A stretch of 64,000 nt of DNA, from positions 96,001-160,000 of IMG/VR virus record IMGVR_UViG_3300020411_003715, one strand, 5' to 3'. The notes below the pieces were generated by a model, which was not told the DNA's origin, searched no databases, and saw nothing but the letters and a program-made list of their open reading frames with translations. Positions 1 to 64,000 of this stretch are shown here, piece by piece. Source of the DNA: a virus. Position 1 is the stretch's first letter, and the number at the start of each line of letters is the position of its first letter. The position numbers were made by a program, and so were the translations under genes.

Positions 1-111
1 CAATCTAAGATGGTTGGCTTTTATCAGGTTATGGGTGGTCGTGAAGAGGTAAGAAATGTCCAACGGGATGTTAAAGACCTCATCGTAAAAGACGTCAATA
101 TGAAGGTTTGA
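1..111 (+). CDS. 3' end of an upstream gene (partial; ...QSKMVGFYQVMGGREEVRNVQRDVKDLIVKDVNMKV*)
   Basis: Frame 1 is open from base 1 to TGA at 109-111, on the same strand as the downstream block. Not in the ORF track. Confidence 0.6.
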   Translation, partial: QSKMVGFYQVMGGREEVRNVQRDVKDLIVKDVNMKV

Positions 112-134
112 GCCTTATCTTTGTGGAGCGGCGT

Positions 135-1385
135 ATGAGTGTAGACATAGAAAAGTTAGCCCGAAAGTGGAGTAGGGACAAGAAAGAGGAGGCGCAACGA
201 AGAGCCGGCTTTTGGGCAGGCGCTTCTGCACCAGTTCTTGCTGGCCGTCACGGAAAAGGTCAGCATATATCCCCCTTTCAAGGAGTTCAGTTTGAGAGCG
301 TACGGGACCTAACCAGAAATGTTCGAACCGGTGACGTTCTTCTCGTCGCAGATGGCAAAAGACCGTTTAGCGCGAAGAAGGCTCTTATCTCTATCGGCAC
401 AGGGATACCTGATGGTTACCATGCCGCTGTCGTCGCCGGCGTCTCCAAGAAGAAGGGTGAGATTGAGATACTGGACCTCACCTTTAAGGGTTACCAGCGC
501 AAGGCCATCGCAGCCAGCAATATAAACAGTTACTCCTTATTTAGAATAAGCGATCCGGCTAAACAAAAGGCTGTGGTCGATAACATGCATAGGCTGGTTA
601 ATACACAGAAGCGATTAAATGCTGCTCTCAAAAGAGAGGGGATGAGTTCCCGCGCAATCAGAAAAGTTAATCGTGCGATGTACGCCGAGACTATTAATCC
701 CGTAATTGGTGTTAGGGAACTCTTTGTTCCTTATGTCCAAGACAGATCGGTGCGTAACGCTAATTACGTAAAAAAGGTCGAGCGGGAACTTAAGTTTGTG
801 TCTAGTAATATCAACGGTATTGCAAAAGACATGGTCGACTACTGGAAGCAGACGGGCAAGATCGATACCTCAAACCTTAAGCCTATCCAGCGAGTTTGCA
901 CAAGTGTAGCCGCCTCTGTGGGTGTGCCCATCGGTGCGACATCTCACCCCAAATGGGCTGGGCCCAATGATATTCTTAGGGGAAAAGGTCTCAGGCCCAT
1001 TGGATATAAGGTCTCCCCGAAGCACACTAACTTTGTAAAGCTTTATGACGGACTCCTTAAGGTTATGCCTAATATCGTGAGGGGTGCTGCTGGGGTAGGT
1101 CTTGGTGGTTTTGTTGCAGGAACGATTGCTACGAGACAGGCACTGAAGCGTAGCGCTGAGCGTCGTGAAGCCAGGAAGGCTCGTGCAGAAAATAAGCTAA
1201 AAATGAAGAAACGCGTTCATGTAAAGGGGCATATGCGTGGAAGAAAGTACGTGAAGTCACACACAAAGATGGCCTACGTCTACGAGCGAATGTCGATGGA
1301 CGATCTACAAGATAGGGCGTATGCTCATGGACTAAGTAAGTCGGCTGCGATAATGGAAATTATCAAATCAAAGATTACGGAGTAA
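135..1385 (+). CDS. Permuted papain-like (YiiX/YaeF-type NlpC/P60) enzyme with basic, Gly-zipper C-terminal modules
   Basis: GDVLLV...GYHAAVV (His) precedes QRVCTSVAASVGVP...GPNDIL (Cys), the permuted order. ATG at 135 follows GGAG; the track start at 108 is possible. Confidence 0.65.
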   Translation: MSVDIEKLARKWSRDKKEEAQRRAGFWAGASAPVLAGRHGKGQHISPFQGVQFESVRDLTRNVRTGDVLLVADGKRPFSAKKALISIGTGIPDGYHAAVVAGVSKKKGEIEILDLTFKGYQRKAIAASNINSYSLFRISDPAKQKAVVDNMHRLVNTQKRLNAALKREGMSSRAIRKVNRAMYAETINPVIGVRELFVPYVQDRSVRNANYVKKVERELKFVSSNINGIAKDMVDYWKQTGKIDTSNLKPIQRVCTSVAASVGVPIGATSHPKWAGPNDILRGKGLRPIGYKVSPKHTNFVKLYDGLLKVMPNIVRGAAGVGLGGFVAGTIATRQALKRSAERREARKARAENKLKMKKRVHVKGHMRGRKYVKSHTKMAYVYERMSMDDLQDRAYAHGLSKSAAIMEIIKSKITE

Positions 1386-1389
1386 TAGT

Positions 1390-2064
1390 TTGAGTAGTCC
1401 CGAACAATATAACGCGAATCAGATGGATATGGGCAGATTTACAGACGCCCAGGTCACACACCTCGTTGAATTCTGGCAAGAGCACAGAGGATTAACCGTT
1501 GACGGATATTGCGGACCCCAAACGCAAAGGGACCTTTTGCAGGACATGTTTGGTAACAGCGCTGTTCCTAGTAATCTAGGTCTTATGGCACTGGAGGTGG
1601 CAATCACGGAGATCGGTAATGGTGAATTGGGCGTTAACAATGCTGGGGATCATGTTGCTCGCTATTTTGGAGTCAGCGAAGACCGTGGCAGCTCTGCTAT
1701 TGGCTCTTGGTGCGCTGCTTTTGTTGGGTATTGTTGTGAGCGTGCAGCAGGTGACCTCGGTATTGAGTTACCCTTTCAAAGATCCGGCGGAGCGAAAGCT
1801 ACTTATAAAAGAGTGGGAGAGGCGGGACAATTTATTGAGGTAAGTGAGGCCCTTCCGGGAGACGTTGTCTGTTGGGATCGAGGCAAGCTTCTTCCCAACG
1901 GACAACCCTCTTGGCAGGGTCATATAGGCTTTGTTGAAAAGCTACAAGAGGGTATTCTTTATACTATTGAGGGGAACGTTGGACGTTTCCCGTCAAAAGT
2001 TAGACGGTTTATGCACGATATAGACAAAGAACCCAGACTCATTGGGTGCGCGAGGTTGCCATGA
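1390..2064 (+). CDS. Endolysin/peptidoglycan hydrolase: N-terminal PG-binding domain plus CHAP/NlpC-P60 (TIGR02594-like) domain
   Basis: VEFWQEHRGLTVDGYCGPQT (PG_binding_1-like); WCAAFVGYC, GDVVCWDRG, GHIGFVE, YTIEGN (CHAP Cys-His motifs). Confidence 0.85.
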   Translation: MSSPEQYNANQMDMGRFTDAQVTHLVEFWQEHRGLTVDGYCGPQTQRDLLQDMFGNSAVPSNLGLMALEVAITEIGNGELGVNNAGDHVARYFGVSEDRGSSAIGSWCAAFVGYCCERAAGDLGIELPFQRSGGAKATYKRVGEAGQFIEVSEALPGDVVCWDRGKLLPNGQPSWQGHIGFVEKLQEGILYTIEGNVGRFPSKVRRFMHDIDKEPRLIGCARLP

Positions 2065-2783
2065 ACGCTTTGGAAAAATACGCAGCTAATAAGAAGCTCG
2101 CCACCCTGCTCAAGGAAGCGAAGATCGAGAAACTGGCCTGGGAGTCAGCAGACCCAGAAATCTCTGGCGACAAGCTGTTGATGGTCTTTAGAGGCTCAAA
2201 CCCAAAAACCATGACCATGGCTAAAGCCCGTGGGCTAAAGCCCGCTTTTGATGAAGAGCTTGGCGGTGGGTATAAGGCTTCACAAGAGATAACCGACCCG
2301 GCAAGAAAGAAAGAGATCTTAGCCGACCTCGTAAGAAAGCAAAAGAAAGCGAAGGACAGGCGCAGCGGGATCTTCGGAAGAAGGCCGTGGATCGGGAAAA
2401 AAAGAAAAAAGCGTTATGACTTTGAATCCGCACACTTAGATAAACTCACTGCCATGGCGGATAAGATGAAGAGTGCCGCCGCTAAAAAGAAACCGACCAA
2501 GAAGGTAGAACTTGAGCCGGACAGGCTGCGCAGGGCAATGGCCGGAGGAATGCTAGGCGGTGGTGCCGCGCTTCCAGCGGCCACCTTGTCCGCCCTGATT
2601 ACCAGAAACCCGCAGTTCCTCAAGGACATTGCCAAAGGGACCGCGAAAGGTGTAGGGGCAGGAGCGCTTTTGGGGCAAGCCTTCCCGATCATGAAGGGGA
2701 AGGACGATGGTCCAATGCGGCTGGTAAGAGAGACCAAGGGGCCTCGCAAAGGGAAGCTGGTCTTTGCCAGGGAAAACGAATAG
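2061..2783 (+). CDS. MNALEKYAA-leader basic protein with Gly-zipper segments
   Basis: ATG 2061 overlaps the lysin stop (ATGA). Begins MNALEKYAANKKLATLLKEAKIEKLAW; contains GGMLGGGAALPAA and KGVGAGALLG. Confidence 0.8.
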   Translation: MNALEKYAANKKLATLLKEAKIEKLAWESADPEISGDKLLMVFRGSNPKTMTMAKARGLKPAFDEELGGGYKASQEITDPARKKEILADLVRKQKKAKDRRSGIFGRRPWIGKKRKKRYDFESAHLDKLTAMADKMKSAAAKKKPTKKVELEPDRLRRAMAGGMLGGGAALPAATLSALITRNPQFLKDIAKGTAKGVGAGALLGQAFPIMKGKDDGPMRLVRETKGPRKGKLVFARENE

Positions 2784-2785
2784 AT

Positions 2786-3214
2786 ATGAACGTACTAGAA
2801 AAATACGCGGCAAAGCGGCTTCTCATTAAGAAGTTAGCCTCAGCCAACCCGTTTCAGGTTAGCGCCTCGCATACTAGTAACCCGGCATTGAGTTGGCAAA
2901 AGCGGGATCGCCCAACCACAGGCGTCCGAAGGGCTCTACATAAGACAGAGGGTGCCACCGATAATCTCTTACGGCATGCTTACAGTAAAAATGCACCTTC
3001 AGGCGCACGACAAAGACCGCAGTCGAGCACTAATTTGAATGTAAAAACGGGCCCAATAAGCTTTGGCGGATCACTTAGAGGCGGCAAGATCTCCGGATAC
3101 AAAGTGGGACTGAGCGGGAACCTCACCAAAAACCTAAGCGGAAGAGCGTCAGTCAACGTGCCAGTTGGCGGGGGAAGCCCTAGATACTCAGCGGGCCTTA
3201 ATTGGAGATTTTAA
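2786..3214 (+). CDS. MNVLEKYAA-leader protein ending in amphipathic beta-strands and C-terminal Phe
   Basis: Leader MNVLEKYAAKRLLIKKLAS; C-terminus YSAGLNWRF; starts 2 nt after the previous stop. Confidence 0.8.
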   Translation: MNVLEKYAAKRLLIKKLASANPFQVSASHTSNPALSWQKRDRPTTGVRRALHKTEGATDNLLRHAYSKNAPSGARQRPQSSTNLNVKTGPISFGGSLRGGKISGYKVGLSGNLTKNLSGRASVNVPVGGGSPRYSAGLNWRF

Positions 3215-3215
3215 T

Positions 3216-3548
3216 ATGAACGAACTAGAAAAATACGCAGCCAAGCGCAAGCTTGCCGCTGAGTTAATTAAGCGGGCCTATCTTGCTCGGATTGCGCAGG
3301 GCCTCAAGCACTTTGCAACGGGCGCTAGAACGCAAGCTAGAAAGGCGAGGAAATTCTTTATGGGTGGCGTGAGGTCTGGAAAGTACCGCCATAGTATGTG
3401 GAGCGCAAACCCCCTCCAACGGGCCGCGTACAATACTGGGAGAGCTTTGGGAAGAGGCGTCCCTGCAATAGGAAGAGGAGTCAATAGGGTGGGAACGCGA
3501 CTCAAGGACTATGGCAGTAGACTTATAGGAAGAGGAAGAATCGTATAA
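3216..3548 (+). CDS. MNELEKYAA-leader small Arg/Gly-rich protein
   Basis: In-frame ATG at 3216, 1 nt after the previous TAA; MNELEKYAAKRKLAAELIKRAYL. Confidence 0.8.
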   Translation: MNELEKYAAKRKLAAELIKRAYLARIAQGLKHFATGARTQARKARKFFMGGVRSGKYRHSMWSANPLQRAAYNTGRALGRGVPAIGRGVNRVGTRLKDYGSRLIGRGRIV

Positions 3549-4156
3549 TGAATGCTTTAGAGAAATACGCCGCCATGGGTAACTCACCCTTTACACGCCA
3601 GATGCTCAGCGGGAGCGGTCTCCCTGGTTACTCCAAGGGCGGGCCTGTGAAGAAAGATGGTTACCTGACTGACAAGAAGGGCAAGCCATACGCTCGTGTA
3701 CACAAGGGCGAGAAAGTAGTACCTCAAAAGAAAAAGGAAGCCTCAACCATGAATGCTTTAGAAAAGTATGCTGCTAAGCGAAAGCTTATTAGCGAACTCA
3801 CCAAGCAAGCTTGGCTACTCCAGGGCGGTAAGGCGCTTGCCACGAAAGCCTGGGGAGCAGCAAAGCCAGTCCTCTCGGCAATCGGAAAGCCTGTTAAACA
3901 AGTTGCAACCCTCCCAGGCCGAGTAGCTAACCGCCTCGCAAAGCCAGTGGGGCAATGGGCTAAACGTAACCCCAAAAAAGCGATAGCAATGGGGGGAACG
4001 GGCATGGGTGCCATGATCTCCGATGAGATGACGGACTGGACAGGCAAGAAAAGACGTGCGGATGCCAGAAGGGCTGCAAGGTGGGCCAAGCAGTCAACTG
4101 GCGCGGGCCAGAGAACTGGCACCTTCGTCCGAAGCACCCTCAATAAAAATAATTAG
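3548..4156 (+). CDS. Double-leader protein (MNALEKYAA at aa 1 and again at aa 68)
   Basis: TAATG overlap with the previous gene; second in-frame MNALEKYAAKRKLISELTKQAW at 3749. Confidence 0.8.
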   Translation: MNALEKYAAMGNSPFTRQMLSGSGLPGYSKGGPVKKDGYLTDKKGKPYARVHKGEKVVPQKKKEASTMNALEKYAAKRKLISELTKQAWLLQGGKALATKAWGAAKPVLSAIGKPVKQVATLPGRVANRLAKPVGQWAKRNPKKAIAMGGTGMGAMISDEMTDWTGKKRRADARRAARWAKQSTGAGQRTGTFVRSTLNKNN

Positions 4157-4166
4157 GGGTGACTCT

Positions 4167-4547
4167 ATGAGCCCATTGGAAAAATATGCAGCTAAGAAGC
4201 TTCTTATTACGAAGCTTGCGTCGAATGCCCTTAGGCTCGGAAAGAAGAAGGCTGTCCGTGTTATGGAGGCGATCACCAAAAGAAGTAAGTCCGTCAAAGA
4301 GACTCGTGAAGCCATGCCTACCGCCATGCGGAAAGTGCTGGGCAAAGAGAAGATCGTCAAGAACCTAGCTGAGCTTCCTCGGGAAGTAGCGAGGACCGCC
4401 AGGAAGATAGAGAATAAACTCGGGCCAAACAAGGGGCTGGAATATGCATTTGCTCAGCTAGCTAAAGGTACGAAGCACCCAAGCTTTAGAGGCAAAGCGA
4501 AGTCCGGCCCTGATTGGAACAAACGACCCAAGAAGAGATCAGTATGA
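4167..4547 (+). CDS. MSPLEKYAA-leader Lys-rich protein
   Basis: In-frame ATG at 4167 after GGGGTGA; MSPLEKYAAKKLLITKLAS. Confidence 0.8.
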   Translation: MSPLEKYAAKKLLITKLASNALRLGKKKAVRVMEAITKRSKSVKETREAMPTAMRKVLGKEKIVKNLAELPREVARTARKIENKLGPNKGLEYAFAQLAKGTKHPSFRGKAKSGPDWNKRPKKRSV

Positions 4548-4834
4548 ACGCACTAGAGAAGTACGCGGCGAAGCGAAAGCTGGCTGGCCACCTTGGCGCG
4601 GCTATGGGCATGAACGAAGACGCACATATGTTGTGCAAGATTCTTGACACCACTGCTGCGCAAGCGATTGCGCTTAAAAAGAAGATCGCCATGGGCAAGA
4701 GGCTTCCGTCCTGGGCGGAGTACAAGGTGTACAAGGCGGGGGACGCTATTAAGTCCGCATACTCTTCTACGTATTCGATGGCCGACCACGCACCAAAGAT
4801 AAGCATAATGATTGGTGGCCGTAGGCCTTATTAA
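4544..4834 (+). CDS. MNALEKYAA-leader small helical protein (LPSW motif)
   Basis: ATGA overlap with the previous stop; MNALEKYAAKRKLAGHL...KRLPSWAEYKVYKA. Confidence 0.8.
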   Translation: MNALEKYAAKRKLAGHLGAAMGMNEDAHMLCKILDTTAAQAIALKKKIAMGKRLPSWAEYKVYKAGDAIKSAYSSTYSMADHAPKISIMIGGRRPY

Positions 4835-4850
4835 ACTTAAAGGAAAGGTT

Positions 4851-5318
4851 ATGAACGCACTAGAAAAATATGCAGCTAAGCGGAAGCTTACTGAAGAATT
4901 AACCAAGCGGGCAGCCCTTCTCCCAGGATTCGTTGCTGGAGGGAAGGCAGTGCTTCACGGGATCAAGGGCGCACTGGGTCGAGCCGGCGGGGCGGTTAAG
5001 CGTACTGGCAGGGCCGCGTGGCAGGGTGTTCAAAAGGCTGACAAGGCAGTAGAGCGCGGCCTCCAGCGCGTTCTGGACCGCACTCCTGGCACTAGCTCGA
5101 ATAAGGCGATGAAAGCCATCAAGGCAAATCAAGCTCAGGCTAAGGCCAAGTTCGTCAACATGAGAGCCGCTACCGGCAGGAGATTCACCGCTGCCAGTAA
5201 TGCGCGCAGGGGTGAGGGCATGCGAAACTTCGCCACTAACAAAGGGGTCCATAGTGTCTTAAAGAGAACTGGGCCATCCCCGGGCACCCGGCTACTGAAT
5301 AAGAAGATAGTTACATAA
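4851..5318 (+). CDS. MNALEKYAA-leader basic amphipathic protein
   Basis: AAGGAAAGG upstream; MNALEKYAAKRKLTEELTKRAALL. Confidence 0.8.
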   Translation: MNALEKYAAKRKLTEELTKRAALLPGFVAGGKAVLHGIKGALGRAGGAVKRTGRAAWQGVQKADKAVERGLQRVLDRTPGTSSNKAMKAIKANQAQAKAKFVNMRAATGRRFTAASNARRGEGMRNFATNKGVHSVLKRTGPSPGTRLLNKKIVT

Positions 5319-5335
5319 TGTAGGGGGTTGCTGGG

Positions 5336-6310
5336 ATGGCGTACAACTATAGCAAGGGCGAACAAGCCAGCGGGGACATCAGGTCGGAGGACGACCCGGA
5401 CACCAAGGTTGACTTTGGGTCTGATCGTATAAATCTGGTTGTCGGTGGCTCTGCTAAATTAGCAACCTATTCTCAAGGCGTCCTTCTAGACGGCATGATG
5501 GGGATCGGGGAGGCAAACTCCATACCCACGCCCATCAGCAATTGTGGACAGGTGTTCGCCCTTGATGCTGGGGACAAGGACACTGCGTTGCTTTTTAAGT
5601 TCGAGGGATCTGAGGCCTACCTCACGGACTATAGCAAGTTCGCCACGAACGCTTGGCTCATGGGGTCTTCCGCGACCACGTCTACTTCGGTGTACAAGTG
5701 GGGATCTCGCTCACTAAGACTTCAGCAGAGCAACGCCTCTTATGGGGATTATGACCGTGTTAGCGTGCCGCACACCTACTTCAACCCCAGGTACGAGTCG
5801 TTTACTGTTGAGTGTTGGCTGTACGCAACATCGAACCCAGGCTCAGGAGATGTAGCGACTATAGCCACGCAAGCAAACGAAGACAGTAATTGGGCGTTTG
5901 TCTTGTCTTCTTCGGGAAGACTTGCCATCGGAATCGCCGGTGGATCGACATGGCTCGCCACGTCCGGGACGATTACCCTTAATCAGTGGTGCCACGTTGC
6001 CGCCGTACATGATATTAATTGGTCGAACAACACGTTTACAACGTCTATATACATAGACGGAACCCAGAGCGCGACATCTGCTGAGTCTGGGACGACATCT
6101 TACTGGTCAAGCACGGAGAATCCTTTGGTCATAGGGTACATGAATGATGGCTCTGACCACTCACCCCTTGAAGGGTACATAGATGATTTCCGGGTTAGCA
6201 CCACTGCGAGGTACAGCGGTTCCTCGTTTTCGGTACCGACCAGCTCCTTAGGGGGGACGACCGCTATGTTTGCGCAATCTGCCAACGGGGAGATGCGGAG
6301 AATTAGTTAA
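5336..6310 (+). CDS. LamG/concanavalin-A-like lectin domain virion protein
   Basis: FTVECWLY...NQWCHVAAV...SIYIDG...LVIG...GYIDDFRVSTTARY, typical of Laminin_G_3 domains. Confidence 0.8.
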   Translation: MAYNYSKGEQASGDIRSEDDPDTKVDFGSDRINLVVGGSAKLATYSQGVLLDGMMGIGEANSIPTPISNCGQVFALDAGDKDTALLFKFEGSEAYLTDYSKFATNAWLMGSSATTSTSVYKWGSRSLRLQQSNASYGDYDRVSVPHTYFNPRYESFTVECWLYATSNPGSGDVATIATQANEDSNWAFVLSSSGRLAIGIAGGSTWLATSGTITLNQWCHVAAVHDINWSNNTFTTSIYIDGTQSATSAESGTTSYWSSTENPLVIGYMNDGSDHSPLEGYIDDFRVSTTARYSGSSFSVPTSSLGGTTAMFAQSANGEMRRIS

Positions 6311-6414
6311 CGTGGGCGTGCACAGATGAATTACCGCTTAATATCTGAGGTACCTCATCTGGCACGTACGACATATAATACTTTTAGGCTTTTTGGATAG
6401 AGTGAGGACTAAAA

Positions 6415-7053
6415 ATGAATTTATTAGACAAGACCATATGGGGGACGCTCCTTGAGAAGGTCGCCAATACTGTTGCCGAAGGAACCGTTGGCTCTTCGAT
6501 GAAGCCTGCGGCCGTCCAACAAGCTTCGCCCACGCCTGGGCCTGCCCCAAACCCGCAAGCTTCGCCCACGCCTCTGGTCAGACCCAATCCACAAGCCTCA
6601 CCCACACCTGGGACCGGGAGCGGCCCGAGTATACCGGGACTCAAAGACCCAAAAGCATACTTAGATGCCATGAGAAAGCTTAAGAGCCAGCACAACACGG
6701 CAACCCCAGAGGGGCAGCAGGCATACCAAGCGGCTTGGAAGAGAACCCAGAAAGCCTTTGGCCTTTCCACAAACCCACAAGAGTTTGGTGCAGGTTTGGT
6801 GCAGCAGAGTCCTGATCTAGCAAAACGATTAGAGCAGTCAAAGGGAGGAGCAGAGTGGAGCAAAAACAATCCCTTCCTAAAAGCTAAAGGAAACCAGCAA
6901 GGGGGGAGTAGCGCTTCTACATCTGGCAACCCCATGACCGTGGCGAGACCCCTAAGGAAAACCGCTCCAACGGCCAATCCAGCAGCGGGCTTTAAACCAC
7001 CTAAGCTTAAGCTACCTAAGTTGCCTAGTGTAACTAACCTTCAGCCTAAATAA
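6415..7053 (+). CDS. Pro/Gln/Ala-rich hypothetical protein with LEKVA motif
   Basis: 212-aa ORF with GAGG upstream; TLLEKVANT; low-complexity PT repeats. Confidence 0.7.
   Translation: MNLLDKTIWGTLLEKVANTVAEGTVGSSMKPAAVQQASPTPGPAPNPQASPTPLVRPNPQASPTPGTGSGPSIPGLKDPKAYLDAMRKLKSQHNTATPEGQQAYQAAWKRTQKAFGLSTNPQEFGAGLVQQSPDLAKRLEQSKGGAEWSKNNPFLKAKGNQQGGSSASTSGNPMTVARPLRKTAPTANPAAGFKPPKLKLPKLPSVTNLQPK
6520..6612 (+). repeat. In-frame tandem repeat, 36-bp period, 3 copies of QASPTP(G/L)
   Basis: caagcttcgcccacgcct at 6520 and 6556, variant caagcctcacccacacct at 6592. Confidence 0.9.
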
Positions 7054-7069
7054 GGGGTTTGGCTGAACA

Positions 7070-7603
7070 ATGCCTTCTAAAGAGCAAATACATCGGCTTG
7101 CCGATAAGCTAAACATACCCTGGGACAATGACCCCTCTTTCAAGTCATGGTCCAAGAGGGTCACTGGGAAAGCGCATCTTGACAACATGACTCCCGAAGA
7201 GCTTAGCAGGCTGAAGAAAGCCCTAGCCAAGAGAAGGGCGAAGAAGAAGCTAGCATCGGCTTTTTCCGAGAGTTTGTACAAGGAGGCATCACTCCTTGCA
7301 AAAGCGTTGGCGTTCGTTAAAAAGCTTAAGTCTGCTCCCAAAAAGGTGAAGAGCTTTGCTGGAGGATTACCTAAAGATGAGCTTGCTGTGTTCAATATCG
7401 GGCTTGCCTCACCCCTTCCCGGAGGAAGTATTGCGGGATGGGGAGCGTATAAGGGTGCGAAAGAGGGGATTAAGGCGCTTAAGGACGGTCTCCCATTTTC
7501 AGCCTACAGAAAGTTGAACAAGGCTGTAGCGAAGAGCGATAGAATTAATTTTACCAAAAAGGGTGGCCTTCTTCCGTTGTACCTAGGGATGGGCCGGCAC
7601 TAA
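7070..7603 (+). CDS. Lys-rich hypothetical protein with KLAS/KEAS motifs
   Basis: 177-aa ORF; RRAKKKLASAFSESLYKEASLL; hydrophobic hairpin FNIGLASPLPGGSIAGWGAY. Confidence 0.7.
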   Translation: MPSKEQIHRLADKLNIPWDNDPSFKSWSKRVTGKAHLDNMTPEELSRLKKALAKRRAKKKLASAFSESLYKEASLLAKALAFVKKLKSAPKKVKSFAGGLPKDELAVFNIGLASPLPGGSIAGWGAYKGAKEGIKALKDGLPFSAYRKLNKAVAKSDRINFTKKGGLLPLYLGMGRH

Positions 7604-7608
7604 CTTGC

Positions 7609-7636
7609 TCGACAAGTGGAATGGTGAATGTATAAT
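7609..7636 (+). promoter_or_regulatory. Candidate sigma70-type promoter TCGACA-N16-TATAAT
   Basis: TCGACA 7609-7614 and TATAAT 7631-7636 in an AT-rich intergenic gap ahead of two small genes. Confidence 0.4.
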
Positions 7637-7700
7637 TCACACCCCTGTTGTAATAATGCTATTAGGGGTTAATACTTTAACTGATAATTGGAGGTCTAGA

Positions 7701-7811
7701 ATGAATGAGTATATGTGGGGAGTTGTTACCGGATCTGTTGTAACACCCTTCGCCTGGGTTTGTTTAAAATGGTGTATGGCCAAGCTTAAAGCGGTTCTTG
7801 CTAAGAACTAA
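7701..7811 (+). CDS. 36-aa hydrophobic, possibly membrane-associated protein
   Basis: GGAGG then ATG at 7701; MNEYMWGVVTGSVVTPFAWVCLKWCMAKLKAVLAKN. Confidence 0.6.
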   Translation: MNEYMWGVVTGSVVTPFAWVCLKWCMAKLKAVLAKN

Positions 7812-7821
7812 GGAGAATAGA

Positions 7822-8001
7822 ATGACACTTCAGATGGCCGTTCAGGCTTTATCGACAAAACTTGGCAGCGCCCTTGAGGACATTGCCAAGTTTGAGGACA
7901 AGGGTAATGACGCTGCTGCTCGAAGAGCGCGTAAAAGCCTTCAAGAGATTGCTGTAGCATGCAAAGAGCTTCGGGCAGCGATTCAGGAAAAGCGTAAGTA
8001 G
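7822..8001 (+). CDS. Histone H1-like (Hc1-family) small DNA-binding protein
   Basis: AGGAG RBS at 7811; KFEDKGNDAAARRARKSLQEIAVACKELR resembles the GNKAAGxRARK motif of small bacterial/phage Hc1-like proteins (recalled, not searched). Confidence 0.7.
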   Translation: MTLQMAVQALSTKLGSALEDIAKFEDKGNDAAARRARKSLQEIAVACKELRAAIQEKRK

Positions 8002-8075
8002 TTTTGGCTAAGTGGGGACATGGGTTTATTTATTCATAGGATTCAAGCCGCACATGGCCTAGGGAGATATAAGGT

Positions 8076-11000
8076 ATGAGTTGCAATCGCCCTACGGGCC
8101 CATATGATTCTGGGACAAATGCCGGATTTCAGACGTTCACCGCCGAGGTGAACACCGCTACAAATCCGTCTACCGACGTTAAGGTGTCCTGGATTTGGTA
8201 TCCTGATGGATTCGAGACCCATAACGAGAGCACGCCGCCCGCCACACCAACAGCCTGTCACATATCCCATGTAAAGGTTTACAGGGATGGCGTTGAGGTT
8301 TCTTCTGGTGATGGCGTCGCGGTCAACCGCAATGATGACCACCAGGGCGTGCCTGACATGTATGATGTCGGGGAGTTTTTCGACACAGGCCTTACCCCAG
8401 GAACCACTTATAGCTACACAATAACCGCTTACATTTACGACTCCAGCCCCGCGCAAGAGTCCTTGCCCACAAGCGCAGTGACGGTAACGACCGCGTCGAC
8501 CTCAAATCAGCAGTCGAACAACGCACCGGTGGCCAGTGACAGTTCTGAGACGGTTGTGGAAAACGGTACGCTGACCGCAACAGCCGTTGCTACAGACGCT
8601 GATGGTGATGCGCTTACTTACTCTATAGCCACAAACCCTGCGAACGGAACGGTCTCTATAAATACGTCAACGGGCGCGTATACATATGTGCCTACTGCGA
8701 ACTATATTGGTTCGGACACTTTTTCCTTCTTTGTGACTGATGGCGTTGCGAGCGATTCAGGGACCGTAAGCATCACGGTCTCTAGAGCGGTTCCAAACCC
8801 TTGGTACATCTCTGTAACGGATGCCGTAACATCCCCATGGGTAGAGGGGAAACTTGTTTGGGCAGAGACAGTTTCGAACTCTGTAGACCTTGAGGGGTTC
8901 AAGCTTTACCAGCGGGTGTCTGGCGCAAGCAGTTGGACCTTGATCTCAGACGTTTCCGTAGGCCTCGGCAATACCCCGACAGCACAACAAACAGAACACA
9001 TTGCGACAGGCCTTACGGCGTCCACGTCCTATGAGTTTTATGTTGTTGCCTACAACAGCAGCGGAAACTCTACAAATTCTAACACGGCGTATTACACGAC
9101 AGTCGCTACCCCGACAGGGATGCAGACTATTGATGTAGACGAGCAAGGGGAGACTGGGGTCATATCAGTCACCGGTGTTTTCTATGACGGGTGGGGATGG
9201 ACTGAGACAGATCCAGGAAGCCAAACCGACGTAACGCAGTGGCCTAACGTTAATATGATCTCGAACAACAGCATGAGTGCAACTAGCACTTTTGCAGCGG
9301 GGGCGCATACAATCTATGCCGCAGCGAAGGGATGGGCAACGCCCTCCCTCACGCACCAGATCTCGTTTAACACCTATAATGGGATACAGACCACCCCCGT
9401 AGTGACCGTGTCACAAGACACGAATACACTTAATGTCTCTGTACCGCACTCTGGCTCGTATGATTGGCAAGACCTTTATTACCGAGTCGACGTTACCGGA
9501 TGGAGCGGATCTCCAGGAACACTCCTCTCTGGAACAGGGTGGGTAGCCGCTAACCAAGACGCGTCCGGAAACTTCTCAGTGGACATCACCGGGCTCAACC
9601 CAAGCTCATCCATTGGCGACCACTTCATCGAAGTGCTCGGAGCCTATACAGAGAACGGCCAACCAGAACAGGCGGGCAGCGTTGTAAGCGCTACGTTCAC
9701 AAAATGGGCAGGGATCCAAGACATCCAGGTGACCGTAAACGGGGATGATGGAACACCCAACAACGTAACAATAGTCGTTCAGGGCCTTAGCCCGGATACT
9801 CCGCATGGGTGGAGATTTTCATTCACAGGGCCCCCTGAGGATGGAAACGGAAGTCCACTAACTGACCTATCTAGCTGGGGAGAGTTCGTTCCCGGAGAGG
9901 TTGTGTACACAAACCCAAACACAACCCACAATACGATGATAAAGCGTGCGGGCACGTATGATGTTTGGGCACAAGCATGTTGGGATGATGGAACCCCAGT
10001 TGTCGCCAACCCGCTCGTGGCAGGGAAGGGTTACGTTCAGTACGGACCTTTCACTGTGGCACAGCACGCATACACAGGCTTGACCGAACTGGACGTACAT
10101 CTGCTGGGTGACAACAGAATTAGACTTCATGCTCGTGGGCACGAAGACACTGCTTATGACCACTGGCGATACTCAATAAACAATATGTTTAGTGGGAGCG
10201 CGCCCGGTGACTCTATTAGCGGGGAAGGCGTCTCTGTTCCTGACGGGGATACCGTCGAGGTCGATCTCACAGAAGACCAGCTAGAGACAGGAAGAGTTAT
10301 TATTTACGCTGCGGGCGTTGATACCAATGACCTTCTCATAAGTGCGGCTAGTGGCTCACAACCAGTGCTTGTACGCGTGGTTGAGGTACCAGAAGCACCT
10401 GGGACTGTGGTCACCCTAGATACCTCGTACGACCCATCCAGTATTGAGGTCAGCCCTCATTTCTTCCAGCCAGCTGTGGCCGAACGGATCAGCGAAGATG
10501 CTATCAGGGTAACCAGTGCAGACCTTGCTACCGCGTTAGGTTTTACAACTCAAGCCACATTGGATCAGTTTATTCCGGCGTACGAGGATTCTCTAGCTTT
10601 GCTAGAAAGTCTTTCTGTGGCACCCCCGAACTTTGGTTCGGCTGATTTCAGTGCAATGGTGACGGATAACTTCCTAACCATCGACAACGGGATTCTGTCG
10701 GACACAACCGCAGCAAGTGGTGGGGGCATTATGAAGCTCGTCGATGAGCTTGACACTCCCAGAGCAGTGCTTTCTTGGAGAATTTCAAAACTCGCAAGGG
10801 AGGGGTCCATCACCAATGAGCGCGCACAGGAACTTCTATTCGGAAGCACTTTTGAAACCCCGCACACCCTTGAGACGACAGACGCAAACAACAATCCTGT
10901 CGAAGCACAGACAACCTCTGTTACACGAAGGTTTCTCTCCGTAGGCGACACAAACCCCACAGTGACGCACGGCGCTTCTGATGGGATTGCGTATTCGACC

Positions 11001-11645
11001 CAAGAGAGCATAGAGGCTATGCCGGCTACGACGAGGTATAACAAAACGGAGGAGTGGCTTTATACCAATGGGTACTACCAAACGCATTTTAAGCGTGATG
11101 GTACGGCTCGCACTTGGGCAGAGACGCAACAAGAGTCTCGAAAAGGGTTCACTAACGTAAGGGGGCTTGGCTTTTATAACAATGCCAATTTGCGTGACTT
11201 TATCAACGACGACCCCATGCTTGCGGGAATCACAGAGGCATCCGGAGTATATGTGTCGAGCTACGCCACCTCAGAAGAATCGGGGCTAAGCTCAGCCTTA
11301 CCGGATCCAGGCTATGTGCCTGGGGCGCTAAATGTGCACCCGTATTCCTTGATTCTTATAGATGCTACGATATCCCCAAAAGGGGTTGTGGGGTCGAACG
11401 ACCCGTTGGGATGGAGTGAATACCTCAACTATTTTTCGTGGATGGAGACCGACGCCAATGGCGCGGTGCTTCCAACCGCACAGCAAACGGCAGCGCTTCA
11501 AGCGTGCTTTGATGCCGAATGGACAACAGATCCTAATGTCTGGGGGACAGGACAACAAAGATCTGAGTACTTAGATGAGGTAGCAGAGATAGCTACCCTG
11601 CTCGGATTAACCATAAACATGTATGGGTACACCCCAACACCATAA
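8076..11645 (+). CDS. Large Ig-fold virion/surface protein (FN3 plus cadherin-like/Big_9 domains)
   Basis: DTGLTPGTTYSYTITAY and TGLTASTSYEFYVVAYN (FN3); NNAPVASD...ATDADGDALTYSI...GAYTYVP...GSDTFSFFVTDG (cadherin-like). Confidence 0.8.
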   Translation: MSCNRPTGPYDSGTNAGFQTFTAEVNTATNPSTDVKVSWIWYPDGFETHNESTPPATPTACHISHVKVYRDGVEVSSGDGVAVNRNDDHQGVPDMYDVGEFFDTGLTPGTTYSYTITAYIYDSSPAQESLPTSAVTVTTASTSNQQSNNAPVASDSSETVVENGTLTATAVATDADGDALTYSIATNPANGTVSINTSTGAYTYVPTANYIGSDTFSFFVTDGVASDSGTVSITVSRAVPNPWYISVTDAVTSPWVEGKLVWAETVSNSVDLEGFKLYQRVSGASSWTLISDVSVGLGNTPTAQQTEHIATGLTASTSYEFYVVAYNSSGNSTNSNTAYYTTVATPTGMQTIDVDEQGETGVISVTGVFYDGWGWTETDPGSQTDVTQWPNVNMISNNSMSATSTFAAGAHTIYAAAKGWATPSLTHQISFNTYNGIQTTPVVTVSQDTNTLNVSVPHSGSYDWQDLYYRVDVTGWSGSPGTLLSGTGWVAANQDASGNFSVDITGLNPSSSIGDHFIEVLGAYTENGQPEQAGSVVSATFTKWAGIQDIQVTVNGDDGTPNNVTIVVQGLSPDTPHGWRFSFTGPPEDGNGSPLTDLSSWGEFVPGEVVYTNPNTTHNTMIKRAGTYDVWAQACWDDGTPVVANPLVAGKGYVQYGPFTVAQHAYTGLTELDVHLLGDNRIRLHARGHEDTAYDHWRYSINNMFSGSAPGDSISGEGVSVPDGDTVEVDLTEDQLETGRVIIYAAGVDTNDLLISAASGSQPVLVRVVEVPEAPGTVVTLDTSYDPSSIEVSPHFFQPAVAERISEDAIRVTSADLATALGFTTQATLDQFIPAYEDSLALLESLSVAPPNFGSADFSAMVTDNFLTIDNGILSDTTAASGGGIMKLVDELDTPRAVLSWRISKLAREGSITNERAQELLFGSTFETPHTLETTDANNNPVEAQTTSVTRRFLSVGDTNPTVTHGASDGIAYSTQESIEAMPATTRYNKTEEWLYTNGYYQTHFKRDGTARTWAETQQESRKGFTNVRGLGFYNNANLRDFINDDPMLAGITEASGVYVSSYATSEESGLSSALPDPGYVPGALNVHPYSLILIDATISPKGVVGSNDPLGWSEYLNYFSWMETDANGAVLPTAQQTAALQACFDAEWTTDPNVWGTGQQRSEYLDEVAEIATLLGLTINMYGYTPTP

Positions 11646-11657
11646 GGAGCGCTGATA

Positions 11658-11990
11658 ATGAGACCACTTTTTACTATTTTACTTTTACTCGCCGTTATCC
11701 CTGACTTTGTTGGTTGTGCATCGGATGACTGCCACACCCAAGCAGATCAAGACGCCATGGAAGTGGCGGACGCACTTTCTGATGAAGATGTCGATGCACC
11801 AGACGGCTCTTGGCATGACCAGTACATCGCAGACAATTGCGCAAGATGCCCAGACTGCTGTGTTGATATCGGTGATGCTGACGCAGAAGCCGACGCAGAG
11901 GTTGATGCCGCTGGGGATGCCAATGATTCGGATGCTGGGGTTGATGCGGACGCCGGTGGACCAGATGCGGACGAGGAGGATGCCGAATGA
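11658..11990 (+). CDS. Predicted lipoprotein with Cys cluster and acidic D/A-rich tail
   Basis: MRPLFTILLLLAVIPDFVGC signal with possible lipobox; CARCPDCC; DADAEADAEVDAAGDANDSDAGVDADAGGPDADEEDAE. Confidence 0.6.
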   Translation: MRPLFTILLLLAVIPDFVGCASDDCHTQADQDAMEVADALSDEDVDAPDGSWHDQYIADNCARCPDCCVDIGDADAEADAEVDAAGDANDSDAGVDADAGGPDADEEDAE

Positions 11991-12373
11991 ACGCTCTAGA
12001 GAAACATGCCAAGAAAAAGGAAAAAGAGAAGGACGCATCAGCCACACTTCCTGCAGAGCAGCTTATCGGGATGCGAGAAGAGATGGAGGACATCTGGAGA
12101 GAAGAGGTTGAGAAGGTAGCGGTGAGCATCCAGAAGGCTTATGAGATTGACAACAAGTCTAAAAACCAGCTTCGGCAAGTGGCGCAGAAAGCCATGAGTA
12201 CCGACCCTTCTGACCCAAAGCTCCAAGCTATCGCCAATCATCCCAACGCTAAAAAAATGGCGGTAGCTGCTGAGAGACTAGGAAGAAAGATCATGTCCCA
12301 AAAAGGGGGCGTGCATAAGCAACTTGCTTCTGGGTACGGAGCCCTTCCGCCAGGAACAAAAGGAATGTCTTGA
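11987..12373 (+). CDS. MNALEKHA-leader protein
   Basis: ATGA overlap with the lipoprotein stop; MNALEKHAKKK; internal EKVAVS. Confidence 0.8.
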   Translation: MNALEKHAKKKEKEKDASATLPAEQLIGMREEMEDIWREEVEKVAVSIQKAYEIDNKSKNQLRQVAQKAMSTDPSDPKLQAIANHPNAKKMAVAAERLGRKIMSQKGGVHKQLASGYGALPPGTKGMS

Positions 12374-12454
12374 TCGATATTGGCAGACTACTTCGTGTAG
12401 GGCCGCTTACACGATATTATCGTGTAATGGTTGGGGCCAAACACGGAGGATACT

Positions 12455-12595
12455 GTGGCAACAGTGTTGTTTTTATTGGCAGCGATTCTTTTTTTAACTG
12501 CGGAACAAAGGCTGATGGAATCAGAGCTAAAGAGGTCTCAAGAACGATTTCGAGACGAACTGCTCGGAGATAACCCAGACGACGATAGGAGTTAG
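12455..12595 (+). CDS. Small single-TM protein not in the ORF track (MATVLFLLAAILFLTAEQRLMESELKRSQERFRDELLGDNPDDDRS)
   Basis: GGAGGA at 12445-12450, GTG at 12455, TAG at 12593-12595, two bases before the next ATG. A TTG start at 12431 is also possible. Confidence 0.6.
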   Translation: MATVLFLLAAILFLTAEQRLMESELKRSQERFRDELLGDNPDDDRS

Positions 12596-12597
12596 CG

Positions 12598-14322
12598 ATG
12601 GGCAACAAGGTATGTCTTGTAGAGCCAGATCCCTTCTTAGCTGCAGGGAACACTGTTAGCTCGTTTATTCCTAACTTTGTTTCTGGTGATTTCGATGCGG
12701 AGAAGGCAAAACTAGAGAAGGCGGTGAGCGGGGGCTTCAACATGGCGGACATTCTCAATGTGTCCAGGCCCTTGAATGGTATCGCCGTAAAGCCGAACAC
12801 ACATGCGTTTGTTCAAGTAATTGATGCGAACCAAAGAGTCGTAAAGGTGTTCAACCAGCTTGGTTTCCCAGGAAGCACTGGGCAGTCGGGCGAGTACCTT
12901 GGGGGAAGCTACAACCCTAAAGACTTAATTGAGGCCGATGCCGGGGATGCAAAACTATCTCCCAGATCTGGGGCCGTAAAAGGAAAGGCTGGAAAGACCG
13001 CCAAGTGGCCCTGGGAAACATATAAACAGGGAGTTCCTGGAAACCCTGGCGCGGGAATGGATGACAAGGGAAACCCGGCCTCGCACGCGTGGACGGACTG
13101 GATCCTCCAGCAAGTCAGAGAAGTGCGGGTAGAAAAAACCCAGCTTGTTGAAACCTTTGGGGACAGCTACCTGTATGCCTTTGGTGAGAAGCCAAGAGTA
13201 CTCCAATTCAGTGGCCTCTTAATGAACACAGCGGACTATAACTGGCGGGCTGTGTTCTGGGAAAACTGGGATAACTTCTTCCGGGCGACTAAGCTGGTCC
13301 AGCGTAATGCTAGGATGTATATCGGGTGGGACGATATCCTCGTGGAAGGCTATCCGATCCAGGCAATGGCACAAGAGGCCTCAGACAGCCCCAACGCCCT
13401 CTCCTTCTCCTTCCAATTCTACGTAACAAGTTACAATAATATTTCTATGGCTAATCGGGTATCCGCCCTGCAGGCCAAGAAGCTTCACCGGATCTCAACA
13501 ACCAGATCGATGTGGTCTTCCCAGCCCGTAAAGCAAGCAGAGCTTGGCAACAAAGGCTGGTCCATCATGGACATGGCCCTAGGTAAAGGCGCAGCAGGAA
13601 ATTTTTTCGGTGCACTAAAGCCTGAAGTGTATAACAGTGCCACGGGTAAATGGGAGTATTACGATGTTGAATCTGGAACGTATAAAGACGCGGGATCTCC
13701 AAGCACAAACCCCTTCTCCAAATTGGGTGTTCGCTTAGCGAAGCGGGCTGCAGACATGCTGACAAAGCTACCATTCAAGTTGGCGACCGGAAGATCTGCG
13801 AACCTAACAGCGTTTGTCCAGGCCGGACTTGCCGGAATGGCACTGGATAGCTTTAAGACGGTTGGGGACGTTGCCGTAGAGGGGCTAGAGGATTTCATGG
13901 GTACCAAGCGTGGGGAGGTAAACGCTTGGTTCGGATACATTGGCTCTCTCGCAGACACCGCACTGAGCATCCACAACGGGCGTTGGGATGGGACCCCCAA
14001 TAGCGAGGTTGGGAGTTGGGGTGAGGATATGATGCGGGCCGGGAGCCTTGATGTTATTATCCAAAGGATGGCCTACGCAGCGGTAGGCAAAATAGGAGAC
14101 AGCACGGGCAGATACCGGGATGCCACTACCCTTGTTGAGATAACAGAGGGTAGCAATATGAAGTTTGGCGCGTACCCGGGAGCGGCTGTTGTCGTGAACA
14201 CCGGGGACACTGGGCCAGTTAGCTCCATGGACCTTTCCGCCCTAGGTGACTCCGAGACCTCCTCGGGGGGCCTTGAGGCAGGCGATGAGGTTAAAGAGTG
14301 GTTTGACGAGAACTTTGGGTAG
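12598..14322 (+). CDS. Putative tail-tube initiator / baseplate-proximal structural protein
   Basis: AGGAG RBS; beta-rich core WILQQVREVRVEKTQLVETFGDSYLYAFGEKPRVLQFSGLL...GWDDILVEGY; sits immediately upstream of the hub-like gene. Fold is inferred. Confidence 0.45.
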   Translation: MGNKVCLVEPDPFLAAGNTVSSFIPNFVSGDFDAEKAKLEKAVSGGFNMADILNVSRPLNGIAVKPNTHAFVQVIDANQRVVKVFNQLGFPGSTGQSGEYLGGSYNPKDLIEADAGDAKLSPRSGAVKGKAGKTAKWPWETYKQGVPGNPGAGMDDKGNPASHAWTDWILQQVREVRVEKTQLVETFGDSYLYAFGEKPRVLQFSGLLMNTADYNWRAVFWENWDNFFRATKLVQRNARMYIGWDDILVEGYPIQAMAQEASDSPNALSFSFQFYVTSYNNISMANRVSALQAKKLHRISTTRSMWSSQPVKQAELGNKGWSIMDMALGKGAAGNFFGALKPEVYNSATGKWEYYDVESGTYKDAGSPSTNPFSKLGVRLAKRAADMLTKLPFKLATGRSANLTAFVQAGLAGMALDSFKTVGDVAVEGLEDFMGTKRGEVNAWFGYIGSLADTALSIHNGRWDGTPNSEVGSWGEDMMRAGSLDVIIQRMAYAAVGKIGDSTGRYRDATTLVEITEGSNMKFGAYPGAAVVVNTGDTGPVSSMDLSALGDSETSSGGLEAGDEVKEWFDENFG

Positions 14323-14333
14323 GATTTATTTCT

Positions 14334-17300
14334 GTGGGTGTTAGCACTGCCATACACGGCCGATTTGTTGGCTGCAGAGTATTCCTTGAGGGGATAGAGG
14401 TCGACGTCGTTCAGGCGACGATAACAGGTGGGGTGAATACTCCCGCTACCGCAGACATCATCATTCCATACAATGATTTTATCCACGAGTTCTTACCAAG
14501 AACCCTGGTCCATGTATTCTTCATGGATAGCCGGTACAGGAAGGGGAAAGAGGTTGACACGGAAAAAACCAAGGACCTTGTCAATGCGATACCCAGACTA
14601 AAGAGCACCAAGGACCTGAGGAAGGCAGCGCTTGCCCTGGACAGAAACGATCCAGACAACTGGAAACTAATGTTTGCTGGCGAGGTGTCGGGGTATTCGT
14701 ACCAGAAGGTCGGAGCATTAAGACAGTGCAAGCTTTCGTGCATGGACTTCAGCTCTTACTTCCAGAACGCAAAGCTATATTGGGGCCGTAGAAACACGAG
14801 TCTCCACAGCTACAAGCAGGCGATTTTTGCGGGAGGCACGCAGCTTTACAGGGGCAAGACGAAGGTTGATAGCTCAAACGACCTTGTTAAGCTTTTGTCA
14901 TCAAAACCCTCACTGAAACCAACTCTTCCGGGTCTACTTGGTGGCCTGTTCTCAACACTTGAGTCCGTAACCGGCGTGTACTCTCCGGACGCCACTAGGA
15001 AGTTCAGGGGAACCAACGATTTCTTAAGTCAGGCGGAGCTTCGGTTAAATATATGTAGCATGCTCGGTGCCTCTGAGAAGGACGACACGACAACAACGTT
15101 TCTCAGGAGTAAATCTTTCAAACGCTACCTAAGGCGAATAACCAGACAACTTAAAAGCACCGCATCCTATTACGATATAATGAACCTGATTCTACAGAAG
15201 TGTTATCAGGTTTGGTCCTCCGTCCCAGCGCCACCGTACATGACGGACCAGAGCGTAGTTGTTAAGTGGAACCAAGTAGTAAACGGGTACAGCTACAAGA
15301 AGGACCCCGCGGTAAAGAAAATCTTTGATGAGACGGCTGAAGTCCATAAGCGCATAGGGACGCACCTACAGGTGGCTATTGACAGGACAGTAGGAAGGTC
15401 CAAAGGGAAGGAGGGGTCTGTACCTGCCGGGACGGACCCAGCCAAACATAAGATTCAGGGCGGTAAGGTTGCTGTTGACACAAAAGAGATCTCAACCACA
15501 GCCACCACGGTTGCCTCAAAAACAAAAGACTGGGGAACTGCGGAGCAGCTTAGGGAAAAAGGGTCACAGCACTACCAGAAACACGGGGTTGGGCCAAAGA
15601 GGACTAGTCGTGCAGCTGCGGCCAAAATTAGGGGGGCATATGGTCACCTTGCTAACGCCAAGGCACATCTGGACAAGATTAAGGCTGACGGGGGCAAAAA
15701 GCAGGACGTCCCTCTTCTAAGAAAGGCATACGCGGAGCTAGAAGCCGCCAAGAAGAAGATGGTTAGAGCCGCAGGCGTTCGAACGAAGCCGATGTCAGAG
15801 ACGTTAAGCACCAACCCCAGGCTACATGCATTCTTGTTCCATCCGGATATCTTCATGTGCCCGCCCCCGAAGTGCAACGTTCTTTTCCCAGACGACATAC
15901 AATCTCTTTCTTTTAGTCGCGGGTGGATGAGCGAGATAACCAGGATATGGCTTCACGGAAGGACATCTTCTGGGAAGGCGAGAAAGAACTGCTATTTCGC
16001 ACCGAACACCTCCATCCTCGGGGCATCAGAAGTTGGCAGCAAAGGCGAGGGCCTTGCGGAGACGGCCATAAAAAAGGGGCATGGATTCTTAATGCCCCAT
16101 GAGAAGTACACAGGTATCAATGGCTCTATCGTTGGTCTAGGGGACAACGCTATCTTCAAGAAGCTACACGTCAAGGGTCTCAAAGAAGCAAAAAAGGTGG
16201 CCAGGGCGGAGGCCAAGAAGATCAAGGGAACCGACGCGGAAGCCAAAGCGAAGAGAAAGAAGCTTGTAACAGATGCAATTAACGACTTTTCTGGGGGAGC
16301 GCAGTTTTCCGCACAGCCGCACCTTCAGAGAGCCGCAAACTATATGTTCTTTGCAAGCAGGTACGGATCTAGAAGCATGTCTGTTACCTGCAGATTCTCA
16401 CCGCACCTTGTGGCGAGCTTACCTTGTTTGGTTCTTGATCCCGATGTCGACCAAGACAGCAGGTTTGTTACGGGGAGGTACTCGACGGCGTTTGCGACGG
16501 AGGGAGACAAAGGGGAGCCATCTTTAGACTCCCGTGGGTTCTCTAAGCGTGCATGGGAACAGGACGCAAGCGGCACGAGGGTAGCGGGAACTAAAGGGAC
16601 GCACTATGTGGGCGTAATTGCTAAGGTGCAGCATACCTTTAACGCGAACGGCGGTGCGCAAACACAAGTAATGTTAACAAAGTGTCGTGAGCACAACGAG
16701 TCCGGAAGCTTCTGGGGAGACGACGACGGTGATGGCGTAATGCATGCCAAGGCTGTCAAAAAGAAGTATTGGCGTCGACGGGTTCGGATGAAGAGCAATG
16801 GCGGAAGCATACACAGCACGGACCATTCAGACTATGACCCTAAAGTGACAGGCAACATTAATGGGAACTTTACAGCAAGAGTGGTCCGAAAGGCTGGTAG
16901 CGCGATTGCGGTTGAGAAGCAAACGCCGGGAGCACTTAAGGCTATCCTAGGAAGCCAGTGGAGAAAAAATCGGAGCTACACCGTTGAGCCCGTCATGGAG
17001 AACGGCCAACCAAAAACAGTTGTTGTCGGGAGCCCCCAAACCTTGGCGGACGGGTCGACCTCCGGATCTGGCAAGGAGTTCATGGCCGTAAAGGTTTATT
17101 CAAGACACTCCAAGAATGTTGTAAAACCTATATCCTTCTCTTTTGAAGCCATTACTACGCCACCATGGTTCGCATCCATCTATCATGCTGGAAAAATAGG
17201 CTCAGAGTATTACGGCCCCATGATTGGCTGTGACTCTGTTGTAGACGGAACACCTCTATCCCTCCATGACCCAGAAGCAACTCTGAAGGAGGGGACAAAG

Positions 17301-17939
17301 ATTAAAGTCTCGACAACGACGATAGACGCCGACACGGGCGACGAAAAAGAGGCTCCTGATCTTGAGATGGAGACATACGTCCTTCCCTTTAAGGTCCAGG
17401 GGGGCTACGAGGAGAGAGAAGTCTTAATCCCTAAGTCTCTTTTTGCTGAGGTTGAAACAACAAAGTCAGCAGCGAACGCTCTTGCGGACATATGGATAGG
17501 GCTGAAGCGGATGGGGGCGGACGTCAATTTATTCATAGACACATATACGTCACGGTCATACGCTAACCTTGTCCAAGTAATGGGCAATAAGAATCCGTAC
17601 CTTAGGTTAAATTACTCTATTGATGACTATGAGACTTCGGCACTACCGATTAGCCCGTTGGGAAAGATAGCCCATACGGGATTCCATGGGTTTGCCTACG
17701 GAAACTACACCGAATTAAAAAATATCGAAAATTACGAGAGGCTTCTGACGGAAGGCAAGAAGGCCTTAAAGGCCATGAACCCCCGAACCGCGAAAAGACC
17801 GTTAAACCCAAAAGTAGACCCAAGGGCCCCCAGATGGTTTGCGGTACACAGGTATCAAAAAGCCATGAAGGCGAAGAGCCGGTCAGGTGGGCAAATCGCG
17901 GAACGACGTAAGCAGGGCGATTTTAACGCGAGATCATAG
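14334..17939 (+). CDS. Baseplate hub-like protein (gp27/GpD/VgrG-type) with large insertions
   Basis: N-terminal RVFLEGIEVDVVQATITGGVNTPATADIIIP...MFAGEVSGYSY; later SMSVTCRFSPHLVASLPCLVLD and YVGVIAKVQHTFNANGGAQTQVML. Confidence 0.6.
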   Translation: MGVSTAIHGRFVGCRVFLEGIEVDVVQATITGGVNTPATADIIIPYNDFIHEFLPRTLVHVFFMDSRYRKGKEVDTEKTKDLVNAIPRLKSTKDLRKAALALDRNDPDNWKLMFAGEVSGYSYQKVGALRQCKLSCMDFSSYFQNAKLYWGRRNTSLHSYKQAIFAGGTQLYRGKTKVDSSNDLVKLLSSKPSLKPTLPGLLGGLFSTLESVTGVYSPDATRKFRGTNDFLSQAELRLNICSMLGASEKDDTTTTFLRSKSFKRYLRRITRQLKSTASYYDIMNLILQKCYQVWSSVPAPPYMTDQSVVVKWNQVVNGYSYKKDPAVKKIFDETAEVHKRIGTHLQVAIDRTVGRSKGKEGSVPAGTDPAKHKIQGGKVAVDTKEISTTATTVASKTKDWGTAEQLREKGSQHYQKHGVGPKRTSRAAAAKIRGAYGHLANAKAHLDKIKADGGKKQDVPLLRKAYAELEAAKKKMVRAAGVRTKPMSETLSTNPRLHAFLFHPDIFMCPPPKCNVLFPDDIQSLSFSRGWMSEITRIWLHGRTSSGKARKNCYFAPNTSILGASEVGSKGEGLAETAIKKGHGFLMPHEKYTGINGSIVGLGDNAIFKKLHVKGLKEAKKVARAEAKKIKGTDAEAKAKRKKLVTDAINDFSGGAQFSAQPHLQRAANYMFFASRYGSRSMSVTCRFSPHLVASLPCLVLDPDVDQDSRFVTGRYSTAFATEGDKGEPSLDSRGFSKRAWEQDASGTRVAGTKGTHYVGVIAKVQHTFNANGGAQTQVMLTKCREHNESGSFWGDDDGDGVMHAKAVKKKYWRRRVRMKSNGGSIHSTDHSDYDPKVTGNINGNFTARVVRKAGSAIAVEKQTPGALKAILGSQWRKNRSYTVEPVMENGQPKTVVVGSPQTLADGSTSGSGKEFMAVKVYSRHSKNVVKPISFSFEAITTPPWFASIYHAGKIGSEYYGPMIGCDSVVDGTPLSLHDPEATLKEGTKIKVSTTTIDADTGDEKEAPDLEMETYVLPFKVQGGYEEREVLIPKSLFAEVETTKSAANALADIWIGLKRMGADVNLFIDTYTSRSYANLVQVMGNKNPYLRLNYSIDDYETSALPISPLGKIAHTGFHGFAYGNYTELKNIENYERLLTEGKKALKAMNPRTAKRPLNPKVDPRAPRWFAVHRYQKAMKAKSRSGGQIAERRKQGDFNARS

Positions 17940-17941
17940 AG

Positions 17942-18148
17942 GTGGACAGTATTATGAGTAGTGCTATAGATGACTTTGAGAAAGAATTAGTTAATGATAC
18001 TGTCTCCGAAGATCAAGCGGACGAGGCCATTGCTAAGGATGAACCCATTCCAAACGTAGAAATTTCATTTGGTAAGGGTGCTTCTAGGAAGAACTTGCTC
18101 TGTTCGAGGGGGTTCACGCTTAAAAGTATCTACGATATGTCCAAGTAG
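17942..18148 (+). CDS. Small acidic hypothetical protein
   Basis: 68-aa ORF starting 2 nt after the hub stop. Confidence 0.55.
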   Translation: MDSIMSSAIDDFEKELVNDTVSEDQADEAIAKDEPIPNVEISFGKGASRKNLLCSRGFTLKSIYDMSK

Positions 18149-18233
18149 GTAGTTCTTAATAGTATGGATATGTTGCATAATAACCATGACGCTCAGCCTT
18201 TTTTAGCGTCATAAAAACTGGAGGATAATTACC

Positions 18234-18632
18234 ATGAATGCATTAGAAAAGCTTGCCGCCAAGCGGCGAATCGCCTCACTACTCGGACAAGAGTTGTTTG
18301 AGGAAACAGGCAAGGAAGCCGGACTTAAAGAGATTGGGAAAGCTCTCAAGGGCTTAATGTCCAAGGCAAAGAAGACCGGAAAGAAGGTCATCGAAAAAGG
18401 AAAGAAGGAAGTTGACGTTATTCGGGCAAAGCCCCAAGAACGACTTCGCGCCAAGTGGAACAAGGGCCCCTTCGTTAAGAAGAAGGTCCAGAACTCCCGA
18501 CAGGCAAACTTGGCCAAAGCAGACAAGCGCACCAAAAAGTCGCGCACACGTGCAGCAGTAGCAGCAGGTGGTGGACTTGCAGGCTTGAGCGCCCTCGGAA
18601 TCGCAACCAAAGGCAACAGCTCGCCTGAGTAA
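18234..18632 (+). CDS. MNALEKLAA-leader Lys-rich protein with C-terminal Gly-zipper
   Basis: GGAGG RBS; MNALEKLAAKRRIASLL; AAVAAGGGLAGLSALGIAT. Confidence 0.85.
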   Translation: MNALEKLAAKRRIASLLGQELFEETGKEAGLKEIGKALKGLMSKAKKTGKKVIEKGKKEVDVIRAKPQERLRAKWNKGPFVKKKVQNSRQANLAKADKRTKKSRTRAAVAAGGGLAGLSALGIATKGNSSPE

Positions 18633-18658
18633 TAAGCCGCATATTAGGAGATAATAAG

Positions 18659-19606
18659 ATGCTTACAGCAGAAAGACGGGCGGCGCTAGAGATGCGGCTC
18701 CAAGGTGATGACTTTTTGACGAAGCAGGCGGCCATGGAAAAGGTTGCTGCTTACAAAGATACCTATGGCTGGCTCTGGCCATTAGCCGCTGAGGGCGATG
18801 AAGACGTCGCAGAGATGCGGAAAGAGGCCTTTCTAGGAATGGCTGCTCGCTTCATTGCGGGCAAAGGTCGCCAAATGCTTGGCGCTGCCGCCAAGAAGGG
18901 CGGGGAGGTCCTGACTAGATACGGCCGAACCGGTGGTGCCGCTAGCCAAAGAGGTCAGCGGATGATCCGAAGTGGCGAGCAGACGGTTAGACGCGGTCGC
19001 GCACAGGTAGCTCAGGCTAAGAGAGCCCGTCACTGGGGGATTAGTCAGCGACAAGCAGACGTTCTGATGTCTAAGCACACTGGGCCGAAGGGCTCTGCAG
19101 CCGCTAGAGACGCAGGCGCTGCGATCAAGACGCTTGATAAGACTACTAGAAGGTCTTCTGCGAAGGCGGGTAACCGTGCTGCGAGAAAGAACATCAAGTC
19201 TACCTTAGAGCGAAAGGCGGACGCTTCTTACAAGCCGACAGTCGCTGAGCGAATCTCTAGCCGAGTGGGCTCAGGAGCAGGTGGCGCGGGCGAGAGAAGG
19301 TTCTTGCTTGAGCAGGCCAAGGGCGGTGGTTCCGCAGCGCGTGCGCAAGTTCGTCGTGATGGGGCCAAGTCCGGGTTAGTATCAAGAACCCAAGACCTCC
19401 CCAACCGAAGCCGGGATATCTACGGTCGGACTACCCGAGAGGGCATTAAGAGCCGTGGGGCCGCTCGTGTTGTGGAAGGTGTGCTTGATGCACCAACGAC
19501 CGTCAGAAACGCGGCCTCTGGCATCGGCAGCCGCCTTTCCAGCGGTTGGAGAAGCCTCACAGGTCGCAATCCTGGTGGCCGTAACGAGTGGAAGACTATG
19601 GTCTAG
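18659..19606 (+). CDS. Very basic Arg/Ala/Gly-rich protein with K-x-A motifs
   Basis: AGGAG RBS; FLTKQAAMEKVAAY and MRKEAFLG, followed by ~250 aa of R/K/A/G-rich sequence. Confidence 0.75.
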   Translation: MLTAERRAALEMRLQGDDFLTKQAAMEKVAAYKDTYGWLWPLAAEGDEDVAEMRKEAFLGMAARFIAGKGRQMLGAAAKKGGEVLTRYGRTGGAASQRGQRMIRSGEQTVRRGRAQVAQAKRARHWGISQRQADVLMSKHTGPKGSAAARDAGAAIKTLDKTTRRSSAKAGNRAARKNIKSTLERKADASYKPTVAERISSRVGSGAGGAGERRFLLEQAKGGGSAARAQVRRDGAKSGLVSRTQDLPNRSRDIYGRTTREGIKSRGAARVVEGVLDAPTTVRNAASGIGSRLSSGWRSLTGRNPGGRNEWKTMV

Positions 19607-19620
19607 GACGCTAATCTGGT

Positions 19621-20514
19621 ATGGAGCTTGTCTTGGAAATTAATCCTATATCGGATTTTCTTAAGTTTGCTGAGAAGCAGACTAAAGTTCGTGCGCATAC
19701 GCGTAGGTCCAAAGGCAAGCTTGTATCTGTAGCGCAGCATGACCGGGAAGTCTCTGGTGAAGAAGCCAAAGACACAATGTCTGGATACGATCATCCGGAA
19801 CTCCAGTTAGACGATAAAAAGGCCAGAGAGATCGAGTTGTGGACAGCTTGGAAGGAGGGGGGACAAAATCCCAGTGATTTAGAACCCCTCCTTAGAAGCT
19901 TCAGACCACTTCTTCGCTCTAAGATGAACGTCTACAAGGGGAAGATGAAGATGATCCCAGATGCCGCGATCGAGGCTGAATTCCAGCTTCGGTTTGTGGA
20001 TGCACTCCGTTCCTATAACCCCGAAAAAGGGTCTTTAGGGACGTACATCTACCGGTATCTGGACAAGTCCAAAAGGTTTATCGTCGAAAACCAGAACATT
20101 GGGAGAATTCCTGAGAATAGAATTTATAAGATTAAAGCCTACACGACAGCCAAGGACGAACTTTCTGATGATTTAGGCAGGGTTCCTTCAGTCCCTGAAA
20201 TCGCAGAGAGGCTTGGTTGGTCGTTAGCGGAAGCAAACCGGATGGATGCCGAGCTAAGGAATGATCTTATGACTCAAGGCTTTGAGGATGATCCCTATTC
20301 GATCACACCCTCAAAGTCTGAAGAGGTTCTCAGACTTTTTAAGTATGAGCTTTCCGGTGATGAGAGAGATGTCTACGAGCACCTTACAGGCTTTGGGAAA
20401 AAACAACTCACGTCGACAAGCGAAATAGCTAAGCAGCTTAAAATGCCTGATTACCGCGTTAGTCGTCTTAAAAACTCAATTCAGAAGAAATTGAAGAGGT
20501 ACTTACATGACTAG
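19621..20514 (+). CDS. Sigma-70-family RNA polymerase sigma factor (regions 2, 3, 4) with N-terminal extension
   Basis: DALRSYNPEKGSLGTYIYRY (region 2); DELSDDLGRVPSVPEIAERLGWS (region 3); LSGDERDVY...STSEIAKQLKMPDYRVSRLKNSIQKKL (region 4 HTH). Confidence 0.85.
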   Translation: MELVLEINPISDFLKFAEKQTKVRAHTRRSKGKLVSVAQHDREVSGEEAKDTMSGYDHPELQLDDKKAREIELWTAWKEGGQNPSDLEPLLRSFRPLLRSKMNVYKGKMKMIPDAAIEAEFQLRFVDALRSYNPEKGSLGTYIYRYLDKSKRFIVENQNIGRIPENRIYKIKAYTTAKDELSDDLGRVPSVPEIAERLGWSLAEANRMDAELRNDLMTQGFEDDPYSITPSKSEEVLRLFKYELSGDERDVYEHLTGFGKKQLTSTSEIAKQLKMPDYRVSRLKNSIQKKLKRYLHD

Positions 20515-22165
20515 CATGGGAAAAGAGGCGAATATCGCCAAGGTCCACTTTCTTATGAAAGAAAAGGGCATGAGCGCTAAAGAAGCTATTAAAGCGGCAT
20601 ACCCAGAGTGGTCCGATGAAAAGGTTGCAGCTTTAGCCGCCAAACTCAGCGGCATGAAAGATGCTGGCATGGGCAAGGCTAAAAAAGAGGCCCCTGCGGA
20701 AGAAAAGAAAGCGTCGGTCGAGAAGATGGAACGACTAGGCTTTAAGGACTCTCAGCGTGCTTTGATGCGCGGACTGTCTTCGGGAAAGCCCTCTGACCAG
20801 TCACTGATTGCCTCCAAGGACACAATTAAGCGACGACTTAAAGCCCATGGAAAAGGGGCACTTGTGGGTGCGCCCATTGGGGCTCTTGCTGGCCTTGCCC
20901 TTGCCCCCAAGGGTGGACGTGCTCTCGGTGCGGCCCTCCTAGGCGCGGTCAGCGCGGGGGTTGGGGGGATTGTTGGGCAGACACGGTCTGATCAGAAGTT
21001 TTTGAAGTCGAAAGGTATCGACATGAAGTGGCACGGACTTTCTGTAAAGATTACGCCCAAGGCTCGCGCCAAGTACTTCCCTGAGCACAAGTCACTTACT
21101 GACAAAACTGCTGGGGTCAAGCTTGCCAAGCTGCGAGTGCATGACATCGAAGATGAGATTGGTGATTACCTAAGCGATGCGGATGAGACCAAAGTACGCC
21201 GCATGATCACCAAGGCGAAGAAGAAAAGCTTCGCCATGCGCCATCCGATCTTAACGGGAATCCCCACGCTAGGGATCGCCCCAGCGATGGCAAACAATAA
21301 AGCTAAGATGAAGATCATTCGCCAGCTTGCGAAGTCTGACCCAAAGATGCGTAAGCAACTAAGGAAGATGCGTGAAACTAAGAGGCGAGAAGATCATGAG
21401 ATGGCCGTCGCAAGAGCAGGCAGAACCAATGTCACGGTCAACGAGAAAAGCAAAGAGTCTTCCGTAAAGCTGGCTCAAAATGCGTTTACCGCACCGAAAA
21501 AAACACACACACCAATTAAACCAGCACCAACTAGAAAGACGCCTTCATATCCCAACATTGGGTCTGCAATCCGGTCTGCAGCCAAGCTCAATCGCCCACC
21601 AAGTATTTCAGCAAGCCTTTTACCGAGGCCGTTCAAGCCGGTCGATCCCAATCGTCGTAGCCTCGGAGAGGCTATACAGGGGTCTGGGTGGGGAGCGAGA
21701 AACGACACACTCCTTAAACGGGAACAGGAGGGTAGACGCTGGCAGCTCCAGCAGCGCATCGACCGGGAGCGGAAGATGTTAGAACAGCAGCAGCAGCAGC
21801 AGCAGGGATTCAAAACAGCATCCGTTCAGCTAGTCGCCCTACAACGCGGCTCTGAGGCTCTTTATGAGGGCTACATACAAAAGCATGCTGTTTTGAATCC
21901 GGTAACCACCGCTAAAGTCTCAAAGTTTTTTAAGGGCCTAATGACGAAAGCGAAGCCCGCAGCGAAAGCCGCAGGCGAAACGGTCAAGGGCTGGGGCTCT
22001 GCACTGGCAACCAAGTTCCCAGGAGCAACTAAGAAGGCAAAAGATGCTATTGCAGAATTTGTGAAGAACAACCCTAAAGCAGCAAAGGCGATCAAGGAAA
22101 ACTGGAAGCCTGCCGCAGGCGGAGCCGCAGCGGGTGCTATTATTAGCAAGGCCATGAGTGATTAG
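20507..22165 (+). CDS. Multi-module basic protein with repeated K-x-A junctions, Gly-zippers and polyQ
   Basis: Overlaps the sigma stop; KEAN, KKAS, KTAG, KLAK, KLAQ, KTAS, KHAV; GALVGAPIGALAGLAL...GAALLGAVSAGVGGIVG. Confidence 0.75.
   Translation: MTSMGKEANIAKVHFLMKEKGMSAKEAIKAAYPEWSDEKVAALAAKLSGMKDAGMGKAKKEAPAEEKKASVEKMERLGFKDSQRALMRGLSSGKPSDQSLIASKDTIKRRLKAHGKGALVGAPIGALAGLALAPKGGRALGAALLGAVSAGVGGIVGQTRSDQKFLKSKGIDMKWHGLSVKITPKARAKYFPEHKSLTDKTAGVKLAKLRVHDIEDEIGDYLSDADETKVRRMITKAKKKSFAMRHPILTGIPTLGIAPAMANNKAKMKIIRQLAKSDPKMRKQLRKMRETKRREDHEMAVARAGRTNVTVNEKSKESSVKLAQNAFTAPKKTHTPIKPAPTRKTPSYPNIGSAIRSAAKLNRPPSISASLLPRPFKPVDPNRRSLGEAIQGSGWGARNDTLLKREQEGRRWQLQQRIDRERKMLEQQQQQQQGFKTASVQLVALQRGSEALYEGYIQKHAVLNPVTTAKVSKFFKGLMTKAKPAAKAAGETVKGWGSALATKFPGATKKAKDAIAEFVKNNPKAAKAIKENWKPAAGGAAAGAIISKAMSD
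21785..21805 (+). repeat. (CAG)7 pure trinucleotide repeat encoding polyQ
   Basis: cagcagcagcagcagcagcag, in frame. Confidence 0.95.
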
Positions 22166-22438
22166 GTGGCGGAAGAAAAGGAAACCACGGAGGTCCCCGG
22201 ACTTCTATTACGGACGGCCGACAAGGATAAGTTCCTTGAGGACCTGAGAACGCAGACTTTGAGATTTCTCAAAGCGGAGAAGTACAGGCTTCAGGTAGAA
22301 AGAGAGTTTTTACTTAAATCCAAGGAAGGACTTAAGGACGCAGACAGCAAGAATAAAAGGCTTTCCGAGGTGCAGGTATACGCAGATGTAGCAAAGCTCC
22401 TAGGAATAAAGATGCCAAAACAGGTTGAGGAAAAGTAG
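22166..22438 (+). CDS. Small helical hypothetical protein
   Basis: 90-aa ORF abutting the upstream stop; charged, coiled-coil-like. Confidence 0.65.
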   Translation: MAEEKETTEVPGLLLRTADKDKFLEDLRTQTLRFLKAEKYRLQVEREFLLKSKEGLKDADSKNKRLSEVQVYADVAKLLGIKMPKQVEEK

Positions 22439-22459
22439 GAAGAGCTTTTTTGGTGGGCA

Positions 22460-23734
22460 ATGAAGGTTAAACTTGGAAAACGAGCGGTTCTCCCGTTCTT
22501 CGATACGCAGAACGTAATGCCTGGAGGCGGCGGCCTAGAGGCATTTACTGTTACAGTTACTGACCCCGATGGAACAGACATCGCCACGGAGGACATGACT
22601 GCTGCGGTCGACGTACCAAACCTGTACACCAGCGCACCCATTCTTTTCTCCAAAGTTGGTAAATACACGAGGACGTACAAATATGGTGACGACCCCTCTG
22701 TAATCTTGCAGGACTACGTAGACGTTGGCCCGGACCCGGTGAGCGACCTCAAAAGAGGTGTCCCACAAACACTTATACTTGACCAGCGGGATGCTGGGGG
22801 GATAGGCGAGACCGTAACGGTAAAGATTGTAGACCAGAACCGCGCCTTGGTGTTGGACGAGACGGCTGCTGCATATTCCGCTGACGCGTCTGGGTACACG
22901 GCATCAACAACCCTGTCCAAAGAGGGCCAGTACTTTATAGTCTGGTTTAAGCAGAACAACCTTAATCAGCAACAGCCGTTTATGTACGAGCACGCTCTTG
23001 TGCTTACCCCATCGGGCGCTGAGCTTTGTAGTTTTGTTGTTGCAACATTAGAGGGTAATAACGGGAACCCGCACATTAATACTACTGTGGTTGCGAGCCT
23101 TTCAGATGGAACAAAGGTCGCACAGGGCCTTACGGATAATGAGGGGAACCTATCGTTCAACCTAAACCCCGGAGCCCACGTGATAAGCCTGAATAAAGCA
23201 GGCACTGTTTTTTCAACCAACAACTTTGAGATCTCAGTAATAAACACTCGTGAGGCAGCAAAAGACCCGTCCCTTTATGCCGCCAGCGGAACCGAGATCC
23301 AAGCCTTCCAGCTAGTAACCAAGACGTTCTCACCTACGTTTACAGCCCCCGTATCTCCCGCCCCTATGTGCAAGCTCTACGCAGATGTGTTTAGGATGAA
23401 CGGGAAGCCATTGGCTCACGCCACGGTGCAAGTAGGGCTTTTGCACAAAGCCCAGCTTTTTAGCGGAACTGCGGTGTTCGACACGCAGACCCAGTTTAAG
23501 ATGGACGCGAATGGGCACGTAGAGTTCGAGCTTGTCCAGGGAATACAGGTAGAGATTATTATCGCGCCTCTATCTATTAGGCGTGTTATAACTGTGCCGT
23601 CTGGTGCTGATGCTATGGACCTTGTTTCCGGCGAACTTATCCCGATCAACCTTTTGGACCTCATGGCGGGCGCTGATGATGTCTTTGACATAATTAAAGC
23701 GAAAGCGCCGTCGGCACCGAGGAGAACCCTATGA
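22460..23734 (+). CDS. Beta-sandwich (Ig / carboxypeptidase-regulatory-like) virion protein
   Basis: VAQGLTDNEGNLSFNLNPGAHVISL; FKMDANGHVEFELVQG. Paralogous to 25919..26884. Confidence 0.6.
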   Translation: MKVKLGKRAVLPFFDTQNVMPGGGGLEAFTVTVTDPDGTDIATEDMTAAVDVPNLYTSAPILFSKVGKYTRTYKYGDDPSVILQDYVDVGPDPVSDLKRGVPQTLILDQRDAGGIGETVTVKIVDQNRALVLDETAAAYSADASGYTASTTLSKEGQYFIVWFKQNNLNQQQPFMYEHALVLTPSGAELCSFVVATLEGNNGNPHINTTVVASLSDGTKVAQGLTDNEGNLSFNLNPGAHVISLNKAGTVFSTNNFEISVINTREAAKDPSLYAASGTEIQAFQLVTKTFSPTFTAPVSPAPMCKLYADVFRMNGKPLAHATVQVGLLHKAQLFSGTAVFDTQTQFKMDANGHVEFELVQGIQVEIIIAPLSIRRVITVPSGADAMDLVSGELIPINLLDLMAGADDVFDIIKAKAPSAPRRTL

Positions 23735-25077
23735 GTTTTGACAGGGAACAAGCCTTGCTTCTCATGAGGGAGCTAACGAAGGAAGCCATGTATGGGGGGA
23801 AAGGTGCGCCAGGGGCGCAGCTACCGCCTGTTGCTGAGGGACAAAACACTCCCCCTAACTGGGCGATGAGCATGGACCAGAAGGCCCAAGGCACATCCCA
23901 GAGTAATATGGGCGTGAGGTTAAACTTTAACCGGGCAAGCAAAAGCACTGCGGCGATGCACCGAAACCAGGGCTCTGTTATCCGATCTGCGGAAAGACAG
24001 AAGCCGAAGAAGAACACCGGTGGACTAGTGGGGCGCGCTGATAACATCGTGGCCCAGGAAAAGATATCGGTAGCCTCCGTTTTAAGTAAGCGGGAGGCGA
24101 AGGCTAGACTTGTTGAGCTTCTTCGCTCATCGGATAGCACCAAAGAGGCCTGGATCAGGAAAGAGGCCGCAGGCGGCCTTATTCTTCGAGGCCTCCAAGC
24201 AGCGAAAAACTTCGGCTCTAGGCTTTTTAGCGGGGCCGCTCGGACAGCCACTAAGCCTAAGCCTAAGCAGCTATCGTTTGACTTCGGTGGGGCCGCGTCA
24301 AGAACCAGACCCAGTGGGCCATACGCAAACCTGCCGTCCGCATCCCATGTCACATCCACAGGCCGGGGAACATCTCAGGCGGCAGGAATGGGGTCCCGAC
24401 TCAGAGAAGGGGCCTCTAAGACAAAGCATTACCTGTCGCACAAGGGCTCAGGGTTTAAGAACGTCTACAAGCGAAAAGGCAGTGATGAGTTATTCACCTC
24501 CTATAGACCCACAATGCTTCGACCGAAGAACTGGGAAGTGGTCCGAAAAGCACACCAGACCGGTGGCGCTGTACAGAGGGCGGTTAAGGGTATTGCTGGT
24601 GGCGCGGTTAAGGGCGGTCTCGGGGCATACGGCCTCTCATGGGCGCTAAACCGGGACGCTGCCTGGGATGATCCTAAACGACTCAATATGGCCCTTGGCG
24701 GGGCCGTGCTTTGGCCATCAATGTTTAGTGGCGGGCCAGCAGCCCTTGCCATGATGGGCGGCATGGCAGGGTCCGAAAAACTGAGGGGTGCCGCCGGAGG
24801 CTTTACGCCTGCTGTCGGAGCCTTGTGGAACTCCAGGAACTGGAAAGATGGGGCCCCGTCAAAAACGCAGTCAACAATGGCAAATCTTACGGAAGCAACC
24901 ACAAGGTATGATCCTAAAGAAACCAAGAAAGAGATTGACATGCTGAACCGAAGAGCTGCCGAAGCTGAGAAAAAATGGCTGGCCGAACAGGGCAGAAAAA
25001 AACGCGGGGAGACCAGCGGGGACCGAGCGGCAGCACAGACTCAAGCGAAGCAGGATAAACTCCTGCAGAAGAACTAG
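23731..25077 (+). CDS. Basic K-x-A-motif protein with hydrophobic Gly-zipper segments
   Basis: ATGA overlap; LTKEAMY, STKEAWIRKEAAGG; GAVKGGLGAYGLSWAL and LNMALGGAVLWPSMFSGGPAALAMMGG. Confidence 0.75.
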   Translation: MSFDREQALLLMRELTKEAMYGGKGAPGAQLPPVAEGQNTPPNWAMSMDQKAQGTSQSNMGVRLNFNRASKSTAAMHRNQGSVIRSAERQKPKKNTGGLVGRADNIVAQEKISVASVLSKREAKARLVELLRSSDSTKEAWIRKEAAGGLILRGLQAAKNFGSRLFSGAARTATKPKPKQLSFDFGGAASRTRPSGPYANLPSASHVTSTGRGTSQAAGMGSRLREGASKTKHYLSHKGSGFKNVYKRKGSDELFTSYRPTMLRPKNWEVVRKAHQTGGAVQRAVKGIAGGAVKGGLGAYGLSWALNRDAAWDDPKRLNMALGGAVLWPSMFSGGPAALAMMGGMAGSEKLRGAAGGFTPAVGALWNSRNWKDGAPSKTQSTMANLTEATTRYDPKETKKEIDMLNRRAAEAEKKWLAEQGRKKRGETSGDRAAAQTQAKQDKLLQKN

Positions 25078-25080
25078 AGG

Positions 25081-25914
25081 GTGTCTATTATGATTTATAA
25101 CAACGACGAACAAATAAGCAGGCTTCACAGAGCGCTTCACAAGGTCGCCGCCAGGAAGCATGGAGAAACACAAGGCGTTGCTCTTGAGAAAGTTGCTCAG
25201 GCTGCCTTTTGTGATGAGCTATCGAACATAGACCCCGATTTTGAAAAAGTAGCGTTTGGTTGGTTAGACGTCGCCCTAACTGCTGCAATGTTTGTACCCG
25301 GGCTCAACGTAGTTGCAGGTCTGGCCAGAGGCGCAGCCGTAGCCTATCGCGGGATCCAAGCTGCAAGAGCGGTTAATACGGCAGTCAAGGGCTTGAGCGC
25401 TGCGAGTAAGGTGAGAAACTACGCCCGAGGCTTGCGCGGAGTAACTCACGTAGGGAAGGGCCTCAAAGGAACTAGCCAGACCGCCCAGAAGTTCCGAGCG
25501 ATGGCAAACCCAGCAAAACCACGACAGATGAATCTGTTCGGTCAGCAAGGGACGCAGGCGGCAACAAGGGGAACTGCCTCTAACGCACAAAGAGAGCTTG
25601 GTAAGCAACTTGGCACTCTCCAAAGGAAAACCCAGCGAGGGAATAGGTTCACGAGAATGCTTGGTCAGAACCAATCCAATATTCGCGCAAGCCAAGCACA
25701 GCAAGGGTTTAAGCACAGCATTAAGAGATCGCTCAAGGGACAGGCAAGCGTGCCCGGTTCGGCAGCGGCTTTTGGTGCGAATGCTTATTTTGGTGGCTGG
25801 GATGCAACTAAGCGCCTGATGGACGGAACGAGCGGCAAGACCATGGGTCAGGGCGGCCCCGGGTACGGTGCGAAAGGGCTTTCCACCATGAAAAACCTCA
25901 ACCGGGCGGGGTAA
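25081..25914 (+). CDS. Basic K-x-A-motif protein with hydrophobic helical hairpin
   Basis: VALEKVAQAAFCDELSNIDPDFEKVAFGWLDVALTAAMFVPGLNVVAGLARGA. Confidence 0.75.
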   Translation: MSIMIYNNDEQISRLHRALHKVAARKHGETQGVALEKVAQAAFCDELSNIDPDFEKVAFGWLDVALTAAMFVPGLNVVAGLARGAAVAYRGIQAARAVNTAVKGLSAASKVRNYARGLRGVTHVGKGLKGTSQTAQKFRAMANPAKPRQMNLFGQQGTQAATRGTASNAQRELGKQLGTLQRKTQRGNRFTRMLGQNQSNIRASQAQQGFKHSIKRSLKGQASVPGSAAAFGANAYFGGWDATKRLMDGTSGKTMGQGGPGYGAKGLSTMKNLNRAG

Positions 25915-25918
25915 AGAA

Positions 25919-26884
25919 ATGGCAGAGGTATACGTGAAATGCAGGACAGCACTTCTTCCGGCTGGGGATCCGGTTGGGGACGTATACGTATCTCTTCACC
26001 ATCTGAATGACTATGCCCCCTTAGCAAGCGGCACTACGGACGCAGAAGGGTCTGTGTTTCTTGGGGACCGAGCGCCGGGACCATATGAAATACATATAAC
26101 CACTAATTTGCGAACCAGGATTGTCGATGGCGGATTACAAAAGATCACAGTCGTCAATGAAGACCTGAACGCAGATGGCAACAATGACCCTAATATATTC
26201 GACGTACTAATAGACACTACGGAACTACCCCAGGCAACAGATGCCGCGTTCTGTCGGTGTTCGGGAAACTTCCTAGATGCATATGGAAAAGCTGTTGACG
26301 AGCTAACCATCAGGTTTTCAGAGGGTCCCGAAGAGTTACCAAACCTAGTTTACTACCAGAACCAAAACACGGCACATGCAGTCATTCCCAGCCAAAGGGT
26401 TATCCGGACGGATGAGAATGGGTTTGCGTCAATAGATCTAATGCGGGGAGAGCAGTACACTGTGTACATGGAGGGGTATGAGAATATATCCAGAACAATA
26501 ATTGTCCCTGATGCGGCCTCAGCACCGCTACCGGACGTTATTTTTCAGTACCCAGAATCAATTGAGTACAAACGCGATGGCGTTTTATTAAATCTTAATA
26601 CCCCAACAATCACACTTAATATCGGCCAAGAAGCCACCCTTGAGCTTGCAACAATCTTTAGAAGCGGGCTTCGGTTGGACGGTATTGTAGACATAAAGTT
26701 GTCTATTCCAGAACAAGACATTATTAGTGGTAGCCAAGCAGATAACTCTTTAGTTATAACTGCTTTGTCCCAAGGAAGTGTAACGTTAGAGGTCACCCGT
26801 GTTAAACCCGAGTCAGGAAGTGGAATCAAAGCACTACCAGACCCGGAGATGCGGGGTGCCCTCAGTGTCACTGTTAATCCCTGA
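25919..26884 (+). CDS. Beta-sandwich (Ig / prealbumin-like) virion protein
   Basis: ASGTTDAEGSVFLGDRAPGPYEI; IRTDENGFASIDLMRG; C-terminal Ig-like ATLELATIF...SQGSVTLEV. Confidence 0.6.
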   Translation: MAEVYVKCRTALLPAGDPVGDVYVSLHHLNDYAPLASGTTDAEGSVFLGDRAPGPYEIHITTNLRTRIVDGGLQKITVVNEDLNADGNNDPNIFDVLIDTTELPQATDAAFCRCSGNFLDAYGKAVDELTIRFSEGPEELPNLVYYQNQNTAHAVIPSQRVIRTDENGFASIDLMRGEQYTVYMEGYENISRTIIVPDAASAPLPDVIFQYPESIEYKRDGVLLNLNTPTITLNIGQEATLELATIFRSGLRLDGIVDIKLSIPEQDIISGSQADNSLVITALSQGSVTLEVTRVKPESGSGIKALPDPEMRGALSVTVNP

Positions 26885-27197
26885 TATTGAGGAGGCTGTT
26901 GGAAGAGGCAGCGGACGCCCGGTCCCTTGGTTTGTCAGGATGTGGGCTGCGGTTGTGCGTCGCGCAGCGGTAGACTGGGTTCTTTACCGAGAGCATAAAA
27001 CAACTAAGCTCCGTAAAATAGGCGGCGACGCGGATCTCTGGATCTTTAGGGATGATGACCAAAAAAGGCTAAGCTCATTCTCCTCAGTATGCGATATTCT
27101 TGGTCTAGAGGCTGATCTTGTGAGGCAGAAGATCTCAGAGCTAAGCGAAGAGGACGCAAGACGACTACGAGGGATGGAGTTTGGCGATGACTGGTAA
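26865..27197 (+). CDS. Small helical hypothetical protein (WAAVVRRAAVD...SFSSVCDILGL)
   Basis: The ORF fills the gap between two structural genes and overlaps both. Start uncertain: in-frame GTG at 26865 versus track start 26799. Confidence 0.6.
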   Translation: MSLLIPDIEEAVGRGSGRPVPWFVRMWAAVVRRAAVDWVLYREHKTTKLRKIGGDADLWIFRDDDQKRLSSFSSVCDILGLEADLVRQKISELSEEDARRLRGMEFGDDW

Positions 27198-30129
27198 GAT
27201 ACCCGCGAGCGAAGTAGATGACAGCATTAACGTTCTCGGCCCAACGTCCCCCGCCATAAACAGGGGGGTCGTTCAGTCCGCAGACAGGATCGTCGACAAC
27301 ATAAAAGACTTTGTCTACAGGGCGCTAAACTCTGATGTAGACTCTGTATATGCGCTTATGTTCTTCCTTCGAAATAAGGAGATCCTAGCCTGTACGGAGG
27401 CACTGGGCGCAATTGTAGATGCGCTTGAGTATGCGCCTTTTTCTCAAGGCCAAGAGACCGAGCTTTCTACAGAAAGCATAGAAGAGATAGAGGACATCCT
27501 GCTAGATATGGCCTCTGCAGGTGACACCGGGCTTAAGCACCTCACTGAAAGACTTGAGGGGGCGGTAGCTAACCTGTCTAGGAGTGCCAGAACCTCTACG
27601 GGGGCTAGACTCTCTGGGGTTAGCCGGGACACCGCAAAAGCAACAACACAATCGCTGTGCAGGGAGCTTTCCTTCTTCCTGAAAGACATCCTGAGAAACG
27701 CAGAGTATTTCAGGGATACTATCGAATCCTATATGGGTGCAGACCTTGAGGCTGCGGGGAAGTACAGCCAAGCAGCCACGGCGGCGACTGTTATGGGAGC
27801 GCACGCCGAAGATGCGTTCAGGGACCCAAACAAAGCCGTCATCGATGCCGTCGTTGCACTATCTCTAGTGAAACAAGCTCTTGAGCCTAAGCGAGACATT
27901 CGCCTCCCAAAATTTGACGGGGACGTGTTAAACCTTCCCGGGGAGCGGGGGGAGCTTCTTAGTGGAACACTTCCGTTTATCGTTCAGCCCGAGTCTGAGT
28001 CAGTAACGTTCGATCTGGACGGGTCCACCGAAAAGAGCGCCTCCCTGACAGCTCCACAATCCCTCAGCCCTGTAGATACGGTCACCATAAGCGATTTTGA
28101 CATCGTAAGGACTTCGTCTGGATTAATGTGCACCATGAGCGCTGAGGGCTTTGAGTCATATGTGGTTGACCAAGGTAACCCATACTCACACCCAGATAAC
28201 GATACGTCGCCAGCATTTAAGGACGTTGTAGTCCCTTACTCTGTAAAAATACAAGGAACATGGCTCACAGACCCAAACGACCCAAGCACGCAGGCCGCAT
28301 ATACGATAGTCGATGTCCCCAATGACCCAGATGATTTATCCCAAGGAGGGCTACTAAAAACTATCTCTTTCGACCAGTTAAATCTCACAACTGTCGGCCA
28401 GATAGATTACCTGAACGGTTATTACGCAGTCAGGATAGAGAACCACACGGGCTTCTACCTATTTGGCGGCGCATACGTTACTTATGACTATTACGTTCTT
28501 GGCGACCTGATGTACAGGCACACTTCGGATAGTAAGTTCTGGGGCGTCAACAATGAGGTCGTACCCATGGATGGGCTATCCCTGGTGGCGCACAACAGTA
28601 TTATTTCTTGGAACCCGAGCCTTGAGAACTCTGGCAAGGTTATCACCTGCGCTGGAGGCAAGAACGTTTCGGCAGGGAGCGCGTGGAAGACCTCCTTGGC
28701 GTCAGTATTGGCAGGCTCTAGTTTGACCTCTGAGGGGACCGGGGTGGTAATCGAGGAGGGTGACTCGGAGACGAATAGTTTCTCTGTATCACTTTCTCAC
28801 CGAGGCTCCGCCGTGCGACTACATTATCCACACATGAGCACCTCCCCTAGTGATCTGTTTCATCCAGGAGCTATGGCTCCCAAGTTCAAAACCAAGCCCA
28901 GCATAAACATTCTTCTTGGGCTCGTCAGGGATCTTCGGATGGAGAGGTTTGGGGATGATACCCCCTACGAAGATATCTCTAGAGACGGCATGGCCGAAGG
29001 CGAGTACGCCGAGGACACAGCCATTAACGGAGAAACAGTTAACATTGGGCAGGTCGACACACTGTCTGAAACGGTTGTTACCGGAGGGGTAGATGCGGTG
29101 ACAACAGCCATGTTGATCGCCATACCATCAGAAGATGCTGTATCACCGGGAGATAACCTCTACGACAAAAAGACGGGAAGCAACAGTAAGGTCGTTGGTA
29201 GGTTAGAGCATGGCGGGGTTGTCTACACCAAGGCTGAACCGTCATTTGCAAGACCTGTCACTGAAGACGGGGTGGCAATACAAGCTCCAGCAGACATCGT
29301 GATGACGAGACGGAGAGTGCGTGTTGAGTCTAGGTCTAACGCTGCATCTAGCAGCGTGGCTGTCTCGGGAGGATCAGGGGACAGGCTCGGATTTAGCGGA
29401 GAAGGGAAGGGAATCAGCACAACTGTAGCACTTGGCGCTACGCTGGACCTTGTTAATCCGAGCACCGATCCCGGGTACAACGTCAAGCCTAACGATCCTG
29501 TTCTAGAGGTCTTTGATAACGGGGTAACCAGAACAATCGGGAGAGTTGAAGGGGTCACGGGAAACCGTATTACTATAGTAATAACGCCAGGGGTGACATT
29601 TGAATACCCACTCAGGCATCTTCAGATAGTTCCGCTTGGATGGCTCTCAAGGAAAGATATTGGCGGGGATTTATCTTCAGCAATAACCCTTCTTGAAAAC
29701 ATTGATACAGAAAAGCTTGTTGAGCTTTCAGTGGTCTACACCGAGTCTGGTGCTGCCCAGGGACAGTTTTTCGGGGAGCTTTCTTCTTCTATTGATGCAT
29801 TGAGCCTTCTAAGAAATACCTATCTTAAATATGAAGCCCACGTAGTTAACACTGTTAATAAGCTGGTAGATTATCTGAAGCAGGAAAAACTTACGTATGT
29901 CCAAGAGTTGGTGATGACCGGTAGATTTAATGAAATCTCGCAACTTACCCCAGATAAACTATCCTCTAAGGGGGATGTTGAGAGTATGCTTGACGCCGCA
30001 TACTCTCTTCTTGGGGGTGGTGCCGAAGAGACGGTCATAACTCGTGGGTTTGACCCGCTGTCTGATTTTGCGAGCAGGGGTGAAAATGAAAACTCTTTCA
30101 TAGAAGAGTTGGCCACTATAGAGGAGTAG
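27181..30129 (+). CDS. Large hypothetical virion structural protein (helical ends, beta-rich centre)
   Basis: 982-aa acidic ORF at the head of the baseplate cluster; no family recognised. Confidence 0.55.
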   Translation: MAMTGKIPASEVDDSINVLGPTSPAINRGVVQSADRIVDNIKDFVYRALNSDVDSVYALMFFLRNKEILACTEALGAIVDALEYAPFSQGQETELSTESIEEIEDILLDMASAGDTGLKHLTERLEGAVANLSRSARTSTGARLSGVSRDTAKATTQSLCRELSFFLKDILRNAEYFRDTIESYMGADLEAAGKYSQAATAATVMGAHAEDAFRDPNKAVIDAVVALSLVKQALEPKRDIRLPKFDGDVLNLPGERGELLSGTLPFIVQPESESVTFDLDGSTEKSASLTAPQSLSPVDTVTISDFDIVRTSSGLMCTMSAEGFESYVVDQGNPYSHPDNDTSPAFKDVVVPYSVKIQGTWLTDPNDPSTQAAYTIVDVPNDPDDLSQGGLLKTISFDQLNLTTVGQIDYLNGYYAVRIENHTGFYLFGGAYVTYDYYVLGDLMYRHTSDSKFWGVNNEVVPMDGLSLVAHNSIISWNPSLENSGKVITCAGGKNVSAGSAWKTSLASVLAGSSLTSEGTGVVIEEGDSETNSFSVSLSHRGSAVRLHYPHMSTSPSDLFHPGAMAPKFKTKPSINILLGLVRDLRMERFGDDTPYEDISRDGMAEGEYAEDTAINGETVNIGQVDTLSETVVTGGVDAVTTAMLIAIPSEDAVSPGDNLYDKKTGSNSKVVGRLEHGGVVYTKAEPSFARPVTEDGVAIQAPADIVMTRRRVRVESRSNAASSSVAVSGGSGDRLGFSGEGKGISTTVALGATLDLVNPSTDPGYNVKPNDPVLEVFDNGVTRTIGRVEGVTGNRITIVITPGVTFEYPLRHLQIVPLGWLSRKDIGGDLSSAITLLENIDTEKLVELSVVYTESGAAQGQFFGELSSSIDALSLLRNTYLKYEAHVVNTVNKLVDYLKQEKLTYVQELVMTGRFNEISQLTPDKLSSKGDVESMLDAAYSLLGGGAEETVITRGFDPLSDFASRGENENSFIEELATIEE

Positions 30130-30139
30130 GGGACCACGT

Positions 30140-30625
30140 ATGTCATTGACGGATGAAAATAAGCCTGGGGAGGTTGAAGAGGCAGACAGCAAGGGGTATT
30201 CCAACGAAACCAAAGATGTAACCCTGGCCGGAAACGTCAAGGACTACAAGGCGCAGATGAAAACCGCCGCCATTCTTGAGGAAGCCCTTGTCATGCTCCG
30301 ATCTTCCGCTAGAACCAACGATTACTTCGTTGGTTACTCTTTGACAGAGGTAATGGAGGAGCGTATCCGCGTGATAGGCGGTAAAACTGGCTTAAACGGG
30401 TCGGCTGACGACGACAAAGTCGTAGATCAATTTATACCCGGAAGTACCCAAAACCCTAAAGCTAGGACTAAAATAGCTAGAGTAAACTACCTTTGGCACC
30501 TACTCCTTGGTGAGGACGAGGGAAAGACAAAAGAAAAGGGCGGGGCTATCGGCATGGCGATAAACATGAAAGAGGTGAAAGACCTCACTTGGCCAGATGG
30601 TGAGGACGAGGGCACAGGGATATAA
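30140..30625 (+). CDS. Hypothetical protein
   Basis: 161-aa ORF with GGGG/AGGAG upstream; TAATG overlap with the next gene. Confidence 0.65.
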   Translation: MSLTDENKPGEVEEADSKGYSNETKDVTLAGNVKDYKAQMKTAAILEEALVMLRSSARTNDYFVGYSLTEVMEERIRVIGGKTGLNGSADDDKVVDQFIPGSTQNPKARTKIARVNYLWHLLLGEDEGKTKEKGGAIGMAINMKEVKDLTWPDGEDEGTGI

Positions 30626-31644
30626 TGATCGATCTTCAAACCATATACATCCGAAATGTCGCGGAGCTTGATGACATTAACATCGCTTCGATGATTAGGA
30701 TTGAGAATATTGACGTTAGTGCGGTGACCGATGTTTTGATTAACGGCGCAAGCGCCAAGTTCTTTCCGTTTGGTTTAGATGTGCTGATGGTCGCTCTGCC
30801 CGCTTCTTTTGCGCATTACCAACAGCTCGTAGCGAACGAGGCCCTGGGCACTTCGGTCTCTGAATCCGTAAACGACATTAAGGTTGTGCGGAGATACGAA
30901 GGGGTGGATGGGGCTGAGTACACAAACACAGAAATAGTTTCCTGGGAAGACAACGCACTAGACATTCACGCACCCTATGGGTCTAAGCGCGTAACCCTGG
31001 ACAGCGGGGTCCTGAGACTATCCGGCAGAAACTTTGATAAGGTTGTCCGTGTAATTGTGAACGGGAAGGACCAGCAGTTCCTGATTGAGTCTGGTAGTTC
31101 GGTTTTAACCTCGATCCCCCCAAACGATTTACAGATAGAGTCTGTAGAGGTTATTACTACATCCGAAAAGGTTGGTCGCGAAACGTTCTTCGACTACTTG
31201 CTGGGCGGTGATGTAAACGTGGTTTCTGGGTTGTTTAAGATGGTGCAGCAGTTCGTCAAAGTTCTAATGACAACGCCGGGGACAGACTCCTTCAACAAGT
31301 CATTAGGCGGTAATATGCAGAACTGGGTTGGTCAGACGATTAACCTGGACAACCCGCAGGCCCTTGTGGCCAAAACTATAATTAATGTCGTACAAGTTGC
31401 GACACAGATCCAGATCCAGCAGATTGAAGCGAACGTTCCGGTTGATGAGAGATTAAGCGATGTTCAGGTTCTGGATGCAAGATTAGACCCGATGGACCCC
31501 TCGATTATGCAGATGTCTCTAAAACTAAATACGTTCGCGGGAAAACAGGCGTTTTTTCAGATGCTTGTGGGTCAGGCGAAAGATCAGATTGATGCGGCTG
31601 CTGCTTCGGTAAATCCAAACAGCGCAACCCCTTCGACGAGTTAG
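30625..31644 (+). CDS. gp25/GPW-like baseplate wedge protein with N-terminal IPT/TIG-like domains
   Basis: KMVQQFVKVLMTTPGTDSFNKSLGGN...ERLSDVQV...MSLKLNTFAG; LRLSGRNFDKVVRVIVNG; immediately precedes the J-like gene. Confidence 0.7.
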   Translation: MIDLQTIYIRNVAELDDINIASMIRIENIDVSAVTDVLINGASAKFFPFGLDVLMVALPASFAHYQQLVANEALGTSVSESVNDIKVVRRYEGVDGAEYTNTEIVSWEDNALDIHAPYGSKRVTLDSGVLRLSGRNFDKVVRVIVNGKDQQFLIESGSSVLTSIPPNDLQIESVEVITTSEKVGRETFFDYLLGGDVNVVSGLFKMVQQFVKVLMTTPGTDSFNKSLGGNMQNWVGQTINLDNPQALVAKTIINVVQVATQIQIQQIEANVPVDERLSDVQVLDARLDPMDPSIMQMSLKLNTFAGKQAFFQMLVGQAKDQIDAAAASVNPNSATPSTS

Positions 31645-31656
31645 GTGTAGGTTATT

Positions 31657-34600
31657 ATGGCAGATTCATCTCTTAAAAGGTTTATGATAGAGCGGATGCT
31701 CGACCTTGACCCCACGCTGAGTGAGGACGAGGGGTCTATTATGTACACGAAGGTCATCGACCCGCTTATAGCTAGGCTGGGTGTTGATCCTGTATCTGTA
31801 GACGTAGAGACCTTCATAATGACGAGGCTCGCCAATGACTTTCCTGAGCTTGATGTAAACTCTCCCGGGTCTGTACTACGCGATGTCTTGGTATCCCCCC
31901 TCGTGCTTCTCCTTGAGCCTCTGCGAAGGGAGATCTTTTTCCTAAAGACACAGAACTCCTTAGCAGCAGGGTCGTCTCTAACCGAAGACGAGATGGACGC
32001 GCTCTTATCTAACGTTCTCTCCGAGAGAAAATACGGTGCACACGCAAGGGGAACGGTGAGGGTTTTTTTCAACTCTGCCAAGACGATCTCTGTCGATTCG
32101 TCGATCGTATTCTCTACGGCTGACGGTATAAACTTCCACCCCGAGCAACCAGAGGTTTTTTACCCCGAAAACTTTACTCGGTCGGGTAACCTATGGTTTG
32201 TCGACATAGGTATCAGGTCGTCCGAGGCCGACATCTCGGCGAACATTGGAAGGAACCAAATAAAGTTTGTTAGCGGATTAGCTGACGTAACGCGAGTAAC
32301 CAATCAGTCTGCCATGTCAGGGGGCATCACCCTTGAGACAAACGAGGCATTTTTAGAGAGGGCTGAGAGGAGCCTTTCAGAAAGGTCACTCAACACCGAT
32401 AGGGGCATTGAGACCGAGCTATACAACAACTTCACTGATCTGGTATCGGTGACGGTAGTTGGTTTTGGCGACGAGGAGATGCAGCGCGACATACTTAAGG
32501 GGACCCTAGATACAAGCTCTTCGGAAAAGGTGGGCCCCCTAGCGTTTATGACTGCCGATTGGGCGACCATTGAGGTTATTAGTGGCAATCTGAGCGGGGG
32601 CTTCGAGAACGGCTTCCCATTTACGAACACGATTGTTCTCAAAGGCCCCTTCACCGGGGATGAGAAGGCCAAAATTCTGTCCGCTAAGTACCTCACTATT
32701 TCCGAGGGAACTCAGTATTACAACAATACACTTCTTGGGCGCGTCCGGGTAATAAGCGAGGTTTCGGAGCACCCGAACACCCAAGACATCTATATAAAAA
32801 CTTCGGACTTTGAGGTCTACCCGCAGCCCGCAAACCTTTATTCGTCCGGAACCTCCGTTCCCGTCTTGGGGCGAACTGACGCAGCGCACCACGGTCTTAA
32901 TAAACACTCCTGGCAGGGGTCCGAATTTAAACTCATTGGCGGCTCTGAGGACATAGATTACGTGACGGGGGCGCACCTCCCCTTTACAGATCATATCGAC
33001 ACCGACTTTGATTTTATAGACATTCCCCCCTCTGTTATCCCAGGACGAGACTTCCTCGTTATTTCCAGCGAGGAAGAGTTTCTTGGGTCCGGCGACACGT
33101 CTGAATGGTCTTCCAAGATCCGAACATTCCCTCTTCTCAAATATTACGGGAATGATGATCTGGGTATTGGGAGGTCGGACAGCTTCATGGTCAGCAAAAA
33201 GCGGATACTCTATAAGGGGCAGGCAGAGTATGACTTCGACCCCAATATTGAGTATTCAGCAAGCAGGGAACACATCCACGTCTTGGACTTTGGTGGGCCT
33301 AAGCTTTCTGCGCTAGGTGACGCCCAATATGGCGACGACGTGTACAGCCAAGAGGTCTACGGAGGGTCCGAAAAGGAAGACTACGGGAGACGACCGGGTG
33401 TCGCTCTTGAGGGCAAAAAAGTTAATGCTGTAAGTAAGTACTCTGCACCGTTAGATGGAGAGATAACGACACAAAACCACGATGCACTTCCCCAGGAGTG
33501 CGACATCATCCTTCACCAGTCACAGAGCCCGTGGTCTACACGAGGCATCGTTGAAGGAGACTATATTGCGTGCACCGCGTACCGGACCAATTTTGCGGGC
33601 ACCCCTTACAGGGGAGAGCTTTCGAACGCAGGTGGCGCAATGGCATGGCAGGCATGGGGTAAGGTTAAAAAGGTCGGGATGGGTTCCCCTTGGAGATTGC
33701 GTGCGGAAGGATTGGACTGGAGACCTCTGCACAAAGAGGGGGTTCTAGACTTTTCTCCTGTGAATATGTGCACCGTCACCATAGACAAACCGTTTGAACA
33801 CTTTTCGCACAGATGTCAGAGCACCAGGGGTTTTGCTGAGAACATAGGCTCAGGCACACAGGCCAATCCAACCAACACCATTTTGGGTGTCTTGGGCTGG
33901 AACGCAGACCCGGGCAACGGGGGCCACGTTGAGACCCGGAGCATGGCGGCTTTTTGGGTTGCAGAGAGACACTCTGACAACACGCTTATATCCGGGTATA
34001 TCTCACCGGTAGACGGCAACCCTTTTTACTCTTTTGCTAACTACAATAACGCCCTTATGGACGGGGCCCAGCCCTTCTGGGAGGCCCTTGGCAATACGCA
34101 TGACATCATACCGTATTCAAACGGATGCACGCGGGAAGACTGGGTAGATGAGAATGGCAACTGGTCGGGACAGTACGGAAGGTACACGGTTTCGATTAAC
34201 GAGAATGACTTCAGAGCGCAGTGGAACGCCCTTCCCTGGTTTGACAATAACAATGTGCAGGTGAAGTGGTTCAGAATTACTACCTCCATCACAACCCACG
34301 CGAACGAGACGTTTGAAATACACACAGTGCTATCCAACACAGGACCGGCGAATAATGTTTGGTCCGCAAACCCACTACAAAAATTCTTGTATGCCCTCGC
34401 CACTAACGCGAGATATGGAAGGCGGTTCAAATACTTTCCCGCGAACACGTGGCCCGCACAGGTCGGTGACTGGGACCCTGCGCTAGAGGTACCCCTCGGC
34501 CCAGCCAACGACAAGTGGTTTACAGACGATACCGTTGGGGATACGGGGGACCCCCAAACAGCCTTTACTGGTAGCGGTGGGTTTTCCATGCGTTCCATGA

Positions 34601-37600
34601 TGTACCACGCACTTGTCAATGACTGGACATGGTCAATGACTCTTGAGGAGACCGATGACTTCGACAACGGTCCCTGGGTGGTAGCAAATGGACAGGACCT
34701 ATCAAGTTTCGGCTTCTCAGCGACCTCTGGAAACTTCGAGGGGGCAACGTCGCCCAGCACGTACGCGCACGCGAACGCCCTCGTAAACAGTATAAACATG
34801 TGCCCGTGGAACCTAGATGCGGTCCACGGAGGCCTTAGCACCGACAGAACCCTTCGGGCTAGCATTGCCCCCGGATATGAGCCCGATGGGCCAATAAATA
34901 TTATCCTAAAATCAGGGAAGGGGTCCGACGGACTCATAACCAAGGAGATATGGTCTTTCGACCTTAGATCGAACGACACAGGGTATCCACCCATGGCCGA
35001 TGGCCGTCCAGACCTGTGGAACTTTTTTAACCGATCGGGTGCAGGCAACCCAAGCTTGGACATCCCTGTGGCTGCTCAGGCTGATTATATTCACGTGGGT
35101 CTTTGGAATGGGCCGATGGTCTTTACGGGGCAGCCGGCACTTGCGGGAGAGGTCAATATTGGCCACCCCTACAGAAATGTAAACGGTGGGTTCTCTGGCG
35201 GCTTCGGACCCAGAAAACAGGTTTTTGGTATTGAGAGGGTTTCCCCAACAAACCCTCCGGCCGCTAGTATGCTACCAGCATTCAGCTATATAGCGCCGGG
35301 GGACACGGAACATGATCCAACAAAAATTGGCTATGAGTTTCTTGGCAGCATGGTCGCTGAGGGAGGGAACGCTGTTGGGGCCCCGCCCACGTTCAACTTA
35401 GATACTAACGAATTTATATTTTCGCTTAATAATTTCCCCATAGCTGAGCCAACAAACGAGGATGATGACGGGGTCTCCCCGGAGTACACTTCGAGAGCGG
35501 GCGTACGGGTGGTGATGAAAATATCACTCCCGGGACCTGTGGAGGCTGTAGCGCCCAACGCGGGCAAGCCTGCAACTGTCGACATGCTTCTAGCGTTCAG
35601 AGACGACGGAAATGGAAAGATGATCCTGGATCCCGAATGGGATACCACTGACCAGACAGGCTTCTATTTTGACGCTAATGCCGCCAGTGGGTACGCGTGG
35701 CAGGACTGGTTAGACGAAGAAAAATCAGAGGTTAACTACGTATCTGGGCAAGTAAAACTCGTTTTCAAAAAGGATCATCAGTTCTCGTTCCCATCTTGGA
35801 GCGGCTTTAATCACGACCCCATAAACCTATCTGGGGTTAGGTCTTACTCGGTAGACAATGTAGATGTGTCAGCAAAGCAGCCAGCGTTCTATGCAGGCTA
35901 TGTTTACATCGATAAGCCTTACAGGCTTTTTTGGACGGCCTATAGGGGGATGCGGGAGCTTCTAACCCCACAAGGCTACACAGTGCCATCTTATGACGAC
36001 TTCGCATTCCTGCCCGCGCACAGGCGTCCAAGCCAGGAGAACCCTATACATACGACTATGCCCAGCGGTTACGTTGGTGATGGCTGGGACAGCGGTAGCG
36101 AGAACGTGTTTACCAATTACCATCTGAACGACACCAGCAACAGGTGTAAGATGGTTTGGTTGCGGTTAGGGAAACCTTTTGACGCTAACCACCCAAGCAT
36201 CGGAGGCACGCCTTACGAGAAATGCTTCTCGTCTGAGTTCGTAAGTCTTTCTGGGGAAACCATACCCTTTACCGACTTAGGCTGGGTCCCTAATGAGGAG
36301 ATCGGCTATACGAAGCTCAGGTATAAAGAGGGGGTGCTAGACATCGATATCGGGTCAGGAGCATTGGACACAAAGGTGATTCTTACACCCATGAGCCTGC
36401 CCTTAGTCGGTGGGAGTACAAAGATTTCCGACATCGAGAAGGGCCTATCAGACTCAAATCTTCTCAACGTATCTACTTCGGATGCCCCTGAACCCAACGA
36501 GAAGGGGATGTCAGGATTTCTTATCCCGCACCCAATGGGAAGTGCTTATGATATGCACACAGACCATTTCGGTGCAGGAAAGCCGATGACGACTGGGGAC
36601 AAGCTTGAGCATCAAGTCGTCAACCTGTACTCGGCAGTGCCCGCTGATGCTGGGGGCCAAACCCTAACCATCTCTGACATGCCCGGTGGCGTGCCTTTCC
36701 CGGACATCTTTACCTTTAATCCGGTTAAGATACCTAACGACACTGTTCACATTGGAGGCATGACAGATGTTTACGTTAAGTCTGGATCAATCACTGAGAG
36801 AAGTAGCGCCGAGATAAAAATCCAACCGGAAGCGCCCATACAGTCTTTTGAGGAGGGCGGGCAAATTGTTTTCGAGGGCTCCGACGGGATCATAAACTGC
36901 TCCATAAACCAGTCGCATTTCGACAGCCCCACGCTTATCGCCGAGCTTTCGTCCCTGTACGGCTCCGCCCCAAGACCCTTGGATAATCTAGTGGTGGAGA
37001 TCTTAGACCCCCCAACGACAGAGATCCAACCGGTGTTCTTTAGGGCGGTTCACACTACAGACACCGGTGTGAAAATTGACGGAGAGTTCCCAGCATCCCT
37101 CGGGCTCGGGTTTGAGCAACTAAGGTTTAGGGTCCTGAAGGAGTGCGCAACAAATCTCGTTGAGCCGCTTATAATCTTGAAGCAGGGCACAGACCTTGTG
37201 GTGAAGAAGAACGAGATGACTGCCTGGAGCCCGTCTGGATATAATTTCGCAGACAATCCCGAGAACATCACCATATATCTGCACATTGACTCTGATATCG
37301 CCTACGGGGAGTACGAGGTCACAGGGATAAACCTCAACAACCTTGTTTTGGATAAAGCCTTCTCGGAGAGCGGATCAGGTCTTTCATACAGGATATACAA
37401 GAAGCAGGGCGCAGGACTGGCCATGCCGATTGTTCGCGTAAAGGAGGTCTCCCTCTCCGGCGACAGTGAGGGCGTCAACGTCCCGTACAGACATCCTGTG
37501 GATGTGCAATCAAGTGACTTTGCAGGACTTAACGACGACCCCATCAATGAGGACACGCTCGGCATCTCAGGCGGATATCTCACACTGGAGGAGGTGGACC

Positions 37601-39729
37601 TAGACTCAGACGGGGCAATGGATACAGAGCCGGAGTTAGAGGTGACGACCCTCAAGCGGATGTGCTTCACGGTCGACGCCAGTATCAACCTGTCTGACTA
37701 CGGGACCGCTATCTACGACGTGCTAAAGCTTGAAGATATGGATGCCCCAAACAAGTACTGGTACGTTGAGGGGCTCACCAATGAGCATTGGCCCGTAGAC
37801 AGGTGGTTAGACTTCGCAGAGGAAGCTGTACCAAACGTTCCGGCTGGCGGCTTAAAGGTTACTGTGAACCCGAACGGCTATTTGCGTACCGTCGATGGCG
37901 CGGTACCCACGCCTATTGACTTAAGGGCCCACCTAAAAAATGGAGATAAGATTTTCGAGGACACTCATGGAGGCTTGGGCACTGTTAAGGAATTGGTGTA
38001 CGACCCCAATACGGGCAACTCGGACATCTACTTCTCTGGAGACTTCCAGCCCAATATTGAGCTAACCCTACTGTTCAAGAGAAAGGGCACAAACAATAAG
38101 CTCATCTTGGACAGAGAGCAGGCGCTACCAGCTTCGGTGGGAGGGCTCAGATTTACGCTTGGGCATCCGTCGATTGGTACGGGGCGGGTATTTTTCAAAG
38201 AGCCTACTTTCTTTGAGGCCGGACCGGACACGGTGTTTACGTACAAAGACCAGGAGACGAACAAGGAGTGGTACCTCAGACCCTCTCCGGCAGAAAGTGC
38301 GACTATCTACAAGAGCCCCCAGACCCAGACAGACGTTAAGTTAAACAAAGCAGACCCGGAAAACGGAACAAGGAAGCTCACGTCTAGAGAGGTCGACTTC
38401 TTCAAGCACAACATTAAGCCAGGAGACAAACTTAGGATTTCATCCGATGTATTGTGGTCCAGGGCGTTTATGTCCGGGCTTGAGGAGGATAAAAACCTGA
38501 TGGTGGCGGGCAAGACATTGGCCATGTCCATCGATGGTTCCGTGAGAACGTGCACTTTTTCCGGTCCGAACCCAATGACTCTTGATGATGTCGTTGCAGA
38601 CATAAATCGACAGCTTGGGGACGCGGTCCTTGCGGACGTGTTCCAGTACAACGCTTCAGACAAGGTCGGGCCGGGGGTTGCAGAAGAAGAGGTCAACGGT
38701 CCCGGGTACCGAATAAGACTGTTCTCCGCTAAGGATATAAACCTTCTAACTCAGGGTACAATAGGGATATTGTCGAGTCTTGGGTTTGACGACCCATCCG
38801 AGCGGGATAACACGCCTGATCCGCAACTCATTCGGGAGTATACAGTCTCCAGGCTTCTTTACTCTCCGGCTGTGGCGGACGTCCCTGCAGAGTACAGTAT
38901 CCTTCTCACCCAAGACTCAACACAAGATAGTCTTCAAAACTACGCCTTGGGCAGTTTGGCAAGCAACAAAGACCTTCTTGATGACGGGATCTGGGATAGG
39001 TACTACGATCTTCTTTTTATCGAGGTCTACAGAGAGAAGTACCAAAGAGTATACCCAGCAGATCTAACTCTTGGTGATGACGGGCTATATTATACAGACA
39101 TAAGGCTGACGTCTTATGATGCCAACACGTCGACAGGAATTGTCCCAGACGAGTCTGCACTAACCCCAACCAACTACGATTCGCTTGGTTACGAGATTGT
39201 AGTGAGCAACACTAACTACTCTTACAGCGTTGGTGAGGACTCAAGCATACGAGTAACCAGCGTTGCGCTAAGCAAGACGGCCACCAGCTTTGAAACTGTT
39301 TATGAGGTTGCGGCGGCAAACGTGACACTGTCTTACGAGCAGTCTGACCTCGTACAGTCTGCACAGACGTTTATGCTGCAACCGTTTACTAGGGTGGTGT
39401 GCAACAACCCGTTGGTGAGACATTACTTGCCGGCTTACCCAATAGCCTCCATCTCACACACAGGCCCACGGTCCAACGCCCTGGTTAAGGATGACCTCGC
39501 GACATTCTTCTCTTCGCTTTACCCGAATAAGCCCTTGGAGGTCTCAGATCTGCTAGGCGTTCTTCAGTCCGGGGGCTCCACGTATATCAAGCTGCCGCAG
39601 GAAGCTGCGTTCCTTGTGCATGACGAGAGCAGAAGGCTTAAGGTGGTCAGAGGTAAGGATGTAATTGTATTAGGAACGCAGTACCACATCATGGAGGACA
39701 TCTCTATGGTTAAGGTAAACGGGGAGTAG
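31657..39729 (+). CDS. Giant baseplate J/gp6-like wedge protein
   Basis: N-terminal DVNSPGSVLRDVL...ARGTVRVFF...ANIGRNQI...VTNQSAMSGGITLETNEAFLERA; J-like C-terminus FFSSLYPNKPLEVSDLLGVL. Confidence 0.75.
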   Translation: MADSSLKRFMIERMLDLDPTLSEDEGSIMYTKVIDPLIARLGVDPVSVDVETFIMTRLANDFPELDVNSPGSVLRDVLVSPLVLLLEPLRREIFFLKTQNSLAAGSSLTEDEMDALLSNVLSERKYGAHARGTVRVFFNSAKTISVDSSIVFSTADGINFHPEQPEVFYPENFTRSGNLWFVDIGIRSSEADISANIGRNQIKFVSGLADVTRVTNQSAMSGGITLETNEAFLERAERSLSERSLNTDRGIETELYNNFTDLVSVTVVGFGDEEMQRDILKGTLDTSSSEKVGPLAFMTADWATIEVISGNLSGGFENGFPFTNTIVLKGPFTGDEKAKILSAKYLTISEGTQYYNNTLLGRVRVISEVSEHPNTQDIYIKTSDFEVYPQPANLYSSGTSVPVLGRTDAAHHGLNKHSWQGSEFKLIGGSEDIDYVTGAHLPFTDHIDTDFDFIDIPPSVIPGRDFLVISSEEEFLGSGDTSEWSSKIRTFPLLKYYGNDDLGIGRSDSFMVSKKRILYKGQAEYDFDPNIEYSASREHIHVLDFGGPKLSALGDAQYGDDVYSQEVYGGSEKEDYGRRPGVALEGKKVNAVSKYSAPLDGEITTQNHDALPQECDIILHQSQSPWSTRGIVEGDYIACTAYRTNFAGTPYRGELSNAGGAMAWQAWGKVKKVGMGSPWRLRAEGLDWRPLHKEGVLDFSPVNMCTVTIDKPFEHFSHRCQSTRGFAENIGSGTQANPTNTILGVLGWNADPGNGGHVETRSMAAFWVAERHSDNTLISGYISPVDGNPFYSFANYNNALMDGAQPFWEALGNTHDIIPYSNGCTREDWVDENGNWSGQYGRYTVSINENDFRAQWNALPWFDNNNVQVKWFRITTSITTHANETFEIHTVLSNTGPANNVWSANPLQKFLYALATNARYGRRFKYFPANTWPAQVGDWDPALEVPLGPANDKWFTDDTVGDTGDPQTAFTGSGGFSMRSMMYHALVNDWTWSMTLEETDDFDNGPWVVANGQDLSSFGFSATSGNFEGATSPSTYAHANALVNSINMCPWNLDAVHGGLSTDRTLRASIAPGYEPDGPINIILKSGKGSDGLITKEIWSFDLRSNDTGYPPMADGRPDLWNFFNRSGAGNPSLDIPVAAQADYIHVGLWNGPMVFTGQPALAGEVNIGHPYRNVNGGFSGGFGPRKQVFGIERVSPTNPPAASMLPAFSYIAPGDTEHDPTKIGYEFLGSMVAEGGNAVGAPPTFNLDTNEFIFSLNNFPIAEPTNEDDDGVSPEYTSRAGVRVVMKISLPGPVEAVAPNAGKPATVDMLLAFRDDGNGKMILDPEWDTTDQTGFYFDANAASGYAWQDWLDEEKSEVNYVSGQVKLVFKKDHQFSFPSWSGFNHDPINLSGVRSYSVDNVDVSAKQPAFYAGYVYIDKPYRLFWTAYRGMRELLTPQGYTVPSYDDFAFLPAHRRPSQENPIHTTMPSGYVGDGWDSGSENVFTNYHLNDTSNRCKMVWLRLGKPFDANHPSIGGTPYEKCFSSEFVSLSGETIPFTDLGWVPNEEIGYTKLRYKEGVLDIDIGSGALDTKVILTPMSLPLVGGSTKISDIEKGLSDSNLLNVSTSDAPEPNEKGMSGFLIPHPMGSAYDMHTDHFGAGKPMTTGDKLEHQVVNLYSAVPADAGGQTLTISDMPGGVPFPDIFTFNPVKIPNDTVHIGGMTDVYVKSGSITERSSAEIKIQPEAPIQSFEEGGQIVFEGSDGIINCSINQSHFDSPTLIAELSSLYGSAPRPLDNLVVEILDPPTTEIQPVFFRAVHTTDTGVKIDGEFPASLGLGFEQLRFRVLKECATNLVEPLIILKQGTDLVVKKNEMTAWSPSGYNFADNPENITIYLHIDSDIAYGEYEVTGINLNNLVLDKAFSESGSGLSYRIYKKQGAGLAMPIVRVKEVSLSGDSEGVNVPYRHPVDVQSSDFAGLNDDPINEDTLGISGGYLTLEEVDLDSDGAMDTEPELEVTTLKRMCFTVDASINLSDYGTAIYDVLKLEDMDAPNKYWYVEGLTNEHWPVDRWLDFAEEAVPNVPAGGLKVTVNPNGYLRTVDGAVPTPIDLRAHLKNGDKIFEDTHGGLGTVKELVYDPNTGNSDIYFSGDFQPNIELTLLFKRKGTNNKLILDREQALPASVGGLRFTLGHPSIGTGRVFFKEPTFFEAGPDTVFTYKDQETNKEWYLRPSPAESATIYKSPQTQTDVKLNKADPENGTRKLTSREVDFFKHNIKPGDKLRISSDVLWSRAFMSGLEEDKNLMVAGKTLAMSIDGSVRTCTFSGPNPMTLDDVVADINRQLGDAVLADVFQYNASDKVGPGVAEEEVNGPGYRIRLFSAKDINLLTQGTIGILSSLGFDDPSERDNTPDPQLIREYTVSRLLYSPAVADVPAEYSILLTQDSTQDSLQNYALGSLASNKDLLDDGIWDRYYDLLFIEVYREKYQRVYPADLTLGDDGLYYTDIRLTSYDANTSTGIVPDESALTPTNYDSLGYEIVVSNTNYSYSVGEDSSIRVTSVALSKTATSFETVYEVAAANVTLSYEQSDLVQSAQTFMLQPFTRVVCNNPLVRHYLPAYPIASISHTGPRSNALVKDDLATFFSSLYPNKPLEVSDLLGVLQSGGSTYIKLPQEAAFLVHDESRRLKVVRGKDVIVLGTQYHIMEDISMVKVNGE

Positions 39730-39731
39730 TT

Positions 39732-42700
39732 ATGCCGTTACCTACGTCAGAAAAGTGGGGGCTCCTAGACTACACGTTTAGAGCGTCGGACGCAGAGGTC
39801 AGCGCCACTGGTGCACGCCTCTTGTCGGACTCGGAGTTCAATGTAGACCCCATGTCCTTCATACAGTTTCCAAACGTCGTTATCGAGGATGGTTATGCCA
39901 CTTTCGTTGCTAGCGGCAATGCGGAAGCGTCCATTAAGGATGTAAGCTCTTTGATCCTCTCAGAAGAAATTTCTGGCGGGATACCGGAGAACTTCACACT
40001 AGAGTTCGAGATATTTCTGACGGAAAATCTACCCCTTCAGGCGTCAAATGTTAACAACCGCATCTTTGTTGGTGCCACCAATGCGCAGGGGTATTCGGCG
40101 GGGTTTATCTTTTCTAGGGAGGGGATCCACCTAGCCTCCAGACCAGAGGACCCGGTCCCTATGGTTCTGGCAGGAACAAAAGATCTTTTATTTAATAGCG
40201 ATGGTTCGCTGGTGGACGGGGTCTGCATCCGGGCAGTGATAAGCCAAGACGACGGTCGCCTGTTCATGTACGCGTCGTCTTCGTCCGGAGCATACGTGTC
40301 GGACAAGAATATTACTGACGCAGAACTGTACGCATCGGTAGCTGCGCGAGAGGCATCCCCCCTGCATACCGACTCGGTGATTGTATATGGGTCTGCGTGT
40401 TCGGTGGCTAAGCAGGTAGAGCTTAACTTAGACCTGAACCCGGAAGACTTGGTTCACCAAGAGTCAATCTTCTCAATAGGGTCATTGAGACTATCAGGCC
40501 AGAAAACATACCCGATAGACAGGCCTACGGCCTCAGCGTTCGGGGAAACCCAAGTTGTTATTGGAACGGCCACGGTTTTATCCGGGATAAACAGTTCGGA
40601 CAAGATGCACCGACCTCTCACGTATAAGTGGGAGCTAGACGTGGTCCCTGAGGGGAGCAAGGCGAAACTCCAAGGGTCAAGCAACTCTAGGTGCTTAATC
40701 CCTGTCCAGGTTGAAAACCCGGGCCCAGGTGATCCGGCAACCGCTAATGCATTGGCGTTAGTGTTCCAGGACCCCAAGTCCGAGCACAACAGCTACAAGA
40801 CAGTGCTATCGGTTGGGCCCGTGGGCTCCTCACTGTCGATGGAATTAGACACTAATAAAAAGACCTTAAACATTTACTTGGAGTCTACAGCAGATGGCGA
40901 CTCGGCAACCACGGTCACAGAGCTTGCCTCCGCCTTCTCCGACCCTCTCAGTGCCGGCTACAGCCTGCAAATCTCCGGGGGCGAAGACTTGTCTACGGGG
41001 ATCATATACCCACGGGTCTTGTCTGCGTTTGTTTCTCCTAGCGGGGTCACGAATGGTCACGAGATAGTTCATCCTGGGGAGCACAGCTTTACTCGCGGCG
41101 TAGGGTCTTCTGTGGCGAAGCCTGTTTTCATACCGGATGTTCCTGGGACATACATGATCAGCCTTGTGGTCAATAATGGCCTCAGAGACAGCGCGAAGTC
41201 CATGGTAGTGCTAACAGCTACAGTGACAGAGCAGCTTTTAGGCCATAGGCCCCAGTCAAACTATATTTTTAAGTATCTTCCGGATTTCTGGAAAATGGTA
41301 CAGGACAAGGAGATGCTCCCTTCGGTATGGTCCGCTATCACGCAGGTAATCTCTTCTGAGCTAGTATCAGCTTGGCAAAATGACTACGCAAAAGCACTGA
41401 AGGATATCTCTAGAAGGTACCAGCGACGGTGGCTAAGCTACCAGTGTCGAGTTGATGTGCCCGAGGACGTTACGACCAACTTGGTGTATCACGATGCCAG
41501 CGAGGCTGGTGTAGCACCGGACCCGCTTAGTGTATACCCAGTCCTAGATGGGACACACACGAAAACTTGTTATGTTGAGGGCTCCGAGAGCCTTCATCCC
41601 TTCACTGAGGGTTTTTCTGTTGTGTACAGCGCGATCGGCAAGCCCGAGGTGGCCGAGATCGTAAGCGTTGCCTATGAGGAGGCACACGGACGGTGGAAGG
41701 TCGATACTAGGCTTCAGTCATTCGCAGAGTACCAGATTCTCGGTGACCGGGCCGGGGGGTACTTCGTAAAAGACCCGGACATCATCTCACAGACAACCCC
41801 AGTCACGAGTAAAGTCTTCTACGATCCTACGTACACATTATCTAAAGTGGACGGGGTTACGGACAGGGTTCGGCTCAAGCTCCAAAATGGCGATGTTATC
41901 GTCACCAAGGTTGTTGAGCATAACCCGGGAGGGCTTAAGAATACGGTCCGCCTAGACCTGCCCAGCAGCCAAGACGTTAACGGCATCCCTAGAGAATGGG
42001 AGCACTTGCGGAAATCTGCGTACACGGCTCTGCGGCAAAGCGCCTACTTGGAGATTGGGTCCTCTTTCATGGTGTCCGCCTCCTTCGGAACGGGAGACTA
42101 TGCGGGCATATCTGTTATTGATCCATACACGTCCCTTCCCGTAACAATTACGCTCCCGATAATTGCTTTCGAAAGCAACAGGGTGTTCCTGCAGTGGGGG
42201 GACTTGATAGACGCCCTGAACGTTTCGGCAGACTACAATGGCGTGACTGACAAGAACTGGTCAGAGCAAAACCTCCCAGAGTTGTCTATTAAGCTTAAAT
42301 ACTTGGCTAGGCACAATAGAACCTTCCCTAAGGATGACCTCGTATCTGTCCCCACCATGGGGGCCAGCATCTCGAACCCGCTCTCGAAGAGGGAGAATTT
42401 TGACTACGTGGTCTCCGACAACGCGGTATCGCTAAAGAGCATGATCTCGGGGGTTCTTAATATCGAAGACGGGTCGGTGGTAACCATCCACCAGGACTCA
42501 ATATATCACCCAGGGCTAAACGATATTAAAGACGATCTTGCGGGTATGGAGATTTCAGACCTGCACGATGCTGGTATACGGAACATTGTTATAGAGGAAG
42601 GCCCTGCAGGCACGTACCCAATTATTGGTGCGGCCAAAGACATTGCTACGGGGAACCTGATGCTAGCCCTCAGCGTTCAGCCCAATGGTCACGGAAAGGT

Positions 42701-45700
42701 TACGCTGGACAAGGTTAAGTTCCACATCCCTATCCACTCTGCACAGGACCCGGGGCCGGAGCAGTATTGGGCGGAGATCTCGTATTTTGATAACTCTAGT
42801 ACGGTAGAGGGCAATTTCGGCCTTTTTGTCGGGTTCCCAGAGGAACTTGTTAAATCTTATGATGAAGACCTAGATTACCTCAGTGTCATTAAATCGCTCT
42901 GGTTCGCTTTTTTGAGCGGACCTCATTTTGAGAACATGAAACTGGGCGTGCAGGCGCTGTTCAACCTGCCGTACGCTGAGGTTGCCGGACAGGTCACCTA
43001 CATAAACCCGCCTACGAGCACGGAGGACGGGAAAATCGTCATGGTAGACGACCGTGGTCGGTCCTACACGTACACATACCCAGCAAATGCAAGCATCGCT
43101 ATCAATCCGAGTACGGGAAGAACGATAAGGCCCTTCGACATAGTAAGCGTGAAGGAGGAGGCCGCGCTCGATGATGAAAAGCGAGAGCAGCTAGAAGACT
43201 CTAAGGTTAAGGCTTTCACAAAACTAGTGGACGTGGTCCGAATCGATGACTACGTCTCAGACCCGGACCTTGTTAGCAGACAGCTTGGAGGAAACACAAG
43301 CTGGTACGTCGACGACGAGGGTGTAACCCAGTACATTGACGAGCCCCCTACCGTCGTCGAAAAGTATCACAAGTTTATTGTTGATGTGCCACTGGATGTA
43401 ACAAAGGGAACGCAAGTCTTCCCGCTTGTTAAGACCTTCCTGTCTGAGGCGAAGCCTGCCTACACAGATTTCATTCTATTAGGCTCTATAAGGCTGTCTG
43501 ACCAGATAAGCCTAGTAGAGGATCTGATCCTAAAGCCAACAGTCATCCTTAAAGATACACCACACACCTCCCCCTTCTGGGGCCTGTACGATGGGATGGG
43601 GAAGTCGTATCCAAAAATGCTCCCCGTGAGAGATGAGAACGGTGACCAACTACTGAGCCCCAACACGGGAGAACCCCTTTGGGTACAGGATTCCGTACAG
43701 CAGGCGGTTGTTCCCGAGACCCGGGAAAAACTGATATGGCCACACAACAAGACGACCCAGAAAGTGGCAATTGTTGATAATTTTGCCGTGGAAGAGCTTG
43801 CCTACTTGAAGCACTCGTTCCTTGATCTTGTGTTTCATGCAGCCGTAGACCCAGTAAAAGACGCGGACGACAACATCATAGTTAACCCGGACGGGGCGTT
43901 CCCAGACACTGACTTAACGGCCGCCGACCCGATGGGCGGAGGGCTCCTCTACACTAATAAAAGCCATATTTACGGAAGCTATACCGAGGTGTGGGACGGG
44001 GTTTCTGATTGGAAGGAACTCTATTTAACAGACCTCGGAAAGCAGATAGTAGAGGCCGGTGATATAGGGTTTTATATCAAGGGCTCCCCGTGGCTGTATT
44101 TTGCCAAAGTTGTCGGGGTGAGCTTTACCCAAGACGGTTTCGTTGGAGGGCCTATCGGCCTAAGGTTTACTCTCGGAGCTTTTTCCGGACACGGTTACCC
44201 TTTCAACACCAAAGAGATGGTTAGCACAGAGGCTATTTATTTCTTTGGGGACGGGGTCATAGGCGGGGACATCAAAGATCATCTGTGGGGGCAGGAGGTA
44301 ACGTACTGGGATTTTGGTGACGTAAAGGAGAAGTACGAGTCTGGATACTGCGAAGGGGTTCTCGACGACTACTCTGGAGACGCGTCATGGAACTCGAAAC
44401 GCAGAAGCCTTGATATGGTTAACTCGCTCAACTCAGATATAGATGTTTTGAGCAGTAAGATATGGGTGCCCGTTACAAAAGATGTCACAGTGCCAGACGC
44501 ACTAGAAACCGAGTTTATCACCGGGGAAGAGATAGACATTATGTGCGAAGGGGTGTTGGTGTCCGAACATGCCGAGTTCCAGGATAGCCACGTGGAATTC
44601 GAAGGCTGGGAATACACCATATGGGGAGACTCCCCTCCCGTGCTCATCCATTACGGAGCGGGCAGCCACCCTAAAATACCTTTTTCCGTAGATTCGCCAC
44701 AAAACGAGCACCCGAACTCATATATGGTTCTCGGCTTCGAGGCCGAATACATCAATCGCCCCACAGCTTTGAGCGGGGAGATTCATAACAACGGGACAAA
44801 GAGCTTGATGAACTATGGCCACGAGTCCCGCCTAGACGTCATCTCTAGGGTAGCCGGCGAGCTACAACATAAACCGGGCTTAGACCTTTCAGACATCACC
44901 CTCGTAGGCAGGCGAAGCGGGGCGGTGGCCAATCTTGCGCCAACGATGGACGGAGCACTCTGGCCAGATAGATCTAACCCAGAGCACGCGCCATACTTCA
45001 TGCTAGAGACCATATGGCAGACGGACAAGCTCATAGAGAATGGGCCGAAGGACACTACCGATATAATCGTCACCAAATACATCCCACTGGGCGGGATGGC
45101 GGTAGATGAGTTTCAGGCGAGCAGCTTTAATTTCTCCTCGATGGAAACGTCTTACTTGGAGAAGTGTTTTTTCCACGAGAAATTTATAGGGCTCGTATTA
45201 GACAGTGATAAATGGGAGGTTAACCCAAATGCGCCCGGGGATTGCGGAACAAAGCAGTCGCACCCTAATTTTAATGCCTACGTTTTCGACGGAGGCGCTG
45301 CGAACGAGCCCAGACGGCTTCAGCTAAAGAACCCGGTGAAGGGCCCTGTGGTCGTCCAGTACGTTTACGAGGCTATTAGTCTAGGGGTGCTGTATCTAAC
45401 GTACAGCACAGACAACGGGAACACCTGGGTCGCCCCCATAAACGTACACCAGCATCCAGATGTGTTTGGTGAGGCTTCGGCAACGATAAATGTTGAGGGA
45501 GATATTCTTCTGAGGTGGGGGTCCGATGTTCATAATGGGGCAGGCTCTAACAACTGGATGATTACTGACATAAAGATTTCTAAGGTAACCCAGCCGACTA
45601 ATCCAGACCCCACAAATTACCCCGATCCGCCAGCGCTAGCGGGGTTTGTGGCCGGAGAGCATCCCGGATGGGGGTGGGGAGGGAATCCGTTACTCCACAC

Positions 45701-46688
45701 CAAGTCTGTTTTTGATAGCGCTAACCTCAGAAAGGTGGCGCTAGAGGTGCAGCAGCACCCATGGGACCCAAACATCCCTATGGGCAAACAGCTAGTACCT
45801 AGCTTTAGCCCGGGCTTCTACTCTTGGCAGCAACCAACAAACCACTGGGCCGGAATCGCGCATGTGCAGCTGGATCCAAACGGTGTAATCACCCCTAACG
45901 TTTCTCACCCAAGTAGCGCCTTGATCTCTTGGGGATATAAGGAAGTTGGAAAGCTAACTGACGTTGAGACCGATTTTTGGGAGTTTGAAGCTGGGGCTGG
46001 GAATAGGGCCCTCCAGAACCTCCACATCGGTTTTAAGACTCGATGCGCGAAGGAACACCATTTTACACATGGCTTTACGGAGTTCTTCATTCCGCCTCCT
46101 AAGATTAAACTAATAGAGCCTTCTTCTTCTGCGTATGATATCAGGGTGGGGGGTTTTTATTTCTGCAATGATGATCCAACCCGAACCGAGGTGCCAACAA
46201 GTGACCCACTATCTTTTGATGGACAGATTGGCGGCTCGTACATCTTCTTCAGGAAGAGTGACTCCCAGGAAGAGTACCCTGTTACGGACTGGGTTTTTGA
46301 AACGGGAACTTGGGCTGGCAGGAACATTGTTCCTAAAGGCCGTCTTAACGATGGGACAACGACTTTCGTCGTCGGCAGAGATCCTGACCCGAATCAGCCC
46401 AACGACAATGGGCAGCGGAGCGACGGACATATTTACGAAATCAACATCCCCGCACTACAACAGGGTGGCGAGGGATATTACGATATCATAATTAGGAACT
46501 ATAGACCTTGGAAGATGCACGCAGCAGATCAGACAAAACGCATTAAGATGGATGAGGTAATTGTGGAAAAAGCGTATTACTATACTCCAGGCGGCTGGGG
46601 CGGAATTTCCTGGGGAACCGACTCCTGGGGAGGCGGAGAATCATTTCCGGGCATGCAGCAACCAAATGTCCAGGTAAACAACCCATGA
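39732..46688 (+). CDS. Large baseplate wedge (gp7/tail-I-position) protein with PKD-like and lectin-like insertions
   Basis: Directly follows J. PTASAFGETQV...LTYKWEL and FIPDVPGTYMISLVVNNG (PKD/REJ-like); LWFAFLSGPHFENMKLGVQALF; FLSEAKPAYTDF; Asp-box YSTDNGNTW. Confidence 0.6.
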   Translation: MPLPTSEKWGLLDYTFRASDAEVSATGARLLSDSEFNVDPMSFIQFPNVVIEDGYATFVASGNAEASIKDVSSLILSEEISGGIPENFTLEFEIFLTENLPLQASNVNNRIFVGATNAQGYSAGFIFSREGIHLASRPEDPVPMVLAGTKDLLFNSDGSLVDGVCIRAVISQDDGRLFMYASSSSGAYVSDKNITDAELYASVAAREASPLHTDSVIVYGSACSVAKQVELNLDLNPEDLVHQESIFSIGSLRLSGQKTYPIDRPTASAFGETQVVIGTATVLSGINSSDKMHRPLTYKWELDVVPEGSKAKLQGSSNSRCLIPVQVENPGPGDPATANALALVFQDPKSEHNSYKTVLSVGPVGSSLSMELDTNKKTLNIYLESTADGDSATTVTELASAFSDPLSAGYSLQISGGEDLSTGIIYPRVLSAFVSPSGVTNGHEIVHPGEHSFTRGVGSSVAKPVFIPDVPGTYMISLVVNNGLRDSAKSMVVLTATVTEQLLGHRPQSNYIFKYLPDFWKMVQDKEMLPSVWSAITQVISSELVSAWQNDYAKALKDISRRYQRRWLSYQCRVDVPEDVTTNLVYHDASEAGVAPDPLSVYPVLDGTHTKTCYVEGSESLHPFTEGFSVVYSAIGKPEVAEIVSVAYEEAHGRWKVDTRLQSFAEYQILGDRAGGYFVKDPDIISQTTPVTSKVFYDPTYTLSKVDGVTDRVRLKLQNGDVIVTKVVEHNPGGLKNTVRLDLPSSQDVNGIPREWEHLRKSAYTALRQSAYLEIGSSFMVSASFGTGDYAGISVIDPYTSLPVTITLPIIAFESNRVFLQWGDLIDALNVSADYNGVTDKNWSEQNLPELSIKLKYLARHNRTFPKDDLVSVPTMGASISNPLSKRENFDYVVSDNAVSLKSMISGVLNIEDGSVVTIHQDSIYHPGLNDIKDDLAGMEISDLHDAGIRNIVIEEGPAGTYPIIGAAKDIATGNLMLALSVQPNGHGKVTLDKVKFHIPIHSAQDPGPEQYWAEISYFDNSSTVEGNFGLFVGFPEELVKSYDEDLDYLSVIKSLWFAFLSGPHFENMKLGVQALFNLPYAEVAGQVTYINPPTSTEDGKIVMVDDRGRSYTYTYPANASIAINPSTGRTIRPFDIVSVKEEAALDDEKREQLEDSKVKAFTKLVDVVRIDDYVSDPDLVSRQLGGNTSWYVDDEGVTQYIDEPPTVVEKYHKFIVDVPLDVTKGTQVFPLVKTFLSEAKPAYTDFILLGSIRLSDQISLVEDLILKPTVILKDTPHTSPFWGLYDGMGKSYPKMLPVRDENGDQLLSPNTGEPLWVQDSVQQAVVPETREKLIWPHNKTTQKVAIVDNFAVEELAYLKHSFLDLVFHAAVDPVKDADDNIIVNPDGAFPDTDLTAADPMGGGLLYTNKSHIYGSYTEVWDGVSDWKELYLTDLGKQIVEAGDIGFYIKGSPWLYFAKVVGVSFTQDGFVGGPIGLRFTLGAFSGHGYPFNTKEMVSTEAIYFFGDGVIGGDIKDHLWGQEVTYWDFGDVKEKYESGYCEGVLDDYSGDASWNSKRRSLDMVNSLNSDIDVLSSKIWVPVTKDVTVPDALETEFITGEEIDIMCEGVLVSEHAEFQDSHVEFEGWEYTIWGDSPPVLIHYGAGSHPKIPFSVDSPQNEHPNSYMVLGFEAEYINRPTALSGEIHNNGTKSLMNYGHESRLDVISRVAGELQHKPGLDLSDITLVGRRSGAVANLAPTMDGALWPDRSNPEHAPYFMLETIWQTDKLIENGPKDTTDIIVTKYIPLGGMAVDEFQASSFNFSSMETSYLEKCFFHEKFIGLVLDSDKWEVNPNAPGDCGTKQSHPNFNAYVFDGGAANEPRRLQLKNPVKGPVVVQYVYEAISLGVLYLTYSTDNGNTWVAPINVHQHPDVFGEASATINVEGDILLRWGSDVHNGAGSNNWMITDIKISKVTQPTNPDPTNYPDPPALAGFVAGEHPGWGWGGNPLLHTKSVFDSANLRKVALEVQQHPWDPNIPMGKQLVPSFSPGFYSWQQPTNHWAGIAHVQLDPNGVITPNVSHPSSALISWGYKEVGKLTDVETDFWEFEAGAGNRALQNLHIGFKTRCAKEHHFTHGFTEFFIPPPKIKLIEPSSSAYDIRVGGFYFCNDDPTRTEVPTSDPLSFDGQIGGSYIFFRKSDSQEEYPVTDWVFETGTWAGRNIVPKGRLNDGTTTFVVGRDPDPNQPNDNGQRSDGHIYEINIPALQQGGEGYYDIIIRNYRPWKMHAADQTKRIKMDEVIVEKAYYYTPGGWGGISWGTDSWGGGESFPGMQQPNVQVNNP

Positions 46689-46728
46689 GTTTTTCGCTGA
46701 TCGGGCTGGGTCGTAGGAGAGAGTTATA

Positions 46729-49700
46729 ATGGCGCATCTTAAATTAACACATGCTCCGGGAGGACAAACCGGGGACAAGATCTATAACGCTGAGGCCATC
46801 CAGCCGGGGGACCCTACTGAGAAGGTCTCCGTTGTATTCTCACAGGTTGATGACGTCACCAGCGCGCTCTGGACAGGCGGAGACTATTCTAACGATATCG
46901 CGGCTGTAGGGTTTTACATTAACCCATCGTGGAAGCTGTTTGGCCCCGATGGTCCCCCAAGGACACTCTCCGGAGGCACCGGCGAGGTCAACGACCCCAA
47001 AGAGTTCCATCCCCTCACTCCGGGACGATGGCTCGTTCGCGTGGATGCTACTGAGCTTATCCATGGCGGGAATGGGCAGGATGCGGTGGTCGCCGCAGCC
47101 AGCGCGACTTCTTTCTCGGCTTTTATTGAAATTGAAGACCCAAACGTACTCGGTAATATTGATGGCGGCCACCAGGAGTATTCTCCAGGATCCATAGGTA
47201 CGTCATACATGGCCCCTACGGAGCGGAACGAGTTCGACCCCGACGAGGGCTGGTCTCGAAGTGCTGAGCGCTACTTCTCAACCATCACTAAGCAGCTTGG
47301 TAACCGTAGGATACTGTCCGGTAAGGCAACAACTTCGGTCGAGCATGGGGACCTTGTAACGTTTGAGAATTATCGTCGGTGGAAGAACTCCATCGTCGGC
47401 GAAGACCCAGGCGCGCAGCTAAACGAAAATTACTATTACAACTACGCAGTCGAGTTTAGGAAAGTAACGCTTTCAGACCTGGACGGTGGTGACATCCTAG
47501 AGCTGCCACTCTTCATAGCGCTTCAGCCCGCAGGTGTTGGGGAGAGAACGTATGCCCTTGTAGAGGGGACGCTCCCATTTGACACGATAGACATCCTTGG
47601 CGGAGCATCCCCCGGGGACAGGATTTACGCCTCCATCGGGGGCGGGATAACCGCAACAAAGCCAAGCTCGATACAGGGAACTTACCTTGATAGGGTTATT
47701 GGTGAAGTCACGAACTCAGGACACGAGGACGCGCCGGGAATCCCAGGCACCATATTCTTCCACGGTACCACTCCGTGGCTCCCAGGGCTTGTTAGCGGCC
47801 CCCTTGAGAGCACGGACGACGCGCTTGTTCGCTGGGACGGGGTAACTGGCCAAAAAATAAAGAACAGCAAGGTCCTTTTAGAGGATTCAGAGAATCCGGA
47901 ACCTGCTGCCCGGATACTCACAGCAGATTCCCCGAGGGCGCTAACAATCACAACTATGGCCAATCCAGCAGGGCCATCAAGCTCCACTACCGTTAGTGCG
48001 GGAGACTCGTCCGGGGTCCATAACGCTGGGACTGTCTTTGTTTCGGGTGGTGCTGCTGATCAAGGCGACGGTGGTGACATCCAGATTGACGGTGGCGCTT
48101 CTGCGTCAGGAACCGCTGGCCAAGTAAACATCCAGTCTTCGACAGACGCTCCAACCATTGTTGGGTTCTCGGGGATGACGGTATCGTCCCCGTTCACTGT
48201 ATGGGAGTCGGCTCAGGTGCGGTCCTCCGCTTCGGGTGCTGACTTTAGCGTTAATTCCTCTGCCGCAGCAGCAGAGGTACGCGTGGCGGGGACCACGGTG
48301 TCTCGGCTCACGCTTATATCCCCCGAAGACGTCTTGGTTGGGCTCATCTCAGCCAACGACAAGAACCCGGCCATAAAGTTTTACGACTATGATGCACCCG
48401 CAACCGAGCTGGGCAGCATTATTTATAATAAGGCGGTAAATCACACTGGTGACTACTTGTCTTTCGGGGTGGCCGCTCCAGGTCCCCCGCTAACCGTTGA
48501 AGAGATACTCAAGCTGTACGCGGCGTACGCAGTGGTGGAGGGTAATCTTGAAGTAAACGGTGAGCTTGCCGCAGACTCAGCGGCCATCGGCGGAGCAGGC
48601 GAGGCTGGAAAAACGCTCGTGGTTCATGGTGATGTGAAGATCACAGGACTCATTGACCCAACAGGAATGGTCTTTGACGAGCAGGACCCCGCAAACCCTC
48701 CTCACGACCCAACCATAGCTGGCACAGAGGGCTTAATTTATGTGGCCCAGAGCGGGAACGCTGCTGTCCCCAACACGCTTAGGTGGATAAATAACCTTGG
48801 CACCGAAGTAGACATCAGCAAAGACGCTGTTAAGACTACGGCCACGTCTACAGACATGGCGATTGCTAGCTGGAGCGGTACCGGCGGAGACCAGCTTCAG
48901 AACACACGCATTCTCATTGATCATGTTAACAGCACGTACCCTTCCATAAGCACAGACCCCAACGAGGCTTTGGTTGATGCGGACAATAACGGGGTGTGGG
49001 ATGGAACACCTTCACTCCTGATCCAAAGCGCTGACGCGGTCGACCTTGATGGCACACCGATAAAAACGGGTGACCTCCACCTCAAAACGGGTCAGCCGTG
49101 GATAAATGCTGCGAACCAAGTGGTTTCGTCTGCTGGCGACGTGCTTATCAACCCAGGCCCCGGAGTCGGGGAGGATTGGAACTCTGCCTCTGCCGATGAA
49201 AGAGCGGGTGGCGGTAGCGCAAAAGTCGAAGCGGGCGGCTCCGTGCACATGCACGCCAAGGGCGGCGAGGTGTCCCTGAAGGGTGGTCTCCACAGAGGTG
49301 GGTTGATCCGGGATCAAGTGGGGAACGTAGATCCTTCAAACCCCAATCACGGAATAGGTGAGGGCGGCAAGGTATCGGTTGCGGGAGGCATCGGCAACAC
49401 AGGCGGTCCCGTCCTCATCAAGGGTGGAGACTCTGTAGTAGATGAATCAAATGACCAGCCCGGAATCGGTCCCGGTGGTGATGTTGAAATATCCGCTGGT
49501 AAGGGCGGTATCTGGGAAAACCACAATCAGAGCACAACAACCATACACGGGGAGACCCTAAGTGGCGGGTCGGTAACGATATCTGCTGGAGATTCTACGG
49601 CCTCCGTTGATGACGGTAACGGGGGAGGTAACCCAGGAGATCCGCTAAACAGATACGGCGGCGTAGGTGGTGGCGTCATCATAACCGGTGGTGATGCTGG

Positions 49701-52470
49701 GTACGGCACCGGTGGTCTGGGCGCAGAAACAAATGCTGGCGGAGTGATAGCAAAGCACGGACATGGTGGTGACATCACGATTAGGTCCGGAAAGGGCGAC
49801 CATTTCGGTCCTGGCGGTAGTATCCACATCCGGACGCAGCACACGCACGTGCATGACCCTAATGATATACAGGGAGTGCCTCAAGGCCAGGGCGCTGTTG
49901 GGGACATCAACGTTGTTGCGGGCGACAGTGTTGCGGGCTCTCTGCACCGCGTCATGGGCGGCGATGTGAATATTGCTGCTGGTAAGGCAGGCTTAAACAG
50001 TAAGGCGGTAAATAAATATAATGATGGTAATAACAATCTAGCCGGGACGGCTGGCGGTAACGTTATCATCAGACCCGGTGAGCCTGATTGGGATGGCGCG
50101 GGTCCCGACTTCAATTGGCCCAAGATAGTAAACCCCGGACAACCAAACAATGGCGAACTTCAGGGCCCTTGGCCTTCAGTTATAGCTCTCGACCCCGATA
50201 AACGCGGTATGGTTTCTATCGGCGCTGACCACTTCAACGGCCTAACAGATCAGGGAGCGAACGGAGGGTTCTTTCAGAACGGGTCTATGCTTTGCTTTGG
50301 GCGGGTTCCAAGTCTATTTGTAGACGGCTTAGTTAAGTTTACAGACCTTATTGATCCGACAGGACTCACCCTGACCCCGCAGACCGAAAACCCTGCGCTG
50401 GTGCACTTAAGCTCTTCGGAGCGAACAGAGTTTGCGGACGAGGCAGCCGCAACGCTATGGATGCACTCTGACTACAATGGGCAGGGCCAAACGCTGATGA
50501 TCGGCGACGCCCCTGTGGGCACCGGCGGGGGCGGAGGCGGCGGAGGCGGAACAACAAACGTTGTGGCTCCCTTTGCCTACGCAGCGATGGAGCCCGGATC
50601 TCCTAACAGCAACGACTCCGGAACAGGGACAGGGGTGTCTTGGACGTGGAATGCCACCACTGACACCTTCAGTGTGACCTTTGACACGGCGCGAGCGGAC
50701 ACTTCCTACGTAGTTGTTACGGACGAAGAGTTCGCTGATGGTACTGGTTCTCGATACATGATGGTGCAGAACAAGGCCACCACTGGTTTTGAAGTCAAGA
50801 TGTATGGCGGCACAGGTCCTATGGGCGCGGGTGACGCTAAGGTCGTGATGGTTTACGGGGCGACCCCCACGATTGCCGTAGGCGGTGGCGGAAGTGGCGG
50901 AAGCGGAACCGACACAAACGGCTCCATATTCATACACTCGCTCACCCCGGACACCGGTAATATTGGCGTTACAACTGCTGAGAACAACACGCGTCTGTCC
51001 GGAGCGGTCGCGGATGCGAGCGTTAGTCAAATAACCGTTGGGGTGTTTGCTTATCCTGGCGGCCAAAACGTTAGACCCAACGCTACGGTTAACGGGCAGG
51101 CGGTAACTTGGAGCACAAATCCTAGCCAGAACCTGACTACATATTTTGGTACTGCGGTTGTTACGATGAACTCGGGGGACATTGTCGCTACACACGAGGA
51201 CGGAGCGACCCACACGATTACCGTGACGTCTGACCCTGCACCAGTTATATCGGCCACCCGCTTTCAGGGGTCGTACCCAGGCTCTCAGACAGAGCTTAAG
51301 GCGGGCGATACGTTTGATCTCTCTGTATCAGCGGATATTGCTTTCGACCGAATAGAGGTTGAGAACAGTGGGGCGGCTACAGGGTACACATGGACAGGCC
51401 TGAACACTTCGAGCCATACCGTATCAATCACAGTTGCCGATCGAGGCAACACCACCCAGGCCCTACCGGTTCGGGTAAGGGTAAGAAAGAGCACGGGTAC
51501 CTGGAGTTCATGGGTATACACAAACCAGGGCGGAAGCGTTGATGCAGTCAATGTTGTTAACTTAAATAACACGTACCCATCCGTAGAGTCTTTGTCGCAG
51601 GCGGACATTACATACCCGTCTGGACAGGAGGCGATTAAGGATTCTGAATCTGTCGATATCGACGCACTGTGTACGGATTTCGACACAATTTCTTACACAA
51701 GCCCGAATGGACAAATCAGCATCCCAAGCCCAAGCTCGTATGCCCGTGTTAAGACGGTCAGTAGAGCTTCTGGTGGGTACAACCTAAGCTCTACCAATTA
51801 CAGGGTCACGGCCACACGCACAGCCAACAATGCTACTACAACCAGGAATCTTGTTGTATACATAGCTCATGACGACCCGACGATAACAATGTCGTCTGCA
51901 CAGTATCTCAGAAGCGGTGGTGCGGACGGAACATCGGAACAGAGCCATACAATAACGATGACAAGTAACCAGCAACTATTAGGGTCCGCAGCACCGAGCA
52001 TAACTGATCCGCCGGCTGGTGGCGGAACTTGGTCCGGGACTTTTGGAACAGGAGCGGGCCCAACATACACAAGAACCCTTTTGGTAAATGACTCAGACCT
52101 GAAGGGTAATTATTCGTACGGAACGCTTAGCGGGGTTGTGAATAAGGCCGGGAGGGTTGTTACCGCCTACACCGGAAGCAACACGTTTTATACATTACGA
52201 GGCTTTGTGAGCAGAACAATCACCTTGGCAGCATTTGCAAATGAGGCCACTATGAACGTTCGAGCCATAAACTACTCAAATGTTGTGCTGTCTTGGAGCG
52301 CAAAGTCGCTCCCCAACAAGGAGGCCGTGGGTACAACCACGACACCAATGGCTGATAGCTGGTGTCTGGATGCGTTGGACTCAAATCCCACCACGATCCG
52401 AATATTGGATACCGGAGCTACAGGCTCCAGTTCTGCGCCGACGCAGATTACAATTGAGGAGACTGTCTAA
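46729..52470 (+). CDS. Long tail fibre with Gly-rich GGxVxIxxG repeats
   Basis: AGGAG RBS; many GG-x-V/I-x-I-x-A/G-G units; duplicated STDxAxxxWxGxxGxxxxN and LIDPTG motifs; poly-Gly linkers. Confidence 0.75.
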   Translation: MAHLKLTHAPGGQTGDKIYNAEAIQPGDPTEKVSVVFSQVDDVTSALWTGGDYSNDIAAVGFYINPSWKLFGPDGPPRTLSGGTGEVNDPKEFHPLTPGRWLVRVDATELIHGGNGQDAVVAAASATSFSAFIEIEDPNVLGNIDGGHQEYSPGSIGTSYMAPTERNEFDPDEGWSRSAERYFSTITKQLGNRRILSGKATTSVEHGDLVTFENYRRWKNSIVGEDPGAQLNENYYYNYAVEFRKVTLSDLDGGDILELPLFIALQPAGVGERTYALVEGTLPFDTIDILGGASPGDRIYASIGGGITATKPSSIQGTYLDRVIGEVTNSGHEDAPGIPGTIFFHGTTPWLPGLVSGPLESTDDALVRWDGVTGQKIKNSKVLLEDSENPEPAARILTADSPRALTITTMANPAGPSSSTTVSAGDSSGVHNAGTVFVSGGAADQGDGGDIQIDGGASASGTAGQVNIQSSTDAPTIVGFSGMTVSSPFTVWESAQVRSSASGADFSVNSSAAAAEVRVAGTTVSRLTLISPEDVLVGLISANDKNPAIKFYDYDAPATELGSIIYNKAVNHTGDYLSFGVAAPGPPLTVEEILKLYAAYAVVEGNLEVNGELAADSAAIGGAGEAGKTLVVHGDVKITGLIDPTGMVFDEQDPANPPHDPTIAGTEGLIYVAQSGNAAVPNTLRWINNLGTEVDISKDAVKTTATSTDMAIASWSGTGGDQLQNTRILIDHVNSTYPSISTDPNEALVDADNNGVWDGTPSLLIQSADAVDLDGTPIKTGDLHLKTGQPWINAANQVVSSAGDVLINPGPGVGEDWNSASADERAGGGSAKVEAGGSVHMHAKGGEVSLKGGLHRGGLIRDQVGNVDPSNPNHGIGEGGKVSVAGGIGNTGGPVLIKGGDSVVDESNDQPGIGPGGDVEISAGKGGIWENHNQSTTTIHGETLSGGSVTISAGDSTASVDDGNGGGNPGDPLNRYGGVGGGVIITGGDAGYGTGGLGAETNAGGVIAKHGHGGDITIRSGKGDHFGPGGSIHIRTQHTHVHDPNDIQGVPQGQGAVGDINVVAGDSVAGSLHRVMGGDVNIAAGKAGLNSKAVNKYNDGNNNLAGTAGGNVIIRPGEPDWDGAGPDFNWPKIVNPGQPNNGELQGPWPSVIALDPDKRGMVSIGADHFNGLTDQGANGGFFQNGSMLCFGRVPSLFVDGLVKFTDLIDPTGLTLTPQTENPALVHLSSSERTEFADEAAATLWMHSDYNGQGQTLMIGDAPVGTGGGGGGGGGTTNVVAPFAYAAMEPGSPNSNDSGTGTGVSWTWNATTDTFSVTFDTARADTSYVVVTDEEFADGTGSRYMMVQNKATTGFEVKMYGGTGPMGAGDAKVVMVYGATPTIAVGGGGSGGSGTDTNGSIFIHSLTPDTGNIGVTTAENNTRLSGAVADASVSQITVGVFAYPGGQNVRPNATVNGQAVTWSTNPSQNLTTYFGTAVVTMNSGDIVATHEDGATHTITVTSDPAPVISATRFQGSYPGSQTELKAGDTFDLSVSADIAFDRIEVENSGAATGYTWTGLNTSSHTVSITVADRGNTTQALPVRVRVRKSTGTWSSWVYTNQGGSVDAVNVVNLNNTYPSVESLSQADITYPSGQEAIKDSESVDIDALCTDFDTISYTSPNGQISIPSPSSYARVKTVSRASGGYNLSSTNYRVTATRTANNATTTRNLVVYIAHDDPTITMSSAQYLRSGGADGTSEQSHTITMTSNQQLLGSAAPSITDPPAGGGTWSGTFGTGAGPTYTRTLLVNDSDLKGNYSYGTLSGVVNKAGRVVTAYTGSNTFYTLRGFVSRTITLAAFANEATMNVRAINYSNVVLSWSAKSLPNKEAVGTTTTPMADSWCLDALDSNPTTIRILDTGATGSSSAPTQITIEETV

Positions 52471-53090
52471 TGGGAGTGTCAGAGAACGCTTTTGAGATCG
52501 AGCGCCGACAAATAGCATGGTCTCCACTAACGACCCTTAACGATACCGTTACGTCGCTTCTGTACGATGGGGACCCGAACCAAGTAAGTTCGTCGGGGAC
52601 CGACGGCGAGCAGTGGTTATACACTCTTCCTATTGGGCAGTTTTACAAGCAATCAGACGCAACCCTTTGGTGGAAGTCCGCTTCGCCCAACACGTGGGTT
52701 AAGGTTATACAGAACACGACTGGATCTGGCGGGGCCGTCTACCACTCTGTAACGTCGCTTACGTCCTCGAACGTTACCACCGGGGACACTATCGGAAGCG
52801 CAGACTACACGTATTCTGTCACAAGCTCTGATTACTATATAGGTGTAGATAGCGGGTCAATTCTGTCAACGAGCCAAACATTAGCCATAGACCTGCCCCA
52901 GCCTACCGCCCAAGAGGCGGGCAGGACCATAGTGATAAAGGACGCAATACCAAACGTGGTGAACGGTATCGTCAACATAAGGGCTTATTCAGGAACGTTT
53001 GTCGACGGGGTAAGCACGTACCAGCTTAATTCGGTTCCGAGAGCTTCGGTAACCCTGTATACTGATGGGTCCAACTACTATGTTGTGTGA
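52470..53090 (+). CDS. Short fibre / fibre-tip-like protein
   Basis: TAATG overlap; YSVTSSDYYIGVD...IDLP...AGRTIVIKDA...ASVTLYTDGSNYYVV, a C-terminal module common in phage fibre proteins. Confidence 0.6.
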   Translation: MGVSENAFEIERRQIAWSPLTTLNDTVTSLLYDGDPNQVSSSGTDGEQWLYTLPIGQFYKQSDATLWWKSASPNTWVKVIQNTTGSGGAVYHSVTSLTSSNVTTGDTIGSADYTYSVTSSDYYIGVDSGSILSTSQTLAIDLPQPTAQEAGRTIVIKDAIPNVVNGIVNIRAYSGTFVDGVSTYQLNSVPRASVTLYTDGSNYYVV

Positions 53091-53251
53091 CAGTCTTAGA
53101 GTATTAACCTGTAATGAAAACAGGAAAAACTTTTTACTACACAACGTTCTCAATCCATTAAGAGGGCTATATGATGATTGTGGCGGAACTAATGGCTCGA
53201 CTAAATACGCAGCCCTAGGTAGTTTAGGGCCAAGCCGAGGGGTTTAGAGAA

Positions 53252-53911
53252 ATGATTTTATCCGAAAAACTAGAGCCGACAATTAATGTGGCGGTCGCAG
53301 TCTTCTCTAAAGATGGGGAGCTGCTTGATCAAAGGCTCGGCCATAACGTATTCACGAACACGGGAAGGAATTGGCTTGCACGGTTGGTCGGTTCAGACGG
53401 GTATTCTTTCGACCCCCCAAGCCCCCACAGAACCGACAAAATAATGTATATAGGTTTCGGCTGTGGCGGTGCTCTGCAGTCAGATAGCAACTTCGCCACG
53501 GGGCAGACCGAGCTTGTCACAGTCACCGCTCTGCAGGACCCCGTTCCAGTAAGTATCGATGTGAACCAACGACTTTATCTAAAGCGCGTAGATGACCAAA
53601 AGAATAACTCAGTTTACTTCCCTGGTGATTTTAGAACGCGGTTCATTGTTGACATTGCTGAGGACGAGCTTTCGTTTGCAGGAAATGTCACGAGAGTGTC
53701 TAATGTTGAAGTGGGCACAAGCGTACCAATTTCTGAAGCAGGTCTTTATTTAAGCTCCGCAGATCCCAGGTTTACTCACGACGCAAACCCTCCGCTCCCG
53801 AACGAGGCGGACCCGGCAGCGCCCAATTATTTGGTTGCGTATAATATTTTTGACCCTATCCACATTACGCCCAATGTTATTTTGCGGATAGAGTGGGAAC
53901 TGCGCTTCTAA
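53252..53911 (+). CDS. Baseplate/fibre-attachment protein (tail-collar-fibre N-terminal-like)
   Basis: HNVFTNTGRNWLARLVG, YIGFGCGG, PISEAGLY, IHITPNVILRIEWELRF. Confidence 0.6.
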   Translation: MILSEKLEPTINVAVAVFSKDGELLDQRLGHNVFTNTGRNWLARLVGSDGYSFDPPSPHRTDKIMYIGFGCGGALQSDSNFATGQTELVTVTALQDPVPVSIDVNQRLYLKRVDDQKNNSVYFPGDFRTRFIVDIAEDELSFAGNVTRVSNVEVGTSVPISEAGLYLSSADPRFTHDANPPLPNEADPAAPNYLVAYNIFDPIHITPNVILRIEWELRF

Positions 53912-53923
53912 GGAGTCTAAGGT

Positions 53924-56900
53924 ATGTCATACAAATATTTTGGTAGATTAGCGGGCGGGATCCCAACGGCGAAGCAGGCCCTTAAAGAGACAGCGCCCCC
54001 GAATACAAAGACGCCATTCAACGCACAAGCGCCCGCAACAAAATTTCTTGCGTACGGTGAGGATGCTACAAGTTTAGCCTTCAACAGGGCATTTGCGGCC
54101 CTTTCCGCAAACGCTGATTATTTAGCGCACGTCTTAGACTCTCCGACAGTAAAGGACGTCACCCTTTCACCCACAAGGCAAACTGCTGTCTCGGCGGGCA
54201 ACGATACACCTGACGATATAGCGCTAGGGCCCGAGGGCTATTACGAGAGCGGGTTATCAACGTTATCTGGCGGGACGTCTAGCGCTTCTTCCCTGGTCCA
54301 CCTTCTGGACACATCAAACGGCGCTGGGGGAGAGTCAAAAACGCCGATCACGTGGGTTTACCTCGGACTTCACAAATCCAAAATTGGTAGCAACGTACAG
54401 TTCTACCAGACCTCCCCAAACACCCTTCACCATAGCTACTCTAGTTCCTACACGGGCACCGCCCACGTTGGTCCACAAGTGGGGGGTGTCGGTGGGCTTA
54501 GTGATCCATACGCGACACATACAACTACTCCGATTGACGCATACAGAAACTCTGCGGATGCCAACGCGGGAGTTTCCTATTGGTCGATGGATTACAAGCT
54601 CGGCGGCGACCAGAAGTATCTCGCTAATGTCTCTGAGGGCATGCCCATCCACGTGCCACCCATTCAGAGAATCAAGGCCCAGGTCACCCCGTACGCTGGT
54701 GACTGGAAGGCTGTAAACATTTATAAGTTTGATTCTGACGGGGTGTACCTACAGGACCATACATTTTCTGAGCTTTTTCTCCGCCCCGGTTGCTTTGTTG
54801 AGATTTCGGGGGATGGGGACGAGCATGTAAACCATGGGAACAATGGTCTCTTCCAGATAGCTTCTGTGATCGGGAGCGACCATAAGCCTGCAGACGGAGG
54901 ACAGGGAGACAAGGCGATCCTTACCCGTGGTGGCTTATGTCGAGTCACGGTTCGCGATTGGCGCGTTTTCGGTCGCGGGGAGATGGTCTCTTGGGCCAGC
55001 GCACCGAATCATAACGTAGACGTGAACAAACCGGGCGAGCGAGATAACTACGCCTATGTGGCCTACATTGTCCCCCGACCAGATATCGAGGTGGCTCCAG
55101 CATCGGGAGATTATCCTGGCGACCTATATTTATCGGCGCACAGCGCGCTAGACGACTTTAAGCATGGGGACTCCGGCCGTAGAATCGGAAGCCCGTCCAA
55201 TGCAGGGTCCGCTAGGTACGAAGGTATTGGGAACGCCGGATTCGGGACGCTGGACCCAGAAGATCCAGTGAAAGACCATCTCGGAAATGAGATAAATAAC
55301 GCGCTACAAAACCACGGAATTCTTCCTGGCACTCGGCTTTATCACGGCCACGCACACTTCTACCCAGACCAGTCCCCATGGAACCTTCCCGCAGAGTACG
55401 CTAGTGCATACTCTGACGTTCTCTCAAAAGCTGAGGGAGGGGCAATCGTAGGTCCGGGAGAGCCTGTTGTCTTTGATACAACTACTGCGGCAGGCCGCGT
55501 GTGGCCATGCTCCCCTGCTGGATTTTCGCTCAACCCGTCTTTCCATATGCCGGACGATAATCAGCTAAGAAATGCTGACTACATGGTAGCGGCAAAGACT
55601 CTTACAACGGTAAGAGAATCACTTATCGAGTCTTCTGTTTCCGCCGGAGGCGTTAACACTTTTGGGATAAATAGCCCTAAAGAAGCACTGCTGGATAAGT
55701 GGTTAAAATACGTTAAGTACGGCTCAGTCACTGTCGCTAACGCAAACGCTGACGACCTCATGCATGGGTCGGATAAGCTCATCGGTTCCCAAGCTCTTGG
55801 CAAAGTGGTCGCCCCCAGGCACGATAACTTGAACGACGCATGGGCTCCAACTGCAACGCTTTTGGGTGCGGACCTTTGGGAGGTGACGGTCGTACTCGAT
55901 TCGACGGCTGGTCCCGCCGTTGGTGATCAAACTACGTTTGAGTCTCACTACGCGAGCTGGAAGGCTCTCGGCAACAATAACATATGGCCCACTATCGGAA
56001 ATTCTCATGAACTGGCCTTTTGGGATGTATCCCAGCCCTACATGGACGGTTTCCTGGGGGTAGACGCTGGTAGCGAGAGGACACACACCAAGGCGCGAAT
56101 CGTAGCCGTAGACGGGAACAAGGTCACCTTTGCCAACGTCTTCAGGGCCCCAACATCTTTTAATTCTAACAATACCTTCTCTCACTATCACCTCCATGAC
56201 GGGTGGACGGAGAATAAAAAGCTCTGGCCGATAACAGACCAGGGCGACAAATCAAAAATCAAATTTAACATAGCTGGCTCGTACGCTATTTATAAGGTCG
56301 AGCAGATACACAAGGCCCCCGTTACGGACAATCTTGTTGGCAACCTCTCTATTCCGAGAACAGGTCTCGATGGGATATACAACAATAGCCTTTCTGCCAA
56401 CCCAGCTCTCCGCGGAGACTTGGGTACCGCCGGTGCCGATAACATACATGTAGCGTCCGGAACAGGTAATGAGGTTTGGGTAAATCCGGCAAGGCCCATT
56501 ACGTTAATACTTCCTGGCGGGGACGAGCTTGACGGCCTAACAAAGCACCCGCATGAGTGGGCTAGCGGTAAGGGGGAGGTCGGCCTACTCACCAAGAACA
56601 ACAATAAATATTATGCCGTAATGGCAAGAATGACCCGGCGGTATGCGTCGGGGGACGTTCAGAACTTACTCCATTCGAACGACCAGACTACTTCGTGGAA
56701 TGACGGCGAATTCTCTCTCGGTGAGCCGAGGCTTGAGATCTCTTGGCGTTACGGAAGCTCACATGCCCACAGGCTTACGCACGGATGGTTTAACGCTAAC
56801 TCTGACGGAAATGAGTACGCACCATCCTCCTGGAAGGGTCTCGCTGGGACGCACCTGTTCACATATTCCGAGTCCATGGTCGGTGGGTATGACAAGTCTA

Positions 56901-59900
56901 AGCGTATGCTTCTTGTTGACGAGACGACGAGTGAATTCGGTGTATCCCCAGAGATTGGGGAGTGGTTGCCACTAGAGACTCGCTCAGGCGACCAGTACCT
57001 CACGGTTAATCCGGACTCTGAGCTTACACACGCTACGGCGGATAAAGAGGTTTCAAACCTTGGTGTGGCCAACAGCATCGGACCCAAGCAGGGGGTCCGT
57101 CCAGGGGTATTTCTTTCTAATAACCTCTCCAAGGTAAGGCAGCGGGAGACGGACGGCGCGTACTACCCTGCGCCGGATTTCGACTCCAGATCTACCCCAG
57201 AGGAGATGCAGGACCGGAGTATTTTAGGGTCCATAGAGGGAACTCTTTTAGGTAACTACGTTCACTGGAACAGCAGGGCACAAAGTGTAGGAGACGCTGG
57301 CTTGGGGCTGAAAGATGTCTCCAGCTTTGGTGTGTTCTCTAACGGGGTAATAAAGGGCGGTAAGGCTTGGTCACACAGGCAGCAGAATGATTCCGGGTTC
57401 CCAGAGCACAGGTTAACATTGAACCCCTCAGTGTCTACGCTCTACATAGCTGAGACGTATCTTCTAGTCGGCGGCGCAAAGTGGTATCAGCCGGAGTTCG
57501 TTTTCGATGTTTCGGATGTAAACGCCCCATATAATTTCCAACAAAATGGTGACGCGCTTGTTGTTTGGAACGCTAACGACCGAGAATATAAAGTTAGTGC
57601 GCTAGATTCGGACGGGAATTACCTATTCCACCATAGTTCCCCAGCGCTCAATGGTACTGCTCCGGTGTGGTGGTCTGCGGAAGATATCCCTATCTGCATC
57701 GTTACCTCTGTTAACAACGGGGTCGAGGTCGTTACGGACGTCCGTATGCGTGTTCACAGGCAGGAGCGGAAAACAAGCCTATACGTCGGCTCTGTGGTTC
57801 CTTCTCATGAGACGGTTGACGCTAATGGTGGGTATGTTTCTGACGAGATGAACTTTAGCACCATAGGCGAAGCTCTTAAGGCTATTGAGTGGTGGGATAA
57901 GGGTCAGGTCGACAGGAACTGGACTATCGAAGTTGTTGGGCCAACTACCGAAAAGGGCGACCAGTACCGAGGAATTACCATTCCGTACAAGCTTCCGTGC
58001 AACGGAATAACCGTGCGGGGTCTTCGGGGAAGGGGCACAAAGAGCGCCACTGATGCACAGGGGCACGGGCCTGGGTGGTCAGGACTCACTAAGGGGCTCG
58101 ACACAGTGAAGGCCAATTATAGTGGGGACAGCGGACCGGTTATCACCTGGGGAGATCGGGGCGGTATTCCAAAGTTTGGCCTGTTTGACATGGACTGTCG
58201 GTATGGGATCACCTTTGAGGACCTTTCCTTTGTTTTCGATGGGGACCTAAACAAGTCTTTGCCTGGGCCGAGCATGGTTCAGCAGGGGGACCTTTACCAG
58301 CCGGGTGGCATTGCAGCCACTTATCACCCGTATGGGGCTTGGCCGATGGACTGCTTATTTGTCACTGGGAACGACGCGTACACCAGTGACAACTCGGTCG
58401 ACATGCTCAATGATCGCGAATCCAGGTTTAACACTGCGGGGTACGCGCACCCACTTAACAACCAATCATCTGCATTTGCTGGCGGCTGGACGTTTAGAAA
58501 TATTGATCTGCAAAATGCTGGAGGGCTTTTATGCACGTTGAACTCTTTTTATGAGATTGACGGCATTACTATCGAGAATTGCTCCGCTAGGTCGTGCTTG
58601 AGCTTTGCTACCTTGGGAATCAACACCGGAGACTTAACAGATTCTGGTATAGGATTTCCTAACCAAGATTCTAAGTACATAGCGAACGTATCCATTCGCA
58701 ACAACTACGCTTGTTTCCCGACAGTGAAGCACTATGCGGGAGGGAACCCGGAGGCGAATTCCAGCTACTATCTTGTCCAAGGCTTAGACTGCTTAACCCA
58801 CTGGGTTCCTGTGCAAGGTGGGCAGGTAAACGAGTACAAAAACATCGACGGCCAAGCGGGCGAGGTTACTGGGCTGCACGCTCGATACAGGTCTGGTGTT
58901 TACGCCATGAACTGCAAGCACATAAACGTAGAGAGCAACAGGTTTGAGCGTTTCTACTACGGCATTGCGTTCGCCCCAAACAGCCTCAGGTGGAACAACA
59001 ATTACATGCAGTACTGCGAAGGTGTGATTGATGGTAACACGATCACCTACACGCAGAGCACGGGAATCTACGCAACGGCGGCCCACCCGAAAGCAAACAT
59101 CACGATCACCAACAACACGGTCACAGACCCGGGGATGCCTTTGGGGGCGACTACGTATGATCCAGCAGAGCCGGGGTCAACAAAGTGGGGGCCGAACATT
59201 TTTGACCTAGAGGCTTGGTGCATTAAGGCTATGGGTAAGGGATATACAATTTCCGGAAACCGGCTCCAGAACACTTGGCGACAGTCTTCCAAGCTCAATC
59301 TAGGGTGGCACTCTCACGTCCTGCACACCGACAAGTATCAGGCGGTATTTGATCGGTGTGATAAGACGGGGACGGAGAAGCCAGGGGGCCACAAGACGGC
59401 ATACCAAGCGGGAGCGATTCAGCTATTTTCACACAACTCCATAATGGAGAATGACTCTGGAATAGACACGATTGTCTCTGGGAACAGCATTACTGTCGCT
59501 GGGCGCGCAATTATCGGGGTATGTCTCACGAACAGGGTTCCAAACGCCATCTTCACCGACAACTCTATTAACTTTGAGCCCCAGTTCAGGCATGAGTACA
59601 ACAATAACGATGTTGTTCATAACCGCATCACCGGCTCAACGAACTCACGGATAAATGACGCCGCACACAAGCTTCCTTGGGGTTTTTGGGTGGGGGATAA
59701 CTGTCACGAACTTAAGATCACGAATAGCCGAATTGGGGGGTCGATTCGTATCGGCGCGAACTCCCCTCGGTGTGAAATCTCAGGAAACACGATAAGCGCC
59801 GACTCGTTTAGGTATAAAAGCACTAACCTTAACAATGATGCCACACGGTCTAACACGGTTATCAGCGTTGCCGGGAACTGTCCGGAGACTACTATACATA

Positions 59901-62131
59901 ACAATAGGGTCAGCCTCGGGTTCATTAACATCGGCACCCCAGTCAGCTCGATGTACAACTGCTCAATAACCAACAATGACCTAACATTTCAAAACCAAAA
60001 TCTGATGGAGTACTCAACAAACGAGCTGAGGGACATGCTAACCGCCCCTCCTACCGGGTGGCCTGACCCCTACCCAAACGAGCCTGATGAGAATTGGGAT
60101 TGCCCAACTGGAATCTGGGTTGATGGCTTCGCTGCAAATCTAAGCATTAACCATAACAGGACATACGGCGGGCAGATCCGTATCGCGGGGGCCTCGGCCT
60201 CACCTTCATTGAAAGTCATAGGCAACAGCACGGGCAGCCTAAATAGCACGAGACGTGTTACCTATGACCATTCTGGCCAGCCGAATAATGACCATGCATT
60301 CTACACGCCCATAGCCCCTTATCGGGACGTATTAGGCGCGGATATTATAGTTGGAATGGCAGACGACGTAGTTGTTTCAGACAACGATACTGCTGGCGGG
60401 AGCATCCGGTTGGGCGCGCACGGCAACGGGCCTCTGAACAACCCAAGCTTTTATGTAGGGGCTGTCAACAACCTCACTGCTTCCGGGAATATACTCAACG
60501 GTGGATCGATCCTGTTTTCTGGTTGCAATGCGTCTATAGCGAACAACATCCTTTGGACCGGGCGCGCTAATCAGACAGGCACTGCTGCTGGAACAAACCC
60601 CTACTGGGACAGTGGTAGAATCCACGCTTATGATAGTTGGGCGGTCACGATTTCTGGTAACGCTGTTTGTGGACCTATTTTCGCGGAACTTTGTCATGGT
60701 GTGAAGATAGACGGCAATCGTGGCCGATATGGGTTTGAGCTTAAGGAATGTCACAACGCTGTCGTCTCCAGGAATAGCTTTATAGGCATGAACTGGCGGG
60801 ACTACAGCGGCAACGGTCTCGTAAATGACTCAGTTAACGTATCTATCGACAACAACAAGATGTCGACAGCCGAAGGACAGCAAGTTGAGTTTGGTAAGCA
60901 TGATTACAGAAATACACTAGATCTTCTTCCTGTGATTTTCCCTGCGGACAGTCTGGCGGAAGCGGTACAGCCTTCGTGGGTAGATATTTGGGGAGCGGAG
61001 GGATGGAAGTGGGGCCACTCAGGCACTACGGACATGAGCGATGGCCCACCCGTGCCCGGGAGTATATCCGTAGTTATTGGGGGCGCGACGCAGTACCACC
61101 AGAACAGCGCCCACCCAACTATCGAAACGTGCGGAGGTAAGTTAACTATCCGGAACAGCCCAGGTGTTGTGCTGGACTCCAACCAAGCTAATCAAGCTCA
61201 CCTCTTGAACTGCCCAAAGGCTGTTATTAAGAAAAATAAGTTTAACTTTGGTGGGGCTATGCCGGCCGGAAATAACAACTTCGGGGTAAAGGTTGAATGG
61301 GACACGCAGGGAGCGTCCAGGAATACGACTGTCTTAGAAAATGAGGTTGCTGGAAATATCCAGGTCGGAGTTAGCTTCCCAATTGCGCGGTCGATTTATA
61401 ACAATTTTTATATCGTCGAGAGGAACATAGTGGGCACCATCATGTCCGGCGGACATTATCTCAGGACGAATACTGACAGTGAGAGCTACCCCGACGGCGT
61501 AGGCTGGCCCGATTTTTACAACTCGATTGGCCTGGGTACTGATTATAAACGCGCCTGGAAGGGTGGCGGAGGTTATATCGTAGTCGATGAGAAGGGTGGC
61601 GCTGTCATTAAAGGCAATGACACCGTGTCCAAGGATTATTTCGGTTCCAGCACACTCCTTTTAAGCACTGTTTTTGAGGATGATTATGCGACCGAACACA
61701 CACCCATGTATCTGGGAATGAACTTTGGGGCCATTCTAGTTAACAGGTATAGGCACTATCAGGCATCAAAAGAAACTTTTGCTGACGGTACCGTTGGCAC
61801 GTTTAACTTTTTTGTTAGTAATGGAACAGCGATGCTCCTCGGAAACCGTACTGGTTGGACAATGCTGGGGCAGGGGATGTGCGTGAGGAATGTCGAGTAC
61901 GACAACCCGACAGACAGGAACATCGTCAGTATCGAGGAAGCGGAAGATGAGCAGACAAGTAACAAAGGTTTCGGTATCTTGGCGAACAAGAAAAACGTTT
62001 TTGTCGGCGTCGGGAACCCTATCTCCAACGGCTTTAAGCACAAGTTTTACGATGGATTGAATAGGAGTTCGCCCGTAGGAGGGATTCACAAGGGTGATAT
62101 GCAGGATGAGTGGGATCCTGGCGACGAATAA
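53924..62131 (+). CDS. Giant tailspike / receptor-binding protein with C-terminal right-handed beta-helix (pectin-lyase-like)
   Basis: AAGGAG RBS. From ~57850, NFSTIGEALKAI...IEVVG is followed by many I-x-x-N-x-I/F rungs (ITIENC, VSIRNN, INVESNRF, VIDGNTI, ITITNNTV, TISGNRL). Confidence 0.75.
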   Translation: MSYKYFGRLAGGIPTAKQALKETAPPNTKTPFNAQAPATKFLAYGEDATSLAFNRAFAALSANADYLAHVLDSPTVKDVTLSPTRQTAVSAGNDTPDDIALGPEGYYESGLSTLSGGTSSASSLVHLLDTSNGAGGESKTPITWVYLGLHKSKIGSNVQFYQTSPNTLHHSYSSSYTGTAHVGPQVGGVGGLSDPYATHTTTPIDAYRNSADANAGVSYWSMDYKLGGDQKYLANVSEGMPIHVPPIQRIKAQVTPYAGDWKAVNIYKFDSDGVYLQDHTFSELFLRPGCFVEISGDGDEHVNHGNNGLFQIASVIGSDHKPADGGQGDKAILTRGGLCRVTVRDWRVFGRGEMVSWASAPNHNVDVNKPGERDNYAYVAYIVPRPDIEVAPASGDYPGDLYLSAHSALDDFKHGDSGRRIGSPSNAGSARYEGIGNAGFGTLDPEDPVKDHLGNEINNALQNHGILPGTRLYHGHAHFYPDQSPWNLPAEYASAYSDVLSKAEGGAIVGPGEPVVFDTTTAAGRVWPCSPAGFSLNPSFHMPDDNQLRNADYMVAAKTLTTVRESLIESSVSAGGVNTFGINSPKEALLDKWLKYVKYGSVTVANANADDLMHGSDKLIGSQALGKVVAPRHDNLNDAWAPTATLLGADLWEVTVVLDSTAGPAVGDQTTFESHYASWKALGNNNIWPTIGNSHELAFWDVSQPYMDGFLGVDAGSERTHTKARIVAVDGNKVTFANVFRAPTSFNSNNTFSHYHLHDGWTENKKLWPITDQGDKSKIKFNIAGSYAIYKVEQIHKAPVTDNLVGNLSIPRTGLDGIYNNSLSANPALRGDLGTAGADNIHVASGTGNEVWVNPARPITLILPGGDELDGLTKHPHEWASGKGEVGLLTKNNNKYYAVMARMTRRYASGDVQNLLHSNDQTTSWNDGEFSLGEPRLEISWRYGSSHAHRLTHGWFNANSDGNEYAPSSWKGLAGTHLFTYSESMVGGYDKSKRMLLVDETTSEFGVSPEIGEWLPLETRSGDQYLTVNPDSELTHATADKEVSNLGVANSIGPKQGVRPGVFLSNNLSKVRQRETDGAYYPAPDFDSRSTPEEMQDRSILGSIEGTLLGNYVHWNSRAQSVGDAGLGLKDVSSFGVFSNGVIKGGKAWSHRQQNDSGFPEHRLTLNPSVSTLYIAETYLLVGGAKWYQPEFVFDVSDVNAPYNFQQNGDALVVWNANDREYKVSALDSDGNYLFHHSSPALNGTAPVWWSAEDIPICIVTSVNNGVEVVTDVRMRVHRQERKTSLYVGSVVPSHETVDANGGYVSDEMNFSTIGEALKAIEWWDKGQVDRNWTIEVVGPTTEKGDQYRGITIPYKLPCNGITVRGLRGRGTKSATDAQGHGPGWSGLTKGLDTVKANYSGDSGPVITWGDRGGIPKFGLFDMDCRYGITFEDLSFVFDGDLNKSLPGPSMVQQGDLYQPGGIAATYHPYGAWPMDCLFVTGNDAYTSDNSVDMLNDRESRFNTAGYAHPLNNQSSAFAGGWTFRNIDLQNAGGLLCTLNSFYEIDGITIENCSARSCLSFATLGINTGDLTDSGIGFPNQDSKYIANVSIRNNYACFPTVKHYAGGNPEANSSYYLVQGLDCLTHWVPVQGGQVNEYKNIDGQAGEVTGLHARYRSGVYAMNCKHINVESNRFERFYYGIAFAPNSLRWNNNYMQYCEGVIDGNTITYTQSTGIYATAAHPKANITITNNTVTDPGMPLGATTYDPAEPGSTKWGPNIFDLEAWCIKAMGKGYTISGNRLQNTWRQSSKLNLGWHSHVLHTDKYQAVFDRCDKTGTEKPGGHKTAYQAGAIQLFSHNSIMENDSGIDTIVSGNSITVAGRAIIGVCLTNRVPNAIFTDNSINFEPQFRHEYNNNDVVHNRITGSTNSRINDAAHKLPWGFWVGDNCHELKITNSRIGGSIRIGANSPRCEISGNTISADSFRYKSTNLNNDATRSNTVISVAGNCPETTIHNNRVSLGFINIGTPVSSMYNCSITNNDLTFQNQNLMEYSTNELRDMLTAPPTGWPDPYPNEPDENWDCPTGIWVDGFAANLSINHNRTYGGQIRIAGASASPSLKVIGNSTGSLNSTRRVTYDHSGQPNNDHAFYTPIAPYRDVLGADIIVGMADDVVVSDNDTAGGSIRLGAHGNGPLNNPSFYVGAVNNLTASGNILNGGSILFSGCNASIANNILWTGRANQTGTAAGTNPYWDSGRIHAYDSWAVTISGNAVCGPIFAELCHGVKIDGNRGRYGFELKECHNAVVSRNSFIGMNWRDYSGNGLVNDSVNVSIDNNKMSTAEGQQVEFGKHDYRNTLDLLPVIFPADSLAEAVQPSWVDIWGAEGWKWGHSGTTDMSDGPPVPGSISVVIGGATQYHQNSAHPTIETCGGKLTIRNSPGVVLDSNQANQAHLLNCPKAVIKKNKFNFGGAMPAGNNNFGVKVEWDTQGASRNTTVLENEVAGNIQVGVSFPIARSIYNNFYIVERNIVGTIMSGGHYLRTNTDSESYPDGVGWPDFYNSIGLGTDYKRAWKGGGGYIVVDEKGGAVIKGNDTVSKDYFGSSTLLLSTVFEDDYATEHTPMYLGMNFGAILVNRYRHYQASKETFADGTVGTFNFFVSNGTAMLLGNRTGWTMLGQGMCVRNVEYDNPTDRNIVSIEEAEDEQTSNKGFGILANKKNVFVGVGNPISNGFKHKFYDGLNRSSPVGGIHKGDMQDEWDPGDE

Positions 62132-62142
62132 CAGTATTAGGT

Positions 62143-62174
62143 AAAAAAAGAGGAGGGGGATAGCCCCCCTCCTC
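62143..62174 (-). terminator. Rho-independent terminator for the - strand gene at 62189..62656
   Basis: 10-bp stem gaggaggggg/ccccctcctc, 5-nt loop, A7 tract on the + strand (U-tract on -). Confidence 0.85.
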
Positions 62175-62188
62175 CCCCTTCGGCTCTC

Positions 62189-62656
62189 TTAGCCTTGATT
62201 ACGCATCTGGCCCTCTACGGACAGCGAGCGTACAATCAAGTCTGCCAGTTCAGCCTTGGCCTTCCCGGCAGTATTGATACCGAGCGATGCGGCCTTCTTC
62301 CGAAGGTCGTTAATGGAAGCAGCGTTCATCAGATCGAGCGCTTGCTCATTCAGGCCTACGGTAAAGAGCGGCTCCTGAAAATTCTCCTTCATCTCGTTCG
62401 CCTGTGCGTACACAGCCGCCGACTCCTCTGCCTCCGCAGCTTCAGCCTTAGCCTTAGCCTTAGCTTCAGCCTTGGCGGCCTTGGCCTCAGCCTTAGCGGC
62501 CTTTTTGGCCTTACGCCAGTCCGAAATTTTTTCGCCCGTCTTGTCCATAGCACGAATGACGTGGACAGCTACGACGGTTGAGAGAACAGCCTTTCCAAGC
62601 TGTTTTGCGGTTGGGCCTGTGATGGCCTGGATAGCAGGTTGCATTAGTCCGTTCAT
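62189..62656 (-). CDS. Early protein with AKAE-rich helix and C-terminal HeH/Rho-N-like domain
   Basis: AAGGAGG RBS; KAKKAAKAEAKAAKAEAKAKAKAE; SINDLRKKAASLGINTAGKAKAELADLI. Confidence 0.7.
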   Translation of the reverse strand: MNGLMQPAIQAITGPTAKQLGKAVLSTVVAVHVIRAMDKTGEKISDWRKAKKAAKAEAKAAKAEAKAKAKAEAAEAEESAAVYAQANEMKENFQEPLFTVGLNEQALDLMNAASINDLRKKAASLGINTAGKAKAELADLIVRSLSVEGQMRNQG

Positions 62657-62715
62657 GGTTTCCTCCTTAAGGATGTTGTGGGACTTTGAAAGAACCTAAT
62701 TGATCCCTTCAATAT

Positions 62716-62746
62716 TCTTATCCCTAAAAAGGGTCTTACTTTTGCA
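62716..62746 (-). promoter_or_regulatory. Candidate phage promoter TGCAA-N20-ATAAGA (copy 1)
   Basis: - strand TGCAAAAGTAAGACCCTTTTTAGGGATAAGA, between a terminator and the RBS; same motif and spacing at 63597-63627. Confidence 0.6.
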
Positions 62747-62756
62747 CCCCTAGGTT

Positions 62757-62777
62757 AAAAAAAGGGGCCGAAGCCCC
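62757..62777 (-). terminator. Rho-independent terminator with C(UUCG)G loop
   Basis: - strand GGGGC-TTCG-GCCCC-TTTTTTT just after the phosphoesterase stop. Confidence 0.9.
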
Positions 62778-62785
62778 CTTTAGTT

Positions 62786-63550
62786 CTAGTTCAGCTCTAG
62801 AGGATCACAGTAAACCGTCTCCGCCTTAATGGTTACGTATCCGTTGACGCCTGCGTAGAAGTCACGAATAATTACCGCGCAGAGATGCCCACCGTGGACA
62901 CATCCGAGGTCGAGACCAGTGGCGTGCTTAAAGGAAACAGGCATGCTCTTGTACAAGAAGGGCTGGTGCCCGAAGAACACATGCCCAAACCTGCCATCAT
63001 AGATGTCTGCCCAGTAGTCGTCTTGGCCGGTTTCTTCGCCAAATACGACCATTGAGCCCGCATCGTTCACGTAGCGAGTGTACATCACTCGATCCACACG
63101 CTTCTTCTCTTTGCCCGACAGCGTGGAGGGGTCATCTGGGAGACTCTCAAGCTTGGGGGTTATTCCTCCATGCACGACCGTGTAGAAGTCCTTTCTGAAG
63201 TACGGCACAACCTTGTGCCGCAACCAGTCCCTAAGGTCTTGGTCTGTGGACTCCATAACGGCGGACAGTTCCTCCGCGCCCTTCATCTCCATGGCCTTGT
63301 CCCGATTGTCCGCCTCCACCTTCTTCCAGAACCGGAAGTTTTTGTTCTCGTGGTTACCTTGAACAATGACCGTATTCTCGTCTCCGAGACTACGAACAAA
63401 GCGAAGAACTCCCGCGCTATCAGGCCCCTTGTCGACAAGATCCCCGACGAAAATAAACTCGTCGACTCCTTTCTCCTTCAGGCTCCCCACAAGCCTCTGT
63501 AGCTCCACGAGACACCCGTGAACGTCGCCGATAATTGCTGTCCCCGGCAT
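62786..63550 (-). CDS. Calcineurin-like metallophosphoesterase (PPP / PrpE / ApaH / Pnkp-phosphatase-like)
   Basis: IIGDVHGC, GDLVDKGPDS, QGNHE, VVHGG, FFGH, GLDLGCVHGG; AGGAGG RBS. Confidence 0.9.
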   Translation of the reverse strand: MPGTAIIGDVHGCLVELQRLVGSLKEKGVDEFIFVGDLVDKGPDSAGVLRFVRSLGDENTVIVQGNHENKNFRFWKKVEADNRDKAMEMKGAEELSAVMESTDQDLRDWLRHKVVPYFRKDFYTVVHGGITPKLESLPDDPSTLSGKEKKRVDRVMYTRYVNDAGSMVVFGEETGQDDYWADIYDGRFGHVFFGHQPFLYKSMPVSFKHATGLDLGCVHGGHLCAVIIRDFYAGVNGYVTIKAETVYCDPLELN

Positions 63551-63596
63551 CGCAACCTCCTTTTGGTTATGTAGCCTGTAAGTAGGTCTACATAAA

Positions 63597-63627
63597 TCTT
63601 ATGCCAATATTAGGTTGTAATATTGCA
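63597..63627 (-). promoter_or_regulatory. Candidate phage promoter TGCAA-N20-ATAAGA (copy 2)
   Basis: - strand TGCAATATTACAACCTAATATTGGCATAAGA, between a terminator and the RBS. Confidence 0.6.
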
Positions 63628-63632
63628 TAGAT

Positions 63633-63673
63633 AAAAAAAGAGGGAGAGGCTGCCGAAGCAACCTCCCCCTCTC
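63633..63673 (-). terminator. Rho-independent terminator with C(UUCG)G loop
   Basis: Imperfect GC-rich stem around cgaa (TTCG on -), with an A7 tract on + at 63633-63639. Confidence 0.85.
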
Positions 63674-63706
63674 ACCACAACCCTGAAGGAGGTCCAGGGA
63701 TTCTAT

Positions 63707-64000
63707 CTATCCGTCGTCGTTCACAACGTACTTGTCCGGCGTTGGGATCTTTGAGAGATCGGCAACCATCTGCTCGTCCTCATCAATTGCGAGAGTGTTT
63801 ACCAGGAACGCTAGCGTGTTGGAGACCATGTTCATTGATTCGGTCTGTTCAATCCGAATTGTGTTTAGGTCTGACTGAAGGGCGCTAACCATCTCTTGTA
63901 GCATCTTGATATTATTACCTTGCTCAGCAATCTTATCAAGGAAGGCAGCGGAGGCGAAGTCTACCCCCCGGTCAAAGTCCTCAATGCTGCTCGCAACCAC
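63707..64000 (-). CDS. Coiled-coil acidic hypothetical protein (probably 5'-truncated by the window edge)
   Basis: Open to base 64000; heptad-like IKMLQEMVSALQSDLNTIRIE. Confidence 0.6.
   Translation of the reverse strand: MVASSIEDFDRGVDFASAAFLDKIAEQGNNIKMLQEMVSALQSDLNTIRIEQTESMNMVSNTLAFLVNTLAIDEDEQMVADLSKIPTPDKYVVNDDG

Follow-up and report, generated by a model that had tools for sequence, protein, structure and literature searches.

A shared ten-residue N-terminal leader on dissimilar small basic proteins of an uncultured marine phage, a candidate head-protease recognition and loading tag

The leader array and the leader set of the genome

The phage record IMGVR_UViG_3300020411_003715 is the genome of an uncultured marine phage of 180,106 bp, from which we analysed a window of 64,000 nucleotides (positions 96,001 to 160,000 of the record). 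A previous reading of the letters alone, hereafter the sequence-only reading, had described eight copies of a leader in seven consecutive coupled genes; ORF and sequence checks showed that all eight copies of the leader, MNALEKYAAK, are present on the + strand between window positions 2061 and 5318. The leader ATGs are located at 2061, 2786, 3216, 3548, 3749, 4167, 4544 and 4851, that at 3749 being in frame inside ORF 3548-4156. The genes are joined by ATGA overlaps at 2061 and 4544 and by a TAATG overlap at 3548, while the other junctions are gaps of 1-16 nt. A sigma-70 promoter and terminator scan of window positions 1-8200 found no promoter-like or terminator-like site above chance inside the array. 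The array is part of the tail/baseplate block and not of the head block, its neighbour being an endolysin-like CHAP gene, and a DNA similarity search of window positions 1-8000 against 50,697 phage records gave no match. The array, its upstream context gene and the two other leader genes of the window are as follows:

1390..2064, + strand: PG_binding_1 + CHAP peptidoglycan hydrolase, directly upstream of the array; ATGA overlap with the first leader gene (context gene)
2061..2783, + strand: leader protein 1, 240 aa, pI 10.3; leader profile 19.7 bits
2786..3214, + strand: leader protein 2 (MNVLEKYAAK), 142 aa, pI 11.6; 31.2 bits
3216..3548, + strand: leader protein 3 (MNELEKYAAK), 110 aa, pI 11.9; 30.7 bits
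3548..4156, + strand: double-leader ORF, 202 aa, with leaders at residues 1 and 68; 26.0 and 39.0 bits
4167..4547, + strand: leader protein 5 (MSPLEKYAAK), 126 aa, pI 10.9; 29.4 bits
4544..4834, + strand: leader protein 6, 96 aa, pI 9.8; 32.2 bits
4851..5318, + strand: leader protein 7, 155 aa, pI 11.9; 37.7 bits
11987..12373, + strand: leader protein (MNALEKHAKK), 128 aa; 20.4 bits; second E-K-V-A at residue 42
18234..18632, + strand: leader protein (MNALEKLAAK), 132 aa, pI 10.7; 27.6 bits; Gly/Ala-rich hydrophobic stretch

The hydrolase matched Pfam CHAP (1.1e-08) and PG_binding_1 (0.0022), as well as PHROG endolysin families. Its orthologues in related phages are 61-62% identical, with leader genes adjoining them in two of these phages and lying less than about 3.5 kb away in the third. 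Leader protein 1 has a second E-K-L-A at residue 28 and a 23-residue Gly/Ala-rich hydrophobic stretch, and leader protein 2 has an orthologue in a related phage in which both leader and payload are kept. In ORF 3548..4156, the second leader is complete, including its Met, and is preceded by a ribosome-binding-like AAGGAAG site, so that the ORF may be either a polyprotein or a pair of nested starts. The double-leader design was also found in related phages and in database proteins, and in-frame ORFs with two or three leaders recur. This recurrence fits a role of the leader as a cleavage joint; separate translation starts fit too, since the Met is kept in almost all internal leader copies.

A genome-wide motif scan, which the sequence-only reading had proposed as a check, was run with a leader profile built from 81 distinct leader 20-mers. 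Twelve leader sites were identified in the whole genome (19.7-39.0 bits), the next-best site scoring 6.7 bits with none intermediate, and a looser pattern scan gave the same 12 sites. Four of them lie beyond the array, at window positions 11987 and 18234 and at genome positions 13879 and 37084. The pattern [LIVM]EK[YFW]A occurs nowhere outside the array copies in the six frames of the window, and once more in the genome, at 13879. The leader ORF at this last position is directly followed by a helicase with a weak DarB-like antirestriction PHROG match.

Two further details of the sequence-only reading proved correct. Codon differences between the copies are largely synonymous (276 synonymous vs 109 non-synonymous pairwise changes in codons 2-10); third codon positions are 33-75% identical, and first and second positions mostly 83-100% (two first positions, 58% and 75%). 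Additionally, the second K-x-A that had been noticed after the leader is real, being present at residues 12-28 in 51 of 90 leader 30-mers vs 20.2±3.7 in shuffles; for K-hydrophobic-A in the same interval, the count is 32 of 90 vs 8.2±2.6. Selection on the leader acts at the peptide level. A DNA-level repeat or regulatory element was ruled out because the DNA upstream of the leader copies is unconserved and the third codon positions vary, and a bacteriocin/RiPP-type leader was also dismissed, as the leader lacks a double-glycine end and is followed by payloads of 75-245 residues.

Payloads and distribution among related phages

The payloads of the leader proteins are small and basic (pI 9.5-11.9). 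As the sequence-only reading had stated, they are dissimilar in sequence: within the genome, no payload pair gave a BLASTP match better than E=0.5, and when 85 payload segments from all sources were grouped by single linkage (E<1e-3), they formed 63 clusters, with the 12 of this genome all in different ones. The payloads are of low complexity, and deep homology among them is possible. None of the seven array proteins had a Pfam or PHROG match. A Pfam scan of ten longer proteins, i.e., eight leader-bearing database proteins and two basic window proteins without the full leader, gave sub-threshold Zn_peptidase_2 matches on two HExxH payloads and nothing else. The tblastn matches of leader protein 7 in phage records did not exceed chance level (E 0.1-5) and were to minor tail and tape-measure proteins. 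For the 240-aa leader protein, the ESM Atlas gave look-alikes with scores of 0.79 or less, below the level meaningful for this tool, and a weak Atlas lead to a Gly-zipper cluster (0.78) is likewise below the level treated as meaningful. A hydrophobic stretch of 19-23 residues, in some cases Gly/Ala-rich, is present in some payloads only.

When 1.84 billion representatives were searched exhaustively with HMMER, 67 leader-bearing clusters (<50% identity) passed E<=0.001, and in nearly all of them the leader starts at residue 1; a word-indexed search with a 45-residue leader alignment retrieved 21 proteins. The leader is lineage-wide and N-terminal. In three related complete phages (173-181 kb), we found 8, 2 and 8 leader-profile matches (E<=1), of which five, two and seven, respectively, are below 1e-6, and their positions vary. 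As one of these phages has just two leaders, the leader set is dispensable or replaceable. The comparison across related phages, also proposed in the sequence-only reading, showed that the leader is kept and that the gene content of the stretch from the CHAP gene to a 574-aa gene differs, which is why we consider this stretch a variable island. Downstream of the array lies a LamG gene, for which no orthologue was found in five related records. Phage Arash is the sole cultured relative found, and it is distant, with identities of 28% for TerL and 29% for the sigma factor. Its particles contain 116 proteins (PMC10585845). Arash has no leader, and in its first 30 kb, the leader core described below was observed 0 times vs 1.0 expected.

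The leader core in head proteins and the prohead protease

The core of the leader, E-K-hydrophobic-A, occurs 33 times in the proteome vs 6.1±2.0 in shuffles. Five permuted controls (KE-hydrophobic-A, EK-hydrophobic-G, DK-hydrophobic-A, ER-hydrophobic-A and EKA-hydrophobic) were all within about two standard deviations of the shuffled expectation. In the related phages, the excess is 23 vs 2.0, 13 vs 1.3 and 9 vs 1.0. Among the copies outside the leader, five are kept in orthologues even where the flanks diverge: those at residue 24 of the capsid protein, residue 34 of an acidic 202-aa protein, residue 43 of an acidic 262-aa protein, residue 137 of a 362-aa protein and residue 55 of a 277-aa protein, this last one being kept as EKFA in related phage G002. 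The copies at residues 506 and 532 of a 663-aa protein and the site in a 552-aa protein are unconserved. The excess of the leader core in the proteome and its sharing with capsid, scaffold-like and protease-linker sequences are what is new here. The following proteins of the window carry the core, or a degenerate leader:

108..1385, + strand: 425-aa basic protein; core IEKLA at ORF residue 15, without the full leader
6415..7053, + strand: 212-aa basic protein; core LEKVA at residue 14
18659..19606, + strand: 315-aa basic protein, pI 11.4; core MEKVAA at residue 27
20507..22165, + strand: 552-aa basic protein; first ~50 residues homologous to the MNALEKYANIAKV module of the relatives, the leader being degenerate here (MTSMGKEANIAKV)
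25081..25914, + strand: 277-aa basic protein; core motifs at residues 36 and 55

Outside the window, at genome positions 21277-23055, lies the gene of a protein of ~560 aa, the first ~216 residues of which form a protease domain with a match to the PHROG family 'head maturation protease' (5.4e-12). In its AlphaFold model, the N-terminal domain is confident, and the best PDB matches of the model are to T4 gp21 (5JBL; probability 1.00, target TM 0.62-0.67, E about 3e-3), with herpesvirus proteases ranking lower. Across 37 homologues, residues His104 and Ser160 do not vary. The structural model and the sequence comparisons indicate that the genome encodes a serine prohead protease of the T4 gp21 fold. 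Throughout the protease family, x-K-V-A-S is kept immediately past the catalytic domain and is followed ~30 residues further on by a second (E/T)-K-hydrophobic-A, in a region of pLDDT<50; variants of K-hydrophobic-A are thus present twice in the disordered linker past the protease domain. A complex prediction of the whole protease with the N-terminal 45 residues of a leader protein scored 0.00, a value that weighs neither way on binding.

The HK97 fold was assigned to the 397-aa capsid protein from 338 PDB matches (E<=0.001); the identity of this protein with the capsid protein annotated in Arash is 37%. K-hydrophobic-A is present in nearly all of its homologues down to about 50% identity, whereas the E is variable among the remoter homologues. 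Because conservation extends over the whole of its first ~45 residues, the motif of the capsid protein could have a structural role instead of being a cut site.

Interpretation of the leader and comparison with known systems

Because its core is also found in capsid, scaffold-like and head-protease proteins, the tag most probably represents a head-protease site. Based on sequence and on the analogy with the T4 capsid targeting sequence (CTS), we consider it somewhat more probable than otherwise that the leader is a recognition and loading propeptide of the head protease that puts a variable cargo in the capsid. The leader would be an N-terminal propeptide around the recognition site of the phage's own prohead maturation protease, with E-K-hydrophobic-A as the recognition core and K-hydrophobic-A as its invariant part. 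The HK97-fold major capsid protein has this core in its N-terminal extension, and the two acidic scaffold-like proteins have it close to their N-termini. As postulated from the T4 CTS, the small basic proteins would be drawn by their leader to the protease/scaffold core while the prohead assembles; once enclosed, the tagged proteins would have their leader trimmed by the protease, with a cut next to K-hydrophobic-A, probably roughly after residue 8, and often a second one around residues 18-21. After maturation, the basic proteins would remain associated with the DNA, and they may exit together with it during infection; in-frame ORFs that contain two or three leaders would encode polyproteins that are split at these sites.

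The suggestion of the sequence-only reading that K-x-A marks the cut fits these data, K-hydrophobic-A being the invariant part of the capsid, scaffold-like and protease-linker sites. Its portable addressing and cleavage signal gains computational support from the gp21-fold protease and from the core motif in capsid and scaffold-like proteins, whereas virion presence, cleavage and delivery to the host stay at the level of prediction; we also infer leader binding, the exact scissile bond and ejection. Among the observations that count against the head-protease reading, cleavage alone leaves the invariance of M-N-A and the strict N-terminal placement unexplained, and a 552-aa orthologue without leader still persists; the unconserved core copies, the overall conservation at the capsid N-terminus, the Met kept in internal leader copies, the position of the array in the tail/baseplate block and the relative with just two leaders weigh the same way. 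A bolder version, which we find possible but rather doubtful, is that the gp21-fold protease evolved a K-hydrophobic-A/small specificity nearer to that of herpesvirus assemblin than to that of T4, and that the 10-mer is a portable load-and-release tag on payloads of at least 63 clusters, rapidly exchanged and injected with the DNA. Any gene or in-frame gene string acquiring such a tag would be packed and cut free, and the payload library would include Gly-zipper-like stretches and one putative zinc peptidase.

The invariance and strict N-terminal position of the 10-mer would also be expected of a docking peptide that stays uncut on the mature protein, as in encapsulin cargo-loading peptides, with head proteins and cargo binding one conserved partner (scaffold core, portal or inner capsid surface). 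The location of the motif in the conserved N-terminal helix of the capsid protein agrees with docking, and the capsid protein, the most conserved of the lineage (82-84% identity), would suit an invariant partner. We nevertheless regard docking as unlikely, given the two K-hydrophobic-A copies (E replaced) in the disordered linker just past the protease domain, the corresponding place to that of the self-release sites of T4 gp21 and SPN3US gp245 (PMC9026906, PMC10052503), and given that multi-leader ORFs make better sense with cut joints. Another explanation is a fast-evolving paralogue family, in which a small basic, partly membrane-active protein duplicated in tandem and kept its N-terminal helix for its own function while the remainder diverged beyond recognition; holin-like or lysis-accessory proteins beside a CHAP endolysin, or DNA-binding proteins, would be examples. 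The array adjoins a PG_binding + CHAP gene of endolysin-like architecture, the payloads are basic and of a low complexity that loses similarity fast, some with Gly/Ala-rich hydrophobic stretches, and the sub-threshold Gly-zipper lead points the same way. However, these hydrophobic stretches are limited to some payloads, and one payload family with HExxH and weak Zn_peptidase_2 matches indicates that the payloads are not all of one kind. Moreover, leader genes are scattered over head, tail-sheath and baseplate blocks, also far from the lysin, and shift position between related phages; nor can paralogy explain the core motif in capsid and scaffold-like proteins or K-hydrophobic-A in the protease linker, which makes this origin quite improbable.

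Payloads of PVC/Afp-type injection systems carry N-terminal loading signals, and the leader could similarly load the tail lumen or baseplate of the contractile tail that this phage has, and not the head. Ten of the 12 leader genes are in the tail/baseplate block (Baseplate_J and a baseplate PHROG), and one lies just past the sheath and the next three genes. This assignment seems very improbable to us: the capsid, the acidic scaffold-like proteins and the protease linker, where the core motif is found, are head-assembly parts, and T4 internal-protein genes likewise lie outside the head gene block.

If the head-protease reading is true, protease-linked tag loading of the T4 style would also operate in marine myoviruses of ~180 kb, an unrelated and uncultured lineage where it was apparently reinvented, with a tag sharper than that of T4 (an invariant 10-mer), more tagged genes per genome and polyprotein forms as well. 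Even then, no new principle would be revealed. A tag search would give a listing of the probable head cargo of these phages from sequence only, the motif would predict where a T4 gp21-fold protease with sites unlike those of T4 and the giant phages cleaves, and the leader could serve as a portable tag to load foreign proteins into capsids.

Herpesvirus assemblin has release and maturation sites of the form (V/L/I)-x-A↓S. It resembles the present protease in fold class and in having a site that ends in Ala plus a small residue just past the protease domain; the viruses are different, and here a Lys stands two before the Ala, with a hydrophobic residue directly before it.

The claim of the sequence-only reading that the system is distinct and undescribed was too strong, because the T4 CTS on polymorphic basic internal proteins is a system of the same kind (PMC9026906, PMC3012670). 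T4 internal proteins are basic, of about 8-20 kDa, and have N-terminal propeptides of 10-19 residues that target the core and are removed by gp21 (PMC9026906). In T4 (IPI, IPII, IPIII and Alt; PMC9026906, PMC3012670) as here, an N-terminal peptide of ~10 residues is carried by dissimilar small basic proteins, the protein set varies between related phages, a gp21-fold protease is encoded, and the tag holds a motif that also marks capsid and scaffold proteins for processing, which is a prediction in our case. The two systems share no sequence similarity, and the motif here is E-K-hydrophobic-A, with a dispensable E and an invariant K-hydrophobic-A, whereas that of T4 is (L/I)-x-E. There are 12 tagged genes vs three internal proteins plus Alt in T4; a second motif ~10 residues downstream is frequent and in-frame ORFs with two or three leaders recur here; the protease carries a fused C-terminal region of ~300 residues; and the present system is known from sequence alone.

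In the giant phages phiKZ (gp175) and SPN3US (gp245), many head and ejection proteins likewise have N-terminal propeptides cut at one short motif, A-x-E, at which the protease also releases itself, with several sites per propeptide (PMC10052503, PMC5694885). Their propeptides, of 20-254 residues, differ in sequence and have just the 3-residue motif in common, whereas here the whole 10-mer is invariant and portable. For P1 DarB, an N-terminal signal of 10-30 residues suffices for capsid loading, but this signal is known on one protein, with no family and no link to a protease motif (PMC9024508).

The leader array and the genome-wide leader set

The phage is represented by a single virus contig of 180,106 bp, whose positions 96001-160000 make up the window. 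At window positions 2061-5318, seven consecutive plus-strand ORFs with overlaps or gaps of ≤16 nt carry eight copies of the leader, an N-terminal tag of the MNALEKYAAKRKL type or near variants (MNV, MNE, MSP), as the sequence-only reading had described. The leader ATGs are located at 2061, 2786, 3216, 3548, 3749, 4167, 4544 and 4851, the copy at 3749 lying in frame within ORF 3548-4156. A six-frame scan for [LIVM]EK[YFW]A identified no further occurrence in the window, and the whole-genome scan added one, at genome position 13879. Variant leaders were also localized:

Window 11987: MNALEKHAKK, confirmed in the sequence
Window 18234: MNALEKLAAK, confirmed in the sequence
Genome 37084: MNPLEKLAAK, from a looser scan

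The genome-wide motif scan proposed in that reading, performed in all six frames with a profile built from 81 distinct leader 20-mers, gave the 12 leader sites scores of 19.7-39.0 bits; no other site scored above 6.7 bits. Pairwise comparison of codons 2-10 between copies showed 276 synonymous versus 109 non-synonymous differences, and the DNA 5′ of the copies is unrelated; thus, selection acts on the peptide, as had been claimed, and not on a DNA repeat. Within the array, no promoter-like or terminator-like sites were found above chance. The second K-x-A motif noticed earlier was borne out as well: a second K-hydrophobic-A, often as a full IEKLA, is present at residues 12-28 in 32 of 90 leaders, versus 8.2±2.6 in shuffled sequences.

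The leader start at 11987 is overlapped, via ATGA, by the stop of a gene (window 11658-11990) encoding a very acidic 110-aa protein with a signal peptide, a lipobox-like VGC and Asp-Ala repeats, which may be a lipoprotein, spanin-like or exclusion-like. Directly after the ORF with the leader at genome 13879, and just before the large terminase gene, lies a 608-aa helicase (genome 14181-16007; DNA-helicase PHROG, 2.7e-54) with a weak match to a 'DarB-like antirestriction' PHROG (1.8e-07). DarB of phage P1 is a capsid-packaged protein.

Payloads and their distribution in related phages

All 12 leader proteins of the genome are basic (pI 9.5-11.9), with a high content of Gly, Ala, Lys and Arg and, in some, a Gly/Ala-rich hydrophobic stretch. 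Pfam and PHROGs scans of the seven array proteins gave no match. What follows the leader is called the payload here. The best payload-versus-payload BLASTP within the genome had E = 0.5, and 85 payload segments from the genome and its relatives formed 63 single-linkage clusters at E<1e-3, each of the 12 payloads of this genome falling in a separate one. The payloads, previously called unrelated, are mutually dissimilar by these measures, but deep homology among such low-complexity sequences is possible. One payload family carries HELGH, with sub-threshold Zn_peptidase_2 matches in two members.

Several ORFs, ORF 3548-4156 among them, have two or three in-frame leaders. If the leader is cleaved, these ORFs would be polyproteins; separate initiation is equally possible, since nearly all internal leaders keep their Met and a ribosome-binding-like site precedes the leader start at 3749.

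A degenerate DNA leader pattern picked up the leader in seven IMG/VR contigs, 8-181 kb long, where it precedes differing payloads. Three complete 173-181-kb relatives with terminal repeats have 8, 2 and 8 profile matches (E≤1, whole records), of which five, two and seven are below E 1e-6 and the others are weak. Their leader genes stand at other positions than in the present genome: before the CHAP gene (PG_binding_1 plus CHAP hydrolase), after the sheath block and between neck genes. Downstream of the CHAP gene, two relatives have ~2 kb of unmatched sequence and then the orthologue of the 574-aa gene at window 12598, so that window 2061-12373 has the character of a variable island. When 1.84 billion representative proteins were searched exhaustively with HMMER, 67 clusters reached E≤0.001, almost all of them carrying the leader at residue 1; Tara Oceans is among the sources.

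In related phages, double-leader ORFs begin with a MNALEKYANIAKV... module, to which the first ~50 residues of a 552-aa basic protein (window 20507-22165) are homologous. In this protein the leader is degenerate (MTSMGKEANIAKV), a case of natural leader loss.

The core motif in head proteins and the prohead protease

The window holds Baseplate_J, a baseplate PHROG, a sigma-factor-like gene and four ORFs of 1913-2735 aa. These features mark the phage as a large myovirus. The following genes were localized outside the window:

Genome 16260-17990: large terminase (PHROG, 4e-66)
Genome 21277-23055: prohead protease (PHROG 'head maturation protease', 5.4e-12), ~560 aa when counted from the likely start Met at ORF residue 32
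Genome 25764-26957: major capsid protein, 397 aa (82-84% identity, the most conserved in the lineage)
Genome 30745-35169: tail sheath

The giant ORFs (2690, 2318, 1913 and 2735 aa, window 31657-62131) presumably encode baseplate or fibre proteins; the first has Baseplate_J at residues 123-240, and the other three have no recognisable domain. The tandem unit AGCAGGGGGCGC at both contig ends (genome 1-60 and 180047-180106) probably reflects how a terminal repeat or a circular permutation was assembled. The N-terminus of a 1201-aa protein (window 14334-17939) is 27% identical over 152 residues to the 1165-aa gp8 of Salmonella phage Arash, a cell-wall hydrolase of the virion; the present phage encodes its CHAP domain in a separate 224-aa gene. 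The sigma-70-like gene within the structural block (window 19621-20514; Sigma70_r3; PHROG sigma factor, 5e-14) shows 68-69% identity across relatives and 29% to gp10 of Arash, a protein detected in the particles of that phage (PMC10585845).

LEKVA-like strings also occur in other structural proteins. We counted E-K-[VILMYFWH]-A in the predicted proteome and obtained 33 copies versus 6.1±2.0 in residue-shuffled proteomes, while five permuted controls (KE-hydrophobic-A, EK-hydrophobic-G, DK-hydrophobic-A, ER-hydrophobic-A and EKA-hydrophobic) stayed within about two SD of expectation. With the 12 leaders set aside, 21 copies remain; all but four lie in plus-strand structural blocks, most of those near the N-terminus. 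The remaining four, in non-structural genes, are no more than chance would give; conservation could be checked for one of them, and it is not conserved.

Positions of the core motif in proteins other than leader proteins
Major capsid protein: residue 24
Acidic 202-aa protein: residue 34
Acidic 262-aa protein: residue 43
224-aa protein: residue 12
663-aa protein: residue 13
362-aa protein: residue 137
425-aa protein (window): residue 15
212-aa protein (window): residue 14
315-aa protein (window): residue 27
277-aa protein (window): residues 36 and 55

The motif is kept in the relatives' orthologues of the capsid, 202-aa, 262-aa, 362-aa and 277-aa proteins: it is an invariant island in the 262-aa protein, itself only 40% identical, and the flanks vary around it in the 362-aa and 277-aa proteins. 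Three relatives show the same excess (23 versus 2.0, 13 versus 1.3 and 9 versus 1.0, controls flat), and no enrichment is seen in the first 30 kb of Arash. The capsid protein shares 37% identity with the protein annotated as capsid in Arash, and it is modelled with an HK97 fold (338 PDB matches at E≤0.001). Among its homologues down to ~50% identity, nearly all retain K-[IVLF]-A at residues 25-27; the Glu before it is variable in the more distant ones. Scaffold proteins are usually encoded between the protease and capsid genes, where this genome encodes the strongly acidic 202-aa and 262-aa proteins (pI 4.1).

The protease has more than 1000 homologues, some of which carry Hint/LAGLIDADG intein domains. 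One homologue comes from a MAG labelled Alteromonadaceae, a weak host lead. The protease model has a confident N-terminal domain (residues 1-216), whose best PDB matches are to T4 gp21 (5JBL; probability 1.00, target TM 0.62-0.67), herpesvirus proteases ranking lower. His104 and Ser160 are invariant among 37 homologues; inserted in the catalytic domain is a zinc-ribbon-like segment in which three Cys are invariant. Directly after this domain, 37 homologues have x-K-V-A-S, and a second (E/T)-K-hydrophobic-A follows ~30 residues later, both in a segment of pLDDT<50 that joins the protease domain to the C-terminal half.

Reading of the leader and comparison with known systems

The occurrence of one motif in the capsid N-terminal extension, the scaffold-like proteins and the protease linker points to a prohead-protease footprint. 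The predicted cut would adjoin K-hydrophobic-A, after Ala and before a small residue, rather than after Glu, because the sites in the capsid protein and the protease can do without Glu, whereas K-hydrophobic-A is invariant. Nevertheless, the array lies in the tail/baseplate block beside the endolysin-like CHAP gene, some payloads look membrane-active and the 552-aa orthologue at 20507 is leaderless, so three other explanations retain some weight. It is unlikely that the leader core serves for docking and stays uncut. A family of diverged paralogues that act in lysis or at the membrane appears somewhat less likely still, and we consider a signal for loading into the tail improbable.

In T4, gp21 cuts after (L/I)-x-E, both in its own sequence and in the capsid proteins, the scaffold core and the internal proteins (PMC9026906); in SPN3US, gp245 processes itself and nine head proteins after A-x-E, and propeptides contain several such sites (PMC10052503). 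The internal proteins of T4 are basic, ~8-20 kDa, and vary among related phages; their N-terminal propeptides of 10-19 residues are capsid targeting sequences, which give core affinity and are cleaved off by gp21. For loading, the first 10 residues of IPIII are enough (PMC9026906, PMC3012670). Arash particles contain 116 proteins, including a wall hydrolase and a sigma factor (PMC10585845); Arash, the only cultured relative found, is without the leader and too distant to carry it.

The leader fits the description of the T4 capsid targeting sequence point by point and differs from it in sequence. Based on this likeness, we read it as a putative protease-recognition and loading propeptide, the counterpart of the T4 signal in this lineage. 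The addressing and cleavage signal proposed from the sequence gains support from the motif shared with the capsid, scaffold-like proteins and protease linker, but as a kind of system it is known from T4. New features are the sequence of the tag and its invariance, how many genes are tagged, the second site in tandem, ORFs with several leaders, and the evidence that a gp21-fold protease may use a K-hydrophobic-A-centred site, also in the capsid, scaffold-like and its own sequences.
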